Shown: piece by piece, positions 1-43,394 of the stretch
How positions within the stretch are numbered: position 1 is the first letter of the stretch
Layout of the letters: each line of letters opens with the position of its first letter
The notes under the pieces: generated by a model
What the model saw: the letters and a program-made list of their open reading frames with translations, nothing else
Told to the model about the DNA's origin: nothing
Database searches by the model: none
Translations under genes and position numbers: made by a program
Virus record (IMG/VR): IMGVR_UViG_2519103024_000002
Length of the DNA: 43,394 nt
Reading direction: 5' to 3' (one strand)
Origin: a virus
Lineage: Duplodnaviria; Heunggongvirae; Uroviricota; Caudoviricetes

Positions 1-91
1 CACAACATCCGAGGACAGCAACACCCGATACTTTTTCCTGGCTTCCAGCAACGGGGTTTCTTCCTCCGTTGCATATACAGCTCACCTTTTT

Positions 92-385
92 TCACCCACG
101 ATTAACCAACAGCCAGACCAGCAGACACGCCACCACCGGCACAGCAAAATCCATCAGGCTTGCCACATCCCAAGCTCGCGGATCAAAACCGCCCCACCAC
201 GGCATATTCATTCGCTTGCCATGCCCGAACATTTCAATCCAGCGATATTCTGCCTGGGTATGTTCACGCGCAATGAAGAACGTACAACCGGCTATCGCTC
301 CGTAAGCCCAGTTTCCGGTAAAAAGACCAACCAGTATCTGCGCAGCCACAGCACAAAGCGCATGAAGTAAGGGGCTTATATCCAT
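92..385 (-). CDS. hypothetical small integral membrane protein (about three hydrophobic segments)
   Basis: ORF of 97 aa with hydrophobic stretches (AVAAQILVGLF, VPVVACLLVWLLV); last gene at the tail-fibre end; no family recognised. Confidence 0.4.
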   Translation of the reverse strand: MDISPLLHALCAVAAQILVGLFTGNWAYGAIAGCTFFIAREHTQAEYRWIEMFGHGKRMNMPWWGGFDPRAWDVASLMDFAVPVVACLLVWLLVNRG

Positions 386-397
386 TATTTCCTCCTT

Positions 398-676
398 TCA
401 GCTCCATTCCCGAAGCGGTGTTTCCAGCTCCACGACATAATCAGAGAATACAGAAACATCAAACAAGTCATCAAGAATGCGAATGTTGACAAAATAACCG
501 TCATTCCGGACACAGACAGGTTCTCCCTCTTCTGTTACCCCTGTTTCTGTGTAGGTGAAACCAATTTCATCGACTAACAGTTTATTCTGGAGGTCTTCAT
601 CCTCCTCCCAGTCAAGAGATGACAGGAAGGCCTTAAACTGCAGTTTGTCATGAAACTTCAAAGTTAAATCTTTCAT
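398..676 (-). CDS. hypothetical acidic protein immediately downstream of the side tail fibre gene (possible fibre chaperone; not lambda Tfa-like)
   Basis: ORF of 92 aa whose start overlaps the stf stop (673-676); occupies the slot where lambda has tfa but the sequence does not resemble Tfa. Confidence 0.4.
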   Translation of the reverse strand: MKDLTLKFHDKLQFKAFLSSLDWEEDEDLQNKLLVDEIGFTYTETGVTEEGEPVCVRNDGYFVNIRILDDLFDVSVFSDYVVELETPLREWS

Positions 677-2739
677 ACGACCTCTTTTAATTGCCTGTCA
701 TTTAATTCTTTATGCCATATGCGGAAATTGCGAATATGGCCAAACAGATGTCGTTCTCCAGTATTCGTCTGCCCTCCAAATCGGATATTTTTATCAGCGG
801 TCACACCATTATATTCACAATAAACTTCATTAACCGCTTTACCATTTGTCACCACATGAAAGTGACCATCAGCTTTTGCAATACATCCAAATGTGGTTTT
901 CTCTGCAAATACATCTGTCGCTGCGCTATTAACATACAAGCCTGAAGGGTTTGACAGACTCATATATAACTTACCACTACCTCTGTTGATTGCTGCAATT
1001 GCTGATTGCCCGGTATTGGCTGCTGCTATATCCCACACGCGGGGTGCGGCGTTTGGTGCAATATCCCAGTTTTTATGAATCTCAAGTAAAAAAGTAAATG
1101 GTAACTTATAAAGATTATTTCTGGTGGGGATACTAACCAAATCACTGGCTCTTGTCGTTGCGCTGCCTCCTGAAATAATAAATGATGATACACACGGCCC
1201 ATTCTCTACTTGTGGGGTGGCAAGATAAATATAGTCACCAGATACTGTTGCCCCACCCCGCTCAGGAGAATACTGTATCTGAGAGCCTATTTTTAACTCA
1301 CCATCAATTGCCTGAATCGTTGCCTCTGCAAAAATCCAGCCTGTGGTCTTATCCTTCCTGACTCGTGCCGTAATTCTGCCGGCAGCCCCACCTGTCATAT
1401 TAATTTCAAGCGTTTGCGTATCAATGTACGCATCGCCAAGAAAAGTTGTTGCACTACCATCATACTTATCAAACCGTATACGTAACCTTACCTGTCGTTC
1501 TGTTTTAAAACGGCATGAGGTTGTCACGTACTTGTTATCGCCTGAGACATCAACTGACTTTGTTGCAGCAATTGATGCCATATTAATAGCCGAAGTTTGC
1601 CCAACCAGAGAATCGTTGCAGACAAACTTTCCATAAGTAAAACCAAAACTATCTGTCCCGGTTTCGGGCACATCCATGTTTGATGACTTCCCCCAGCTGG
1701 CTGGACTTTCCGAATTGAGCATGTAGTTCGTTCTTTGTCCCTCAATAAGCAGGCCATCACACTCAAATCGCGGCTCATTAATTTCCGCCGTTTTCAGTTC
1801 GCCAGATTTGTTGATATATGTTGCCGTTGATGCGCGACTGAAATTAACCTGTTTATCACTGGCGACCTGAACCACATCGTCACCAATAGCTATTTTTTTA
1901 TAGCCCGGAGAAAAACCCGCAATCATATCCAGTGAATCGTTAAACGGTATCCACACATCAGGCAGCGGCGGCACTATATTCGCATAGGGCTCTGCAGTCA
2001 CTTCCGCTGCGACTTCTGCGCGGTCTGCCGCCTTTTCAGCCCGTGTCGCTGCCGACAGAGCCTCATCCTTTTTCTGCCCGGCCTTTGTTGCGTCTGCTGC
2101 GGCCTCCCGCGCTTTTGTGGTGGCGACTCCGGCATTTTCAGCGGCTGACTCTGCATTACGGCGGGAAGCCTCTTCACTGTCTGCGGAGGCTTCTTCTGAC
2201 GCACGGGCATTTGTCTCTGAACGTTCTGCCGCTGTTGCTGCGTTTTGTGCGGCTGTTTTTGAAGAAGCTGCCGCTTTCGCGCTGTTACCTGCATTCGTCT
2301 CTGATGTTTTCGCCGCATTCCTGGACGATGCCGCTGCTGTTTCTGATTTCTTTGCTGCCGCTGCGCTCTGAGAGGCGGCTTCAGCGTTGCGTGCCACCTC
2401 TTCCACCATCTTTTCAAAACGATACAGTGCCTCCGGACGAACATCATCTTCTGTTGCAGCGCCCAGAAAATCATTCAATGTCCCCGGCTTAGAATCCTCA
2501 TACACGGTGATGGCCCCGGCATGTGAAGGCGGAAAACCTTCAACCAGCAGGATAACGCTGTACTGGCCATACTCGACATCCATGCTGTAACGTCCGGCTT
2601 CATCCGGATTTTCTGAGGCCACCGTGTTCACCACAACCGTGGTGCTGTTACGTTTTGCTTTGAGCTGAATGGTGCAGTTCTGTATCGGTTTTCCTGCACC
2701 GTCTTTCAGCACGCCTGAAATCTGTACTGCCATATTCAC
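673..2739 (-). CDS. stf: side tail fibre protein; lambda Stf-like N-terminus, Ala/Ser-rich shaft, divergent distal domain
   Basis: N-terminus MAVQISGVLKDGAGKPIQNCTIQLKAKRNSTTVVVNTV...GRYSMDVEYGQYSVIL matches lambda Stf as remembered; follows J; C-terminal ~350 aa not lambda-like. Confidence 0.85.
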   Translation of the reverse strand: MNMAVQISGVLKDGAGKPIQNCTIQLKAKRNSTTVVVNTVASENPDEAGRYSMDVEYGQYSVILLVEGFPPSHAGAITVYEDSKPGTLNDFLGAATEDDVRPEALYRFEKMVEEVARNAEAASQSAAAAKKSETAAASSRNAAKTSETNAGNSAKAAASSKTAAQNAATAAERSETNARASEEASADSEEASRRNAESAAENAGVATTKAREAAADATKAGQKKDEALSAATRAEKAADRAEVAAEVTAEPYANIVPPLPDVWIPFNDSLDMIAGFSPGYKKIAIGDDVVQVASDKQVNFSRASTATYINKSGELKTAEINEPRFECDGLLIEGQRTNYMLNSESPASWGKSSNMDVPETGTDSFGFTYGKFVCNDSLVGQTSAINMASIAATKSVDVSGDNKYVTTSCRFKTERQVRLRIRFDKYDGSATTFLGDAYIDTQTLEINMTGGAAGRITARVRKDKTTGWIFAEATIQAIDGELKIGSQIQYSPERGGATVSGDYIYLATPQVENGPCVSSFIISGGSATTRASDLVSIPTRNNLYKLPFTFLLEIHKNWDIAPNAAPRVWDIAAANTGQSAIAAINRGSGKLYMSLSNPSGLYVNSAATDVFAEKTTFGCIAKADGHFHVVTNGKAVNEVYCEYNGVTADKNIRFGGQTNTGERHLFGHIRNFRIWHKELNDRQLKEVV

Positions 2740-2791
2740 TCCACAAATAAAAAAGGCGCCATTTCTGGCGCCCGTATCTGGGTTATAAAAT

Positions 2792-5700
2792 TCAACTGAT
2801 ACTGATACCGGCTGTAGATTTCTTCATCACAACAACAAGAAGGTCGCTGATACTGGTCGTTGGCGTCCAGTTATTAGCACCATATGAAGAAACATTGAAA
2901 GTCAGGGTGACATGGCCGTGTCCGGCAGGCATATCAATGACTGATGAAAATACCCTGCTGACATCCGTCGCGGGTTGCTGAAAGATTTCCTGTCCGTTCT
3001 TCAGTACCTGCAGCTTACAGGTTGAATACCAGTATGACTGTTGGTTGTTGCTGTTGAAGTTTTCATGCTTACCCCCACGAAACAGAACGGGGGGGACTAC
3101 TATCTGACGGTCAAAAGCCTGGTCATCGTACACAGTGACCGTTATTGTACCGCTGGCATAACTGCCATTTCTCGGAAAGGCTTTTCCCACCGTTTTGACA
3201 ATATCACCTTCAATCTGGTTAGCTGACAGTTTTCCCAGAATCCGACAGTTCTGATTAATCGTGACGTTGTTGAGCGTCCCGGAGTTCGCGTTCACGTTAC
3301 CGCTGATATCCGCATTTTTCGCAGAAAGTCGACCATCAGGTGTCAGTGAAAACGTTGGGGGATTGCCACCGCTGGTAATGGTGGGAGCCGTCAGATATTT
3401 CAGGAACACTTCGTTCATGAATATCTGATCGCCCTGCCCAACAAACATCGGCTTTGTGTTGCCATTCGCAGGATTAATCATCGCAATCCTGTCCGCCGCC
3501 AGCAGCACCTGACTCTGCATACCGTCAGGAGTATTCTCAACACCGGCACCAATACCCGCGATATAAAGGCGTCCGTCCTGCATCTGCTGCAGCTTCACAG
3601 CCCACATGCTGTTCAGGTTATTATTTGTATCAACCTGAACCTTCTGTATCTGCTGGATCGCTGCACTCTGGTCTTCCAGTTTCTTATTGACGGTCTGCGT
3701 GATTTCATTGCTGACACCCGTAATGGACGTCCTGATTTCAGCCAGGTCAGGCGCAAGCTGACCGTTATCAATCTGCGTCCACAACTCCTGAGCCAGATGG
3801 GTTTTCCCTATCTCTCCTTTGAAAAAATTCAGATAGCCGGATGCATCATCACTCGGCTGGCCAACAGCCTCCACAAATGCCGATTTGCCAACGGTGTTCA
3901 CACTGCGGATGTAAAAATAATAATCATGGCCCGGTTTGATATTGATACTGGCGGCTATCCAGTACAGCGCCGTGCCAAGATAGCGTGCTGTGGTTTCAAC
4001 CTGCCTGATATCCGCAATCCGCTTTTCCGAGAACCAGAACTCAAACTGTACCGTCGGATCATAAACCGCAAGATGCGGCGTGGCGGTTATCTGAAAATAC
4101 CCCGGTGTCAGCTCAATCTGCGACGGCGCTGCCGGTGCGGCAATCCGGAACGATACCGATGCCGGATCGCCCTGCTGCCCCCACGCATTTACCGCCCGGA
4201 CTGTCAGCCTGTAGTTCCCCAGCGCCAGTTGCCTGAAGCGGTATGTGGTTTCCGTCGTCCGGGCCGTGCTGACCAGCCGCTCACTGCCGTCATCCGCTGC
4301 CACGGTCAGGCGAAGCATAAAGCTCACCCCCTTCACCACCTTCGGCGTGTCCCAGCGCGCCAGCACCTGATATTCCCCGCTGTCTGCGGTGACTTCGGCA
4401 GTCAGGTGCTGCACCGCTGGCGGCGTGACACCATTCACCGTGCCGCTCTGGTCGCCGTCAAAGTGCGCCCCGTTATCCACGATGGCCTCTTTTTCCGGTA
4501 CATGCTGCACGGCAGTGATGGCATACGTGCCGTCATCGTTCTCACGGATACTCACACAGCGGAACAGGCGCTGGCGCAACGTTGGCAACTTCAGCCCCCA
4601 CACGCTGTATTCTGCAACGCCGTCAGGAACACGGCTCACTTTTACCTTCACGCCGTCGGTGACGGACTGGACCTCCACGCTGACCGGATTCCCCTGTCCG
4701 TCAGCCAGGCTTATCAGCGTGGTGCCGGAGGATGGCAGCGTGATTTCACGGTCGAGCGTCAGTGTCCGCGTCTGGTTGTTCGCCGCCAGCACGCGCCCGC
4801 CGATGCTGATCCCCGCATAGTCATCATCACAGATTTCAATGACATCGCCCGGTACATGGCGAAGCCCTTCTGCACCCACGCTGAAGTCCACGGTCTGCGT
4901 TTCCAGCAGCTCCGTTTAANCAGCCACAGCCCGGNGCGGTGTCGCCTCGCCCCCGGCTCGGTACANNNNNNNNNNNNNNNNNNNNNNNNNNNNNNNNNNN
5001 NNNNNNNNNNNNNNNNNNNNNNNNNNNNNNNNNNNNNNNNNNNNNNNNNNNNNNNNNNNNNNNNNNNNNNNNNNNNNNNNNNNNNNNNNNNNNNNNNNNN
5101 NNNNNNNNNNNNNNNNNNNNNNNNNNNNNNNNNNNNNNNNNNNNNNNNNNNNNNNNNNNNNNNNNNNNNNNNNNNNNNNNNNNNNNNNNNNNNNNNNNNN
5201 NNNNNNNNNNNNNNNNNNNNNNNNNNNNNNNNNNNNNNNNNNNNNNNNNNNNNNNNNNNNNNNNNNNNNNNNNNNNNNNNNNNNNNNNNNNNNNNNNNNN
5301 NNNNNNNNNNNNNNNNNNNNNNNNNNNNNNNNNNNNNNNNNNNNNNNNNNNNNNNNNNNNNNNNNNNNNNNNNNNNNNNNNNNNNNNNNNNNNNNNNNNN
5401 NNNNNNNNNNNNNNNNNNNNNNNNNNNNNNNNNNNNNNNNNNNNNNNNNNNNNNNNNNNNNNNNNNNNNNNNNNNNNNNNNNNNNNNNNNNNNNNNNNNN
5501 NNNNNNNNNNNNNNNNNNNNNNNNNNNNNNNNNNNNNNNNNNNNNNNNNNNNNNNNNNNNNNNNNNNNNNNNNNNNNNNNNNNNNNNNNNNNNNNNNNNN
5601 NNNNNNNNNNNNNNNNNNNNNNNNNNNNNNNNNNNNNNNNNNNNNNNNNNNNNNNNNNNNNNNNNNNNNNNNNNNNNNNNNNNNNNNNNNNNNNNNNNNN

Positions 5701-7224
5701 NNNNNNNNNNNNNNNNNNNNNNNNNNNNNNNNNNNNNNNNNNNNNNNNNNNNNNNNNNNNNNNNNNNNNNNNNNNNNNNNNNNNNNNNNNNNNNNNNNNN
5801 NNNNNNNNNNNNNNNNNNNNNNNNNNNNNNNNNNNNNNNNNNNNNNNNNNNNNNAGCAGCTCCGTTTTAATCAGCCACAGCCCGGCGCGGTGTGCCTGCC
5901 CCCGGCTGGTACAGCCAAAGGCATCCATCTTCGTGACGTTACGACCGTAACGGGCAATGGCCTGCGTGTCCTCCACAAGCTCTGTCGCCGTCTCCCAGCC
6001 GTTATCCGGGTCAATCCAGTTCACCTCAACGGCATTATGGCGGTCTTTCAGGGCGCTGAAGCTGTAGCGGAACGGCGCGCCATCATCCGGCATCACCACA
6101 TTACTGCGGTTATAGGTCCACACCTTATCCGACGGTCGGTCCTGCACGAATGTCAGCGTCTGCCCGTTCCATACCGGCATACAGCGCATCGCCGAGCAAA
6201 AATCACTGAGCACATCCCACGCCTTGCGCTGTGTGGTCAGGTACGCATTACAGGTGATGCGCGGCTCCGTGCCGCCAAAGCCGTCCGGCACTGACTGGTC
6301 GCAATTCTGGCCGATGACATACAGCGCCCATTTATCCACATCTGCCGCACCAAGACGTTTCCCCATGCCGTAGCGCGGATGGGTCAGCATATCCCACAGA
6401 CACCAGGCCATGTTGTTGCTGTATGCTGGCTTAAACGTTCCGTCCCAGATACCGCTGTATTGCCGCGTCTGCGGGTTATAGTTCGACGGCACCTGCAGAA
6501 TGCGCCCGCGAAGATGATAATTACGGCTCACCTGCTGGCTGCCGAACTGCTCCGAGTCCACCTGTACGCCGACCAGTGCCGTGTTCGGGTAGCACTGTTT
6601 CACATCGATGATTTCGGTGTATGACGACCAGAGCGTTTTGTTCTGCAACTGGTCTGTGGTGCTGTCCGGCGTCATCCTGCGCATCCGGATATTAAACGGG
6701 CGCGGCGGCAGGTTATCCACCACCACCGAGGCCAGATACTGCGACGTGGTTTTGCCCTTAATGGTGATGTCTTTTTCCGTCACCCAGCCACCGTTACGTT
6801 GAATCTGAACCAGCAGGCGGACTTCCGATGGATTCCTGTCCCCCTTTGAGGTGGTTTCCACCAGTGCCTGCACGCCGAAAGTAAAACGCAGACGGTCAAT
6901 GTTTGCCGACGTGATGGTCCGGGTGATCGGCGTGTCATATTTCACTTCTGTACCGAGCACCGTCTCGGAGCCGGAGGATTCAAATCCCTCCGGCGGAGTC
7001 TGCTCCTGCTCACCGGCCCGGAACACCACCGTGACGCCGAATATATTGGTATTCCCCTCACTGTCCAGCACCGGCGTACTGTTCAGCAGCACGCTTTTTA
7101 ATCCATCCACCGGACCTTCAACCGGCCCTTCGCTGATGGCGTCTATCACGCTCAGCATCTGGGATGATTTCAGGTTGTCCTTCGCTTCGCGCGGGGTATG
7201 CCCCTTACTGCTGCCTTTACCCAT
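2792..7224 (-). CDS. J: host specificity / central tail fibre protein J, interrupted by an artefactual N-run (4966-5854) with duplicated flanks
   Basis: N-terminus [22 protein letters not shown]... and the join ...[42 protein letters not shown] read continuously when 4905-4965 is overlapped with 5855-5913; matches lambda gpJ. Confidence 0.9.
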
Positions 7225-7284
7225 TCCTCATGCTCCATAAACGATAAAACCGCCCGGAGGCGGTTTCACATAAAACATTTTGCA

Positions 7285-7956
7285 TCAGCGACCAATCACC
7301 ACAACCTGACCACCATCCCCTTCGTCTGCCGTGCTGATCTCCTGAGAAACCACGCGTGACCCCACGCGCATTTCACCGTACAGAACCGGCAGAACATTGC
7401 CCTGGGCAACCATGTTATCCAGTGAGGAGAAATAGGTGTTCTGTTTGCCGTTATCCGTTGTCTGTGTACGGGGAGTTCTGGCTTTCGGTGCCAGCATCTG
7501 CGCCACACCACCGAGCACCATACTGGCACCGAGAGAAAACAGGATGCCGGTCATACCACCGGCCCCAATGGCTGCCCCCCATGCTGCAAGGGTGGCTCCG
7601 GCGGTAAAGAATGATCCGGCAATGGCGGCAGCCCCCAGGACAATCTGGAATACGCCACCTGACTTGGCCCCGGCGACTCTGGGAACAATATGAATCACAG
7701 CGCCATCAGGCAGAGTCTCATGTAACTGCGCCGTTAACCCGGACGTGCTGACGTCCCGCCCGGCAATCCGTACCTGATACCAGCCGTCGCTCAGTTTCTG
7801 ACGAAACACCGGGAGCTGTGTGGCCAGTGCGCGGATGGCTTCAGCCCCCGTTTTCACACGAAGGTCGATGCGGCGGCCAAATCGTTGTAAATCCCCGTAA
7901 AGGCAGATGCGCGCCATGCCCGGTGACGCCAGAGGGAGTGTGTGCGTCGCTGCCAT
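7285..7956 (-). CDS. I: tail tip assembly protein I
   Basis: 223 aa, MAATHTLPLASPGMARICLYGDLQRFGRRIDLRV... essentially lambda gpI; overlaps the 3' end of K as in lambda. Confidence 0.9.
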   Translation of the reverse strand: MAATHTLPLASPGMARICLYGDLQRFGRRIDLRVKTGAEAIRALATQLPVFRQKLSDGWYQVRIAGRDVSTSGLTAQLHETLPDGAVIHIVPRVAGAKSGGVFQIVLGAAAIAGSFFTAGATLAAWGAAIGAGGMTGILFSLGASMVLGGVAQMLAPKARTPRTQTTDNGKQNTYFSSLDNMVAQGNVLPVLYGEMRVGSRVVSQEISTADEGDGGQVVVIGR

Positions 7957-8597
7957 TTGTCGGTATACCTCTCTCGTTTACTCAGTTGTTCAGGAATATG
8001 GTGCAGCAGCTCGCCGTCACCACAGTAAATAGCGGCATGATTCGGCACCGATGAACCAAAGCAGCACAGCAGCACATCGCCCGGCTGCGCCGCTGACAAC
8101 GGCACCTGATACAGCCCTGTGGCCTCCAGATTATCAAGATAGAGATTCTGGCCGTTACGCCACCAGTCATCCTCACGATGAAAGTCCGGCATCTCAATCC
8201 CCGCCAGATGGTAAGCGTCCCGGAACAGCGTGTAACAGTCCGTCACCCCGTGCTCAAAGCGCCGCCCGGTGAGATGCGGCACACAGCGGAACTTATGAAT
8301 CGCCCCCCGGCAGACCAGCCACCACGGCAAATCACTCTGCACCTGCAGCCGCCGGTCGGCCTCACTCAGCCAGGGCAGACCACCGGGATGACTGTGGACC
8401 AGCGCCACAATCTCACCCTGCATCTCTGCCTGCAGCCAGTCCTCCGGAGCCATCCGGAAATACGCCTCCGGCTCACCGGAGATATTCACGCAGGGAAAAT
8501 ATCTTTCCCCCTCCGGCGCTCTCACCACGAAGCCGCACGACTCCGCTGGCGCACATCGCCGGGCATGCGCCAGAATCGCTGATTCTGTCTCTGTCAT
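7854..8597 (-). CDS. K: tail tip assembly protein K (by homology to lambda gpK)
   Basis: 247 aa ORF MTETESAILAHARRCAPAESCGF...HSHPGG...; start codon choice uncertain (an internal start would give a shorter product). Confidence 0.85.
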   Translation of the reverse strand: MTETESAILAHARRCAPAESCGFVVRAPEGERYFPCVNISGEPEAYFRMAPEDWLQAEMQGEIVALVHSHPGGLPWLSEADRRLQVQSDLPWWLVCRGAIHKFRCVPHLTGRRFEHGVTDCYTLFRDAYHLAGIEMPDFHREDDWWRNGQNLYLDNLEATGLYQVPLSAAQPGDVLLCCFGSSVPNHAAIYCGDGELLHHIPEQLSKRERYTDKWQRRTHSLWRHRAWRASAFTGIYNDLAAASTFV

Positions 8598-8602
8598 GGG
8601 AT

Positions 8603-8857
8603 TTACTGCGAAAGTTTGTTAATGGAAAGGAAGCCGCCAAAGTTGCCGACGTTATTGCGAAACTTACAGCCGCTCAGGCATTTGCTGCATTTATCCTTCG
8701 TGATATCGGAATCGGCTGATCATATTCATCCGCGACCGCCGGACCGTGATAACCGCACTCATCACCGCGATAGGTCCAGGTGCAGGTATTAGCCAGCATG
8801 ATGCGCCCCGGAAAAACGGCGACCATCCGTTCCGTCCGGTGTGGACAGTACAAAGGA
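8603..8857 (-). CDS. L: tail tip protein L, 3' portion; 5' end in N-run; reading frame broken (frameshift or sequencing error)
   Basis: Frame ending at 8674 gives ...AVFPGRIMLANTCTWTYRGDECGYHGPAVADEYDQP; a different frame from about 8712 to a TAA at 8603-8605 gives ITKDKCSKCLSGCKFRNNVGNFGGFLSINKLSQ, ending 5 bp before the K start; a third frame at 8820-8857 gives SFVLSTP. Confidence 0.6.
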
Positions 8858-9391
8858 NNNNNNNNNNNNNNNNNNNNNNNNNNNNNNNNNNNNNNNNNNN
8901 NNNNNNNNNNNNNNNNNNNNNNNNNNNNNNNNNNNNNNNNNNNNNNNNNNNNNNNNNNNNNNNNNNNNNNNNNNNNNNNNNNNNNNNNNNNNNNNNNNNN
9001 NNNNNNNNNNNNNNNNNNNNNNNNNNNNNNNNNNNNNNNNNNNNNNNNNNNNNNNNNNNNNNNNNNNNNNNNNNNNNNNNNNNNNNNNNNNNNNNNNNNN
9101 NNNNNNNNNNNNNNNNNNNNNNNNNNNNNNNNNNNNNNNNNNNNNNNNNNNNNNNNNNNNNNNNNNNNNNNNNNNNNNNNNNNNNNNNNNNNNNNNNNNN
9201 NNNNNNNNNNNNNNNNNNNNNNNNNNNNNNNNNNNNNNNNNNNNNNNNNNNNNNNNNNNNNNNNNNNNNNNNNNNNNNNNNNNNNNNNNNNNNNNNNNNN
9301 NNNNNNNNNNNNNNNNNNNNNNNNNNNNNNNNNNNNNNNNNNNNNNNNNNNNNNNNNNNNNNNNNNNNNNNNNNNNNNNNNNNNNNNNNNN

Positions 9392-9694
9392 GCTGAACTC
9401 AACACGCAGCATACTGACCCGCGACGACCATTTTGCGCAGGTCACCTTTATCTGCCTGTAACCATAAGGCGGCGTCCACAGAAAGGCCTTCCAGCCCCCG
9501 TGCTCAGCCAGAAACGACTCCAGCGCCGTGGCCTCCTCACGGGAGACAGACAGCGTCACGCTGTACGTTTTCAGGTCAGCGTTCAGCCCGGCAGGCGCAC
9601 GCTGGGAATAGCCATCACCAAAGCGCACCTCCCTGACGGAAGGAGCCGATGTCACATCCATCCCGGGTTTCACTTTCCAGCGGAAGGTTTTCAT
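9392..9694 (-). CDS. M: minor tail protein M (3' end lost in N-run)
   Basis: MKTFRWKVKPGMDVTSAPSVREVRFGDGYSQRAPAGLNADLKTYSVTLSV...MLRVEFS matches lambda gpM; runs into gap at 9391. Confidence 0.85.
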
Positions 9695-12252
9695 CGTCCA
9701 CCTCCGGAGAACAGACCACCATCGCGCATCTGTGCCTGGATTTCATCACGGGCACCCTTGCGGGCCATGTCATACACCGCCTTCATCATCTGTGGACCTG
9801 GCAGACCATTCGTACCGTCGTTCTGAATCACCACGTTGTTGTTCTGCTCAAACCTGATACCCTCTGAACGCCGCATTTGCGCCGGACTTCCGGTGCCACC
9901 GACATAACCGCCGGTGGCATAGCCGCGCATCAGCCGGTAGAGATTTCCCACGCCAATCCGGCTGGTTGCCTCCTTCGTGAAGACAAATTCACCACGGTGA
10001 ACAATCCCCGCTGGCTCATATTTGCCGCCGGTTCCCGTAAATCCTCCGGTTGCAAAATGGAGTTTCGCCGCAGCGGCCTGAATGGCTGTACCGCCTGACG
10101 CGGATGCGCCGCCACCAACAGCCCCGCCAATAGCGCTGCCGATACTCCCGACAATCCCCACCATTGCCTGCTTAAGCAGAATTTCTGTCATCATGGACAG
10201 CACGGAACGGGTGAAGCTGCGCCAGTTCTGTTCACTGCCGGTCAGCATCGCCGCCATATTCTGCGCAATACCATCAAAGGTCTGCGTGGCAGCACTTTTA
10301 ACCTGCGACATACTGTCCGTGGCACTCTCTTCCCACTCACTCCAGCCGGACTTCAGGCCTGCCATCCAGTTCCCGCGAAGCAGGTCTTCAGCCGCCCAGG
10401 TCTTTTTCTGCTCTGACATGACGTTATTCAGCGCCAGAGGATTATCGCCATACTGTTCCTTCAGGCGCTGTTCCGTGGCTTCCCGTTCTGCCTGCCGGTC
10501 AGTCAGCCCCCGGCTTTTCGCATCAATAGCGGCCCGTTTTGCCCGTTGCTGCTGTGCGAATTTATCCGCCTGCTGCGCCAGCGCGTTCAGGCGCTCCTGA
10601 TACGTAACCTTGTCGCCAAGTGCAGCCAGCTGGCGTTTGTACTCCAGCGTCTCATCTTTATGCGCCAGCAGGGATTTCTCCTGTGCAGACAGCTGGCGAC
10701 GTTGCGCCGCCTCCTCCAGTACCGCGAACTGACTCTCCGCCTTCCACAAATCCCGGCGCTGCTGGCTGATTTTCTCATTTGCTCCGGCATGCTTCTCCAG
10801 CGTCCGGAGTTCAGCCTGAAGCGTCAGCAGGGCAGCATGAGCACTGTCTTCCTGACGATCGCCCGCAGACACCTTCACGCCGGACTGTTTCGGCTTTTTC
10901 AGCGTCGCTTCATAATCCTTTTTCGCCGCCGCCATCAGCGTGTTGTAATCTGCCTGCAGGATTTTCCCGTCTTTCAGTGCCTTGTTCAGTTCTTCCTGAC
11001 GGGCGGTATATTTCTCCAGCGGTGTCTGCAGCCGTTCGTAAGCCTTCTGCGCCTCTTCGGTATATTTCAGCCGTGATGCTTCGGTATCGCTCTGCTGCTG
11101 CGCATTTTTGTCCTGTTGACTCTGCTGTTCAGCCTTCTTTCGGGCGGCTTCAAGCGCAAGACGGGCCTTTTCACGATCATCCCAGTAACGCGCCCGCGCT
11201 TCATCGTTAACAAAATAATCATCCTTGCGCAGATTCCAGATGTCGTCCGCTTTCTTAAACGCAGCCTCTGCCTTAATCAGCATCTCCTGAGCGGTATCAG
11301 GACGACCAATATCCAGCACCGCATCCCACATGGATTTGAATGCCCGTGCTGTCCTGTCTGCCCAGGTTTCCAGCGTGCCCATGTTCTCTTTCAGGCGTCG
11401 GGTCTGGTCATCAAACCCTTTCGTTGCGGCCTCGTTCGCCGCCTGCAATGCCCCGGATTCATCGCCGGAACGCTGCAACTGAGCAACATACGCAATCTGC
11501 TCCGCCGTTACGTTATGGAACTGGCGCGCCATCGCCGTCAGCCCCGACGTCGGGTCAGTGGTCAGCTTCCCGAAGGCTTCAGCGACCTTGTCCACCTCCA
11601 CGCCGGATGCAGAGGAGAAACGCGCCACACTCTGGCTGATGGATGCAATCTGAGCCTCACCGCTTACTCCCGCCTTAACCAGTGCGCTGAGTGACTCGCT
11701 GGTCTGGTTAAACGTCAGCCCTGCCGCCTGCCCGGCTCTGGACAGGACCAGCATACGATCTGCCGTCAGACCCGACTGATTGCCGGAAAGGACCAGCGTT
11801 TTGTTGAAATCGGACAGGGTTGAGTTACCCTGATACCAGGCATACGCCAGCGCACCGGTCGCCACCGCCAGCGAGGTGGCCCCGACCATCGGCAGGGTGA
11901 TCGCACCGGCAAGCCCCCGGAACATGGGGATCATCCCGCCGAAGGAGTCCTTAACCTGACCACCCTGTTGCAGCAGGATCAGCCACGGGCTTTGCCCGCC
12001 TGCAAGCTGCGTGGCCACGTCGGTGAACTGTGCAGGCAGCATACGCATGGCGGCTTTATACTGCCCGACGGAAATCCCCGCTTTCTGTGCAGCCAGCGCC
12101 TGTCGGCTCAGCGACTGTTCAACGACTGCCGCTGTTTTTTTCGCATCACTTTCCGTACCGGAAAAATGACGCCTGACTCTGGCCATCTGCTCGTCAAATC
12201 TGGCCGCATCCAGACTTAAATCAACGACCAGATCGCCTACCGGTTCAGCCAT
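9691..12252 (-). CDS. H: tail tape measure protein H
   Basis: 853 aa, MAEPVGDLVVDLSLDAARFDEQMARVRRHFSG... near-identical to lambda gpH as remembered; same length. Confidence 0.95.
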   Translation of the reverse strand: MAEPVGDLVVDLSLDAARFDEQMARVRRHFSGTESDAKKTAAVVEQSLSRQALAAQKAGISVGQYKAAMRMLPAQFTDVATQLAGGQSPWLILLQQGGQVKDSFGGMIPMFRGLAGAITLPMVGATSLAVATGALAYAWYQGNSTLSDFNKTLVLSGNQSGLTADRMLVLSRAGQAAGLTFNQTSESLSALVKAGVSGEAQIASISQSVARFSSASGVEVDKVAEAFGKLTTDPTSGLTAMARQFHNVTAEQIAYVAQLQRSGDESGALQAANEAATKGFDDQTRRLKENMGTLETWADRTARAFKSMWDAVLDIGRPDTAQEMLIKAEAAFKKADDIWNLRKDDYFVNDEARARYWDDREKARLALEAARKKAEQQSQQDKNAQQQSDTEASRLKYTEEAQKAYERLQTPLEKYTARQEELNKALKDGKILQADYNTLMAAAKKDYEATLKKPKQSGVKVSAGDRQEDSAHAALLTLQAELRTLEKHAGANEKISQQRRDLWKAESQFAVLEEAAQRRQLSAQEKSLLAHKDETLEYKRQLAALGDKVTYQERLNALAQQADKFAQQQRAKRAAIDAKSRGLTDRQAEREATEQRLKEQYGDNPLALNNVMSEQKKTWAAEDLLRGNWMAGLKSGWSEWEESATDSMSQVKSAATQTFDGIAQNMAAMLTGSEQNWRSFTRSVLSMMTEILLKQAMVGIVGSIGSAIGGAVGGGASASGGTAIQAAAAKLHFATGGFTGTGGKYEPAGIVHRGEFVFTKEATSRIGVGNLYRLMRGYATGGYVGGTGSPAQMRRSEGIRFEQNNNVVIQNDGTNGLPGPQMMKAVYDMARKGARDEIQAQMRDGGLFSGGGR

Positions 12253-12695
12253 ACCGGACTCCTCCTGCGATCCCTTCTGATACTGTCATCAGCATTACGT
12301 CATCCTCCGTCATGCCCGCCATATCCGGGGAAGCGGGGATAACTTCATTTCCGTCCGGGTCAAAGCGGACGCCTCCGGTAAGCCCTGCCGCTTTCTGCAT
12401 CAGCACATCATCTTCAGGCTCTTCGTCATCCTCACGCCGGTTCAGCAAACTGAAATCCAGCGGATGCATATCCGGATCGCTGAAAAACAGGCTGAGCACA
12501 GTGTACGTCAGCCCGGAAAAGTGCATATTCAGCAGAACATCATGAAAATAATGGGTACTGTAAAAGCGGTGCCAGTCGGCATACTCCGTGGATGACATCC
12601 CGGCAAGCATGGCGCGCCAGTCAGGTCGCCCCATCTCTCGCGCCAGTTTCAGGGCAAAACTCAGCTCACCGTCGAACACTTTCCCGCAGAAACAG
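12245..12695 (-). CDS. T: T segment of the G-T tail assembly chaperone, expressed by -1 programmed frameshift from G
   Basis: Frame -1 relative to G, open from the slip site: GKVFDGELSFALKLAREMGRPDWRAMLAGMSSTEYADWHRFY...; no independent ATG or SD; classic lambda G-T arrangement; coordinates approximate at the 5' side. Confidence 0.85.
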
Positions 12696-13083
12696 GCTCT
12701 GCAGGCCCGGAGTCCTCTGCCTGGTCAGGGGCATCATTCACCACAAACCCATACATACCGGACAGCCGGTACACCACGTTTTCAGCATGAGAAATTGCCT
12801 CCGCGGGCCAGGTGGTAAGCACTTCCTGCTCAATCTGTTTAACGGCTTCATTCATGGAAGGCTGCTTTGTCTTCTGCGGATGGTTATGCCACAGGGACAT
12901 CGCCACCACAAAAGCACCGGTTCTGATGGCGTCTTCCACAGTAACCTGCCGGTTGCTGTCTGACTCCGCCTGTTCTGCCTGCTGTTTCATCAGGGCGAGA
13001 TGCTCAATACGCTGCAGGGCTGACAGTTCAGAAAGCGTGACGGTCACGCCGTTATGTTCAAATGATTCGGTTTTCAGGAACAT
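12661..13083 (-). CDS. G: tail assembly chaperone G
   Basis: 140 aa, MFLKTESFEHNGVTVTLSELSALQRIEHLALMKQQ... lambda gpG; ends ...PVSAGKCSTVS with slippery heptamer near the 3' end. Confidence 0.9.
   Translation of the reverse strand: MFLKTESFEHNGVTVTLSELSALQRIEHLALMKQQAEQAESDSNRQVTVEDAIRTGAFVVAMSLWHNHPQKTKQPSMNEAVKQIEQEVLTTWPAEAISHAENVVYRLSGMYGFVVNDAPDQAEDSGPAEPVSAGKCSTVS
12679..12685 (-). other. programmed -1 ribosomal frameshift slippery heptamer G GGA AAG (G to G-T)
   Basis: Heptamer GGGAAAG read directly on the minus strand, in G frame as G-GGA-AAG, 6 codons before the G stop; the -1 frame continues as T. Confidence 0.85.
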
Positions 13084-13098
13084 CGCTGACTCTCCGGA

Positions 13099-13839
13099 TT
13101 AACTGTCGGTGACAGTGATTTCTGCAACCGCAGCAAGTTCACCATTACCGGATACAACCGGAATGTTGACCTTGCCTGCAGCAACGCCGTTCACGGTGAT
13201 GGTCATACCACTGACCGACACGGTGGCTTTTGTTTTATCCGCTGACACCGCACGGAAGCTCTTGTCAGTTGCGCCCTCCGGCTGGAAGGCCACGGTCAGC
13301 GTGGTGCTCTGCCCTTTCACCACCGAGGAGCTGGCAGGCGTCACGGTCATACCGGTTGCCGCCGTCACCGTACTGCGATCTTCTGCCATTGACGGACGGC
13401 CCACATTGGTGACCTTCACCGTACGGGTGATCACTTCCTTCGCCGTCACCGCCTTACCGATACTGCTGACCCAGCCACGGAACACATCGACCGTGCCGTT
13501 CGGGAAGCGGATTTTATAGGCACGGGTATCACCTTCATTAAACCACGCCAGCAGCGCCTGCTGCCCCTGCTCTCCGGGCATCCACGCCAGCGTGAAGCTG
13601 GTATCTCCGGCGGATTTCTGCCCCTGCCCGGTCGCGGTCCAGTCCGCATCTTCATCATCGAGATAACTGTCGTCATAGGACTCAGCGGTCAGTTCGCCGG
13701 GCGTCAGGTCTTTAATTTTTGCCAGACGCGACCAGTCATTGTCTGAAAGCGGGTTTGCATAAGGGTCGCCGCTCCCGTTATAAACCCACAGTGTGGTCCC
13801 GGCCCCTTTCACCGGTGCCAGAGGATTTGGTGTTGGCAT
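13099..13839 (-). CDS. V: major tail tube protein V with C-terminal Ig-like domain
   Basis: [33 protein letters not shown]... matches lambda gpV; C-terminal ...[44 protein letters not shown] is Ig-like; ORF track start 13869 is probably upstream of the true ATG. Confidence 0.9.
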
Positions 13840-13846
13840 ATCGTCC

Positions 13847-14242
13847 TCACATTTCATAGGTAATGACATAAGTCAGATCGGCTGAACTCCACAGGCCCGC
13901 ATCATCGTCGCGCCGGTAGTCATAGCCACTGGCCACCATACTGGTGATCAAATCTGACAGTGCCGGGATATCGCTCATCACCGGATAAATCCGGGACTCC
14001 ATCCACGAATCCAGCTCTGAATCCGGCACCTGAGCAGGCAGGAAAACTTCAATATGCAGCTCCGCCTGCCAGGTATCGCTGTCCAGCTCTTCGCCCGTGT
14101 ATTCAGCGCCGGTGAGATAAACGGCAATTGCCGGAAAATCTTCCTCATCAAAAACAGCAGGGCGACCATCAAAAAGCGTCGCCCCGGTGTCATGCTTCTC
14201 CAGTGCATCCAGTACGGCTGCACGGAGTTCAGTATGTTTCAT
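13847..14242 (-). CDS. U: tail terminator protein U
   Basis: 131 aa, [51 protein letters not shown]... lambda gpU. Confidence 0.9.
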
Positions 14243-14817
14243 CGCTTTATTACCATTCTCAGTTGATGCTGCAGCGCATAGCCCAGCTCTTTCGGAAGAC
14301 GCTCACGCCGTATCCGCTCAATATTCTGTTTAAACGCCGTGGTCAGCGGCACCGCCATCGGGATTTTCACCACATCAATGGGGTAACGGTTTTTCCCGGC
14401 CACACGCTGCATGACATGCCACCGGCCATTTTTCAGTTGCTGAATAAACGCGCCGGGAATACGACGGTTTCCCACCACAAGCACGCTGCCGCCACCTTTC
14501 AGGGATGAACGCTGCCCCTTTTTACGACGCCTGCGTCGGGACAGGACAACCCGCGCGTTACCCAGCCTGATTACGGGCAAATCCCCCCGGTTAACTTTGA
14601 TTCTGGCCTGCGGATTTTTGACCGTGGCCCTTTTCAGCCTGGCCCTTTCCTTTACCAGTTTCCGGCGTACCTTTGTCTCACGGGCAACCAGTGACGCCGA
14701 CTGCGATATCGCGGATGAAGCAACGCGGTTAATGGCCATTGCGGCGGCACCAGGCACTGCCGTTTTGCTGATACGGCTGAGGTTTTCAACGGCCTGCTCA
14801 AGACCTTTTATGGCCAT
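14239..14817 (-). CDS. Z: tail completion protein Z
   Basis: From internal ATG: MAIKGLEQAVENLSRISKTAVPGAAAMAINRVASSAISQSAS... lambda gpZ (192 aa). Confidence 0.9.
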   Translation of the reverse strand: MAIKGLEQAVENLSRISKTAVPGAAAMAINRVASSAISQSASLVARETKVRRKLVKERARLKRATVKNPQARIKVNRGDLPVIRLGNARVVLSRRRRRKKGQRSSLKGGGSVLVVGNRRIPGAFIQQLKNGRWHVMQRVAGKNRYPIDVVKIPMAVPLTTAFKQNIERIRRERLPKELGYALQHQLRMVIKR

Positions 14818-14828
14818 ACATCCCCCTT

Positions 14829-15182
14829 TCAGCGGCGACGGCTGGCGGCAGGTGGTTGCCCCCGGTTGAGCCAGAGATAACAACTCCCTCCGTCATCCGG
14901 AGAAACACGGTCCACCCAGAACATCTCGCCGTTAATGGTCAGCGTGTCACCACGCCGTACAGCACAAACCGTATCCGTAAGCACAAATAATGACGGGTTA
15001 CTTCCTTCAATACGGATCCCACTACTGGCAAAACCCAGCGACTCCGGATCGTCAAAAACGCCATGAACCTCGCCGCCACGCTGTGCACCGGAGGTGAACT
15101 GCGCACTGATGCCCATCACTTCAACAATCGTACTGTCCACCCCGGCAAGGGCGGCATCAAAGGCATTCTGAAAATCACGCAT
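14829..15182 (-). CDS. FII: head-tail connector protein FII
   Basis: MRDFQNAFDAALAGVDSTIVEVMGISAQFTSGAQRGGEVHGVFDDPE...VDRVSPDDGGSCYLWLNRGQPPAASRRR lambda gpFII. Confidence 0.9.
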   Translation of the reverse strand: MRDFQNAFDAALAGVDSTIVEVMGISAQFTSGAQRGGEVHGVFDDPESLGFASSGIRIEGSNPSLFVLTDTVCAVRRGDTLTINGEMFWVDRVSPDDGGSCYLWLNRGQPPAASRRR

Positions 15183-15549
15183 AAACAGCCATTCCACCAT
15201 CAACGTGTGTTTTTGCATCTGAGGACATAATCAGAATCACCCGACCAACATCCGCAAGCTCAACGGATTCCCCCGTTTCACCATCAACGCCACAGAGATG
15301 GAGGCAGGTCAGAACTCTGATGCGCGTTAACGCGCCGGATGTTTCCTCACGAACATCATGAGCCGCGGTTTCCCGCTCCCGGATATCCATATTCATAACC
15401 TGTACATCATCGCCGGATGACTGCATTTCCTCTTCCCATTCTGCCACCCGCTGCGCTATCTCTGCGGCACTCCCGGATATATCCGGCTCACGCCCCAGAA
15501 TCAGGGCCAGTTCATCAAGCCGTTTCAGATTTTGCTCTTTCGTTGCCAT
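15175..15549 (-). CDS. FI: DNA packaging protein FI
   Basis: MATKEQNLKRLDELALILGREPDISGSAAEIAQRVAEWEEEMQ... lambda gpFI-like; ATG at 15549 preceded by a GGGGG Shine-Dalgarno-like stretch. Confidence 0.85.
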   Translation of the reverse strand: MATKEQNLKRLDELALILGREPDISGSAAEIAQRVAEWEEEMQSSGDDVQVMNMDIRERETAAHDVREETSGALTRIRVLTCLHLCGVDGETGESVELADVGRVILIMSSDAKTHVDGGMAVYA

Positions 15550-15561
15550 ATCAGCCCCCTG

Positions 15562-15592
15562 TGAAAAAAGACACGGGGGCATTTCGCCCCCG
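15562..15592 (-). terminator. intrinsic terminator-like hairpin between E and FI
   Basis: Minus strand reads CGGGGGC-GAAAT-GCCCCCG followed by TGTCTTTTTTC; lies in the 51-nt gap between the E stop and FI start. Confidence 0.6.
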
Positions 15593-15600
15593 CTCACGGA

Positions 15601-16629
15601 TTATTTCACCTGTACCACCACAAACTCATCCGGGTCCGGCAACACCATCAGCGGCGCGGACTGCGTCATGGTAAATTCACGGGCGGGATCCCCTACCGTC
15701 AGCCAGTGTTTCGGATAACGGGAAGAGGCCACCACACCTTCGGACAACGCCTGAGCATCCTGAATGGCACCGTAACAACGGATCCCATCTGCAGCAGTAT
15801 TCCCCAGAACCAGCATGCCATCTGGAAGATAACGTTTTTCGGTACCGTCTTCTGCTATATAAGACGTTTTCGCCACCACAATGGCCAGATCGCCGTAATA
15901 CCCCTTGAAGGACACCACTGCGCCCAGATCTTTCACTGCCGTTTCGAGTTGAGAATTTGAACCGCGACGGGTATCCAGTTTTTCGCGGAACAGCTTAAAA
16001 CCATTCAGAAGACGCCAGACGGTACCGTCCATAATGGCAATATTCACAAGACCGCTGGCCAGGTCGCAGTAGAGGTCAATATCATGTGTAGGATCGAACG
16101 TGTCACGATCCTGTTTTGACCACTCCTTACCACTACCCTGAGTGATGTTATTCTTCGTCGACCTGCCAAAATCGACCTCAATTTTCTCGAACTGGTCTCC
16201 TTCCATGGTGTATTTGCCATACAACACAGCATTTACCGCCTGCATTTCTTCCACCTGGACAATCGCGTGCTCTTCCTGTTTGAGGTTATCGGTAATGATA
16301 CGCAGACGGCGGTAAGCCGGATCATTCAGTTGAGATGGATCTTCACCAGGAAGGCGCTCAACCGCCTGCTGGTAATTAAATTCGTGTTTCGGCTTGACGT
16401 AGCCCGGACGCAACACGCGGGTTTCACCACCACGATGACGCAGCACTTTTCCTTCAACAACCGGGGAGACATAGGCCGCCACCGGCGTTTTTCCGGTAAT
16501 TTTGTCCAGCATCACCTCTTCGGTATGGAAATTCACCGTACGGCGGAAAAACAGCTCCAGAAACAGCGCACGAAATTTAACTTTTTGTTCGGTATAACCG
16601 AGTAACTGGCGGGTCGTAAACAATCCCAT
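15601..16629 (-). CDS. E: major capsid protein E
   Basis: 342 aa, ...PGYVKPKHE...EEMQAVNAVLYGKYTM...KLDTRRGSNSQLETAVKDLG...TQSAPLMVLPDPDEFVVVQ lambda gpE. Confidence 0.95.
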   Translation of the reverse strand: MGLFTTRQLLGYTEQKVKFRALFLELFFRRTVNFHTEEVMLDKITGKTPVAAYVSPVVEGKVLRHRGGETRVLRPGYVKPKHEFNYQQAVERLPGEDPSQLNDPAYRRLRIITDNLKQEEHAIVQVEEMQAVNAVLYGKYTMEGDQFEKIEVDFGRSTKNNITQGSGKEWSKQDRDTFDPTHDIDLYCDLASGLVNIAIMDGTVWRLLNGFKLFREKLDTRRGSNSQLETAVKDLGAVVSFKGYYGDLAIVVAKTSYIAEDGTEKRYLPDGMLVLGNTAADGIRCYGAIQDAQALSEGVVASSRYPKHWLTVGDPAREFTMTQSAPLMVLPDPDEFVVVQVK

Positions 16630-16686
16630 AAATCAGTTCCTTTCATTCAGAAATCAGTCAGGCCACCGCGGTGGCCTGATAACGTG

Positions 16687-17034
16687 TTACGGCAGCGCCG
16701 CGTGACTCAGGGCACTGCCAGCAAAGGCGTTGGCCTTTTTGTGTTCATCCACACTTTCAGGCCAGTGGATTGCCTCCGTCGCAAAGGTTCCCGACTTGTA
16801 ATACGTCAGCGCCGTCTCTGTGCCTTCAAGCGGCAGTACCAGTATGCCAACCGCACTACCGGCTTTCTGTCCGTCCCAGACCACCAGTTTCCCGGTGGCT
16901 TCATCCAGCATCAGGGGCGTCAGTGCCGGTGTTGGCGAGGAAATCCCGCTGCTGCCTGTGGCGGTATGAGCCGGATCATTACCGGCAAAAATACGTACTT
17001 CCGCACGCTGTTCAGTGATGGTTTTCGTCACCAT
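16687..17034 (-). CDS. D: head decoration protein D
   Basis: 115 aa, ...NDPAHTATGSSG...TPLMLDEATGKLVVWDG...GILVLPLEG...YKSGTF... lambda gpD-like. Confidence 0.9.
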   Translation of the reverse strand: MVTKTITEQRAEVRIFAGNDPAHTATGSSGISSPTPALTPLMLDEATGKLVVWDGQKAGSAVGILVLPLEGTETALTYYKSGTFATEAIHWPESVDEHKKANAFAGSALSHAALP

Positions 17035-17070
17035 ATTGTAAAAACCTCCTATTGATGGTCAGCACTGACT

Positions 17071-17904
17071 TCATGGCATGGCCATGAGCATTTTCACGTC
17101 CGCATCACCGTCTGCTGACGTCTGTGCCACGCCACCCCGCACCGCTGCCGGTGAATGGTTCGCCATGAAATGTTCAAACATGGCGGTTGTGGATGCAGAG
17201 ACCGGTTCTGCCTTACCTGATCCCGCAGCCAGCACAGCCCGGGCGCTCTCCACTGTCATTCCCGGGCAGGCAGCCAGCTGTTCAGCCTGCGCCTCAGCCC
17301 CTTTTGCCTCATCCAGTGCCATGATCTGATCACGGAGTGATGGTCCGGCATCCGCCTGCGGTGAAGCAGCCAGGATCGGGCGGGCTTTTTCCACCGTCAT
17401 CTCCGGCATCGCCGCCAGCGTTGCCGCCAGTTGTTCACGACCGTTCGCTTCTTCACACACCATAATGCGATCGGCTTCACTCTGCGTGGATGCCACCGGC
17501 TGCTGCGGTGCCGCCGCGGCCAGAATCGCCCGGGCCTGTTCAACGCTCATGCCCTGTTGTCCTGCCAGCATCGTGGCAAGCTGTTCACGTCCTTTCGCTT
17601 CCTGGCATGTCAGGATCCCCATCACTCGCTGGTTCTCCTGCGCGGCGGCTTCCGTTGCAGTTAATTGCGGCATAGTGCCTCCTCTGACATTACTGTTCAG
17701 CGCCGTGGCCATCACACTGATGGCATCCGACGCATTGATTAATTCATCCGCCAGCCCGGCCTCAATGCCGGACTGACCTTCAAAAACGGCAGCCTCTGTT
17801 CCCGTGACGGCATCAACAGACAGACCGGTATACATCGCCACTTTTTCGGCAAACATCCGGCGCGCCGCATCAATCCGCTGCTGCATGTCCTGGCGAACCT
17901 GCCG
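17071..17904 (-). CDS. C: capsid assembly protease C / scaffold Nu3 (C-terminal ~278 aa; 5' part in N-run)
   Basis: ...VAMYTGLSVDAVTGTEAAVFEGQSGIEAGLADELINASDAISVMATA... then repeated Ala-rich scaffold segments ending ...DADVKMLMAMP; position between B and D. Confidence 0.85.
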   Translation of the reverse strand, partial: RQVRQDMQQRIDAARRMFAEKVAMYTGLSVDAVTGTEAAVFEGQSGIEAGLADELINASDAISVMATALNSNVRGGTMPQLTATEAAAQENQRVMGILTCQEAKGREQLATMLAGQQGMSVEQARAILAAAAPQQPVASTQSEADRIMVCEEANGREQLAATLAAMPEMTVEKARPILAASPQADAGPSLRDQIMALDEAKGAEAQAEQLAACPGMTVESARAVLAAGSGKAEPVSASTTAMFEHFMANHSPAAVRGGVAQTSADGDADVKMLMAMP

Positions 17905-18754
17905 NNNNNNNNNNNNNNNNNNNNNNNNNNNNNNNNNNNNNNNNNNNNNNNNNNNNNNNNNNNNNNNNNNNNNNNNNNNNNNNNNNNNNNNNNNNNNNNN
18001 NNNNNNNNNNNNNNNNNNNNNNNNNNNNNNNNNNNNNNNNNNNNNNNNNNNNNNNNNNNNNNNNNNNNNNNNNNNNNNNNNNNNNNNNNNNNNNNNNNNN
18101 NNNNNNNNNNNNNNNNNNNNNNNNNNNNNNNNNNNNNNNNNNNNNNNNNNNNNNNNNNNNNNNNNNNNNNNNNNNNNNNNNNNNNNNNNNNNNNNNNNNN
18201 NNNNNNNNNNNNNNNNNNNNNNNNNNNNNNNNNNNNNNNNNNNNNNNNNNNNNNNNNNNNNNNNNNNNNNNNNNNNNNNNNNNNNNNNNNNNNNNNNNNN
18301 NNNNNNNNNNNNNNNNNNNNNNNNNNNNNNNNNNNNNNNNNNNNNNNNNNNNNNNNNNNNNNNNNNNNNNNNNNNNNNNNNNNNNNNNNNNNNNNNNNNN
18401 NNNNNNNNNNNNNNNNNNNNNNNNNNNNNNNNNNNNNNNNNNNNNNNNNNNNNNNNNNNNNNNNNNNNNNNNNNNNNNNNNNNNNNNNNNNNNNNNNNNN
18501 NNNNNNNNNNNNNNNNNNNNNNNNNNNNNNNNNNNNNNNNNNNNNNNNNNNNNNNNNNNNNNNNNNNNNNNNNNNNNNNNNNNNNNNNNNNNNNNNNNNN
18601 NNNNNNNNNNNNNNNNNNNNNNNNNNNNNNNNNNNNNNNNNNNNNNNNNNNNNNNNNNNNNNNNNNNNNNNNNNNNNNNNNNNNNNNNNNNNNNNNNNNN
18701 NNNNNNNNNNNNNNNNNNNNNNNNNNNNNNNNNNNNNNNNNNNNNNNNNNNNNN

Positions 18755-20336
18755 GTGGTGTTGCCTCCTCTTCCGGCCTGCGACTCTCCGCTATCTGCTG
18801 CTGATACGCCTGCTCTATCCACACCGGACGTGAGAGTCCGGCTTTTTGCCGCTCAGCAGATTCCCTGACCTGCTGGCGGAAAATGTCCTGATAATCCTCG
18901 CCCATCAGCGCCAGCTCTTTCTCATACGTGCTCAGTCCGGCCTCAATGCGCATCACTGATTCCTGGACTTCCTTGAGCCCGTCAATGGCCATTCTTCCGG
19001 CACCAATCCACTCTGCCCGTGACCAGGCTGATCGCGCCTGATAAAAATCAAAACGTGCCCGTGGCGGACGAATAATCCCCCGAAGAAGTGCCTCTTCCAG
19101 CCAGCAGGAAAACATCTGCGTGGCCAGCCGGGCCGCAATAAATTTTCGCCGCCCCATAAAATAGCGCCACGACTCATTGGCGGAGGCGCGGGCACTTGAG
19201 TAACTGACCTTCGAGTAATCACGGGACAACTGTTCGTAGGAAACGCCAAGACCGGCGGCGATATACCGCAGCAGCGCCTGTTCAAGCGCAGAAAATCCAT
19301 TGTCTGAATCCTGCGCAGTCTGTAGTTTCAGATCATCACCAGGGAAAAGGTGCGGAATTTTGACACCGCCCAGTGTCACGTTATTCGTGTCATACCAGCT
19401 GGAAAACTTCTCCAGAATATTAATAAGCGGATTATCCTTCTGCTCCTGTGGCGCGCCGGCGATATATTCAAAGGCCTTTTCGGTATCAAGTTCACTTTCA
19501 ATCGTCGCTGCATACATCGCCTTCACTATGGCCGACTGAAGCTGTGTTGCCTGCAGGGAATCGAGCATCTTCAGCCGTTCCATGACGCTGTAAAACTGAT
19601 TAGCCCCACGGGTCTGCCCGTCCTCCACCGGCTCGAAAATATGCAGCATGGCCGGACGCCCGGTGGGAAGTTCACGCGGGATCCGTTCCCATCGTCCACT
19701 ACCAGAGAACGGAAAATCATCCTCACAGATATGGTACGCGACGGCACGGCCATATCGATCGACCTCCACACCGGCCCGCAGAAAACGGTTCCCCATACCG
19801 TGTCCAGGCGTGTCCACCCGTTTCGGACTCACGGCTTTAAAACGCGTACGGAATAACTGCGTGGTTTCCGTATCCCAGACCGGCTGCACAAAGATTTCGC
19901 CGTTAAACGCATGAACGCCCACACCTTCACGGATAAATTCCGTGAACGTGCGTTTTCCTTCCACGTCGATCTCGCCAAACATCCCTTCGGCGTATTCCGA
20001 CCAGGCCGCCTCCACCTCATCGACAAAGCTTTTTGCTGCGGTCTCCCGCATCCCCAGCCAGCGCCAGTTCGGACGGTAGCTGATCAGAAACATATGCCCG
20101 ACAATGTGATCCTTATGCAGAGCCACCGCATTAGCCGCTATTCCGTTATTGCGCACCAGATCATCTGCCCGGGCATTCCCCAGACGCAACGCGGGCAGCA
20201 GGGCCGCATCGGCACTCTGCGCCGGTGGCAACCACTCAGCCATTTGCCCGCCAAATCCTGCACCGCCCCCGTTGTAGCTGAGACTCTCACGAAGCGGAAC
20301 GCCGTTCACATCAATCAGGACAGGCGTTCGTTTCAT
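18755..20336 (-). CDS. B: portal protein B (first ~527 aa; 3' end in N-run)
   Basis: ATG at 20336: MKRTPVLIDVNGVPLRESLSYNGGGAGFGGQMAEWLPPAQSADAALLPALRLGNARADDLVRNNGIA... lambda gpB; runs to ...AESRRPEEEATP at the gap edge. Confidence 0.9.
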
Positions 20337-20699
20337 AACCTCACTNNNNNNNNNNNNNNNNNNNNNNNNNNNNNNNNNNNNNNNNNNNNNNNNNNNNNNN
20401 NNNNNNNNNNNNNNNNNNNNNNNNNNNNNNNNNNNNNNNNNNNNNNNNNNNNNNNNNNNNNNNNNNNNNNNNNNNNNNNNNNNNNNNNNNNNNNNNNNNN
20501 NNNNNNNNNNNNNNNNNNNNNNNNNNNNNNNNNNNNNNNNNNNNNNNNNNNNNNNNNNNNNNNNNNNNNNNNNNNNNNNNNNNNNNNNNNNNNNNNNNNN
20601 NNNNNNNNNNNNNNNNNNNNNNNNNNNNNNNNNNNNNNNNNNNNNNNNNNNNNNNNNNNNNNNNNNNNNNNNNNNNNNNNNNNNNNNNNNNNNNNNNNN

Positions 20700-21175
20700 G
20701 ACACCAGAACCCCACACCGGNGGAAAAACGCTTCAGGGTCGAGCGTATTATTCGCGGTGTTTTCTTCCGACCATGGAGCCAGCTCCAGCAATGCAGGAAC
20801 ATCCCTTATCGTTGGCTCAACATGAGATTTCATAAAATCTTCAGCAGCTGAGTCCGTGGGCTGAAAAAGAAGGCTGTTGCGTGATTTATGCTCAATAAAA
20901 TAAGCCTCCACTCCCAGCAACATCTTTGTATAACCAACACGGGCAGATTTAATCAGGTTAACCGTGCGAATCAGATCGTTGCCCATACAGTTCATGATGC
21001 CAACCTGAAACGGCAGTGTTTCCCATCGCCCCGGGGTATAAGACGACTCTTTAGGAAGGTAATAATGTTTATTGGCCCACTGAACTGTCGTCAGTGGAAC
21101 AGGAATAATGAGAGATAAAAGCCCTGTAGCTATCGCACCGGCTGCATTAGCTGCCTTCTGCGCGTCTGAAATCAT
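20700..21175 (-). CDS. A: terminase large subunit A, N-terminal ~150 aa only; rest (and gene W) missing in the N-run; frame break near the contig edge
   Basis: ...[78 protein letters not shown]...[18 protein letters not shown] matches lambda gpA; after APW the match continues in another frame (..KRFS.GVGFWC); n at 20721. Confidence 0.85.
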
Positions 21176-21695
21176 CGATCCACCCGCCCACGTTTTCACC
21201 GGCCTTAGCTGCAACATTGGAGGCTTTCGCGATTTCAGTTTTCACCACATCAAGGTGTGATGGTGAAATGTCCGGATATTTACGCTGTAATGTCAACGGC
21301 ACACGCACAAGTATCCCCGAAATCTCCTGTGCCACACGTTGCAGAATGAAGGTAAACAGTTCAGTTTCCAGCACTACTCCGTCTTCACGGGCATTTTTCA
21401 GTTCCTGCGCATCTGCCTGCGCTTTTGTGAGCCGGTAGCGTTCATAGTCAATGGTGCCGGGTTGTAAATCTGACTCCGCTGCCGCACGCAAATCGGCCAG
21501 TTCTTTGCGGAGCTTTTCGTTTTCGATATCAGTTTCCCTCTGCGCATACCACTGAATTGCCATGGCAGTATCAAATACAGATTCAATGCCCTTACTACCT
21601 TTGGAGGCGCAAGGGAGTCCCTGAGACTGCCAGCGTTCAATCGTCCGCGGGTCCACGTTGAAAATTTCGGCAAGCCTCTTTTTATTAACCTTCAT
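21147..21695 (-). CDS. nu1: terminase small subunit Nu1
   Basis: 182 aa, [28 protein letters not shown]...[48 protein letters not shown] lambda Nu1; first gene downstream of cos. Confidence 0.9.
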
Positions 21696-21779
21696 GAAAA
21701 CAACCCATTATCAAATACAAGGCCCGACATGAAAACGCCAGAAAAAGGCATTTTCGGACACTTTCATGTCGGACCTTTA

Positions 21780-21900
21780 CGGATGCAATATTAAAAAAAA
21801 CAAAAAGTTATATTCGAGAAGTACCGACACGATTTTCCCTGAAAAATTTTCATAAATAGTGAAAAACCGCGAGGTCGCCGCCCCGTAACCTGTTGGATCG
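21780..21900 (-). other. cos site (cosN cohesive-end sequence at 21872-21883, cosB toward Nu1)
   Basis: Minus strand reads GGGCGGCGACCTCGCGGTTTTTCACTATTTATGAAAATTTTTCAGG, matching the lambda cos nick region incl. the 12-nt GGGCGGCGACCT end; about 90 bp upstream of Nu1. Confidence 0.85.
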
Positions 21901-22031
21901 ACGGAAAGGACCCGAAAACGAGAATAATTATCACTTACAGCAAGAATCGAATCTGATCTATTATGGTGCTTGCTATTATGTGCCGGCACAAGTGCGTCGT
22001 TTACCGTCATTTCACACAGAGGCATCATCAA

Positions 22032-22283
22032 ATGAAAATCAGAAATATTCTCGCTATCTCCCTTGCGACATCATCCTTCAGTTGCCTGGCATTTAAATCC
22101 TCGCCCAATGTGCTACCAGGACCAACGAATCAACTAACTGCGGTAGAAAGTAAAATTATCGGACATTTTTATGCCCCACACAGTACATTACCCGGAACAA
22201 CCATCACAGGGACATGTGACGCCTCCCCCGTCCCGGGATGCACCTGTCCGTTTTGTACTATGCTGCGTAGCCAAAACCGATAA
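22032..22283 (+). CDS. hypothetical secreted Cys-rich small protein (signal peptide, 4 Cys near C-terminus)
   Basis: MKIRNILAISLATSSFSCLA|FKSS... cleavable signal peptide, then ...TCDASPVPGCTCPFCTMLRSQNR; ORF track start 21963 is upstream of the likely ATG; no family recognised. Confidence 0.5.
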   Translation: MKIRNILAISLATSSFSCLAFKSSPNVLPGPTNQLTAVESKIIGHFYAPHSTLPGTTITGTCDASPVPGCTCPFCTMLRSQNR

Positions 22284-22344
22284 CATCCGCATTTACCTGG
22301 TATTCCATGATGAGTTCACGCAGCGACTGATAGAGGAAGGAAAG

Positions 22345-22524
22345 ATGGTTAGTAAAAGCAAGGCGCATTGCCGCCGCATGCTGCAGGCATTGCAACAGAC
22401 GAGAGCAGGTATTTTTGACCAGTTGGAAAACTGCCAGCATACTTTGCCCGAGTATATCGCCATCTCATCGGAAACCAGTGCAACTCTTATTCATCGGGTT
22501 CCACCAGAGAAAAAGAAGAAATGA
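22345..22524 (+). CDS. hypothetical small protein (59 aa)
   Basis: ATG at 22345 preceded by GAGGAAGGAAAG; MVSKSKAHCRRMLQALQQTRAGIFDQLENCQH...; followed by a strong hairpin. Confidence 0.4.
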   Translation: MVSKSKAHCRRMLQALQQTRAGIFDQLENCQHTLPEYIAISSETSATLIHRVPPEKKKK

Positions 22525-22530
22525 ACAGTG

Positions 22531-22555
22531 AGGCGTTGTGTGGCATACAACGCCT
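22531..22555. terminator. bidirectional terminator hairpin between convergent genes
   Basis: AGGCGTTGT-GTGGCAT-ACAACGCCT (9-bp perfect stem) with A-rich 5' flank and T-rich 3' flank; between the small ORF stop (22524) and lipoprotein stop (22647). Confidence 0.65.
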
Positions 22556-22646
22556 TCTTCCATCATTCCTCGTCAGCCATGACAAAAATATAACCGCTGG
22601 CTCTTTCATTTTTCTCCTGCTTCCAGCCCCTCTCTACCTGGAAGCA

Positions 22647-22973
22647 TCAAGGACGTGACGGCGTAAAGATAAATTGTCTCTTCACTCCCTGACAGGGGCG
22701 ATTCTTTTCAAATCGCCATTTCGCCATGGCCTTCACCACTTCATCACGAAACAAATTATGAGGCTCTGAGCGGAGAAAAACGATCCGTGTCACAGTCCCA
22801 TCAGCACCAATATCGAACTTAACCTCAACCAGCCCCTTGATATAATTTGCTGCAGCATATTCCGGATATCGTGGATACACCGTCACTAATTGCCGGGGCT
22901 CATCAGCTTTTTGCTGCGAGCATCCCACTGCCAGGACAGATAACAGAAAAAGTAGTAAAAGGCGTCTTTTCAT
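22647..22973 (-). CDS. hypothetical lipoprotein with TonB C-terminal-like domain
   Basis: From internal ATG: MKRRLLLLFLLSVLAVGCSQ (lipobox LAVGC) followed by ...YPRYPEYAAANYIKGLVEVKFDIGADGTVTRIVFLRSEPHNLFRDEVVKAMAKWRF..., reminiscent of the TonB C-terminal fold; domain call is from pattern memory only. Confidence 0.5.
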   Translation of the reverse strand: MKRRLLLLFLLSVLAVGCSQQKADEPRQLVTVYPRYPEYAAANYIKGLVEVKFDIGADGTVTRIVFLRSEPHNLFRDEVVKAMAKWRFEKNRPCQGVKRQFIFTPSRP

Positions 22974-23281
22974 TTTTATTCCTACGGGTCTTATTCTGAC
23001 AATATATCCTGTGTTCCAGACTGCCACATCACCACATCCTGTGCCATTATCTGACTCACATTACATACATCGCATCGGGATACAGTAGTAGCACTTTCTG
23101 TAATACAGCTTCCTGTTTCTTCCACCATCGCACCGGGATAAACCCGCGAATCATTAACGCGGTAAAAACCCGGTGTGCATCGTTTTAATTATTCCCGCAC
23201 ACTCACGCAGAAGGAATTCCCCGTCGGGCTACGGTCATGGTTAATGCGGGAATACGGCGACGATACAGCGCAGCTAAAAGG

Positions 23282-23286
23282 GTAAT
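23282..23286. repeat. IS2 target-site duplication (left copy, GTAAT)
   Basis: GTAAT immediately outside the IS2 left end; identical pentamer at 24981-24985. Confidence 0.8.
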
Positions 23287-23377
23287 TAGACTGGCCCCCT
23301 GAATCTCCAGACAACCAATATCACTTATTTAAGTGATAGTCTTAATACTAGTTTTTAGACTAGTCATTGGAGAGCAG

Positions 23378-23717
23378 ATGATTGATGTCTTAGGACCGGA
23401 GAAACGCAGACGGCGTACCACACAGGAAAAGATCGCAATTGTTCAGCAGAGCTTTGAACCAGGGATGACGGTCTCCCTCGTTGCCCGGCAACACGGTGTG
23501 GCAGCCAGCCAGTTATTTCTCTGGCGTAAGCAATACCAGGAAGGAAGTCTTACTGCTGTCGCCGCCGGAGAACAGGTTGTTCCTGCCTCTGAACTTGCTG
23601 CCGCCATGAAGCAGATTAAAGAACTCCAGCGCCTGCTCGGCAAGAAAACGATGGAAAATGAACTCCTCAAAGAAGCCGTTGAATATGGACGGGCAAAAAA
23701 GTGGATAGCGACGACGC
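23378..23717 (+). CDS. insC: IS2 transposase OrfA (InsC), 3' end in N-run
   Basis: [56 protein letters not shown]... matches IS2 InsC as remembered. Confidence 0.9.
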
Positions 23718-24619
23718 NNNNNNNNNNNNNNNNNNNNNNNNNNNNNNNNNNNNNNNNNNNNNNNNNNNNNNNNNNNNNNNNNNNNNNNNNNNNNNNNNNN
23801 NNNNNNNNNNNNNNNNNNNNNNNNNNNNNNNNNNNNNNNNNNNNNNNNNNNNNNNNNNNNNNNNNNNNNNNNNNNNNNNNNNNNNNNNNNNNNNNNNNNN
23901 NNNNNNNNNNNNNNNNNNNNNNNNNNNNNNNNNNNNNNNNNNNNNNNNNNNNNNNNNNNNNNNNNNNNNNNNNNNNNNNNNNNNNNNNNNNNNNNNNNNN
24001 NNNNNNNNNNNNNNNNNNNNNNNNNNNNNNNNNNNNNNNNNNNNNNNNNNNNNNNNNNNNNNNNNNNNNNNNNNNNNNNNNNNNNNNNNNNNNNNNNNNN
24101 NNNNNNNNNNNNNNNNNNNNNNNNNNNNNNNNNNNNNNNNNNNNNNNNNNNNNNNNNNNNNNNNNNNNNNNNNNNNNNNNNNNNNNNNNNNNNNNNNNNN
24201 NNNNNNNNNNNNNNNNNNNNNNNNNNNNNNNNNNNNNNNNNNNNNNNNNNNNNNNNNNNNNNNNNNNNNNNNNNNNNNNNNNNNNNNNNNNNNNNNNNNN
24301 NNNNNNNNNNNNNNNNNNNNNNNNNNNNNNNNNNNNNNNNNNNNNNNNNNNNNNNNNNNNNNNNNNNNNNNNNNNNNNNNNNNNNNNNNNNNNNNNNNNN
24401 NNNNNNNNNNNNNNNNNNNNNNNNNNNNNNNNNNNNNNNNNNNNNNNNNNNNNNNNNNNNNNNNNNNNNNNNNNNNNNNNNNNNNNNNNNNNNNNNNNNN
24501 NNNNNNNNNNNNNNNNNNNNNNNNNNNNNNNNNNNNNNNNNNNNNNNNNNNNNNNNNNNNNNNNNNNNNNNNNNNNNNNNNNNNNNNNNNNNNNNNNNNN
24601 NNNNNNNNNNNNNNNNNNN

Positions 24620-24969
24620 ACGAGCTTCCGGCGTCTCCAGTAGAGTGGCTGACGGATAATGGTTCATGCTACCGGGCTAATGAAACACGGCAGTTTGCCC
24701 GGATGTTGGGGCTTGAACCGAAGAGCACGGCGGTGCGGAGTCCGGAGAGTAACGGCATAGCAGAGAGCTTCGTGAAAACGATAAAGCGTGACTACATCAG
24801 TGTCATGCCCAAACCAGACGGGTTAACGGCAGCAAAGAACCTTGCAGAGGCGTTCGAGCATTATAACGAATGGCATCCGCATAGTGCACTGGGTTATCGC
24901 TCGCCACGGGAATATCTGCGGCAGCAAGCCAGTAATGGGTTAAGTGATAACAGGTGTCTGGAAATATAG
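24620..24969 (+). CDS. insD: IS2 transposase OrfB (InsD), C-terminal fragment after N-run
   Basis: ...[59 protein letters not shown]...[12 protein letters not shown]... (DDE transposase C-terminus). Confidence 0.85.
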
Positions 24970-24980
24970 GGGCAAATCCA

Positions 24981-24985
24981 GTAAT
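24981..24985. repeat. IS2 target-site duplication (right copy, GTAAT)
   Basis: GTAAT immediately outside the IS2 right end; matches 23282-23286. Confidence 0.8.
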
Positions 24986-25151
24986 GGACGGATAGACCGG
25001 TTTATTTCATTCCACAGGATTCTGAGTGTCCCCAACTTCCTCCAATAGTCTGAGCCCACCTGTGTAGTTTTAATTTTCATCAATCCATTTAACTATCGTT
25101 TAATTGTTGTCACATAGGATTCTGCCGTTTTTAACAATGCAGGATAATAAG

Positions 25152-25445
25152 ATGAAAAAAATGTTGTTTTCTGCCGCTCTGGCAATGCTTATTACAGGAT
25201 GTGCTCAACAGACGTTTACTGTTGGAAACAAACCTACAGCAGTAACACCAAAGGAAACCATCACCCATCATTTCTTCGTTTCGGGAATTGGGCAGAAGAA
25301 AACTGTCGATGCAGCAAAAATTTGTGGTGGTGCAGAAAATGTTGTTAAAACAGAAACCCAGCAAACATTCGTAAATGGATTGCTCGGTTTTATTACTTTA
25401 GGCATTTATACTCCGCTGGAAGCGCGTGTGTATTGCTCACAATAA
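25152..25445 (+). CDS. bor: Bor outer-membrane lipoprotein (serum-resistance lysogenic conversion protein)
   Basis: MKKMLFSAALAMLITGCAQQTFTVGNKPTAVTPKETITHHFFVSGIGQKKTVDAAKICGG... = lambda Bor; opposite strand to the lysis genes, as in lambda. Confidence 0.9.
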   Translation: MKKMLFSAALAMLITGCAQQTFTVGNKPTAVTPKETITHHFFVSGIGQKKTVDAAKICGGAENVVKTETQQTFVNGLLGFITLGIYTPLEARVYCSQ

Positions 25446-25476
25446 TTGCATGAGTTGCCCATCGATATGGGCAGCT

Positions 25477-25938
25477 CTATCTGCACTGCTCATTAATATA
25501 CTTCTGGGTTCCTTCCAGTTGTTTTTGCATAGTGATCAGCCTCTCTCTGAGGGTGAAATAATCCCGTTCAGCGGTGTCTGCCAGTCGGGGGGAGGCTGCA
25601 TTATCCACGCCGGAGGCGGTGGTGGCTTCACGCACTGACTGACAGACTGCTTTGATGTGCAACCGACGACGACCAGCGGCAACATCATCACGCAGAGCAT
25701 CATTTTCAGCTTTCGCATCAGCTAACTCCTTCGTGTATTTTGCATCGAGCGCAGCAACATCACGCTGACGCATCTGTATGTCAGTAATTACCGCGTTCGC
25801 CAGCGTCAGTTCTCTGGCATTTTTGTCGCGCTGGGCTTTGTAGGTAATGGCGTTATCACGGTAATGATTAACAGCCCATGACAGGCAGACGATGATGCAG
25901 ATAACCAGAGCGGAGATAATCGCGGTTACTCTGTTCAT
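25477..25938 (-). CDS. Rz: spanin inner-membrane subunit Rz
   Basis: [49 protein letters not shown]... lambda Rz. Confidence 0.9.
25536..25718 (-). CDS. Rz1: spanin outer-membrane lipoprotein subunit Rz1 (embedded in +1 frame of Rz)
   Basis: 60 aa [60 protein letters not shown]; lipobox VVGC and proline-rich region; wholly inside Rz. Confidence 0.9.
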
Positions 25939-26432
25939 TGCTGACCCCACAAACAGATTTCACGCTCAATCTCACGACGAGTCATGAGACCTTTCCATTG
26001 CTTACCGCCAGCATATGTCCAGCGACGTAGCTGATCACATGCGCCTTTGATATCGCCCTGGTTTATTTTGCGAAGAAGCGTCGATGTTCTGAAATTGCCA
26101 GCACCCACGTTGTAAACGAATGAGTAAAGAGCGCCGCGCATTGTTTCCGGTATATCGACTTTGATGTACGGGTTAATTTGTCTGGCGACCGTGGCAAGGT
26201 CTTTATTCAGGAGGGCTTTGCATTCTGCTTTGGTATACGTTTTACCGAGCATGATGTCTTTTCCTGTATGCCCGTGACATACAGTCCATACACCAACAAT
26301 ATCTTTGTATGGTATGTAGCTGACACCTTCCAGACCATCGTTACCACTTGGGCCAGTGATTAACACTGATGCTATAGCAATTGCTCCGCCACCAATAGCA
26401 GCAGCAACGGCTTTTCGTAATGATGGAGGCAT
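25935..26432 (-). CDS. R: SAR endolysin R (phage-21-type lysozyme with N-terminal signal-anchor-release domain)
   Basis: 165 aa; N-terminal weakly hydrophobic Gly/Ala-rich segment [20 protein letters not shown] followed by a lysozyme-like body; start overlaps the S stop (TAATG). Confidence 0.85.
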
Positions 26433-26647
26433 TATTCACCTCTCGCAGCCTTGCGCTTATCTTCTTTAATCTTGAAATAAAGGTTTGTCAGGTACGTCAG
26501 CAGGCCAAATACCAGGCTACCCAGCACACCTATTGCCGCCCACTGTGAGGGCGTGACTTTATCGAGCAACTGTAAAAACCAGTACCCGGCACTACCTGCT
26601 GAGGTACCATAGGCGACACCCGTTGTTAACTTATCCATGGATTTCAT
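26432..26647 (-). CDS. S: pinholin S (phage-21 S-like, dual-start motif, two TMDs)
   Basis: 71 aa [71 protein letters not shown] resembles S21 pinholin; M1-K-S-M4 dual start. Confidence 0.85.
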
Positions 26648-27235
26648 AACCCCACCTCGCAGACAAAGCGGGTGTAAATTAAGGGGATACTACGTATCGC
26701 AATAAAGGCAGAAACGTAACAGATTCGGAGTCAGTGAATAACTCAGGTATTGGGTTATCAGCTAATATCGAGACTCAAAAAATGGAAAAACCCGCTCGAC
26801 GGCGGGTTTAAGCTGTGTGACGAAGTAACCACTCTTAACAGCATAACCAATTTTTTACGTACGTAAACTACTAAATGATATTTGTGAGAATGCCACCGAG
26901 TGTTCAAAACACCACCACAAATGCATAAGAAAACTTCAACAAATAACCAGTTAATAATTTCCAATGTTATTTTTAGTTTGTTTAAATTAAGCTAAAGAAT
27001 TATAGAGCACTTATAAATAAGTGCCATTAATATAAATTAGCTAATAGATTTATTTTTGTTCAGACAAGAGCCATGAATAGGATTAGATAGAAAAGGTTCA
27101 GATAAAAATAGAGATCTACTTCACAAATTAAATGAGAAACTAAAACTTACATCTTGAAATAATCACATTGATTAGATGAATATTTATCGCGCAGTGACAT
27201 CATTTTTTAATAATAGTTCAAAAAAAGGGCGTACA

Positions 27236-28318
27236 ATGAAAAAATTAACAGTGGCAATTTCTGCTGTAGCTGCATCAGTACTGATGGCGATGTCTGCTCA
27301 GGCAGCTGAAATTTATAATAAAGACAGTAACAAGCTGGATCTATACGGGAAAGTTAATGCCAAGCACTACTTCTCCTCTAATGATGCAGATGATGGTGAT
27401 ACTACTTATGCCCGTCTTGGCTTCAAAGGTGAAACCCAAATCAACGATCAACTGACTGGTTTCGGTCAGTGGGAATATGAATTCAAAGGCAACCGTGCTG
27501 AATCTCAAGGTTCTTCCAAAGACAAAACCCGTCTTGCATTTGCAGGCCTGAAATTTGGTGATTACGGCTCAATCGATTACGGCCGTAACTACGGTGTAGC
27601 ATACGACATCGGTGCGTGGACTGACGTTCTGCCAGAATTCGGTGGTGATACCTGGACCCAAACAGATGTGTTCATGACTGGTCGCACTACTGGTGTTGCA
27701 ACTTATCGTAACAACGACTTCTTTGGTCTGGTCGATGGCCTGAACTTTGCTGCTCAGTATCAGGGTAAAAATGACCGCACTGACGTAACTGAAGCCAATG
27801 GTGATGGTTTCGGTTTCTCCACTACTTATGAGTATGAAGGATTCGGCGTGGGTGCAACCTATGCTAAATCAGATCGCACTGACGGTCAGGTCGCCTATGG
27901 TAAGAGCAAATTCAATGCCTCCGGCAAAAATGCGGAAGTATGGGCTGCAGGCCTGAAATATGATGCGAACAATATCTATCTGGCTACCACATATTCTGAA
28001 ACTCAGAATATGACCGTTTTTGGTAATAACCATATTGCAAACAAAGCACAAAACTTTGAAGCAGTAGCACAATATCAGTTTGACTTCGGTCTGCGTCCAT
28101 CTGTTGCTTACCTTCAGTCAAAAGGTAAAGACCTTGGTGTTCATGGTGACCGAGACTTAGTCAAGTATGTCGATGTCGGTGCTACTTACTACTTTAATAA
28201 AAACATGTCCACTTTTGTTGATTACAAAATCAACTTAATTGACGATAGTAAGTTTACCAAAACAGCTGGTATTGATACCGACGACATCGTCGCTGTAGGT
28301 CTGGTTTATCAGTTCTAA
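27236..28318 (+). CDS. nmpC: OmpC-family general porin (NmpC / phage Lc-like), prophage lysogenic-conversion gene
   Basis: Signal peptide [23 protein letters not shown], then [24 protein letters not shown]... ending ...VGLVYQF (beta-barrel C-terminal Phe); between Q and S on the opposite strand, as nmpC in DLP12. Confidence 0.85.
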
Positions 28319-28328
28319 TCTGACTTAC

Positions 28329-28365
28329 GAAAAAGATATGTTGCGGGAGGCTTTGCCTCCGCAAC
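28329..28365 (-). terminator. hairpin with U-tract on the late strand (tR'-like), also just 3' of the porin gene
   Basis: GTTGCGGGAGG-CTTTG-CCTCCGCAAC stem-loop; on the minus strand it is followed by ATATCTTTTTCG; downstream of Q in the late direction. Confidence 0.5.
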
Positions 28366-28455
28366 ATATAAGTGGAGCCCTCAAGCCACTTCCTTTAGAA
28401 GCACTACCTTGCTTCTTACTATATAAACCTTCTGTTATATATTACCCTTTATTTT

Positions 28456-28481
28456 GGGGGCGTTTCCACGCCCCATTTTTA
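28456..28481 (+). terminator. intrinsic terminator hairpin downstream of the porin gene
   Basis: GGGGCG-TTTCCA-CGCCCC followed by ATTTTTAAT on the plus strand. Confidence 0.5.
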
Positions 28482-28506
28482 ATAACTTTTAGTAAACAAT
28501 TGCATA

Positions 28507-28905
28507 TCAATTAGAATTATTAGCAACGATATCCATATCTAACCGGATATCTAATGCCATTAACATCCCTTCAATTATGCCCTCAGCCTTCTGTAACCTT
28601 TTCCCGATATAACCATCCGAGCAGCAATGCTTACTTGCCAGTGACATGAATGTCATACCACATACATAATAATCTACTAATAAATCGTGTAAATCGCTGT
28701 TGTTCTTTTTCAGACGGGCCATGCACCCGCAAATGATCATCGCGTCATCGTCACAACATTGCGGGCGAGATTTTACTTTTGAAGGAATTAATCCCTTAAA
28801 ACCGGCGGCAATGGACGACCAGGTCACATCTTCATGATTATTAGCCGCCCACGCACCCCAACGCTCAAGAACCATCTGAATATCACGCATCAACTTACTC
28901 CACAA
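28507..28905 (-). CDS. Q: late-gene antiterminator Q (phage 82 / DLP12 QuuD type)
   Basis: 132 aa ...[60 protein letters not shown]... resembles QuuD/Q82-type; upstream of the lysis cassette. Confidence 0.85.
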
Positions 28906-28972
28906 AAATCAGACCAGAACGCCAATTACAAGCAAAAATCAACAAAACAGTATTAGTTGATTGTTATCTCTG

Positions 28973-29113
28973 ACTTCATACTCCTGTTCCTGTCAGGGTT
29001 TTGGCGTAATTCTTCAGTATTCGGTAATCGGTCAAAACAGAACCGAGGAAACGATATAAGCGCAGACGCCCCCAGCGGTGGCGAAGAAGTTCTGCCATAT
29101 TAAACTCAAACAT
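28973..29113 (-). CDS. ylcG: small protein YlcG-like (46 aa)
   Basis: ATG at 29113 overlapping the rusA stop (ATGA); [45 protein letters not shown]; below the ORF-track cut-off, found by manual translation. Confidence 0.6.
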
Positions 29114-29475
29114 CATTCATTCCCCATTTCGGTGATGGTCAGTTCCAGCCTCCCACCTTTGGTAACAGGCATCTTCACAACGCGGTAATCAACGACCTGA
29201 GCATCATCCAGCCAGAAACCTGCTTTAGTGAGTGCGTCAAAAGCGGCTTTTTGCAGATTATCCAGGTCACGGCGACGGCGATCCGGCATGTGGCACTCAA
29301 TGCGGATTTTCACAGGCATAGCCAGGCCGATATCCAGCATTGCGTTTTTAATGATTCGGGCGACGTTATCGCGGTATGCCTGCCCCTCTGCGCTGACGTG
29401 CGTGCGCCCGCGATTATGGCGGTAATAGCGATTATTGCTCGGAGGCCAGGGTAATGTGATGCTGTAGGTATTCAC
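29113..29475 (-). CDS. rusA: Holliday junction resolvase RusA
   Basis: 120 aa [83 protein letters not shown]... = E. coli RusA as remembered; GTG start. Confidence 0.9.
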
Positions 29476-29590
29476 GCCTTAATAACCCCCTCTTTCAGCC
29501 ACATAACCTGTGTTCTCGCCATACCTTCCAGCGCGCATTCTTTTGCATATGCAGCATCGACTTGCTTGGCATGCCCTTTACCGGCAATCT
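29474..29590 (-). pseudogene. ybcO: C-terminal remnant of a ybcO-like nin-region nuclease gene (N-terminal part replaced)
   Basis: Frame ending in TGA overlapping the rusA GTG encodes ...[36 protein letters not shown], matching the YbcO C-terminus as remembered; upstream the frame is closed by stop codons; ORF-track 29495-29689 is a different frame. Confidence 0.5.
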
Positions 29591-29681
29591 TCTGTATGCG
29601 CTAAACCTAGATAGAATCCACTCTGTGCACATTGAAGCCCGCTCTATGCTTTCTTTCAGGTATTGAAGGGATTGAGATGGG

Positions 29682-30029
29682 CTAAGCATTATTGGCCTCC
29701 TGCATCAGGAGAAAGACAATCATGGCGGCGCGGAGAGGTCTGGTATCAAATATTGGGCTTACGCCTTTTGCATCCACACACCATTCAGTTAACTGGTCTA
29801 AGATAGAAATCCTGTATTTCTCAATAATCGGCCATGAAGCGCTCGGATCATTGCAGTAGTCAGGCAAATGATTTAATGGCTCAAAAGTTGTATCAGCATT
29901 TCCGTAATACCATTTGTTGGTGTTATTCCCTGATGTTTCCGGTTTACTTGCCCAAAGGCCTTTAAAAATTATGTCTCCTACCATTCTGTTAATTTCAAAA
30001 TCACTTAACTGTGAATAATCCATTGTCAT
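29682..30029 (-). CDS. hypothetical nin-region protein
   Basis: ATG at 30029 overlaps the ninE stop; [67 protein letters not shown]...; no family assigned. Confidence 0.55.
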
Positions 30030-30202
30030 TTCCTCGCACGATATCTTAGCCACCGGATATCCCACAGGTGGGCTGTGTAATTGAAGGTTTTTACGTCAGA
30101 TTCTTTTGGGATTAGCTTGCGTTTATTTCTGGAGCGTTTCGTTGGAAGGTATTTGCAGTTTTCGCAGATTATGTCGGTGATGCTTCGTCGCTGTCGTCTC
30201 AT
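30026..30202 (-). CDS. ninE: NinE
   Basis: From internal ATG: [58 protein letters not shown], lambda NinE-like. Confidence 0.85.
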
Positions 30203-30726
30203 GCAGCCCTCCTGACGCCCTGCCCGATCGCCATCAATGCCGCTTTGGATACGGTAGTAAACATCCGTCGAGGACTGATGAACGGTCGCCAAATCAGCAG
30301 CATGGAGCCTTTGCTGTTTCCCTTCTTCTCCAGCCCTGTCGATGGTTCGATAAAATTAATCCGTCCATCAGTGATAATACGAACTTCGTCAACACTCTCC
30401 AGAGCCTTGCTGAACCATCCGACAGACATATCCTCTGGCACAAGCATCACTACCGTCTGTCGCTGTTGTATACACTGCTCAGCGGCTTTTTCCACCCACG
30501 GCCTGATATTGCTGTACGGTGGGTTATTCCAGATTGCACCGTGGCTTACCCACTCAGAATTGAGCGCGTCGTCGTCCTCAGTTAGCCAGTGAGCGCACAG
30601 AGCATTTTTGTCGCTCGCTGCCGAATCCAGCCAGAATCCAAACTCAATATCCAGTGCATCAAAAAGCCAAAGCGGCGTTTGCCAGCAGTCCTTGTCGTGT
30701 GCTGGCGTATTTGATTTGATAGTCAT
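30199..30726 (-). CDS. phage orphan DNA N6-adenine methyltransferase
   Basis: [73 protein letters not shown]... NPPY catalytic motif IV; no adjacent restriction enzyme gene; start overlaps ninB stop. Confidence 0.8.
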
Positions 30727-31163
30727 GCAGCCCGATCTCCCCATCGCGCTTTCCATTCGAGAGCCAGTCGCGCTTCGTCTGACCACTTAACGCCACGCTC
30801 TGTACCGAATGCCTGTATAAGCTCTAATAGCTCCGCAAATTCGCTTACACGCATCCTGCTGGTTGACTGGCCTATTACCACAAAGCCATTCCCGGCAAGG
30901 TTAGGAACAACATCCTGCTGCTTTAATGCTGCGGTAAACACACACTTCCAGCTTTCTGCATCCAGCCAGCGACCATGCCATTCAACCTGACGAGAGACGT
31001 CACCTAAGCAGGCCCATAGCTTCCTGTTTTGGTCTAAGCTGCGGTTGCGTTCCTGAATGGTTACTACGATTGGTTTGGTTGGGTCTGGAAGGATTTGCTG
31101 TACTGCGTGAATAGCGTTTTGCTGATGTGCCGGAGATCGAATTTCAAAGGTTAGTTTTTTCAT
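30723..31163 (-). CDS. ninB: NinB recombination protein
   Basis: MKKLTFEIRSPAHQQNAIHAVQQILPDPTKPIVVTIQERNRSLDQNRKLWACLGDVSRQVEWHGRWLDAESWK... = lambda NinB. Confidence 0.9.
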   Translation of the reverse strand: MKKLTFEIRSPAHQQNAIHAVQQILPDPTKPIVVTIQERNRSLDQNRKLWACLGDVSRQVEWHGRWLDAESWKCVFTAALKQQDVVPNLAGNGFVVIGQSTSRMRVSEFAELLELIQAFGTERGVKWSDEARLALEWKARWGDRAA

Positions 31164-31236
31164 GACTTCCCTCTCCCCCAAATAAAAAGGCCTGCGATTA
31201 CCTGCAGGCCTGTTATTAGCTCAGTGATGTAGATGG

Positions 31237-31527
31237 TCATCTTTTAACTCCATATACCGCCAATATCCGTTTCATCGTGGCACTCTGGCGACACTCCTTA
31301 AAAATCAGGTTCGTGCTCATCTTTCCTTCCCGTTCTTCCTTGGTAGCAAACCGGTAATACACCGTTCGCCAGACCTTACCTTCGATAACCAGAAGACCTG
31401 CCCGTGCCATTTTAGCCGCGGCCTGATTTATGCTGGTTACTGTTGCGCCTGTTAGCGCGGCAACGTCCGGCGCACAGAAGCTATTATGCGTCCCCAGGTA
31501 ATGAATAATTGCCTCTTTGCCCGTCAT
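31237..31527 (-). CDS. ren: Ren
   Basis: 96 aa MTGKEAIIHYLGTHNSFCAPDVAALTGATVTSINQAAAKMARAGLLVIEGKVWRTVYYRFATKEEREGK... = lambda Ren. Confidence 0.9.
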   Translation of the reverse strand: MTGKEAIIHYLGTHNSFCAPDVAALTGATVTSINQAAAKMARAGLLVIEGKVWRTVYYRFATKEEREGKMSTNLIFKECRQSATMKRILAVYGVKR

Positions 31528-32225
31528 ACACTTGCTCCTTTCAGTCCTAACTTAGCTTTAATTTCTGCGATCTTCGCCAGCGCCTGAACACGATTTAGAG
31601 GTCTGCCGCCCATGACAGGAAGTTGTTTTACTGGTTCAGGTATCGTCTCACCACGGTTAATTCGCGCTGTCATACAGGTCAGTTCATCGGCAGCCTTGCG
31701 TCGTAATTCCGCGTCAGTCAGCGCATTGGCCCGCATGTTCTGGTACAGGTTGGTAACCAGCCAGTAGTGCGCGTTCGATTTCCACGGATAAGACTCTGCA
31801 TCCGGATACAGGCCTCGCTTCCGGCAATACTCGTAAACCATATCAACCAGCTCGCTGACGTTTGGCAGTCCGGCGATAACGGATGCTTCTTCCCGGCACC
31901 ATGCAACAAACTGCCCGGGTGATGGCAGAAATGGTCGATTCTGCCGACGGGCTACGCGCATTCCTGCGTTAACCTGTTCCATTGTGGTGATCCCGTTTTC
32001 CCGGAAAGCCAGAACCCACTGGCGGCGGATTTCGTTCAGTTCGTTCTGGTCACGGTTAGCCAGACTCGCCGGGAAAGTTGCCAGTAACTGGCTGAACACA
32101 CCGTTGATGATCTGCGCTACCTGCTGTACCTGCGGCTTTTCGTCGTACTGTTCCGGCATGTTGTTGGCGATCCGACGCATCTGCTCACGGTCAAAATTAA
32201 CCATCTGTGCGGCGATGTTTTTCAT
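31524..32225 (-). CDS. P: replication protein P (DnaB helicase loader)
   Basis: 233 aa MKNIAAQMVNFDREQMRRIANNMPEQYDEKPQVQQVAQIINGVFSQLLATFPASLANRDQNELNEIRRQW... = lambda P. Confidence 0.95.
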   Translation of the reverse strand: MKNIAAQMVNFDREQMRRIANNMPEQYDEKPQVQQVAQIINGVFSQLLATFPASLANRDQNELNEIRRQWVLAFRENGITTMEQVNAGMRVARRQNRPFLPSPGQFVAWCREEASVIAGLPNVSELVDMVYEYCRKRGLYPDAESYPWKSNAHYWLVTNLYQNMRANALTDAELRRKAADELTCMTARINRGETIPEPVKQLPVMGGRPLNRVQALAKIAEIKAKLGLKGASV

Positions 32226-33121
32226 AAATCCACCCCGTAAATCCAGTCAGTGTTTGTCAGGTCGAGTTTTGGTTTGCAGGCTGTCACACCTGCCTGTTGC
32301 TTGTTACGGTTGATTTCGAGCTGGGTCCACTTGTCGCGGAGTTTGGCCGGGCTCAGCACGTTACCGGACCAGAAGTTGTCCTGGCATGCCCAGCGGAACA
32401 GTACACACATGTCGCGATGGTTACGTCCGTCACGTTCACGCATCAGGCGGATATCGTTAGCCCACCCTGCAAAATTCGGTTTTCTGGCTGATGGCGCGAT
32501 GGTCTTCACCATGTCAAACATCCATTCTGCGGCGGTCAGGTCTTCTGCTGTCCCCCACTTGCTGCCGCTCTGAATTGCAGCATCCGGTTTCACCACAGAA
32601 AGGTCGTTTTCTGGCTGGTCAGAGGATTCGCCAGAATTCTCTGACGAATAATCTTTTCTTTTTTCTTTTGTAATAGTGTCTTTTGTGTCCCCCTGTTTTG
32701 AGGGATAGCAATCCCCCAATTTGAGGGATGTTTTATCCCTCGTTTTAGGGGATTTTCCCTCGTTTTGAGGGATACACCATTCTGAGATGTTTTTATTTGG
32801 TCCAAACATGCCGCCTTGCTGCTTGATAATATTCATTCTGACGAGTTCTAACTTGGCTTCATTGCACCGTTTGACGGGTAACTTTGTAATCTCGCTAAGT
32901 TGAGAATCGGTGATTCTGTCCATTGGTTTATTCCATCCATAGGTTTTACGCAGAATGGCAAGCAGCACTTTAAACTGTCGCTTGGTCAGATCTGCGCCTG
33001 AATAAGCCTCAAGCAGCATATTTGATAGTCTGGCGTAACCATCATCGAGATCTGCCACATTACGCTCCTGTTTGGCAAAGTTACCTCTGCAGAAGTTGAG
33101 TATTTTTGCTGTATTTGTCAT
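32222..33121 (-). CDS. O: replication initiator O
   Basis: 299 aa MTNTAKILNFCRGNFAKQERNVADLDDGYARLSNMLLEAYSGADLTKRQFKVLLAILRKTYGWNKPMDRITDSQ... = lambda O; contains the ori iterons. Confidence 0.95.
   Translation of the reverse strand: MTNTAKILNFCRGNFAKQERNVADLDDGYARLSNMLLEAYSGADLTKRQFKVLLAILRKTYGWNKPMDRITDSQLSEITKLPVKRCNEAKLELVRMNIIKQQGGMFGPNKNISEWCIPQNEGKSPKTRDKTSLKLGDCYPSKQGDTKDTITKEKRKDYSSENSGESSDQPENDLSVVKPDAAIQSGSKWGTAEDLTAAEWMFDMVKTIAPSARKPNFAGWANDIRLMRERDGRNHRDMCVLFRWACQDNFWSGNVLSPAKLRDKWTQLEINRNKQQAGVTACKPKLDLTNTDWIYGVDL
32645..32773 (-). repeat. ori-lambda: four O-binding iterons (32685-32773) plus adjacent AT-rich unwinding region (32645-32684), inside O
   Basis: Four tandem ~19-23 bp repeats visible on the plus strand: gtgtccccctgttttgagggata / gcaatcccccaatttgagggatgt / tttatccctcgttttaggggat / tttccctcgttttgagggat, next to ctgacgaataatcttttcttttttcttttgtaatag. 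Confidence 0.9.
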
Positions 33122-33175
33122 AATGACTCCTGTGGATTGATCCAGTAATGACCTCAGAATTCCATCTGGATTTGT

Positions 33176-33451
33176 TCAGAACGCTCGGTTGCCGCCGGGC
33201 GTTTTTTTATTGGTGAGTCCATCAAGCGCATACTTAAAAGCCCTGCTAATCGGACTGATGTCTGATGCCATTCCGAAAGCACACAAGACCGAAGCAATAA
33301 ATCTCCAGTCCGTTCTGCTTATCTTCGATTCATGACAGCCAATCATCTTTGCCAGACCGCGCTGGGTAATAGCTGACAGATTGATAAGTAAATCTGTTTC
33401 TGCGCGATCAACGTCACGCTGTGATAGTTTGCTGTAACTTGTTCTTTCCAT
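33176..33451 (-). CDS. cII: CII-like transcriptional activator (not lambda-type sequence)
   Basis: 91 aa; between cro/nutR and O; ...QRGLAKMIGCHESKISRTDWRF... HTH-like and C-terminal ...LTNKKTPGG resembling the CII tail. Confidence 0.7.
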   Translation of the reverse strand: MERTSYSKLSQRDVDRAETDLLINLSAITQRGLAKMIGCHESKISRTDWRFIASVLCAFGMASDISPISRAFKYALDGLTNKKTPGGNRAF

Positions 33452-33487
33452 TTCTTAAGATTTCCAATAGTGAATAGTTAGTTGAAA

Positions 33488-33510
33488 GGTATGCGTGGAA
33501 ACGCATATGG
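33488..33510 (-). terminator. possible tR1-like hairpin between nutR and cII
   Basis: ATGCGT-GGAA-ACGCAT stem-loop; on the minus strand followed by ACCTTTTCAAC; position equivalent to lambda tR1. Confidence 0.35.
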
Positions 33511-33536
33511 CCTTAGTTGGTCAGATATCTTGGAAC

Positions 33537-33582
33537 TCGCTTTTCAGCGACGTAGGACGAATGTCCGTTGTTACAAAGAGCG
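33537..33582 (-). promoter_or_regulatory. nutR (boxA CGCTCTTTG plus boxB stem-loop UCGCUGAAAAGCGA)
   Basis: Minus strand just after the cro stop: ...CGCTCTTTGTAACAACGGACATTCGTCCTACGTCGCTGAAAAGCGAG; same architecture and shared core CTACGT-GCTGAAAAGC with the site upstream of N. Confidence 0.7.
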
Positions 33583-33592
33583 GATCCGCTTA

Positions 33593-33808
33593 TTAAGCGG
33601 CTTTGTGTTCCGGCGGGAACACGTCATCAAGACTGACTTTTGCGCCTAACTTGTTTAGGCACGCAACAAGAGCACGGCATGTTTTAAGGTCTGGGAAGCG
33701 ACGACCAGATTCCCAATGTCCGATAGCTCCCTGTGTGCATCCAACTGCCTTAGCAAGTGTTGTTTGAGAGATATTCAGTGACTCTCGATATTTTCGTAGG
33801 TTGCTCAT
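33593..33808 (-). CDS. cro: Cro-like repressor (XRE-family HTH, 71 aa)
   Basis: From ATG at 33808: MSNLRKYRESLNISQTTLAKAVGCTQGAIGHWESGRRFPDLKTCRALVACLNKLGAKVSLDDVFPPEHKAA; divergent from cI; ORF-track start 33979 runs into the operator region. Confidence 0.85.
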   Translation of the reverse strand: MSNLRKYRESLNISQTTLAKAVGCTQGAIGHWESGRRFPDLKTCRALVACLNKLGAKVSLDDVFPPEHKAA

Positions 33809-33919
33809 ATGCCCTCCATAGTAAACACGAATAAAAAAATACAATATGTACTTTGCGAATACAAGTAAAAATACACATTGTGCATGGATGGTTCCAGTAC
33901 AGAGCGTAATAATAAGGAC
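33809..33919. promoter_or_regulatory. OR region with divergent promoters (PR toward cro, PRM toward cI)
   Basis: 111-bp AT-rich divergent intergenic region; candidate PR on minus strand TTGTAT-17 nt-TATTTT then GGAGGG SD before cro; 11-mer ATATGTACTTT (33844-33854) is the reverse complement of an 11-mer in the PL spacer. Confidence 0.65.
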
Positions 33920-34579
33920 ATGAAAATGAAATGGTATGAACTGGCTAGATCCAGAATGAAAGAGCTCGGCATAACTCAAGAGAAGTTAGCCGAAGAGCTA
34001 GGTATGACGCAGGGTGGGATTGGACACTGGTTGCGCGGATCTCGTCATCCATCTCTTAGTGATATTGGTGTGGTGTTTAAATACCTTGGTATTGATAACA
34101 TATCATTCAACCACGACGGGACATTTTCACCTGTTGGCGAATACTCATCGGCCCCAGTTAAAAAACAATATGAGTACCCTGTTTTTTCTCATGTTCAGGC
34201 TGGGATGTTCTCTCCAGAACTCAGAACCTTTACCAAAGGCGATGCGGAGAGATTGGTAAGCACAACCAAAAAAGCCAGTGACTCTGCATTCTGGCTTGAG
34301 GTTGAAGGTAACTCAATGACCGCACCAACAGGTTCCAAACCCAGCTTTCCTGACGGGATGTTAATTCTGGTTGACCCTGAGCAAGCTGTTGAGCCCGGCG
34401 ATTTCTGCATAGCCAGACTTGGTGGTGATGAATTTACCTTCAAGAAACTGATCAGGGATAGCGGTCAGGTGTTTCTACAGCCACTAAACCCACAATACCC
34501 AATGATCCCATGCAATGAGAGTTGTTCCGTTGTGGGGAAAGTTATCGCCAGCCAATGGCCTGAAGAGACGTTTGGGTGA
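33920..34579 (+). CDS. cI: CI prophage repressor: non-lambda N-terminal HTH domain fused to lambda-type C-terminal S24 autocleavage/dimerisation domain
   Basis: [58 protein letters not shown]... then from ...[71 protein letters not shown]...QWPEETFG, which matches the lambda CI C-terminal domain as remembered. Confidence 0.9.
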
Positions 34580-34618
34580 TGAAACCACTTTTATCTACAA
34601 TTTACAGGGCGGTAAACA

Positions 34619-35176
34619 TTGGCAAAAATAGATGATTATCAGCCAAGCCAAGTAGAAGTTGATAAAGTACTTTATTGTAAAAAAATAGTTAACTTTTCTG
34701 GCGTTAAATGGAAACAGAAACCAAGTCGCTCTGATATGTGGCTACAAGCCCATATCATCCCCTTGGATGAGGATTGTATACCTATACAAGGGCTAAAGTT
34801 TGAACTGAAATGGAAACCAGATCAGGATTCAGAACCTGATGACCCGATTTCTTACCCTAAAATAAATATTATTGCTTTCTATCATAACAAGAGGGTTTTC
34901 GCGGTAGATACCTATCACTTTGACAAACACACGAATAGTTACAAGGTCGATCATCCGAAGTACCAAGATATCATTTACGGTGCTCACTACCATGTATACT
35001 ATGAAGAAGCTGGATACTATAGTGATAGAATAGCGTTTCCAATCGAAGATGACATAAACCCAGATGACCTGGTAGGGTATTGGAATTACTTCTGTAAACA
35101 TCTGAACATAACTTACTCTGGGAGAATACCTTTACCGCTTGAAGATGAGTCGGGGCAAATGGGGTTTGGAATATGA
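34619..35176 (+). CDS. hypothetical protein A of an unassigned two-gene operon in the rexA position (candidate superinfection-exclusion / anti-phage function)
   Basis: 185 aa ORF starting 39 bp after the cI stop, same strand; track start 34619 is TTG (first in-frame ATG at 34736); AT-rich; His/Tyr/Asp-rich (YHFDKH, HYHVYYEE); no TM segment or motif I can assign. Confidence 0.6.
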   Translation: MAKIDDYQPSQVEVDKVLYCKKIVNFSGVKWKQKPSRSDMWLQAHIIPLDEDCIPIQGLKFELKWKPDQDSEPDDPISYPKINIIAFYHNKRVFAVDTYHFDKHTNSYKVDHPKYQDIIYGAHYHVYYEEAGYYSDRIAFPIEDDINPDDLVGYWNYFCKHLNITYSGRIPLPLEDESGQMGFGI

Positions 35177-35925
35177 TGTGCTCAACAGTGATCTCACAAC
35201 TAGGTTTCGAATGCCATCCAATAGGCAAGACCTTGAGAATTATCAGTCCATTCACTTACTGTGATGATGGAGAGCATGTCGGTGCCTTTATCCGTGAAGT
35301 CAATGGTAGGTATTTAGTTAGTGACAGATGCGATGCCTTAATGAATATGGAGGCAAGAGGGATCTCGCTTACCAAAAAACGACTTGATGAGATACGACAA
35401 TTACTGCTTAAAGAAGGCGCAGAACTCAATGCTCGAGGAGAAATCATTGCTTGGGCAACAGAAAAGGATGTCGGTGCGATTACATCGAACATAATTAGAG
35501 CTGGTATACTCGCATCAACTTTGTCGTTAGACTGGTATCAGCCAGTTCAAGCTGAAAAGTTTGAAAGTATGGTTATTGATTATCTATATCACACAGAGCT
35601 TAGAGACGCACTTTCTCTTCGTGAAAACGTATATGGCTTGAGTGGACATCAAATTACCGTCCCTGTAACAATAAAAACCGACATACCTAAATACGTTTTT
35701 ACATCAAGCGTGAAACACGGAGGAAGCTGGAATAGTGCTTACTCATTGCTTGGGAAACTAATTGATCTTAAAGCTTCAAGTGAGGAGTATAACAACAGAT
35801 TTGTTGTTATAGACAGCGAAGCAATTGGTGATCAAATGCAACAACTCTCCTTACTCTTCCATGAATCAAGCCAAGTTCTACCATTCTCCAAAAGAGAGAC
35901 TTGGGTTAAGAGACTTGCAGCATAA
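35173..35925 (+). CDS. hypothetical protein B of the same operon (rexB position), soluble, no recognised family
   Basis: 250 aa; ATG at 35173 overlaps the stop of protein A (ATGA coupling); followed by a strong intrinsic terminator; AT-rich; no Walker A, nuclease or TM motif seen. Confidence 0.7.
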   Translation: MMCSTVISQLGFECHPIGKTLRIISPFTYCDDGEHVGAFIREVNGRYLVSDRCDALMNMEARGISLTKKRLDEIRQLLLKEGAELNARGEIIAWATEKDVGAITSNIIRAGILASTLSLDWYQPVQAEKFESMVIDYLYHTELRDALSLRENVYGLSGHQITVPVTIKTDIPKYVFTSSVKHGGSWNSAYSLLGKLIDLKASSEEYNNRFVVIDSEAIGDQMQQLSLLFHESSQVLPFSKRETWVKRLAA

Positions 35926-35930
35926 TACAA

Positions 35931-35956
35931 CCCGGCCTCAGCGCCGGGTTTTCTTT
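35931..35956 (+). terminator. intrinsic terminator closing the cI / two-gene operon
   Basis: CCCGGC-CTCAGC-GCCGGG hairpin followed by TTTTCTTT, 6 nt after the protein B stop. Confidence 0.8.
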
Positions 35957-36143
35957 GCCTCACGTTCGCCCACCTAAAAACACATAACCAATTATATTTA
36001 TTGAAAAATAAATAGATGCAACCCACTAAACCACGCAATTCTGATCTCTCCTTACATCGCCGAGGCAATACATCCACGCTAAAAAACAACACTATTAAAT
36101 ACAAAGCGTTATAAAAAACCACGCCAACTTACAACAAATTGTA

Positions 36144-36172
36144 TTGATCTTGTAAAGTACATATCGTACTAT
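36144..36172 (+). promoter_or_regulatory. candidate PL promoter with operator motif in the spacer (OL)
   Basis: TTGATC-17 nt-TACTAT; spacer contains AAAGTACATAT (36154-36164), the same 11-mer (same orientation relative to transcription) as in the PR spacer. Confidence 0.55.
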
Positions 36173-36218
36173 TTAACCGTCAGCAGGACGCTGGAAGCCA
36201 AATGGAACAGACTGGCAG

Positions 36219-36263
36219 GCTCTTTAAACAACGTCGACTCTCGACTACGTGGCTGAAAAGCCA
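36219..36263 (+). promoter_or_regulatory. nutL (boxA GCTCTTTAA plus boxB stem-loop UGGCUGAAAAGCCA)
   Basis: GGCTCTTTAAACAACGTCGACTCTCGACTACGTGGCTGAAAAGCCAG between PL and N; GAAA-type loop on a 5-bp stem; paralleled by the site after cro. Confidence 0.7.
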
Positions 36264-36361
36264 GATCACCCAACCACATAAGCTGTGGGATGCAATGCCG
36301 AAGCAACCGTCTCAGGAGGAGCTTCGAGATTGCATCGCCAAAGTTTATTCGGGAGGAATCC

Positions 36362-36634
36362 ATGTCCAGAAAAACAGAATTTAAAGGCACCGCAGCTTCT
36401 CGCCGTAGAGCTCGTCGCGCAAATCTGCAAAGTCAGGAGGCGATCAGCTCCGACAAGCTACACAGGCCAACCCCTTCACGAGTGGTCTTGCAATGCAAGC
36501 TCAAACCAGCAATGAGAGCAGAAGTGATAACTCTGACAACGTTGACCAGAAAATATGAAGGTTCAACTTGTCTTCCGAACGTAGCTCTTTACGCGGCAGG
36601 CTACCGGAAATCAAAACAACTGACGGCGAGATGA
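36362..36634 (+). CDS. N: N-type transcription antiterminator (arginine-rich RNA-binding motif); not lambda N sequence
   Basis: From ATG at 36362: MSRKTEFKGTAASRRRARRANLQSQEAISSDKLHRPTP...; Arg-rich motif near N-terminus; downstream of PL/nutL; ORF-track start 36290 is upstream. Confidence 0.75.
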   Translation: MSRKTEFKGTAASRRRARRANLQSQEAISSDKLHRPTPSRVVLQCKLKPAMRAEVITLTTLTRKYEGSTCLPNVALYAAGYRKSKQLTAR

Positions 36635-36650
36635 TAAATTCATTTGCTAA

Positions 36651-37232
36651 TTACTTGTTTTTGCCATGCTTATCCTGAGCGATAAGTTCATCCATAAGGC
36701 TGTCTGCCTTCCCGGCAAACCTAATGTAGCACTCATGTCTATAGCTTTCAGGGATAACGAAACGGTCGGTATCAGGATATCCAACAGCAGGAGGCCTTCG
36801 AACGAGGAGTCCTTTTTTGAGCAATGAAATTGATTCATGAGCGCCCTTTTCCGTTTGTAGCTGGTTATTAGCGGCTACAGCGAATGCCAAATACGCTCTT
36901 TCTCCAAGAGTTAACGAATCAAACAAATCTTGCACATATTTTTCTTCTTTAGATTTGCGCTTCTGAGCAGCGAATACCTCAATTCTTTCAGTCACAGCGT
37001 GATAAGCGGAATTAACAACGCCGTTAAGCACATAGCTAACGCAAAACAACAGGATGTAATACATCCAGTAATGAGGAAGGATTTCTGGATTATGCAGGTT
37101 TATCCATTCTTTTACGCTTACCGGCATAACAATAATCAATATGATCAGGATGATTAGCATATGAATCAACTGTTTAAGTGTCATTCCTTGCAGGAAAAAA
37201 TGCATTAGTTCCTGCCACCATGAGTTGTTCAT
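36651..37232 (-). CDS. sieB: superinfection exclusion protein B (SieB-like membrane protein)
   Basis: 193 aa MNNSWWQELMHFFLQGMTLKQLIHMLIILIILIIVMPVSVKEWINLHNPEILPHYWMYYILLFCVSYVLNG... two N-terminal TM helices; opposite strand abutting N, as lambda sieB. Confidence 0.85.
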   Translation of the reverse strand: MNNSWWQELMHFFLQGMTLKQLIHMLIILIILIIVMPVSVKEWINLHNPEILPHYWMYYILLFCVSYVLNGVVNSAYHAVTERIEVFAAQKRKSKEEKYVQDLFDSLTLGERAYLAFAVAANNQLQTEKGAHESISLLKKGLLVRRPPAVGYPDTDRFVIPESYRHECYIRFAGKADSLMDELIAQDKHGKNK

Positions 37233-37375
37233 CGGCGTTTCTCTTTTGCTCTCTGTAGGGGTGAATAGAGTTTATCCGATTTCTCGTTGTAGGGGTACAC
37301 GAGAACCACCGAGCCTGATGTGGTTAAAAGACAGGCACAATCTTTACTACCGCAATCCACTATTTAAGGTGATAT

Positions 37376-37462
37376 ATGGAAGAAGAATTTGAAGAGTTCG
37401 AAGAGCATCCTCAAGATGTGATGGAACAATACCAGGACTATCCGTATGACTACGACTATTGA
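37376..37462 (+). CDS. small acidic ORF (28 aa) upstream of ral
   Basis: ATG at 37376 with AAGGTGA SD; MEEEFEEFEEHPQDVMEQYQDYPYDYDY; below the ORF-track cut-off; overlaps the ral start. Confidence 0.45.
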   Translation: MEEEFEEFEEHPQDVMEQYQDYPYDYDY

Positions 37463-37646
37463 TACAAATCAATGGTGTGGACAATTCAAACGATGCAATG
37501 GATGCAAGCTGCAATCGGAATGCATGGTTAAGCCTGAAGAAATGTTTCCTGTAATGGAAGATGGGAAATATGTCGATAAATGGGCAATACGAACGACGGC
37601 AATGATTGCCAGAGAACTTGGTAAACAGAACAACAAAGCTGCCTGA
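37446..37646 (+). CDS. ral: Ral restriction-alleviation protein
   Basis: 66 aa MTTTIDTNQWCGQFKRCNGCKLQSECMVKPEEMFPVMEDGKYVDKWAIRTTAMIARELGKQNNKAA = lambda Ral. Confidence 0.9.
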   Translation: MTTTIDTNQWCGQFKRCNGCKLQSECMVKPEEMFPVMEDGKYVDKWAIRTTAMIARELGKQNNKAA

Positions 37647-37828
37647 TAGTGGCCTTTATTTTTGGCATAAATAACAGAATAAACACTGCACTGTGTATTC
37701 ATTCCAACGAGTGAATACACGGAGCAATGTCGCTCGTAACTAAACAGGAGCCGACTTGTTCTGATTATTGGAAATCTTCTTTGCCCTCCAGTGTGAGGGC
37801 GATTTTTTATCTATGAGGATATGAATAG

Positions 37829-38197
37829 ATGTCAAACATCAAAAAATACATCATTGATTACGACTGGAAAGCATCAATAGAAATTGAAATTGACCATGAC
37901 GTAATGACAGAGGAAAAACTTCACCAGATTAATAATTTCTGGTCAGACTCTGAATACCGACTCAATAAACACGGCTCTGTATTAAATGCTGTATTAATCA
38001 TGCTGGCGCAACATGCTCTGCTTATAGCAATTTCAAGCGACTTAAATGCATATGGTGTTGTGTGTGAGTTCGACTGGAATGATGGAAATGGTCAGGAAGG
38101 ATGGCCTCCAATGGATGGTAGTGAAGGAATAAGAATTACCGATATCGATACATCAGGAATATTTGATTCAGATGATATGACTATCAAGGCCGCCTGA
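37829..38197 (+). CDS. ea10: Ea10-like early protein
   Basis: 122 aa, between ral and cIII as lambda ea10; name from position and length. Confidence 0.6.
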   Translation: MSNIKKYIIDYDWKASIEIEIDHDVMTEEKLHQINNFWSDSEYRLNKHGSVLNAVLIMLAQHALLIAISSDLNAYGVVCEFDWNDGNGQEGWPPMDGSEGIRITDIDTSGIFDSDDMTIKAA

Positions 38198-38269
38198 GCG
38201 CGGCGTTACCGCATACCAATTACGCTTCACTCGAGGCGTTTTTCGTTATGTATAAATAAGGAGCACACC

Positions 38270-38434
38270 ATGCAATATGCCATTGCAGGGTGGCCTGTTG
38301 CTGGCTGCCCTTCCGAATCTTTACTTGAACGAATCACCCGTAAATTACGTGACGGATGGAAACGCCTTATCGACATACTTAATCAGCCAGGAGTCCCAAA
38401 AAATGGATCAAACAATTATGGCTATCCAGACTAA
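38270..38434 (+). CDS. cIII: CIII (FtsH inhibitor)
   Basis: ATG at 38270 after AAGGAGCACACC; [54 protein letters not shown] = lambda CIII (54 aa); found by manual translation. Confidence 0.9.
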   Translation: MQYAIAGWPVAGCPSESLLERITRKLRDGWKRLIDILNQPGVPKNGSNNYGYPD

Positions 38435-38546
38435 ATTCACTATCGCCACTTTTATTGGCGATGAAAAGATGTTTCGTGAGGCCGTCGACGCTTATAAAAA
38501 ATGGATATTAATACTGAAACTGAGATCAAGCAAAAGCATTCACTAA
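38403..38546 (+). CDS. kil: Kil (host cell-division inhibitor)
   Basis: [47 protein letters not shown] = lambda Kil (47 aa); overlaps cIII 3' end in another frame. Confidence 0.9.
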
Positions 38547-38621
38547 CCCCCTTTCCTGTTTTCCTAATCAGCCTGGCATTTCGCGGGCGATATTTTCACA
38601 GCCATTTTCAGGAGTTCAGCC

Positions 38622-38918
38622 ATGAACGCTTATTACATTCAGGATCGTCTTGAGGCTCAGAGCTGGGCGCGTCACTACCAGCAGATCGCCCGTGAAGAGA
38701 AAGAGGCAGAACTGGCAGACGACATGGAAAAAGGCCTGCCCCAGCACCTGTTTGAATCGCTATGCATCGATCATTTACAACGCCACGGGGCCAGCAAAAA
38801 AGCCATTACCCGTGCGTTTGATGACGATGTTGAGTTTCAGGAGCGCATGGCAGAACACATCCGGTACATAGTTGAAACCATTGCTCACCATCAGGCTGAT
38901 ATTGATTCAGAGGTATAA
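38622..38918 (+). CDS. gam: Gam (RecBCD inhibitor), short 98-aa form
   Basis: [60 protein letters not shown]... = lambda GamS; upstream [11 protein letters not shown]... extension is in a different frame here. Confidence 0.9.
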
Positions 38919-38923
38919 AACGG

Positions 38924-39709
38924 ATGAGTACAGCACTCGCAACGCTGGCAGGGAAGCTGGCTGAACGTGTCGGCATGGATTCTGTCGACCCACAGGAACT
39001 GATCACCACTCTTCGCCAGACGGCATTTAAAGGTGATGCCAGCGATGCGCAGTTCATCGCATTGTTGATCGTCGCCAACCAGTACGGCCTTAATCCGTGG
39101 ACGAAAGAAATTTACGCCTTCCCTGATAAGCAGAACGGCATTGTTCCGGTGGTGGGCGTTGATGGCTGGTCCCGCATCATCAATGAAAACCAGCAGTTTG
39201 ATGGTATGGACTTTGAGCAGGACAATGAATCATGTACATGCCGGATTTACCGCAAAGACCGCAATCATCCGATCTGCGTTACCGAGTGGATGGATGAATG
39301 CCGCCGCGAACCATTCAAAACCCGCGAAGGCAGAGAAATCACGGGGCCGTGGCAGTCGCATCCCAAACGGATGTTACGGCATAAAGCCATGATTCAGTGT
39401 GCCCGTCTGGCCTTCGGATTTGCTGGTATCTATGACAAGGATGAAGCCGAGCGCATTGTCGAAAATACCGCATACACTGCAGAACGTCAGCCGGAACGCG
39501 ACATCACTCCGGTTAACGATGAAACCATGCAGGAGATTAACACTCTGCTGATTGCCCTGGACAAAACATGGGATGACGACTTATTGCCGCTCTGTTCCCA
39601 GATATTTCGCCGCGACATTCGCGCATCGTCAGAACTGACACAGGCCGAAGCAGTGAAAGCTCTTGGATTCCTGAAACAGAAAGCCACTGAGCAGAAGGTG
39701 GCAGCATGA
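38924..39709 (+). CDS. bet: Bet (Red-beta single-strand annealing protein)
   Basis: 261 aa [66 protein letters not shown]... = lambda Bet. Confidence 0.95.
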
Positions 39710-40386
39710 CACCGGACATTATCCTGCAGCGTACCGGGATCGACGTGAGAGCTGTCGAACAGGGGGATGATGCATGGCACAAATTACGGCTCGGCGTCAT
39801 CACCGCTTCAGAAGTTCACAACGTGATAGCAAAGCCCCGCTCAGGAAAGAAGTGGCCTGACATGAAAATGTCCTACTTCCACACCCTGCTGGCTGAGGTT
39901 TGCACCGGTGTGGCTCCGGAAGTTAATGCTAAGGCGCTGGCGTGGGGAAAACAGTACGAGAACGACGCCAGAACCCTGTTTGAATTCACTTCCGGCGTGA
40001 ATGTTACTGAATCCCCGATCATCTATCGCGACGAAAGTATGCGCACCGCCTGCTCTCCCGATGGTTTATGCAGTGACGGCAATGGCCTTGAGCTGAAATG
40101 CCCGTTTACCTCCCGGGATTTCATGAAGTTCCGGCTCGGTGGTTTCGAGGCCATAAAGTCGGCTTACATGGCCCAGGTGCAGTACAGCATGTGGGTGACA
40201 CGAAAAGATGCCTGGTACTTTGCCAACTATGACCCACGAATGAAGCGTGAAGGCCTGCATTATGTCGTGGTTGAGCGGGATGAAAAGTACATGGCGAGTT
40301 TTGACGAGATGGTGCCGGAGTTCATCGAAAAAATGGACGAAGCACTGGCTGAAATTGGTTTTGTATTTGGAGAGCAATGGCGATGA
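39706..40386 (+). CDS. exo: Exo (lambda exonuclease, Red-alpha)
   Basis: 226 aa [65 protein letters not shown]... = lambda Exo. Confidence 0.95.
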
Positions 40387-40565
40387 CCCATCCTCACGAT
40401 AATATCCGGGTAGGCGCGATCACTTTCGTCTACTCCGTTACAAAGCGAGGCTGGGTATTTCACGGTCTTTCTGTTATCCGAAATCCGCTGAAAGCCCAGC
40501 GGCTGGCTGAGGAGATAAATAATAAACGGGGGGCGGTATGCACAAAGCATCTCCTGTTGAGTTAA
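40377..40565 (+). CDS. hypothetical early-left protein (lambda orf60a-like by position)
   Basis: 62 aa ORF starting at ATG overlapping the exo 3' end. Confidence 0.5.
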
Positions 40566-40729
40566 GAACGAGTATTGATTTGGCACATAGCCTTGCTCAA
40601 ATTGGAGTCAGGTTTGTGCCAATACCAGCAGAAACAGACGAAGAATTTCATACGTTAGCCACATCCCTTTCACAAAAGCTGGAAATGATGGTGGCGAAAG
40701 CAGAAGCAGATGAGAGAGACCAGGTATGA
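40538..40729 (+). CDS. hypothetical early-left protein (lambda orf63-like by position)
   Basis: 63 aa ORF, acidic C-terminus. Confidence 0.5.
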   Translation: MHKASPVELRTSIDLAHSLAQIGVRFVPIPAETDEEFHTLATSLSQKLEMMVAKAEADERDQV

Positions 40730-40809
40730 CAACCACTGAATGCATTTTTCTGGCAGCGGGCTTCATATTCTGTGTGCTTATGCTTGCCGACATGGGGCTT
40801 GTTCAGTGA
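40726..40809 (+). CDS. possible small hydrophobic peptide (27 aa)
   Basis: ATG at 40726 overlapping previous stop; MTTTECIFLAAGFIFCVLMLADMGLVQ, single TM-like segment; very short, speculative. Confidence 0.35.
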   Translation: MTTTECIFLAAGFIFCVLMLADMGLVQ

Positions 40810-41115
40810 CACCTCAGCAAGAAAACGCCCTTCGCAGCATTGCCCGTCAGGCTAATTCTGAAATCAAAAAAGTCAGACAGCAGTTTCCAAAAACGTCAAT
40901 GACATTTGCCGTAGCGTACTGAAGAAGCACCGCGAAACGGTAACGCTGAAGGGATTCACACCGACTCATTTAAGCCTGGCAATCGGCATGTTAAACGGCG
41001 TCTTTAAGGAACGATGAACATGAAAAGCAAAATTATCAGGGAGCTACAGGCTCCTTTTTTATTGTTCGCATTCACCCTCAAGCGTATTAACCAACAGTTC
41101 AGGGATTAATGAAAG

Positions 41116-41337
41116 ATGGCAGACATCATTGATTCAGCATCAGAAATAGAAGAATTACAGCGCAACACAGCAATAAAAATGCGCCGCCTGAACTACCTGG
41201 CTGTATCTGCCACTCATTGTTGTGAGTGTGGCGATCCGATAGATGAACGAAGACGCCTGGCCGTTCAGGGTTGTCGGACTTGCGCCAGTTGCCAGCAAGA
41301 TCTGGAGCTTATCCGCAAACAAAGGGGGATTAAGTGA
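41116..41337 (+). CDS. DksA/TraR-family C4 zinc-finger protein (lambda Orf73-like)
   Basis: 73 aa with CxxC-(17)-CxxC: ...HCCECGDPIDERRRLAVQGCRTCASCQ... Confidence 0.75.
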   Translation: MADIIDSASEIEELQRNTAIKMRRLNYLAVSATHCCECGDPIDERRRLAVQGCRTCASCQQDLELIRKQRGIK

Positions 41338-41663
41338 TGGCTAACCTGCAACTTGCTGTTAAAAGTGAATACTTCGATGCCATGATTCGCGGAGAGAAAA
41401 CGGAAGAGTATCGCTTGTGTAATGACTACTGGAATAAGCGAATTATGTTCCGGGAATATGACCGCCTGATTATCACAAAGGGATATCCGAAGCGCGACGA
41501 TTCCAGTCGCAGAATTGATGTTCCGTATGACGGATATGAAGTGAAGACAATCACACATCCGCACTTTGGCGATAAACCGGTAAAGGTGTTCGCTATAAAG
41601 GTGAATATCAGCACTGAATATCAATCCGCACAACACAAGGTCAAGAATGTTCAGAGTGATTGA
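41334..41663 (+). CDS. hypothetical protein, possibly ASCH-domain-like
   Basis: 109 aa; AMIRGEKTEEYR resembles the ASCH GxKxxExR signature; weak assignment. Confidence 0.4.
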   Translation: MMANLQLAVKSEYFDAMIRGEKTEEYRLCNDYWNKRIMFREYDRLIITKGYPKRDDSSRRIDVPYDGYEVKTITHPHFGDKPVKVFAIKVNISTEYQSAQHKVKNVQSD

Positions 41664-41886
41664 CCCTAACACCTGGTACGTCGACCACCACGGCACTCCC
41701 TGCAAAATCCTGCGTTCTACCCACAACAAAGTTCACTACATCCGAAAAGGCAGAACATGTATCGCCAGCATGTTCCGCTTTAATCATGACTTTGAACCTG
41801 TGAATAAAGCTGATGCAGATCGGATAGCAGAAGAGATCGAAACGGCAGAACACATTAAGAAGTTACGTGACATGCGCAGGAAATAG
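41647..41886 (+). CDS. hypothetical protein
   Basis: 79 aa ORF between the ASCH-like gene and xis; basic C-terminus. Confidence 0.45.
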   Translation: MFRVIDPNTWYVDHHGTPCKILRSTHNKVHYIRKGRTCIASMFRFNHDFEPVNKADADRIAEEIETAEHIKKLRDMRRK

Positions 41887-42025
41887 AAAAATTGATAAAT
41901 TCAATACTGCATTTCTCAGCATTAAATTTATCTCTATGACCAGTCAAGAGATGTACCTGCCATGAGCTTAATATCATGTCAGATATATCGGTCACAAACT
42001 CCCTCAGCAGCTAAGAGGAGGACAA

Positions 42026-42262
42026 ATGTCTCGACTAATCACTTTACAGGACTGGGCTAAAGAAGAATTTGGGGACTTAGCACCAAGTGAGCGAGTTCTG
42101 AAAAAATACGCGCAAGGGAAAATGATGGCCCCACCCGCTATAAAAGTTGGTCGCTACTGGATGATTGACCGAAATTCCCGTTTTGTAGGAACGCTTGCAG
42201 AACCGCAACTCCCAATAAACGCAAACCCAAAACTCCAAAGGATAATCGCTGATGGCTGCTAG
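42026..42262 (+). CDS. xis: excisionase (Xis-like DNA-binding protein)
   Basis: 78 aa, ATG preceded by GAGGAGG; MSRLITLQDWAKEEFGDLAPSERVLKKYAQGKMMAPPAIKVGRYWMIDRNSRFVG...; immediately upstream of and overlapping int. Confidence 0.8.
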   Translation: MSRLITLQDWAKEEFGDLAPSERVLKKYAQGKMMAPPAIKVGRYWMIDRNSRFVGTLAEPQLPINANPKLQRIIADGC

Positions 42263-43394
42263 ACCCCGATCTCACAAAATCTCTATACCCAATTTATATT
42301 GCAAATTAGATAAGCGAACCGGAAAGGTATATTGGCAATACAAACATCCACTATCCGGTCGTTTTCATAGCTTAGGAACTGATGAGAATGAAGCAAAACA
42401 AGTTGCTACTGAAGCAAATACCATTATTGCTGAACAACGTACCAGACAAATATTAAGCGTCAATGAGCGTCTGGAAAGAATGAAAGGCAGGCGCTCAGAC
42501 ATTACGGTGACAGAATGGCTTGATAAATATATTTCTATCCAAGAGGACAGGCTGCAACATAATGAACTAAGACCCAACTCCTATCGGCAAAAAGGCAAAC
42601 CCATTCGTCTTTTCCGTGAGCATTGTGGAATGCAACACCTCAAGGATATTACCGCACTTGATATTGCCGAAATAATTGATGCTGTAAAGGCTGAAGGTCA
42701 TAACAGGATGGCGCAAGTCGTGAGAATGGTGTTGATCGACGTCTTCAAAGAAGCACAACACGCAGGACATGTTCCGCCAGGATTTAACCCAGCGCAGGCA
42801 ACAAAACAACCACGAAATCGAGTAAACCGCCAAAGATTGTCACTGCCCGAATGGCAGGCAATATTTGACAGCGTAAGCAGACGGCAGCCCTATTTAAAAT
42901 GCGGCATGCTACTTGCTCTTGTTACTGGACAACGTTTAGGCGATATCTGCAATTTGAAATTCTCTGATATATGGGACGACATGTTGCACATTACTCAGGA
43001 AAAAACCGGTTCAAAACTTGCTATTCCGCTTAACCTGAAATGCGATGCTCTGAATATTACCCTTCGTGAAGTTATATCTCAGTGCAGGGATGCTGTTGTT
43101 AGTAAATATCTGGTCCATTACCGTCACACTACCTCTCAAGCAAACAGAGGAGACCAGGTTTCTGCGAATACTCTGACAACGGCTTTTAAAAAGGCCCGGG
43201 AAAAATGTGGCATAAAATGGGAGCAAGGAACTGCGCCCACATTTCATGAGCAGCGATCTCTGTCAGAACGGTTATATCGGGAACAGGGTCTGGATACGCA
43301 AAAGTTGTTAGGCCATAAATCCAGAAAAATGACCGACCGATACAATGATGATCGTGGTAAAGACTGGATTATCGTAGATATCAAAACAGCATAG
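42252..43394 (+). CDS. int: tyrosine integrase (lambda Int family)
   Basis: 380 aa; N-terminus MAARPRSHKISIPNLYCK... (arm-binding domain like lambda Int), catalytic region ...LALVTGQRLGDICNLKFSDIWDD...HEQRSLSERLY...LLGHKSRKMTDRY (R..H..R..Y pattern); stop codon is the last 3 nt of the window. Confidence 0.9.
   Translation: MAARPRSHKISIPNLYCKLDKRTGKVYWQYKHPLSGRFHSLGTDENEAKQVATEANTIIAEQRTRQILSVNERLERMKGRRSDITVTEWLDKYISIQEDRLQHNELRPNSYRQKGKPIRLFREHCGMQHLKDITALDIAEIIDAVKAEGHNRMAQVVRMVLIDVFKEAQHAGHVPPGFNPAQATKQPRNRVNRQRLSLPEWQAIFDSVSRRQPYLKCGMLLALVTGQRLGDICNLKFSDIWDDMLHITQEKTGSKLAIPLNLKCDALNITLREVISQCRDAVVSKYLVHYRHTTSQANRGDQVSANTLTTAFKKAREKCGIKWEQGTAPTFHEQRSLSERLYREQGLDTQKLLGHKSRKMTDRYNDDRGKDWIIVDIKTA

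Follow-up and report, generated by a model that had tools for sequence, protein, structure and literature searches.

As deposited, gene J of this prophage looks interrupted by about 0.9 kb of unknown sequence and carries a frameshifted fragment. Is a piece of the gene missing from the record, does the sequenced strain carry extra DNA inside J, or is the interruption merely a product of the way in which two contigs were set side by side? If left uncorrected, J could prompt calls of a pseudogene, of a defective prophage or of a longer or variant host-range protein. We consider, with a probability of about 95%, that the 889-N stretch in J is an assembly artefact: judging from sequence comparison, the two contigs would overlap by 59 bp and no sequence would be missing between them. 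This is a matter of data quality only, and there is nothing biologically new in it.

The window, by which we mean the whole stretch of 43,394 nucleotides that was analysed, represents, as a scaffolded draft and in reverse orientation, a lambdoid prophage of the phage 21 / ev017 type (Jouyvirus). Its collinearity with ev017 begins just after the side tail fibre region and runs through J, the tail and head genes, cos, the lysis genes, Q and the immunity region to int. The closest finished sequence that we found is a prophage in the chromosome of E. coli ATCC 11775, between sitD and icd, to which the window is 99.8-100% identical, contig by contig. The prophage is of the phage 21 type and is integrated at icd. 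At its two ends, position 1 of the window lies exactly one base past the end of sitD, and position 43394 is the exact end of the integrase gene beside icd; the prophage's sitABCD iron/manganese transporter cargo and its far attachment site are a short way beyond these limits.

The coordinates of J were carried over by alignment from the PGAP annotation of ATCC 11775, in which J occupies positions 5171-8653 of L003. On our reading, the locus is laid out as follows.

2792-7224, minus strand: gene J as laid out in the window, 4433 nt, which would be the true 3483-nt gene plus 889 N plus a redundant 61-nt copy.
2792-4904, minus strand: C-terminal part of J, unique to the left contig.
4905-4965: 3' tail of the left contig, of low quality; it repeats 5855-5913 redundantly, lacks one T (after 4914), has N at 4920 and 4935, and gains a C at 4943, 4948 and 4959.
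4966-5854: scaffold gap filler, exactly 889 N, which would stand for no sequence (true gap size, -59).
5855-5913: accurate 5' end of the right contig, which gives the 59-bp overlap in its true form and matches phage 21, ev017 and ATCC 11775 at every base.
5855-7224, minus strand: N-terminal part of J, on the right contig, with the start codon at 7224.

The earlier note on this DNA had claimed that the sequence before the N-run is repeated after it, differing only by indels and Ns, and had proposed aligning the two flanks as a check. When we aligned locally the 300 nt on each side of the N-run, positions 4905-4965 (61 nt) paired with 5855-5913 (59 nt) in 55 identical columns, with two N and four single-base indels as the only discrepancies, and the overlap reached the contig edges exactly, with the left contig matched up to its final base and the right contig from its first. 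The score of this alignment (90) is far above anything obtained with shuffled flanks (mean 22.6, SD 3.4, maximum 39 in 1000 shuffles) or with random pairs of 300-nt segments from the window (maximum 37, n=985). The repeat is therefore as it had been described, and the flanks do overlap end to start; the right-hand string that had been quoted holds the repeat itself, but it runs on to 5916, 3 nt beyond the end that had been given for it. The identical test on the flanks of the other four N-runs of the window gave scores of 20-37 only, so that 4966-5854 is the sole gap with overlapping flanks.

What, then, stands between these flanks in related prophages? The last base of the left flank falls at 17086 in ev017, at 17004 in phage 21 and at 7342 in ATCC 11775 (L003), and the first base of the right flank at 17144, 17062 and 7284 respectively: in each case a 59-bp overlap, with nothing between. 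The flanks likewise map to coordinates overlapping by 59 bp in PhiR57_1 and PhiR63_2, and the 59-mer of 5855-5913 has a single occurrence in each reference. The coordinate overlap in ev017, phage 21 and ATCC 11775 supports the claim, made before us from the letters of the window, that the Ns would represent no missing sequence. All 25 complete E. coli genomes among the matches listed, CFT073, Nissle 1917 and S88 included, contain the joined junction (1200 nt) unbroken at 99.9% identity, and in 189 records the best match to it reaches 99% identity or more. The case against extra sequence in the sequenced strain is thus strong but comparative, as it is drawn from relatives, and the sequenced strain departs from the best reference, ATCC 11775, in that it has an IS2 insertion not present there.

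The two copies of the overlap are of very different quality. In a four-way alignment the right copy matches the references fully and the left copy holds all six discrepancies (one deletion, three inserted C and two N), every one of them 6-51 nt from the contig end; the left copy had been called the low-quality one, and rightly so. The same distinction decides how the gene has to be read. As written in the window, J consists of two ORFs on the minus strand, 2792..4891 and 4759..7224. Joining positions 1-4904 to 5855 and onward restores a J ORF of 1160 aa, equal in length to J of phage 21 and of ev017, from which its product differs by 2 aa and 1 aa respectively. The continuous J frame that had been foreseen for such a join is therefore there, with the peptide quoted for it at J residues 447-470. 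If the left copy is used in the join instead, the net gain of 2 nt breaks the frame.

Once joined, the gene is unremarkable. The product resembles members of the lambda gpJ family (phage 21 CPT_21_21, ev017 VUF53345.1 and ATCC 11775 WP_000515327.1) over its full length, with 99.9% identity to annotated proteins; in the references the gene bears the name of central tail fibre / host specificity protein J, and the gene order is common to the window, phage 21, ev017 and ATCC 11775: tail genes I, K, L and M upstream of J and the side tail fibre downstream. J is an intact, ordinary member of the lambda gpJ family, and its apparent interruption is an artefact that reflects no biological difference. 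Two look-ups returned nothing: the error-bearing 28-mer GGTGTCGCCTCGCCCCCGGCTCGGTACA had no match in the viral contigs or genome contigs searched, and for the 821-aa ORF that reads through the Ns no entry was found.

How could such a layout have come about? We propose that the scaffolder ordered and oriented the two contigs correctly and put between them a gap whose length, 889 N, was mis-estimated. The last ~50 nt of the left contig would be a read tail full of errors (2 N plus 4 single-base indels over 61 nt, or ~10% discrepancy), and it is likely because of this tail that the contigs were left unmerged: a short overlap with ~10% discrepancy would plausibly fall below the assembler's joining criteria. 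Correcting the record would then consist in deleting 4905-5854 (950 nt, namely the 61-nt duplicate and the 889 N), which would leave the intact 3483-nt J. Gaps placed between overlapping contig ends, so-called negative gaps, are a documented artefact of scaffolding, and gap-closing tools deal with them explicitly (PMC4091766; PMC5368935). The present case resembles them in that an N-run lies between contig ends of the same sequence, and dropping the N-run with one of the copies restores what would be the true sequence. It differs in that the N-run is long (889) rather than a minimal placeholder, and so misleadingly implies that nearly 0.9 kb of the gene is missing.

The alternative that survives best, although we regard it as very improbable, is a real in-frame tandem duplication of ~948 bp (316 codons) in the middle of J, with contig 1 ending in the first copy and contig 2 starting in the second. 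If this were true, the prophage would encode a central tail fibre protein of ~1476 aa, which had been assembled only as two overlapping contigs and a gap. Two reference-collinear contigs with overlapping ends formally fit this layout, and 889 + 59 makes 948, a multiple of 3, so that the duplication would be in frame. As in an intragenic tandem duplication, a direct repeat surrounds unknown sequence and the stated length keeps the frame; here, however, one copy is corrupted (2 N, 4 indels) and the other perfect, and any junction would sit hidden in the Ns. An in-frame length has a 1-in-3 chance of arising by coincidence. Identical tandem units would normally be expected to collapse into one contig, without a break and without a low-quality tail. 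Moreover, this segment of J is present as a single contiguous copy in all the close references and in all the complete genomes listed.

Two features of the record as a whole also bear on the duplication. First, the copies differ by N and single-base indels, not by substitutions, and errors of this kind are found at other contig ends. Between the window and the finished ATCC 11775 prophage we counted 20 differences over 39 kb, 16 of which lie less than 200 nt from an N-run, although only 4% of the sequence is that close (binomial P ~3e-19). Positions 23710/23714 hold further contig-end errors, and at 17900 a deletion has removed 2 nt. Taken by position, the single-base indels, an N and this deletion lie at most 150 nt from N-runs, at 8711-8836, 17900-17904, 18764, 20721-20769 and 23710-23714.

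Second, the N-run lengths are wrong wherever they can be checked. The other four N-runs, at 8858-9391, 17905-18754, 20346-20699 and 23718-24619, compare with what is truly missing as follows, the first three being measured against ATCC 11775.

8858-9391: 534 N, for 470 bp truly missing.
17905-18754: 850 N, for about 670 bp truly missing.
20346-20699: 354 N, for 1631 bp truly missing, within the terminase large subunit gene.
23718-24619: 902 N, for 539 bp truly missing, in the middle of a 1331-bp IS2-type element.

These lengths are off by -1277 to +363 nt. With N-run lengths so unreliable in this record, the in-frame arithmetic of 889 + 59 carries no weight in favour of a duplication. The idea that the Ns are masks over real sequence of equal length can be rejected, since not one of the gaps has the length that the collinear finished reference would give it. 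We also considered, and rejected, the possibility that the other four N-runs are false gaps in their turn: their flanks are without overlap, and the references show 470-1631 bp missing. They are real gaps with mis-estimated lengths, and at 20346-20699 there may be a real deletion.

A second alternative, to which we give hardly any credence, is that a mobile element or other foreign DNA lies within the N-run and that the 59-bp repeat is its target-site duplication. Direct repeats around unknown sequence do resemble the signature of an insertion, and a real one is present across another N-run of this same prophage.

23287-24980, plus strand: IS2-type (IS3 family) insertion sequence, with a 5-bp target duplication, GTAAT, at 23282-23286 and 24981-24985.

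This real insertion shows what J lacks. Although the N-run 23718-24619 falls inside the IS2-type element (a complete copy of which, in strain SF-088, is 1331 bp long), element ends can be seen on both sides of the Ns, beside the 5-bp duplication. At 4966-5854 there are no element ends; J, collinear with the references, reaches the Ns from both sides. In addition, a repeat of 59 bp is far outside the target duplications of 2-14 bp that are typical of insertion sequences, and one of its copies holds N and frameshifting indels. None of ATCC 11775, ev017 and phage 21 has the IS2-type insertion, whose neighbours are a TonB-like gene on one side and, on the other, the iss/bor lipoprotein gene; iss is on the same strand, and the element lies ~170 bp upstream of it.

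A last alternative, which seems to us no likelier than an insertion, is that reads from a paralogous J, belonging to another lambdoid prophage in the same genome, supplied the consensus for the tail of the left contig, the break being a repeat-induced mis-assembly. A paralogous J is likely to be present in the strain, since E. coli genomes contain the J segment in a median of 2 copies, and in as many as 14. However, three diverged J alleles (HannyBb, cdtI and 640R1) show no variation at either N site or at any of the four indel sites, and wherever alleles do vary, the left copy has the base of ev017/ATCC 11775. We thus reject mixing with a paralogous J allele: the discrepancies are errors of the base-calling type and not allelic substitutions. 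Even if the tail did come from a paralogue, the conclusion that no sequence is missing from J would stand.

The reading of 4966-5854 as filler between overlapping contigs carries a lesson for the whole record. Its N-run lengths should not be trusted, and the last 50-200 nt of the contigs beside N-runs carry indel errors that produce spurious frameshifts. A few differences from ATCC 11775 lie elsewhere. At 33196-33202 the window has 7 T where ATCC 11775 has 6, just after a GC-rich stem-like sequence near the boundary between cII and the replication gene; this is the only difference in the 18.4 kb of that contig, and the extra T may be either a true variant or an error of sequencing through a homopolymer. 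At 17138 and 17140, distant from contig ends and 2 nt apart in the capsid protease/scaffold gene, two C-for-T substitutions are probably real strain differences.

Follow-up and report, generated by a model that had tools for sequence, protein, structure and literature searches.

The tail tip gene L in the window (the whole 43,394-nt stretch of DNA that was analysed) is almost certainly no dead gene, and the break in its reading frame is very probably the product of a low-quality contig-end consensus in a scaffolded draft, i.e., an ordinary draft-assembly artefact. This reading is favoured because the lesions are exclusively indels, without substitutions, and are confined to the final 146 nt of a 3,003-nt contig that is identical everywhere else, and because they occur in no other record searched and the same damage is found at other contig ends. 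A scaffold gap interrupts L, and the terminal 150 or so bases of the contig with its 3' end would represent a poor-quality, probably single-read, consensus, in which four base-calling or assembly errors (+1, -1, +1, -1) would move the coding sequence between two frames and generate apparent stops. In the organism, L would be one continuous 232-codon gene, and its product would be a normal gpL-type tail tip protein with a four-cysteine [4Fe-4S] binding domain. That the differences arose in sequencing or assembly rather than in the cell is what we infer from the sequence, as is the type of reads that underlies the record.

By its sequence, the window is recognised as a scaffolded draft of an icd-integrated lambdoid Escherichia coli prophage that carries iss and adjoins sitABCD. 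The prophage extends from 43394, at the far end of the window, where the integrase gene lies, to tail fibre genes close to the start of the window, and is virtually identical to its counterparts in finished phylogroup B2 genomes (ATCC 11775, S88, and related strains), except for an insertion sequence (IS) and the differences at contig ends. The only four substitutions relative to the finished ATCC 11775 prophage in 39 kb are located at 4782, 17138, 17140, and 18764, which places the source isolate very close to the lineage of the E. coli type strain.

The fragment of L in the window comprises codons 149-232 and the stop codon at positions 8603-8857 on the minus strand, and these last 255 nt contain four single-base indels as recorded. 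The encoded part is the iron-binding domain at the C terminus of a protein of the lambda gpL type, as is apparent from a match to the Pfam family PF05100 (Phage_tail_L). The repaired fragment of 84 amino acids scored 125 bits (E=3e-36, profile positions 121-206), compared with 54.8 bits for the piece in frame 2 as recorded and 334.5 bits for the full-length L of ATCC 11775, at a cut-off of 25 bits (the Pfam gathering score). The gene order in the window is lambda-like, M-L-K-I-J, downstream of the tape measure gene and entirely on the minus strand, and the tail tip genes occur in the identical order in annotated relatives. The L stop codon (8605-8603) is followed 5 nt further on, on the minus strand, by the start codon of K at 8597; K (7854-8597, minus strand) is a tail tip gene encoding a C40-family peptidase, which is intact and identical to the reference. 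The list of open reading frames placed I at 7285-7956, J from 7224, and H at 9691-12252, all on the minus strand. The 5' part of M (codons 1-101) occupies 9392-9694 on the same strand, according to this list and the alignment, and enters the gap; its contig end at 9392 showed zero differences in the alignment to ATCC 11775.

In the C-terminal domain of lambda gpL, the cysteines C173, C182, C205, and C212 hold a [4Fe-4S] cluster on the tail tip's outer surface (PMC10721106, citing Tam et al. 2013). The codons for all four of these cysteines are intact in the window, within positions 8666-8784 on the minus strand (C173 at 8784-8782, C182 at 8757-8755, C205 at 8689-8687, and C212 at 8668-8666), although as recorded C173 and C182 lie in one frame and C205 and C212 in another. 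Full-length reference L could be aligned from residue 1 to 232, end to end, with lambda gpL (PF05100; PDB 8IYK, 8K35; chain 8iyk_L) with 5 substitutions, and the repaired fragment is co-linear with it over residues 149-232, where the presence of H185 instead of S185 is the sole difference; the four cluster-binding cysteines of lambda gpL are all present. The window departs from lambda gpL in that its coding sequence is distributed over two frames by the four indels and in that codons 1-148 are hidden under N. The record thus holds no single continuous L open reading frame, the frame being broken and codons 1-148 consisting of N; this absence is attributed to sequence errors and would be a fault of the record, not necessarily of the gene.

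Three-frame translation of the minus strand of 8603-8857 revealed that the last 84 codons of L are split between two reading frames. Frame 1 opens with SFVLSTPDGTDG, its full piece reading SFVLSTPDGTDGRRFSGAHHAG, and continues past TDG as RRFSGAHHAG before it reaches a stop at 8791-8789. Frame 2 carries AVFPGRIMLANTCTWTYRGDECGYHGPAVADEYDQP before its stop at 8676-8674 and ends with ERMVAVFPGRIMLANTCTWTYRGDECGYHGPAVADEYDQPIPISRRINAANA, after which frame 1 resumes with ITKDKCSKCLSGCKFRNNVGNFGGFLSINKLSQ and terminates at the stop codon of 8605-8603. The initial annotation had described broken L frames next to a contig end, and the translation reproduced the three pieces, with a run of N starting at 8858; its identification of the gene as L, its frames, and its approximate indel positions were correct. 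It had the first piece of frame 1 end directly in a stop, and this piece does exist, but ten further codons (RRFSGAHHAG) precede the stop.

Alignments to CFT073, S88, and ATCC 11775 located four single-base indels, the positions of which are given here in plus-strand coordinates, with distances counted from the contig end at 8857. An extra base at 8836 (21 nt from the contig end) converts minus-strand CCGACG to CCGGACG, a missing base at 8831-8832 (26 nt) converts GAAAC to GAAC, an extra base at 8821 (36 nt) converts GGTGCC to GGTCGCC, and a missing base at 8711-8712 (146 nt), in codon T197, converts CCGACTTCC to CCGATTCC. The first extra base together with the missing base at 8831 replaces T156-E157 by D-G and keeps the frame; the motif PDGT, which had been taken as part of the protein, is the product of this pair, and every relative reads PTET. 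From G160/A161 onward, the insertion at 8821 puts the true frame out of register, so that the stop at 8791-8789 is exposed, and the deletion at 8711 restores the original register, so that this pair places codons 161-196 in the other frame. The net length change of the +1/-1/+1/-1 series is zero. Indels had been anticipated around 8820-8840 and at 8712, which is approximately where they were found, but their actual number is four, not two or three. The suggestion of homopolymer-type errors holds clearly for 8831, the only indel that shortens an existing homopolymer run (AAA to AA), and loosely for 8836, which doubles a single G; it fails for 8821 (GGT-GCC to GGTCGCC) and 8711 (GACTTCC to GATTCC), which are not in repeated bases.

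The contig that carries the L fragment (5855-8857; 3,003 nt) displayed 0 substitutions and 4 single-base indels relative to CFT073, S88, and ATCC 11775, with no difference from these genomes in its remaining 2,857 bases, and the chance that four random differences would all fall within 146 nt of that contig end is approximately 6e-6. Once the four indels are removed, the sequence matches the annotated intact L of ATCC 11775 (WP_001152660.1) exactly at both the DNA and the protein level, and the repaired DNA is also identical to gene L of the finished S88 and CFT073 genomes. Likewise, L of the icd-integrated lambdoid prophage of ATCC 11775, S88, CFT073, APEC O1, and others (WP_001152660.1) is identical in DNA to the window copy over 8603-8857 without the indels, the differences being the four indels and an IS3-family insertion elsewhere in the window copy of the prophage. 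L is encoded as one uninterrupted frame in every relative, lambda included, and the four indels are the sole differences of the segment from the nearest genomes.

The L segment is present in 4,303 of the 5,426 complete E. coli genomes, often in multiple copies (median 2, maximum 11 per genome), and the L-K-I-J stretch has a median of 3 copies per complete genome; the other L copies are 90-97% identical and differ mainly by substitutions. The top identity of the L segment among the 5,426 genomes was 98.5%, which corresponds exactly to the four indels, and the same ceiling of 98.5% was encountered in a phage collection of 50,697 records. None of the four indels was found in any of the 4,303 complete E. 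coli genomes that bear the segment, or in any of 174 phage records. Moreover, an exact 37-mer over three of the indels had zero matches in GTDB representative genomes, IMG/VR, and JGI metagenome contigs.

The window contains five long N runs and three isolated N calls. For a comparison across its whole length, the window was cut at the long N runs and each contig was aligned to ATCC 11775, which yielded 4 substitutions, 13 indels, and 3 N in 39,069 aligned bases. Eleven of the 13 indels are located at most 150 nt from an N run, a zone that represents 3.8% of the sequence (binomial p=1.9e-14). Three contig ends are damaged: J has 4 indels and 2 N at 4965, L has 4 indels at 8857, and the terminase large subunit gene has 3 indels and 1 N at 20700, so that N base calls accompany the indels at the first and the last. 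Genuine divergence, by contrast, has a different appearance, as 101 substitutions but not a single indel separate contig 9392-17904 from S88.

The contig end in J (4907-4965, minus strand) contains 3 insertions, 1 deletion, and 2 N in a three-way alignment, which also revealed that 4907-4965 and 5855-5913 both represent one 59-nt segment of J, the copy at 5855-5913 being clean. Because both flanks repeat this stretch, the 889-N gap at 4966-5854 is false: the flanking contigs overlap in the three-way alignment and in their reference coordinates. What maps to a single stretch of J has thus been read twice, and the clean and the damaged version differ, at a contig end, by lesions of the same kind. 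The terminase large subunit gene has 1 N, 2 insertions, and 1 deletion within 70 nt of the gap (20700-20770); no complete E. coli genome exceeded 98.0% identity over this stretch, the damage is private to the record, and it is the same artefact as at L.

The scaffold gap in L itself (8858-9391) is written as 534 N, and the real sequence is 470 nt long, covering the final 8 codons of M plus L codons 1-148; its flanks map to positions 10286 and 10757 of the ATCC 11775 locus and to positions 36249 and 35778 of S88. The N runs of 534, 889, 850, and 354 compare with true distances of 470, -59, 676, and 1,631 nt, respectively, the latter two being the runs at 17905-18754 (850 N for 676 nt) and 20346-20699 (354 N for 1,631 nt). 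This mismatch indicates that the N runs are rough scaffold estimates and not masking. Deliberate masking was rejected, as the lengths disagree with the reference distances and one run covers an overlap. The contig breaks are situated inside conserved phage structural genes (J, L, portal, and terminase) and in an IS element. Low-coverage scaffolded drafts with poor contig ends have the same indels and N calls within approximately 150 nt of gaps, the same unmerged overlapping contig ends, and the same estimated gap lengths that are unlike the true distances, and no feature of the window sets it apart from such drafts.

The initial annotation had left the choice between a pseudogene and a contig-edge error, and the data strongly favour the error and lend no support to the pseudogene or cryptic-prophage reading. 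According to the latter, the indels would exist in the cell, L would be inactivated, and no tails would be built by what would then be a cryptic or defective prophage. In its favour, the sequence as written has the frame 1 stop at 8791-8789 and the Fe-S ligand cysteines split between frames, and related prophages have a few annotated pseudogenes; as a counterpoint to the error reading, the finished genomes of the lineage include annotated real pseudogenes, i.e., a frameshifted zapA-like gene and a truncated tail-fibre gene. The IS insertion that is absent from the references gives the window copy some history of its own, and since this extra IS3-family element means that the source is not the finished ATCC 11775 genome, a private mutation is formally possible. 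Nevertheless, a true pseudogene is very unlikely, considering that four indels and no substitution in 255 nt stand beside 2,748 nt of the contig that match perfectly, and that the lesions lie 21-146 nt from a contig end when two other ends show the same damage and carry N calls. Furthermore, none of the indels occurs in any other record searched, and a +1/-1/+1/-1 series that leaves the length unchanged is what base-calling jitter typically gives; if four independent mutations had produced it, this would be a strange coincidence. The lesions were not reproduced in a related lineage (among 4,303 genomes, 174 phage records, and, for the 37-mer over three of them, three contig collections), and they were found neither independent of assembly features nor accompanied by other decay, as all are within 146 nt of the end of a contig with 0 substitutions. 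Very unlikely, too, is that the indels are real and private, a very recent local burst of small indels (e.g., by error-prone repair) having inactivated L and cut out the Fe-S domain; if true, the prophage, which carries virulence-linked iss and lies next to sitABCD, would have taken a new step towards domestication or decay.

A consensus at the contig end that is mixed with reads of a second, similar lambdoid prophage (a collapsed repeat) would fit with the multiple copies of L (median 2, up to 11) and of L-K-I-J (median 3) per genome, and with contig breaks in conserved phage genes and an IS, where repeat-induced breaks are expected. The paralogues, however, are 90-97% identical with mainly substitutions, while only indels are found here, which makes such mixing highly improbable; it would still be an assembly artefact and lead to the same conclusion of an intact L. 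Lambda-type tail gene clusters use a programmed -1 frameshift at G/GT, and in relatives the annotations of G and T overlap, which provides a precedent for programmed ribosomal frameshifting or recoding as a means to read through the frame changes in L. This would require two opposite shifts at sites that are private to the record, and its probability is vanishingly small; it was rejected since the two-frame arrangement is not conserved, L being a single frame in relatives and lambda.

The frame break in L is very probably not a biological feature, and its analysis discloses no new biology; the value lies in a caution against calling the prophage defective on basis of this record. In automated annotation of the scaffold, L, J, and the terminase large subunit gene would come out as frameshifted or truncated, and the prophage might be scored as defective, when the evidence points to an essentially intact copy of a type that is common in phylogroup B2 E. 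coli. In addition, the N runs are unreliable as gap sizes, as one of them hides a 59-nt overlap and another, of 354 N, stands for 1.6 kb.

Several further observations concern the remainder of the prophage. Positions 23287-23717 and 24620-24980, separated by the N run at 23718-24619, are the two ends of an IS3-family (IS2-like) element, which is located between a TonB-family gene and iss and is absent from S88 and ATCC 11775. Its flanks have a 5-nt overlap in the reference that looks like a target-site duplication, and the junction of flank and IS (window 23250-23717) is matched in one piece by some complete genomes, e.g., CEA212U. In replication gene O (window about 32708-32761), S88 (L004 13063-13079) lacks about 66 nt and its gene is annotated as frameshifted, and the window agrees with ATCC 11775, in which the gene is intact.

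Only two indels, at 23182 and 33202, are not close to a contig end. The former is an intergenic single-base deletion relative to ATCC 11775, separated from the IS junction by about 100 nt and from the gap by 535 nt. The latter, 8.6 kb away from any gap, is located in cII (minus strand, about 33154-33451) and consists of a run of 7 T as opposed to 6 in all complete E. coli genomes; it is private to the record, and being far from gaps it demonstrates that contig ends do not explain every indel of the record. The extra T shifts the last approximately 15 codons of cII from NKKRPAATERSEQIQMEF to NKKTPGGNRAF, and is either a miscalled homopolymer or a genuine frameshift of this lysogeny regulator that is private to the record.

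Follow-up and report, generated by a model that had tools for sequence, protein, structure and literature searches.

A predicted TonB-domain lipoprotein and an unannotated family of putative exported four-cysteine proteins encoded beside cos in a phage 21-type prophage

Introduction

What is encoded in the short interval between cos and the bor region of a phage 21-type prophage, and do its open reading frames (orfs) belong together? An earlier note, made from the sequence without database searches, described a cluster of three cargo genes here: ORF i, for a secreted cysteine-rich peptide; ORF ii, a small orf; and, on the opposite strand, ORF iii, for a lipoprotein resembling the TonB C-terminal domain (CTD), with a possible effect on TonB-dependent receptors. 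We have re-examined this interval by comparative and structure-based analysis. All coordinates refer to the window, the complete 43,394-nucleotide stretch that was analysed (IMGVR_UViG_2519103024_000002).

Results and Discussion

Genomic setting of the interval

The window is a lambdoid prophage of the phage 21 type from E. coli, written in reverse of the phage map, and the interval at 22032-22973 is its cos-proximal right end. The order across the window is Nu1 (21147-21695, minus strand); cos, with cosQ mapped at 21907-21913; the interval; IS2; and then Bor, Rz (25477-25950) and lysozyme, which agrees with the placement between cos and the IS2/bor region given previously. Runs of N at 4966-5854, 8858-9391, 17905-18754, 20346-20699 and 23718-24619 partly mask tail, head, terminase and IS2 genes, and orf lists across them are artefactual. 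An Rfam scan of 21600-23400 gave no credible match.

At 99.9% identity, the segment 21900-23286 matches the right end of phage 21 (OL657228.1), and likewise many E. coli chromosomes. Some match to it is present in 3078 of 5426 complete E. coli genomes, and at least 80% of this 1.4-kb stretch is present in 1218 of the 5426, among them Nissle 1917 and ATCC 11775, the type strain of the species. An IS2 element (IS3 family; ~23287 to ~24970, partly N-masked) lies between bor and the lipoprotein gene. Late transcripts have to traverse it before they reach the lipoprotein gene and the head genes. The IS2 transposase is antisense to late transcription, and strain CEA212U carries an IS2 insertion at the same place. 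Outside the window, the b region of phage 21 contains sitBCD, encoding an iron/manganese ABC transporter (L097 9968-12001; 21967-24502 in the phage 21 record), so this backbone carries further metal-uptake cargo.

The interval is best explained as two unrelated accessory genes, ORF i and ORF iii, together with non-genic filler. Each of these two genes occurs without the other and ORF ii shows no sign of selection, which does not accord with a three-gene cargo cluster; given the independent distribution of ORF i and ORF iii, the three orfs are not a functional unit or operon.

ORF i defines an overlooked family of four-cysteine proteins

ORF i (22032-22283, plus strand) points away from cos and runs against the late transcripts; a GAGG is found 9 nt before its ATG. 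It encodes a protein of 83 aa, rather than the 84 aa first reported; the signal peptide and the four clustered cysteines described with it are both present, and the cysteines are invariant across genera. The Sec signal peptide is likely cleaved at CLA|FK, which would leave a mature protein beginning FKSSP, and the cysteines lie in a C-terminal motif, G-T-C-x3-PVPGC-x-CPFCTMLRS. ORF i is missing from both the RefSeq (PGAP) and the phage 21 annotations.

ORF i belongs to a family that spans Enterobacterales: full-length homologues (82-84 aa, 54-93% identity) are found in E. coli, Citrobacter, Klebsiella and Salmonella, and a profile search adds distant members from Enterobacter, Serratia and Pantoea, giving 31 clusters at 50% identity in which every relative that carries a name is 'hypothetical'. 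Conserved throughout the family are the signal-peptidase I site AxA|F, a helical segment around ESKILGxFY, and four invariant cysteines within GxCxxxPVxGCxCxFCTxLRS. The reading frame is intact in all 75 loci compared, and dN/dS is 0.10-0.17. Judged from this pattern of conservation, ORF i is a real gene that annotators have overlooked. We also considered the product as a lipoprotein modified at Cys18 (SFS|C18), and rejected this since position 18 is Ala, Ser or Gly in distant members, which retain AxA|F.

The product would be a small Sec-exported protein, periplasmic or secreted, probably with two disulfides. A toxin-like or signalling role had been suggested, and it finds no backing in searches of Pfam, NCBIfam, PHROGs and PADLOC (zero matches at E<=1); the AF2 model (pLDDT 49) is uninformative, being too poor for a structure search. 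In three proteins of ~400-630 aa (P0080, P0082 and P0088), of low complexity and from eukaryote-like sources, the C-terminal motif, in the form P-x-PGC-x-CP-x-CT-x-LR, occurs as 4-5 tandem copies, and may point to a small, self-contained Cys-knot or metal-binding unit. Some ORF i variants (P0038 and P0041) contain a short +1-frame stretch (PEQPSQGHV-TPP) before returning to frame, with loss of the first of the four cysteines; the cause is a double frameshift with compensation or else an error in sequencing.

ORF i homologues occur in a variety of contexts. In other lambdoid prophages (L094-96) the gene occupies the same cos-proximal slot and no TonB-C gene is present. A Salmonella island has a homologue beside bor, an omptin and effector genes, and on a 211-kb Klebsiella replicon (CP024459.1) the homologue lies beside a decayed cos site. 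In Citrobacter (L091 938-4817) it is divergent from an operon of fecI, fecR and a TonB-dependent transducer; a Fur-like box is present in the intergenic region between them. The best explanation of this distribution is that ORF i is an independent moron. It resembles lambda Bor/Iss and other lambdoid right-end morons in occupying the same kind of slot, as a gene for a small exported protein set against the late operon, and the Salmonella homologue is a neighbour of a bor homologue. ORF i differs from Bor and Iss in that there is no sequence similarity and its distant relatives are not lipoproteins.

Upstream of ORF i, no convincing match to a sigma-70 promoter was found. A Fur-box-like palindrome, GAAAACGAGAATAATTATC, is located at 21914-21938, directly inside cosQ. 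It matches the consensus GATAATGATAATCATTATC at 15 of 19 positions, where each shuffle of the whole window is expected to give 0.33 matches of this quality. At this position L094-96 read TGATAATAATTATCA, a perfect 7-1-7 Fur motif, and L076, a locus without ORF i, reads GATGATAATCATTATCA. The palindrome lies upstream of whichever gene runs away from cos, be it ORF i or a DUF3950 gene, and it may serve as an operator for Fur or be a cos-associated site that has so far escaped recognition.

ORF ii and an overlapping antisense orf

ORF ii (22345-22524, plus strand) is indeed an open frame of 59 aa with a good Shine-Dalgarno sequence, as previously listed, but its status as a gene is doubtful. A homologue search returned near-identical matches and one weak one, with no divergent homologue, and ORF ii was not found beside ORF i homologues elsewhere. 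Variable sites among the 75 loci are almost all nonsynonymous, and in L074 and L075 an A inserted after codon 5 puts the ATG out of frame with the remainder. From this pattern ORF ii is probably not a conserved gene. Similar doubt attaches to a PGAP-annotated antisense orf of 60 aa (22258-22440, minus strand; WP_000881610.1, CPT_21_75 in phage 21), which has a premature stop in 22 of the 75 loci and a frameshift in two, and whose PHROG match simply mirrors the annotation of near-identical copies. Neither orf bears the marks of a conserved gene.

Either could instead encode a true small protein that is young and confined to its lineage; the strong GGAGGAAGGA-type ribosome binding site of ORF ii, its intact frame in 72 of 75 loci and the existence of PHROG families for both orfs might be cited in favour. 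We regard this as quite improbable, given that PHROG membership records only annotators' calls on near-identical DNA, that ORF ii lacks divergent homologues, varies mostly at nonsynonymous sites and can have its start frameshifted, and that the antisense orf is so often stopped early. The annotation should accordingly be corrected: the conserved cos-adjacent gene is the plus-strand ORF i, not the antisense orf.

A predicted lipoprotein with an entire TonB C-terminal domain

ORF iii (22647-22973, minus strand), hereafter the TonB-C gene, encodes 108 aa comprising a lipobox signal peptide (LAVG|C18, with Ser at +2), a short tether of ~10-15 residues, and a whole TonB CTD. The proposed TonB-like mature part is borne out by homology, by conserved motifs and by the topology of the fold. 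The protein matches Pfam TonB_C (PF03544) with 49.2 bits (E 7e-13; curated cut-off 24.6) and TIGR01352 with 47.4 bits (1.8e-12; cut-off 27.1), and among solved structures the best matches are CTDs of TonB from E. coli: 1U07 (1.4e-14), 1XX3, 2GSK and 2GRX. Alignment with residues 151-230 of E. coli TonB is gapless over 80 aa with 32 identities (40%). The YP motif is kept (Y36-P37), the aromatic residues F180, F202, W213, Y215 and F230 of TonB correspond to F53, F75, W86, F88 and F103, and QFIFT in beta3 is aligned to NILFK.

An AlphaFold model, built from a shallow alignment and of low-to-moderate confidence (pLDDT 60), has secondary structure elements H36-43, E47-55, E61-70, H77-91 and E98-103, giving the alpha-beta-beta-alpha-beta topology of the TonB CTD. 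Each of the 12 best Foldseek matches of this model is a CTD of TonB or FusB.

The protein is not a full-length TonB. Against the equivalog models NF008081-84 it scores 58-69 bits, compared with cut-offs of 265-448, and matches only profile positions ~150-240; the N-terminal transmembrane anchor and Pro-rich spacer of TonB are absent, and a lipoprotein signal peptide stands in their place. By eye, the N-terminus MKRRLLLLFLLSVLAVG|C-S fits a PROSITE-type lipobox pattern. All full-length homologues have the lipobox cysteine, followed at +2 by Ser, Ala or Thr; this implies sorting to the outer membrane, where the lipoprotein would reside. On sequence criteria, ORF iii is a real gene for a lipobox protein with a TonB_C domain.

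The TonB domain was already known, ORF iii being labelled 'TonB C-terminal domain protein' or 'TonB family protein' in GenBank and RefSeq. New here are the conserved unannotated family of ORF i, the doubtful status of ORF ii and the antisense orf, the independence of the genes as modules, and the late-operon orientation of the lipoprotein gene. Our literature searches, including those by accession and by the old label 'tonB-like membrane protein', found no study of a phage or prophage TonB lipoprotein, and PADLOC gave no match for it.

The TonB-C gene is intact in all 75 loci, where its variable sites comprise nine synonymous and four nonsynonymous changes, and comparison with a 72%-identical lineage gives a dN/dS of 0.12; these values indicate that it is under purifying selection. 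The phages that carry this second lineage (L076-L082) have an HNH/terS packaging module and lack both ORF i and ORF ii; the gene has been retained in two phage backbones that differ in packaging module. A search of species-representative genome contigs with the protein found no relatives. In every context seen, the gene lies in late-transcript orientation between lysis and packaging genes, so the protein would probably be made mainly during lytic growth.

Proposed action of the TonB-C lipoprotein

Lacking a membrane anchor and a proline-rich spacer, the lipoprotein should not be energisable by ExbB/ExbD, and a lipid-tethered, non-energisable TonB CTD is most simply a TonB-box competitor, which makes the mimicry suggested in the earlier note a reasonable idea. 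When FhuA and TonB are in complex, it is beta3 of the TonB CTD that pairs with the TonB box (PMC11658791), and the model of the phage protein has an equivalent strand (E98-103). By beta-augmentation, this edge strand would pair with TonB boxes of TonB-dependent transporters (TBDTs) or colicins in competition with host TonB, and would so make it harder for foreign phages, colicins, microcins and siderophores to enter by TonB-dependent routes. The proposed binding and inhibition are drawn from homology and from published dominant-negative TonB fragments: an overproduced periplasmic TonB domain is reported to inhibit TBDT iron import (Howard et al. 2001, J Bacteriol 183:5885, cited in PMC9841981). 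Those engineered fragments share with the phage protein a TonB periplasmic domain cut off from its energy source; they differ in being soluble, over-expressed laboratory constructs, whereas the phage gene is natural and its product has a predicted outer-membrane lipid anchor.

Resemblance to the CTD of E. coli TonB (1U07 and 1XX3; 2GRX with FhuA, 2GSK with BtuB) extends beyond gapless identity and shared topology to the YP motif and the five aromatic positions, which are functionally important; the phage-encoded protein is distinguished by its lipoprotein signal, by the loss of ~7 C-terminal residues and by the expected absence of coupling to ExbB/ExbD. Other small phage lipoproteins, which serve in superinfection exclusion, supply a precedent for such a position. 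The lipoprotein Llp of T5, located in the inner leaflet of the outer membrane, shuts FhuA from its periplasmic side against phages, ferrichrome and colicin M. Like Llp and Cor (phi80, HK022 and N15), the TonB-C lipoprotein would be a small phage lipoprotein at the outer-membrane inner leaflet acting on the periplasmic face of a TBDT. Unlike it, Llp and Cor act specifically on FhuA, which serves their own phages as receptor, whereas phage 21 uses LamB and a TonB CTD is expected to be generic for TonB boxes. There is no sequence relationship, in that the lipoprotein has no PHROG or PADLOC match to the Llp or Cor families.

Several observations count against competition for TonB boxes, including the low confidence of the structure model and the lack of a PADLOC match. 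The positions of TonB Q160 and of R166, the latter a FhuA contact residue, are both occupied by Tyr, and the C-terminal ~7 residues of TonB are missing. A promoter scan called no sigma-70-like minus-strand promoter upstream of the gene. As the phage 21 receptor is LamB, there is no self-exclusion logic, and any exclusion would act on other TonB-dependent phages, colicins or microcins, not on phage 21 itself. A block of TonB would also come at a cost in iron, which sits poorly with the frequency of the gene in ExPEC and commensal B2 strains and with the presence of sitABCD in phage 21.

The reading we prefer combines two unrelated accessory genes, one for an outer-membrane-tethered competitor for TonB boxes and the other, ORF i, an independent moron for a small exported protein; we hold it tentatively, at somewhat below an even chance. 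A bolder form is somewhat unlikely: the lipoprotein would be a natural generic TonB-box decoy under the outer membrane that uncouples every TBDT and gives broad-spectrum exclusion of TonB-dependent phages, colicins and microcins, and ORF i would represent a new Sec-exported four-Cys family, spread by lambdoid phages as a possibly Fur-controlled moron. A generic decoy, if confirmed, would represent a principle unlike that of the receptor-specific Llp and Cor. If TonB coupling is blocked, a very common prophage gene would alter sensitivity to TonB-dependent phages and to colicins and microcins, as well as iron uptake and the uptake of siderophore-antibiotic conjugates. This would bear on phage therapy, probiotic competition and Trojan-horse antibiotics, and the protein would be a natural version of an inhibitor that drug designers are seeking (PMC9841981).

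Alternative roles for the TonB-C lipoprotein

The lipoprotein might instead support or rewire TonB processes, for example as a decoy confined to TonB boxes on incoming colicins or microcins, or as a modulator of TBDT signalling or iron uptake within an iron cargo set that includes sitABCD. The presence of sitBCD in the phage 21 b region, the Fur-box-like palindrome near cosQ and the frequency of the gene in E. coli from the gut and in ExPEC strains, Nissle 1917 among its carriers, are consistent with such a role. We nonetheless consider it unlikely. No Fur-like site matching at least 14 of 19 positions is present upstream of the TonB-C gene itself, and the gene is found in other backbones as well, the linkage to sit being seen for phage 21. 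SitABCD, moreover, acts at the inner membrane and does not need TonB.

A role in the envelope or in lysis apart from TonB boxes, such as late binding of peptidoglycan or of an outer-membrane protein, is suggested by a match to PHROG_1267 (5e-43), labelled 'Rz-like spanin', and by the position of the gene directly downstream of the lysis cassette in late-operon orientation. The spanin label is not credible, since the phage has its own i-spanin and o-spanin as a separate Rz/Rz1 pair. An o-spanin is encoded within or next to its i-spanin gene, is proline-rich and has no globular domain, whereas the TonB-C product has a full globular TonB CTD; the label was probably transferred from gene position and lipoprotein signal. 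We judge such a role very unlikely. Older annotations as 'partial' or 'truncated' tonB-like and the many truncated copies in databases would suit a captured bacterial tonB fragment without function, but this is highly improbable for a gene that has gained a lipoprotein signal peptide with an invariant cysteine, is intact in 75 of 75 loci with a dN/dS of 0.12, and is retained in two diverged lineages.

Noncoding and minor features of the interval

Between the convergent orfs, at 22530-22556, is a GC-rich hairpin of 12 bp on the plus strand or 9 bp on the minus strand that had been put forward as a bidirectional terminator. The hairpin itself is real on both strands (MFE -18.6 and -18.5 kcal/mol, z -2.9 and -3.0), but neither strand has an adequate U-run and a terminator scan made no call.

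The region upstream of the TonB-C gene (22974-23286, minus strand; RBS AGGA) travels with the gene. Over its ~300 nt, nucleotide identity between the two lineages is ~70% overall, with a conserved block (~23110-23272) at ~90%; taken to 23286, the block at ~90% is better conserved than the adjoining coding sequence at ~70%. The same block is present at 92-95% identity in many lambdoid phages that have no TonB-C gene (H34-H49). An RNA structure was considered for it and is unsupported, as the differences between haplotypes in the inverted repeat TTCCCGCA/TGCGGGAA are not compensatory. The block also holds a small plus-strand orf (MCIVFNYSRTLTQKEFPVGLRSWLMREYGDDTAQLKG in other loci); for the block as a whole, neither a coding function nor an RNA structure is supported. 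At ~23178-23186 the window is one T short relative to all 31 other haplotypes, which alters the first residues of the small, conserved orf at 23175-23285, and IS2 is inserted right after its stop codon.

Follow-up and report, generated by a model that had tools for sequence, protein, structure and literature searches.

The window, i.e., the whole stretch of 43,394 nucleotides that was analysed, carries on its plus strand a cI repressor gene (33920..34579, stop codon at 34577-34579) whose product comprises 219 aa when counted from the ATG at 33920. A second in-frame ATG at 33926 gives a product of 217 aa (MKWYELA...), and this is likely the true start, because the N-termini then agree with those of the SPN9CC and Midgardsormr38 homologues and with the VT2-Sakai annotation, and because AAGGA stands 7 nt upstream. 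The start set by PGAP (33884) falls within OR2/OR3 and is wrong, which matters to users of the annotation. Pfam recognizes HTH_3 in residues 11-58 (E 1.9e-10) and Peptidase_S24 in residues 87-209 (E 1.1e-28); the best full-length match in the PDB is the lambda repressor 3BDN (E 2.6e-96), and the C-terminal domain (CTD) matches 8GMU/1F39. The gene divides into an N-terminal part of VT2-Sakai type, which holds the HTH_3 DNA-binding domain (NTD) and a variable linker (residues 1-83, 33920..34168), and a lambda-type C-terminal part delimited by alignment with lambda CI (residues 84-219, 34169..34579). From Y84 to G219, 135 of 136 residues are identical to lambda CI in an ungapped stretch (BLASTP; the sole change is W to L), the cleavage site A94-G95 aligns with lambda A111-G112 (VQA94-G95MF and VQA111-G112MF), and the catalytic residues S132 and K175 correspond to lambda S149 and K192. 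By these features, CI belongs with the self-cleaving phage repressors of the lambda-CI/LexA class, and the near-identity of its CTD to that of lambda suggests that RecA*-stimulated autocleavage would lead to prophage induction.

Six 17-bp operators, which share the consensus AAGTACAAATTGTACTT and are unlike those of lambda, surround the gene. OR1 (AAATACAATATGTACTT, 33837..33853) overlaps the predicted pR promoter (TTGTAT-17-TATTTT, minus strand), the centre of OR2 (AAATACACATTGTGCAT, 33869..33885) lies approx. 43 bp upstream of the cI ATG, which is the geometry of lambda OR2 relative to pRM, and OR3 (CAGTACAGAGCGTAATA, 33895..33911) overlaps the predicted -10 region of pRM. On the left, OL3 (AAATACAAAGCGTTATA, 36097..36113) and OL2 (TACAACAAATTGTATTG, 36130..36146) were located by the VT2-Sakai annotation and a PWM, and OL1 (AAGTACATATCGTACTA, 36155..36171) overlaps the predicted pL promoter. 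The six are the six best PWM hits among all 43,378 window positions, and each operator, when held out, ranks within the top seven, behind at most the remaining five operators and one other position; judged by this ranking across the window, the six predicted sites are real. Their centres lie 32 and 26 bp apart at OR and 25 and 33 bp apart at OL, as against 20-24 bp in lambda, and therefore pairwise cooperativity may be arranged otherwise than in lambda. A generic sigma-70 scan missed pR, pRM, and pL (5 sites vs. 6.7 expected from shuffles), and thus the promoters were placed from the VT2-Sakai annotation and by reading the sequence. The cro gene runs divergently from cI (33808..33593, minus strand), so that three operators (33837-33911) separate the two genes and three more lie at 36097-36171. 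It encodes an all-helical HTH_3 Cro of 71 aa (Pfam), which is 69% identical to ST64T Cro and paralogous to the NTD of CI (35% identity, E 9e-13); BLASTP detected no similarity to lambda Cro.

The N antiterminator (36362..36634, plus strand, 90 aa; Pfam N_peptide, E 1.5e-32) is 42% identical to HK97 N and 33% identical, over 63 aa, to lambda N. The nut sites were read from the sequence and the VT2-Sakai annotation: nutR (33537..33582, minus strand) combines boxA CGCTCTTTG with the boxB hairpin UCGCU-GAAA-AGCGA, nutL (36225..36263, plus strand) has the boxB hairpin UGGCU-GAAA-AGCCA at 36250-36263, and a CUACGU spacer before boxB is common to both. An Rfam scan of 32800-37400 (E <= 0.1) matched no family to the nut sites or to any other RNA. 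Cro, the operator motifs, N, and both nut sites are of non-lambda type, as had been proposed from the sequence alone.

Between cI and an intrinsic terminator that ends the cI operon (35929..35950, plus strand, read from the sequence), two plus-strand ORFs with a 4 nt overlap (34619..35925) occupy the position of rex in lambda. The terminator, which forms the right-hand conserved flank of this cargo slot, lies inside an island of 122 bp (35929-36050) with 90% identity to lambda 35826-35708, a stretch just past rexB. The first ORF (34619-35176, 185 aa) belongs to PHROG 2017 and gives weak PDC-M24A and DUF6978 matches, of which the former is partial as well (E 4.8e-4, residues 104-163); the second (35173-35925, 250 aa) carries DUF1828 and matches the PADLOC PDC-M24B model over its full length (E 4.7e-10). 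The pair may be considered a candidate PDC-M24-like defence pair. PDB and NCBIfam sequence searches gave no meaningful match to either protein, literature searches on DUF1828 and PDC-M24 returned nothing on function and no mention of PDC-M24 itself, and a check of Vassallo et al. 2022 for a connection to ECOR13 and the rex-slot cargo found none.

Outside the immunity region, O, P, ren, and ral are indeed lambda-like (95-99% nt identity; dS 0.08, 0.16, 0, and 0.03, respectively), and lambda-homologous DNA at 97-98% lies on either side. However, sieB (36651..37232, minus strand), which had been counted among the lambda-like genes, shares only the Pfam SieB family with its lambda counterpart: its product is 18% identical to that of lambda (E 0.61), and the gene lies outside lambda-homologous DNA, which resumes at 37253. 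For the window as a whole, the notion of a lambda chassis is not supported by the sequence comparison, as megablast finds homology to lambda in only 41% of it, and none in the head, lysis, and Q regions. The boundaries that bear on how this phage itself was put together are found just past sieB (37253) and within cII (33176..33451, minus strand; Pfam Phage_CII), where the right-hand edge of the immunity substitution lies at 33217. In the window sequence, an extra A in an A6 run of cII, which may be real or a homopolymer error, frameshifts its last approx. 15 codons. In E. coli Nissle 1917, the 'phage repressor' reported to lower lambda plating (Bury et al. 2018) maps to cII, not cI, and should be annotated as such.

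The recognition parts of this region belong to a known type. Over 33114-34577, the cII'-cro-OR-cI module is colinear with that of VT2-Sakai without a break (96.6% nt identity), and the homology resumes at 35928-36634; the NTD and cro stretch (33596-34168) reaches 98.6%. CI is identical to VT2-Sakai CI at 218 of 219 residues (100% in residues 1-83), Cro at 71 of 71, and N at 89 of 90 (98.9%). The six operators annotated in VT2-Sakai are all kept, four exactly and OL2 and OL3 with one mismatch each. CI is, therefore, a repressor of the VT2-Sakai/E. coli Nissle type, described in 2000, and with a near-identical CI and Cro and the same six operators it falls into the VT2-Sakai (Sp5) immunity group, or Stx-phage CI clade I, the clade that stands nearest to lambda CI (PMC8951638). 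Its non-lambda NTD, operators, and Cro place it outside the imm-lambda group (lambda, HK97, and ev099); the CIs of HK97, ev099, and mEp332 have the lambda NTD, unlike the present CI. HK97, which was considered as a second case of a foreign NTD on a lambda CTD, was set aside, its CI being simply a lambda-immunity CI.

The cII'-cro-OR-cI module recurs with 100% identity in phages ev207 and ev017, in prophage 3 of E. coli Nissle 1917, and in ATCC 11775, and the entire 33500-36700 stretch is 100% identical in ev207, ev017, PhiR57_1, and PhiR63_2. Among 5,426 complete E. coli genomes, the cro-cI module (at least 80% of it present) was detected in at least 776, and it matches 64 phage records, including VT2-Sakai, Stx1/Stx2-II phages, Nil2, 2851, 1717, and YYZ-2008. 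VT2-Sakai itself (Sp5; AP000422/NC_000902) was sequenced and annotated in 1999-2000 with its operators, pR, pRM, and nut sites, although the operators and promoters are labelled 'putative' there. The sequence-only reading had announced a new immunity specificity on a lambda chassis; the non-lambda nature of the recognition parts stands, but novelty does not, as the hybrid gene, the operator set, and the resemblance to lambda CI have all been in the literature since 1999-2000. Few lambdoid immunity types are as common in E. coli as this module, which is found in Stx phages of O157, in Nissle 1917, and in the type strain of the species, and it carries little weight as a discovery.

It might be asked whether this specificity is truly distinct from that of lambda, since similar recognition helices or mixed CTD oligomers could produce partial cross-immunity. 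As summarized in PMC10742460, Fattah et al. 2000 described VT2-Sa CI homology to lambda CI as high in the CTD and low in the NTD and reportedly saw cross-immunity with lambda, in just the kind of immunity test that the sequence-only reading had put forward; if that observation holds, the specificity is not cleanly distinct. In gel shifts, lambda CI bound all six VT2-Sa operators (KDapp 3.7-6.4 uM; PMC10742460), the equivalents of lambda Q33 and Q44 are conserved, 9 of 20 residues over helix 2-turn-helix 3 are identical between the two NTDs (counted by eye), and the nearly identical CTDs make heterodimers plausible. However, this binding was 15-25 times weaker than that to lambda OR1/OL1 in the same assay and no better than that to the operators of Stx2 I, the second Stx phage in that assay (3.7-7.7 uM; PMC10742460), and so it may be non-specific. 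Moreover, the operator consensus is unlike that of lambda, the lambda N-terminal arm is missing, S45, A49, and N52 are changed, and the Nissle 1917 gene that lowers lambda plating is cII rather than cI. A specificity shared in part with lambda is thus unlikely, although it deserves to be kept in mind, and we favour a distinct, VT2-Sakai-type specificity.

With respect to the architecture of the repressor, pairwise alignment with lambda cI revealed a sharp edge of identity and not uniform divergence over the whole protein. Within cI, lambda homology is confined to 34169-34580 (lambda 37637-37226, 93.4% nt identity by blastn), i.e., it starts at codon 84, and the C-terminal part reads as lambda CI, as had been proposed; residues 1-83 show about 23-25% aa identity (22.9% in the codon alignment) and 40% (39.8%) nt identity, and lambda nucleotide homology is absent between 33218 and 34168. 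A maximum chi-square scan of the codon alignment placed the breakpoint between 34168 and 34169 (chi2 = 226), i.e., between codons Q83 and Y84, with 150 differing nucleotides among 249 aligned upstream and 27 among 408 downstream. The joint had been predicted near the domain linker at about 34170-34200, which was essentially exact: the boundary lies in the interdomain linker, from which the Ala-Gly cleavage site follows 10 codons downstream. Synonymous divergence steps at the same point, being saturated (dS not computable) upstream and 0.37 downstream (dN 0.003, dN/dS 0.008), and differential constraint alone is thereby ruled out. The NTD, on the other hand, is not 'unrelated' to that of lambda, as had been stated; both are HTH_3 domains, the best natural solved-structure match is the lambda repressor NTD, albeit a weak one (E 4.5e-4 to 3e-3), and the two are remote homologues. 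The sharp boundary is a genuine recombination junction, both old and recurrent.

It is tempting to ascribe this junction to a crossover that took place recently within cI, with lambda or a very close relative as one partner and a heteroimmune phage as the other, and that would have created a hybrid repressor and a new immunity in this phage, much as in the imm434 and imm21 laboratory hybrids. The position of the boundary in the linker and the lambda-like DNA that flanks the immunity region on either side would fit such an event. Nonetheless, the CTD stands much further from lambda (dS 0.37) than do the chassis genes (0-0.16), homology to VT2-Sakai runs uninterrupted over the joint, the identical joint, in an almost identical protein, recurs in VT2-Sakai and the other phages named above among the 64 matching records, and at least 776 E. 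coli genomes have the module. These observations refute a recent crossover, which we consider very improbable. The CTD divergence and the colinearity with VT2-Sakai together imply that the joint arrived ready-made within the immunity module, contrary to the proposal that it was formed on a lambda chassis: it was inherited with the whole cII'-cro-OR-cI module and, past the cargo, with OL-N, and was not made during this phage's assembly.

The recurrence of the junction is illustrated by E212, which has Sakai-type immunity, and ev099, which has lambda immunity. These phages share a 1.57-kb block at 97.7% identity (L008 2501-4072 = L007 2501-4074) that begins at the joint and corresponds exactly to the CTD, cargo, and terminator, flanked by unrelated NTD/cro and OL/N. 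CTD nucleotide distances are, indeed, out of step with immunity type (8 nt between E212 and ev099, 20 nt between E212 and VT2-Sakai). Among 113 cluster representatives with this CTD family, whose NTD classes were assigned against references, 29 have a lambda-like NTD, 39 a Sakai-like NTD, and 45 a third type (HTH_19), and in the inspected representatives conservation starts at (Y/F)xYP(V/L)FS. Single-linkage NTD clustering at 40% identity did not keep the lambda and Sakai classes apart and gave way to the reference classification. The present CI is also colinear through the joint with SPN9CC CI (NTD 48%, linker 50%, CTD 80%), and its NTD is 48-57% identical to repressors of Salmonella phages SPN9CC and ST64T and Erwinia phage Midgardsormr38. 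By comparison of these sequences, the junction appears as a recurrent module boundary at which one CTD family has been joined to three NTD classes, each long associated with it, and either the NTD or the CTD may be the piece originally replaced. That a single ancestral repressor simply diverged, with a fast-changing NTD under diversifying selection and a CTD held by purifying selection, would agree with the very low CTD dN/dS and with the NTD's membership in lambda's Pfam family and weak match to its structure, but is refuted, with next to no chance of being correct, because protein-level selection cannot hold synonymous sites, which switch within one codon from saturated (40% nt identity) to a dS of 0.37, and because CTD distances are incongruent with NTD type and heteroimmune phages share the block that starts at the joint.

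It is reasonable to assume that the conserved CTD and the downstream terminator flank a variable cargo slot, occupied by rexAB in lambda, and that homologous recombination moves CTD, cargo, and terminator as one cassette between lambdoid phages of different immunity. Such exchange, in part shown and in part inferred, has the support of one clean pair (E212/ev099), the CTD distance matrix, and a single scar in phage Stx1_121427, in which the same cargo follows an unrelated cI, with 30 nt left over from the lambda-type cI 3' end in front of it. As to the repressor itself, the N-terminal HTH_3 domain would bind the three OR operators between cI and cro and the three OL operators upstream of N, and thereby shut off pR and pL and autoregulate pRM. 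The near-lambda CTD would let the protein dimerize and the dimers cooperate, and its S132/K175 dyad would cut the protein at A94-G95 when stimulated by RecA*, with induction as in lambda. For DNA binding, cooperativity, and cleavage alike, we infer these properties from the VT2-Sakai annotation and the similarity to the lambda CTD. Taken together, a self-cleaving repressor of VT2-Sakai type, with an old and recurrent junction that was inherited with its module and with a cassette-like cargo slot, is very probably the correct explanation. It offers a clean textbook case in which the junction of two modules coincides exactly with the border between protein domains.

Two points are forward-looking. 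One is the PDC-M24-like pair in the cI operon. The other, which is tentative, is that heteroimmune repressors with nearly the same CTD (lambda-type, VT2-Sakai-type, and those of the third NTD class) may form mixed dimers or tetramers in polylysogens, with the CTD and terminator serving as homology arms of the cassette. If so, mixed oligomers would couple prophage switches, be it by common induction thresholds, by dominant-negative titration, or by cross-cooperativity, and they might explain the reported lambda/VT2-Sa 'cross-immunity'. The CTD-terminator cassette, in turn, would shuttle defence-like cargo (rexAB, an NYN-domain gene, or the PDC-M24-like pair) between immunity groups.

Among the closest known systems, VT2-Sakai has the near-identical CI, Cro, and N, the conserved operators, and an identical joint against lambda CI. 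It differs in the cargo between cI and the terminator (H0093/H0092 vs. the PDC-M24-like pair) and in its replication genes, which are HK022-like, whereas those described here are lambda O/P; sieB is present here. With lambda CI (NP_040628; 3BDN, 1F39, and 1LMB), the repressor shares the two-domain layout, the cleavage site, the Ser/Lys dyad, and all oligomerization surfaces, and both phages have divergent cI/cro and tripartite OR and OL. However, the NTD is only 23% identical, 14 residues shorter, and without the N-terminal arm, and the operator consensus and spacing, the Cro fold class (HTH_3 rather than lambda Cro), and the N and nut type are different. The repressors of P22-like Salmonella phages, SPN9CC CI and ST64T/phage L C2, share the NTD family (48-57%), and these phages have an HTH_3 Cro of like kind (43-69%); SPN9CC additionally has a lambda-type CTD (80%), like the present CI, whereas the CTD of ST64T/L C2 and Midgardsormr38 is P22-type and only 40-44% identical.

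The broader framework is provided by the classical lambda imm434 and imm21 hybrids and by the Botstein/Susskind modular theory of lambdoid phage evolution. As in these hybrids, a foreign immunity module sits in a lambda-like early region with its edges in or beside regulatory genes. The hybrids, however, are products of laboratory crosses with boundaries outside the repressor domain linker, whereas the present module is natural and is split into cII'-cro-OR-NTD and OL-N by the shared CTD-cargo-terminator block.

The cI gene can be read as an open reading frame on the + strand from an ATG at 33920 (a second in-frame ATG lies at 33926) to a stop codon at 34577-34579, and its product carries an HTH_3 domain (residues 11-58; Pfam, E 1.9e-10) followed by a Peptidase_S24 domain (residues 87-209; Pfam, E 1.1e-28), with full-length lambda repressor as the best match among solved structures (3BDN, E 2.6e-96). 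In BLASTP, 135 of 136 residues from Y84 to the C-terminus are identical to lambda CI, the sole change being W to L, and the similarity upstream of Y84 is weak. A sequence-only reading had proposed a lambda-type C-terminal part joined sharply at about 34170-34200, to be checked by alignment with lambda cI. The first proposal holds and the second is essentially right, as a maximum chi-square scan of the codon alignment places the breakpoint between 34168 and 34169 (chi2 = 226), with 150 differences in 249 nt upstream and 27 in 408 nt downstream. Downstream of it, dN is 0.003 and dS is 0.37, whereas upstream synonymous sites are saturated. The scan and this synonymous contrast thus reveal a sharp identity boundary rather than uniform divergence. 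Differential protein constraint is ruled out as the cause, because the synonymous step occurs within one codon.

The orientation of the window is the reverse of the lambda map. Within the immunity region and its flanks, blastn of the window against lambda finds homology in four places only: 30723-33217 (ninB, ren, P, O, and the final ~60 nt of cII; 97.2%), 34169-34580 (the C-terminal domain, CTD, of cI; 93.4%), 35929-36050 (the terminator region that follows rexB; 90%), and 37253-38734 (from orf28/ral leftward; 98.4%). At the megablast level, lambda homology covers only 41% of the entire window, namely tail genes, the Rz/bor area, ninB-O, and ral-ea22, and the head, Q, and most lysis genes lie outside this fraction. 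The N-masked stretches (4966-5854, 8858-9391, 17905-18754, 20346-20699, and 23718-24619, with single Ns at 4920, 4935, and 20721) sit in the tail/head region and leave the immunity region unaffected. Two earlier statements do not stand. SieB, which had been called lambda-like, shares 18% identity with lambda SieB (E 0.61) and is encoded outside lambda-homologous DNA, and the N-terminal domain (NTD) of CI, which had been called unrelated to that of lambda, belongs to the same Pfam family and has the lambda NTD as its best natural PDB match (E 4.5e-4 to 3e-3). The SieB-family gene (36651-37232, - strand) is not of the lambda type (PHROG 1301, 'superinfection exclusion; inhibits SieB') and sits between N and the point at which lambda homology resumes.

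A 71-aa HTH_3 Cro is encoded divergently from cI (33808..33593, - strand). Six 17-mer operators were mapped from the Stx2 phage VT2-Sakai, three in OR (33837-53, 33869-85, and 33895-911) and three in OL (36097-113, 36130-46, and 36155-71); four are identical to the VT2-Sakai annotation and two have one mismatch. A symmetrised weight matrix from the six sites yields AAGTACAAATTGTACTT as consensus, with AC...GT invariant at its core. The six are the top matrix matches in the entire window, and in leave-one-out tests each held-out operator comes seventh or higher among 43,378 positions. By position, OR1 overlaps pR (TTGTAT-17-TATTTT, - strand), about 43 bp separate the centre of OR2 from the downstream cI ATG, and OR3 coincides in part with the likely pRM -10. 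A lambda-like OR layout can therefore be read directly, and the sites probably function as operators. The cI start in RefSeq/PGAP, ATG 33884 (231 aa), falls inside OR2/OR3 and the predicted pRM; ATG 33926 (217 aa) is favoured by the SPN9CC (MNWYD...) and Midgardsormr38 (MKWYD...) proteins, by the VT2-Sakai annotation, and by AAGGA 7 nt upstream. The N-family antiterminator (36362-36634) shares 42% identity with HK97 N, against only 33% (over 63 aa) with lambda N. NutR (33537-33582, - strand) contains boxA CGCTCTTTG and a boxB stem-loop, UCGCU-GAAA-AGCGA; the boxB of nutL (36250-36263) reads UGGCU-GAAA-AGCCA, and CUACGU precedes both.

The mosaic repressor is already known, as shown by the VT2-Sakai match, its distribution, and earlier literature. 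CI, Cro, and N match the VT2-Sakai proteins at 218/219, 71/71, and 89/90 residues, and the VT2-Sakai record describes cI as 'similar to bacteriophage lambda CI' and marks three OR and three OL operators, pR, pRM, pL, nutR, and nutL. The segment comprising cro, OR, and the NTD of cI is 98.3-98.6% identical in VT2-Sakai, Stx1-converting phage, Stx2-II, Nil2, 2851, 1717, YYZ-2008, and many O157 Stx2a phages (64 matching records overall). Positions 33500-36700 are 100% identical to phages ev207, ev017, PhiR57_1, and PhiR63_2, which match the right half of the window at 99.4-100%. Of 5,426 complete E. coli genomes, 776 contain 80% or more of the cro-cI module; in Nissle 1917, the type strain ATCC 11775, NU14, and others the module is 100% identical. 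This CI belongs to Stx-phage clade I, the clade nearest lambda CI (PMC8951638). According to PMC10742460, Fattah et al. (2000) had reported for this repressor type a high homology to lambda CI in the C-terminal part and a low one in the N-terminal part. Homology with VT2-Sakai runs unbroken across the joint from 33114 to 34577 (96.6%), and dS against lambda is far higher in the CTD (0.37) than in the chassis genes O (0.08), P (0.16), ren (0), and ral (0.03), from which it follows that the CTD travelled with the Sakai-type module and that the joint was inherited rather than made in this phage. The earlier observation is thus confirmed and its interpretation supported in part: hybrid repressor and joint are real, but they are not new and did not arise on the present chassis. 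For this phage's own assembly, the relevant boundaries are at 33217, within cII, and at 37253, a short way past sieB.

The joint recurs as a boundary between modules. Over 408 sites, nucleotide distances in the CTD do not track immunity type: the CTD of E212 (Sakai NTD) differs at 8 sites from that of ev099 (lambda NTD) and at 20 from VT2-Sakai, and that of phi458 (Sakai NTD) differs at 22-23 from lambda and HK97 and at 33 from the window. E212 and ev099 share a block (2501-4072 of locus L008, 2501-4074 of locus L007; 97.7%) that starts exactly at the joint, ends past the conserved terminator (a strong intrinsic terminator, here at 35929-35950), and is flanked by NTD/cro/OR and OL/N regions that are unrelated. 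The cargo slot, which runs from the cI stop to this terminator, is filled differently from phage to phage: rexAB in lambda, H0093/H0092 in VT2-Sakai, gp49/gp48 in HK97, the same NYN-domain gene in ev099 and E212, a ~345-aa protein in mEp332, and a gene of comparable length (~348 aa) in phi458, the slots of the last two showing no homology when compared. A CTD-only search gave 293 cluster representatives at E <= 1e-40; 113 of these are listed together with an N-terminal part, and their NTDs are lambda-like in 29, Sakai-like in 39, and of a third class (HTH_19-type) in 45; in inspected representatives conservation begins at (Y/F)xYP(V/L)FS. These data fit a picture in which several NTD classes have long been associated with this CTD family, and lambdoid phages that co-infect a cell continue to exchange the CTD-cargo-terminator block by homologous recombination.

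In the window, the slot holds a PDC-M24-like pair of overlapping + strand frames, 34619-35176 (185 aa; PHROG 2017, weak PDC-M24A and DUF6978 matches) and 35173-35925 (250 aa; DUF1828, PADLOC PDC-M24B, E 4.7e-10). PDB and NCBIfam searches gave no match and a literature search nothing on the pair, an uncharacterised candidate for prophage defence that is presumably co-transcribed with cI in lysogens. The same pair (98.5-99.9%) follows an unrelated cI in the Stx1a phage Stx1_121427, preceded by a 30-nt remnant of a lambda-type cI 3' end. In Klebsiella phage phiKp_30 (LC768498; locus L009, 683-1233), cro, OR, and ~67 nt from the start of cI, all of the present type, directly adjoin the OL region (window positions 33575-33986 followed by 36131-36227); cI and cargo have been deleted from between OR and OL, which is what one would expect of a sewage-isolated virulent derivative.

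Beyond cro, the CII-family gene (33451..33176, - strand) has a poly-A run (within 33140-33260) of A7 in the window and A6 in Nissle 1917, lambda, and ev099. The extra A frameshifts the last ~15 codons, giving ...KKTPGGNRAF (stop) in place of ...KKRPAATERSEQIQMEF (stop). The lambda cII tail is an FtsH degradation signal, and A7 may reflect either a genuine stabilising mutation or a sequencing error at a homopolymer. The 'phage repressor (pr)' of Nissle 1917 prophage 3 is reported to cut plating of lambda and Stx phages >200-fold (Bury et al. 2018, PMC5987069); the cloning and qPCR primers for 'pr' map to cII of this module (33126-33497), not cI.

Different operators, altered recognition residues, and the lack of an N-terminal arm argue for an immunity specificity distinct from that of lambda. 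In an alignment judged by eye, helix 2-turn-helix 3 retains 9 of 20 lambda residues, including the equivalents of Q33 and Q44, whereas those of S45, A49, and N52 are changed and the arm is absent. The literature is ambiguous. PMC10742460 cites cross-immunity with lambda (Fattah et al. 2000); in the same paper, lambda CI binds VT2-Sa operators weakly (KDapp 3.7-6.4 uM) compared with its own OR1/OL1 (0.21-0.35 uM), and no better than operators of Stx2 I, the second Stx phage tested. Partial cross-talk with lambda, for which mixed oligomers through the common CTD would be a plausible route, seems rather unlikely.

The sequence directly shows the domain composition of CI, its conserved cleavage site A94-G95 and dyad S132/K175, the six-operator family with its layout, and the divergent cro. 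By analogy with lambda, the CTD (99% identical) would mediate dimerisation and higher-order cooperativity, RecA*-stimulated self-cleavage would allow SOS induction with lambda-like kinetics, and pRM would be autoregulated positively from OR2 and negatively from OR3. Operator centres are 32/26 bp (OR) and 25/33 bp (OL) apart, compared with 20-24 bp in lambda. The CI of Salmonella phage SPN9CC is colinear with this one through the joint (NTD 48%, linker 50%, CTD 80%). In ST64T C2 and Midgardsormr38 the NTD resembles this one more closely (56-57%), but the CTD is of another kind (40-44%). Cro and the cI NTD are paralogues (35% identity, E 9e-13), an arrangement found in P22 and 434 but absent from lambda.

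Follow-up and report, generated by a model that had tools for sequence, protein, structure and literature searches.

The interval between cI and N is the best-known defence slot of lambdoid phages, and the locus described here raises the question of what the two genes lodged in it, hereafter A and B, are for. The window, that is, the whole 43,394-nucleotide stretch of IMG/VR record IMGVR_UViG_2519103024_000002, had been given a first-pass annotation from its letters alone, in which A and B were proposed to form an undescribed system that functionally replaces RexAB of lambda. Our analysis leads us to regard A-B as a well-founded defence candidate; since two published computational screens have already flagged it, the term 'undescribed' is not really apt.

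Gene layout and exchange with rexAB

The features of the locus to which we refer are as follows.

33834-33854, unstranded: operator-like 21-nt sequence in the cro/cI divergent promoter region, partner of 36154-36174
33884-34579, plus strand: cI-type prophage repressor (LexA/S24 family, 231 aa); PGAP CDS WP_001302016.1 at the Nissle 1917 counterpart, cI in PhiR57_1
34556-34580, plus strand: left cassette boundary, the last 25 nt of lambda-type cI, TGGCCTGAAGAGACGTTTGGGTGAT, also where lambda homology stops
34580-34618, plus strand: spacer of 39 nt with a weak purine-rich ribosome-binding motif, AGGGCGG, at 34606-34612, read from the sequence
34619-35176, plus strand: gene A, TTG start, 185 aa
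35173-35925, plus strand: gene B, ATG start, 250 aa
35929-35958, plus strand: intrinsic terminator of the lambda tIMM type and right cassette boundary; stem of 8 bp (6 G-C) plus T-run
36154-36174, unstranded: operator-like sequence in the PL/OL region, partner of 33834-33854
36362-36634, plus strand: N-type antiterminator gene, right neighbour of the slot; PGAP CDS, N in PhiR57_1
36651-37232, minus strand: sieB, superinfection exclusion; open reading frame, 'super-infection exclusion protein B' in PGAP, SieB in PhiR57_1

The gene arrangement noted at first sight is confirmed throughout: the TTG of gene A follows, after 39 nt, the cI stop ending at 34579, the two genes overlap by ATGA at 35173-35176 and are translationally coupled, and B is followed by a strong terminator, the hairpin of which (35929-35950, then the T-run) folds at -16.8 kcal/mol (z = -3.8; none of 200 shuffled sequences was as stable). 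The same terminator scan revealed none between cI and A, promoter-like matches that might correspond to an internal promoter analogous to lambda PLIT numbered 5 versus 5.8 expected from shuffled sequence, and the presumed source of the A-B transcript is the cI promoter. Both coding sequences, the TTG start included, are called by PGAP in E. coli Nissle 1917 (WP_001062368.1 and WP_000968518.1) and are annotated identically by the depositors of PhiR57_1. The weak start codon of A is kept across genera (TTG or GTG at 14 of the 16 loci compared), the N-terminal residues M-A-K are conserved, and homologous loci exhibit a GGA/GGAG-like motif at a comparable distance upstream of A. The AT-richness attributed to the pair is real, if modest, with a GC content of 32% in the first 60 nt of A, 38% in A and 41% in B, as compared with 47% in cI, 50% in N and 46% in the whole window. 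Finally, the two operator-like sequences constitute an inverted repeat (86% complementary) which flanks cI-A-B and would fit a pair of putative OR and OL operators belonging to one immunity type.

That this is the rexAB slot turned out to be exact at base resolution, with both junctions aligning to lambda. On the left, positions 34169-34580, comprising the C-terminal half of cI and its stop, match lambda 37637-37226 (93%); on the right, positions 35929-36050 match lambda 35826-35708 (91%), a stretch that starts with the rexB stop and terminator; and between these shared flanks lambda holds 1399 bp with rexA-rexB where the window holds 1348 bp with A-B. The substitution of A-B for rexA-rexB is a base-precise cassette exchange, the cassette consisting of the cI 3' end, A, B and the terminator. 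Its boundaries are conserved across genera. The 25-nt left boundary, TGGCCTGAAGAGACGTTTGGGTGAT, is located directly upstream of A in Enterobacteriaceae loci with differing repressors, and is duplicated in four of these. The terminator is 100% identical to the end of lambda rexB over 32 nt, which constitute the sole sequence shared with the rexB-carrying phage records, and the hairpin after B is likewise kept in other genera, where the sequence past it is entirely divergent.

These boundaries bear on the proposal that A-B is a selfish cassette resembling a homing endonuclease, with B cutting cassette-free sites and the cassette spreading through repair. We consider this very improbable: the boundaries are also common to rexAB and thus resemble the usual recombination linkers of lambdoid mosaics, not a cleavage target. 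Moreover, the catalytic motif of B is non-standard, and a second conserved protein, A, with an invariant site of its own, would be left unexplained.

Architecture of proteins A and B

Neither product had been assigned a motif in the first-pass annotation, which is correct for A, a protein without recognisable family or fold, and had to be revised for B. The N-terminal domain of B (residues ∼1-118) matches Pfam DUF1828 with a fold like that of YbjN and type-III-secretion chaperones, and its C-terminal domain (residues ∼128-250) is a DUF1829 domain of the PD-(D/E)xK clan, in which the α-β-β-β-α-β core fold of restriction endonucleases is present; the AF2 model of the protein is globular. The set of residues conserved in the C-terminal domain (S157-G158-H159, P164, W186 and D198) is a non-standard one, and His159, at the beginning of strand 2, takes the place in which the order of the strands would lead one to expect the Asp of 'PD'. 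Conservation does not extend to the standard D...(D/E)xK catalytic residues, and nuclease activity of B is uncertain because K173 and the acidic residue two positions ahead of it differ among the Pseudomonas-type homologues.

Protein A is soluble and β-rich, likewise with a globular AF2 model, and is indeed rich in His (4.3%), Tyr (8.6%) and Asp (10.8%). Conserved family-wide are K22, W31, R92, D97, H104, N106, H123-x-H125, F158, P173 and Q180, including an invariant Arg/Asp/His/Asn/His-x-His cluster. The C-terminal tail of A, ...ESGQxG(F/L), is disordered and likewise conserved. As had been stated, no transmembrane segment is present in either protein, the maximum 19-residue Kyte-Doolittle mean being 0.45 for A and 1.19 for B. 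The profile- and structure-based searches proposed at the outset, which identified the domains of B, yielded no structural match in the PDB for A, and a fold search of the BFVD returned one uncharacterised siphovirus protein. Against solved structures, neither single sequences nor profiles of A and B gave a meaningful match. A match to a SAKe designer protein is a repeat artefact, no stretch of which passes by itself. Protein A scores weakly against DUF6978 (Pfam PF22398; 22 bits, residues 104-164 only, below the gathering threshold of 29.6), and two of its distant homologues score about as it does. Two enzyme classes were considered for A and rejected, namely (i) HUH endonucleases, since the tyrosines are not family-conserved, most distant homologues have Glu or Gln at the middle position and there is no HUH fold, and (ii) histidine triad (HIT) hydrolases, since A lacks the H-x-H-x-H-x-x motif on a HIT fold.

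The pairing of two small coupled genes with a 4-nt overlap, the weak start codon upstream, the nuclease-type fold of B and the movement of the pair as a self-contained cassette are all reminiscent of a toxin-antitoxin-like addiction module, in which one protein would be toxic and the other neutralising, so that the prophage or cassette is retained without any role in phage defence. However, no helix-turn-helix, ribbon-helix-helix or AbrB antitoxin domain and no toxin or antitoxin family was identified with Pfam and NCBIfam, and the pair is not found on plasmids, where such modules are common. We thus judge an addiction module to be unlikely, and it would in part coincide with a defence function, since many toxin-antitoxin systems are defence systems.

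Conservation, synteny and distribution

Comparison with homologues from seven other genera yielded pN values of 0.13-0.43 against a saturated pS of 0.7-0.9, from which both A and B are judged to be under purifying selection; with pN so far below pS, the two open reading frames are not chance occurrences. The survey of genomic context that had been called for shows that the order 'repressor, A, B' is kept from E. coli to Aeromonas and Pseudomonas phages. With the 4-nt overlap, it is encountered in Enterobacteriaceae beside repressor and replication modules of at least seven kinds, and further in Aeromonas and Klebsiella Rac-like prophages, in a Pseudomonas D3-like phage and in two IMG/VR contigs, with identities of only 22-35%. 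Each of the 20+ loci examined has the pair within a prophage immunity region, and the partner repressors are mutually unrelated, ranging from S24 LexA-like proteins of several lengths to short proteins with a helix-turn-helix only.

The notion that the slot is variable is corroborated by the complete E. coli genomes: of 5426, the immunity region is present in 773 and the cassette in only 239 (∼4-5% of genomes), and an O157:H7 prophage with an identical cI protein has different cargo in the slot. Among the carriers of the cassette are Nissle 1917, NU14, UPEC 26-1, ExPEC XM and the type strain ATCC 11775, as well as the viable temperate phages ev017, ev207, PhiR57_1, PhiR63_2 and an Stx1a phage, and the cassette is also present in Pseudomonas phages and in genera associated with insects, plants and nematodes. 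A search of plasmids recovered neither the pair nor relatives of it, and a pattern-based genome scan for distant relatives returned close relatives only.

Two further explanations have to be weighed against these data. The first is that A-B is an accessory factor of the lysis-lysogeny switch, tuning repressor stability, induction or the establishment of lysogeny of its own phage. The post-repressor position, kept across phage types and even where the proteins are only 22-35% identical, is indeed held more tightly than is usual for defence cargo. A factor acting on the repressor is, however, expected to co-vary with it, whereas the partner repressors are unrelated, and phages with an identical cI protein manage without A-B. 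Furthermore, the placement of the defence protein BstA is equally conserved, and the distant PDC-M24 relatives discussed below were defined in restriction-modification, BREX and similar loci, not in prophages. Taken together, we hold a role in the switch to be improbable. The second is that A-B represents lysogenic-conversion cargo which serves host physiology (stress tolerance, colonisation or virulence) and is not related to phages. Genes downstream of cI are expressed in lysogens, and extra-intestinal pathogenic and commensal E. coli often carry the cassette, both of which observations speak for such cargo. Yet the proteins exhibit no signal peptide, membrane segment or similarity to virulence or metabolic families, the cassette extends to the settings named above, from insects, plants and nematodes to Pseudomonas phages, and both defence-prediction approaches flag the pair. 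Hence, there appears to be little chance that host physiology is the answer.

Predicted defence role and likeness to known systems

The defence role that had been proposed is independently predicted. DeWeirdt et al. (Science 2026, PMC13092281) include both WP_001062368.1 and WP_000968518.1 among the entries labelled 'Predicted novel defense gene'. DefensePredictor assigns log-odds of 4.9-5.4 to A and of 5.6 to B (6.3 to the B variant WP_000968517.1), so that both proteins are above the strict cut-off of 4. In that study, 45% of the predicted units that were tested were validated, the pair being absent from the 94 + 24 units tested (PMC13092281). With PADLOC, B matches PDC-M24B over nearly its entire length (residues 2-249 to profile positions 4-254 of 256; E = 4.7e-10, for a profile without curated cut-off) and a second model with E = 1.5e-7. 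The match of A to PDC-M24A is weak (E = 4.8e-4, 18 bits, residues 104-163 only, in the C-terminal half of the profile) and recurs in 4 of 10 distant A homologues. The PDC systems were drawn from genes lying within restriction-modification, BREX and similar loci and comprise 145 candidates, none of which was tested (Payne et al. 2024, bioRxiv 10.1101/2024.01.29.577857), whereas the pair described here is neither embedded in nor located beside known defence systems, sieB being its sole defence-type neighbour. The term 'undescribed' is thus too strong for proteins that figure in a published list of predicted defence genes and have distant relatives in PADLOC, and it holds for experiment and mechanism, for which we found no report. 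In the literature, we encountered no paper on 'PDC-M24', DUF1828 and DUF6978 in incidental tables only, and no account of A-B expression or of phage resistance conferred by the pair; in the study of Nissle 1917 by Bury et al. (2018), only a 'phage repressor' clone was tested, and not A-B.

With moderate confidence, we favour the explanation that A and B constitute a two-protein anti-phage module for superinfection defence, carried as exchangeable cargo in the post-repressor slot of temperate phages. A-B would then be transcribed by read-through from the repressor maintenance promoter, and hence probably made only in the lysogen, at a low level and with a fixed stoichiometry of A to B. The two proteins may join in a complex, the infecting phage might be sensed via the chaperone-like DUF1828 domain of B, which has a protein- or peptide-binding fold, and sensing would release an activity that halts the infection. 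The likeliest source of this activity would be the nuclease-fold domain of B acting on DNA; alternatively, the conserved Asp/His/Asn/His-x-His site of A could be the effector, with B serving as sensor and regulator. It is tempting to go further and to speculate, with due reserve, that A is an enzyme without known structural relative (with the R/D/H-x-N/H-x-H site) working with B as a chaperone-like sensor joined to a remodelled restriction-endonuclease fold, and that the two represent a mechanistically new immune module which is widespread, in Gammaproteobacteria and beyond, in the post-repressor slot of temperate phages. We know of no characterised precedent for a secretion-chaperone-like sensor fused to a remodelled restriction-endonuclease fold and accompanied by a protein such as A.

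If a defence function is true, A-B would be the third, mechanistically distinct occupant of the lambdoid defence slot after RexAB and BstA, a function would be at hand for the DUF1828, DUF1829 and DUF6978-like families, and a PDC-M24 relative would gain its first experimental support. Carriage by the probiotic Nissle 1917, the type strain, many extra-intestinal pathogens and an Stx1a-converting phage could then affect phage therapy, the use of phages to engineer Nissle and the spread of Stx phages. With its 1.35 kb and clean boundaries, the cassette is easy to test experimentally.

Comparison with named systems starts with lambda RexAB, which shares with A-B the position and flanks (from the cI stop to the tIMM terminator, on the cI strand), the organisation as a two-gene operon and the vicinity of N and sieB. 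In contrast, rexA and rexB do not overlap in lambda, RexB is a membrane ion channel, and it is B of the window that has a nuclease-type fold. Scans with Pfam, NCBIfam, PHROGs and PADLOC detected no Rex homology for A or B. The designation 'functional replacement for RexAB' thus stands with respect to position, from which the function had been deduced, and not with respect to homology; since A-B includes no membrane protein, a Rex-like mechanism is excluded. A second system for comparison is BstA of Salmonella prophage BTP1, the gene of which is expressed in lysogeny and immediately follows that of the repressor, an architecture kept in diverse Gram-negative prophages (Owen et al. 2021, PMC8585504). 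Its conserved post-repressor placement is that of A-B, and RexAB and BstA, as cargo of the same site, are both abortive-infection systems expressed with cI (PMC8585504). However, BstA consists of one protein only, accompanied by a DNA-based element for self-immunity, aba (Owen et al. 2021, PMC8585504), and neither A nor B is homologous to it. PDC-M24 has two components, like A-B, the relationship being remote, and was defined in known defence loci and not in a prophage immunity region. In DS-6 (HipAD), the validated DS-6B also carries a weak DUF1829 annotation (PMC13092281); a relationship of B to DS-6B through this domain was dismissed, as hhalign detected no similarity (with a very low match probability), and the DS-6 partner is a HipA-like kinase unrelated to A. 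Lastly, Can2/Card1 and VC1899-type proteins combine a sensor domain with a PD-(D/E)xK nuclease, but their sensor is a CARF domain whereas the N-terminal domain of B is YbjN/secretion-chaperone-like, no cyclic-nucleotide synthase is located near A-B, and B does not conserve the standard catalytic residues.

Anatomy and boundaries of the A-B unit

Between cI and N, the window holds two overlapping genes, A and B, which together with their terminator and flanking repeats are arranged as follows:

Features of the A-B region
34619-35176, + strand: ORF A, TTG start, 185 aa
35173-35925, + strand: ORF B, ATG start, 250 aa
35929-35958: G+C-rich terminator hairpin with T-run, three bases past the B stop
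33834-33854 and 36154-36174: operator-like 21-nt inverted repeat, bracketing cI-A-B

These coordinates bear out the first-pass annotation's ORF pair with its shared ATGA (35173-35176), and the 39-bp gap that it reported also stands, since cI ends at 34579, 39 nt before the TTG of A. An alternative ATG for B at 35176 likewise overlaps the stop of A, and B starts at the equivalent of this second ATG in some homologues and in the annotation of phage PhiR57_1. The same two genes, TTG start included, are annotated by NCBI PGAP and in an independent phage submission. The intrinsic terminator proposed after B was recovered as a hairpin with T-run (-16.8 kcal/mol as RNA; z = -3.8 versus shuffles), and the AT-richness proved real though moderate, with a GC content of 38% in A and 41% in B, below the values of cI (47%), N (50%) and the window (46%). 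As had also been claimed, neither protein has a membrane-spanning hydrophobic segment.

The position of the pair in the rexAB slot is confirmed base for base by aligning both flanks with lambda: window 34169-34580 matches lambda 37637-37226 at 93% (C-terminal cI half, stop codon included), window 35929-36050 matches lambda 35826-35708 at 91% (rexB stop, terminator and beyond), and these flanks enclose 1348 bp with A-B in the window versus 1399 bp with rexA-rexB in lambda. The final 25 nt of lambda-type cI (TGGCCTGA[A/T]GAGACGTTTGGGTGAT; window 34556-34580) are found just ahead of A also in Enterobacteriaceae loci whose resident repressors differ. In four Enterobacteriaceae loci (L002, L006, L007 and L008, about 7815-7930) they are doubled, one copy ending the resident repressor and another following about 70 nt later, directly before A, as if a piece of a donor cI had travelled with the cassette. 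After B, the compared loci carry a CCCGGCC-N6-GCCGGG hairpin with T-run, and share no sequence beyond it. Since the same two boundaries recur elsewhere, the unit is delimited as [cI 3' end]-A-B-[terminator]. The 25-nt segment has the appearance of a recombination scar or linker that marks cassette movement, and exchange would most simply occur by recombination at the cI-end and terminator linkers.

Elsewhere in the window, an Rfam scan yielded no family beyond the lambda cIII thermoregulator RNA element (38257-38315, + strand; 88.5 bits versus a gathering score of 50), and no tRNA genes were found. A 60-aa ORF at 36202-36384 (+ strand), an equivalent of which PGAP annotates in E. coli Nissle 1917, lies upstream of N, overlaps the N start and falls in the region expected to hold nutL; this ORF is unlikely to be a genuine gene.

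Selection and conserved residues in proteins A and B

When A-B was compared with Enterobacter-type, Izhakiella, Yersinia, Providencia, Xenorhabdus, Pantoea, Thorsellia, Aeromonas and Klebsiella loci, synonymous sites were found to be saturated (pS 0.7-0.9) and non-synonymous differences amounted to 0.13-0.43. Where the ratio could be computed, dN/dS was about 0.15 or lower for A, and ranged from below 0.1 up to 0.2 for B. This selection, along with the conservation described below, excludes that A and B are spurious ORFs. The start position of A is pinned by an M-A-K N-terminus kept among homologues and by in-frame stops 1-5 codons upstream in several homologous loci. A begins with TTG in E. 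coli and Aeromonas, with GTG in a further seven genera, and with ATG only in Thorsellia and a Pseudomonas phage; non-ATG starts are thus present in 14 of the 16 loci compared, spanning nine genera, and the 4-nt A/B overlap is kept in 15 of the 16. A start that is consistently weak across genera suggests selection for low expression and, combined with the kept overlap, points to deliberately low, coupled translation. The worry that a TTG-initiated ORF A goes untranslated is countered, at the sequence level, by these two features.

Among 25 A sequences, with identities down to about 21%, K22, W31, R92, D97, H104, N106, H123, H125, F158, P173 and Q180 are invariant or nearly so. R92, D97, H104, N106, H123 and H125 lie on neighbouring strands as a group of polar residues which looks like a putative metal-binding or catalytic site. 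Although predicted to be disordered, the C-terminal tail (...ESGQxG(F/L)) is conserved, and it would suit a docking peptide for the chaperone-like domain of B.

That no motif could be assigned, as initially reported, does not hold for B: a published HHpred table places DUF1828 at residues 25-114 (99.5%) and DUF1829, of clan PDDEXK, at 155-241 (98.8%). Correspondingly, the second class of matches for B comprises PD-(D/E)xK nucleases, namely the Can2 nuclease (10.3), BstEII (10.1), PspGI and NgoMIV (9.8), VC1899, Bax1 and I-Bth0305I. The standard PD-(D/E)xK catalytic signature is absent from the comparison of B homologues: (i) the invariant S157-G-H159 opens strand 2, at the place that the usual Asp would take judging by strand order, and (ii) K173 of strand 3 and the acid two residues earlier are not conserved in Pseudomonas-type homologues. 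The acid ending strand 4 appears, by eye, to be conserved. Family-wide residues of the C-terminal domain are S157, G158, H159, P164, W186, G194 and D198; those conserved in the N-terminal domain include C3, C14, D32, G33, D51 and G89. Because the standard signature is missing, nuclease activity of B can only be called possible, and would require a remodelled site.

Distribution of the cassette and variability of its slot

The cro/cI N-terminal segment of the window is present in 773 of 5426 complete E. coli genomes, versus 239 with the cassette at >=80% coverage (277 with any match), so that the variable slot postulated earlier is indeed observed. Slot content differs even within one immunity type: an O157:H7 prophage whose cI protein is identical carries two different small ORFs in place of A-B, and the DH5alpha phi80-type prophage lacks anything of similar size at this position. 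The cI-N interval has been described as a hotspot of mosaic diversity (Owen et al. 2021, PMC8585504). The window repressor (33884-34579) is itself a hybrid, its C-terminal half having 93% DNA identity to lambda cI, and its N-terminal half with cro/operator being about 94% identical to the DH5alpha phi80-type prophage and 98.6% to an O157:H7 prophage.

Identity is >=99% in nearly all carriers of the E. coli version, among them Nissle 1917, type strain ATCC 11775, NU14 and further extra-intestinal pathogenic strains, as well as four viable temperate phages (ev017, ev207, PhiR57_1 and PhiR63_2) and an Stx1a-converting phage. In PhiR57_1 and PhiR63_2, which were grown on ECOR13, both genes are labelled just 'hypothetical protein'. 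In Brenes & Laub 2025, cargo genes of E. coli prophages were reportedly screened with temperate phages, and the phage panel may likewise have been grown on ECOR13. In Nissle 1917 (L001, 8749-10354), the prophage ends right after sieB at a frameshifted IS3-like ISEc52 transposase, followed by a partial integrase beside icd; A-B is 100% conserved despite sitting in this defective remnant.

Homologues of 47-84% identity extend across Enterobacterales and Aeromonas, and the survey of genomic context that had been proposed yielded the order 'repressor, A, B' on one strand in every locus opened, including Aeromonas prophages and Klebsiella Rac-like prophages, where the repressor is short and HTH-only. 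Such very tight repressor linkage would befit a factor that assists the lysis-lysogeny switch of the carrier phage itself; however, the partner repressors are diverse (among eight loci with one Enterobacteriaceae variant, six distinct repressors and several replication modules occur), and some phages share the cI yet lack A-B, so that we consider this role unlikely.

The arrangement, 4-nt overlap included, is kept at 22-35% identity in Pseudomonas phage VB_PaD_phPA-G and two high-GC IMG/VR viral contigs. In VB_PaD_phPA-G (L026, 4486-5004; record 14515-15033), where the deposited annotation is empty, a 172-aa ORF homologous to A has the M-A-K start, D...H-x-N...H-x-H, a C-terminal GQMGF and an ATGA overlap with the next gene; between this ORF and the CI-like repressor lies an extra 216-aa gene. 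The A family is small, since a profile search of the full library returned 32 cluster representatives among 1.84 billion proteins. No plasmid-borne relatives of A-B were found. A fragment that shares 82% identity with B of enterobacteria is encoded on a 518-bp Actinomadura rugatobispora contig (L017), almost certainly contamination of the actinomycete assembly. Published S. aureus data list a DUF6978 family gene beside a helix-turn-helix gene and a DUF1828 gene at the flank of a prophage integration site (PMC13210130, PMC10821479), which hints that an HTH repressor-DUF6978-DUF1828 pattern may reach Firmicutes.

Links to defence and proposed mode of action

B matches both PDC-M24B models of PADLOC-DB over the full length of the models (E 4.7e-10 and 1.5e-7), and the conserved core of A hits PDC-M24A (E 4.8e-4, weak alone), as do several distant A homologues, each weakly. 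Since neighbouring genes match both components of one candidate, remote homology of the pair to PDC-M24 is likely. The PDC systems are 145 candidates obtained by 'guilt by embedding' in known defence loci and stated to be untested (Payne et al. 2024). Moreover, DefensePredictor lists the exact proteins (WP_001062368.1, A; WP_000968518.1, B) as 'Predicted novel defense gene', with log-odds of 4.9-5.4 for A, 5.6 for B and 6.3 for B variant WP_000968517.1 at a strict cut-off of 4; 42 of 94 predicted units were validated in that study, and neither accession is in its complete table of tested units, which makes the pair predicted and outside those tests (PMC13092281). Hence, with two published resources having flagged it computationally, A-B is no fresh discovery, and the 'undescribed system' of the first-pass annotation is to be revised. 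Defence cargo downstream of cI is, moreover, well known and expected by specialists.

Anatomy, conservation, folds and two independent computational predictions being demonstrated, we lean towards A-B being a defence module expressed in the lysogen. The cassette would be transcribed from the repressor promoter, read-through being suggested by the 39-nt gap, the lack of a terminator before A and the terminator after B. Low, linked levels of A and B would then act jointly, infection by another phage probably being sensed by the protein-binding DUF1828 domain of B, and an activity that blocks infection would be released. The foremost candidate for this activity would be the nuclease-fold domain of B acting on DNA, and second would come the conserved site of A, with B as sensor and regulator. 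B being a DNA-targeting effector is, taken by itself, rated as doubtful. An addiction-type toxin-antitoxin pair devoid of a defence role is improbable, non-phage lysogenic conversion slightly more so, and a selfish nuclease cassette highly improbable.

The domain combination of A-B is without characterised precedent. A Rex-like mechanism of membrane depolarisation is excluded, because neither A nor B is a membrane protein. The cI-N interval houses two abortive-infection systems, RexAB of lambda and BstA of BTP1 (Owen et al. 2021, PMC8585504), and the operator-like repeat of the window brackets cI-A-B as OR and OL bracket the cI region of lambda.
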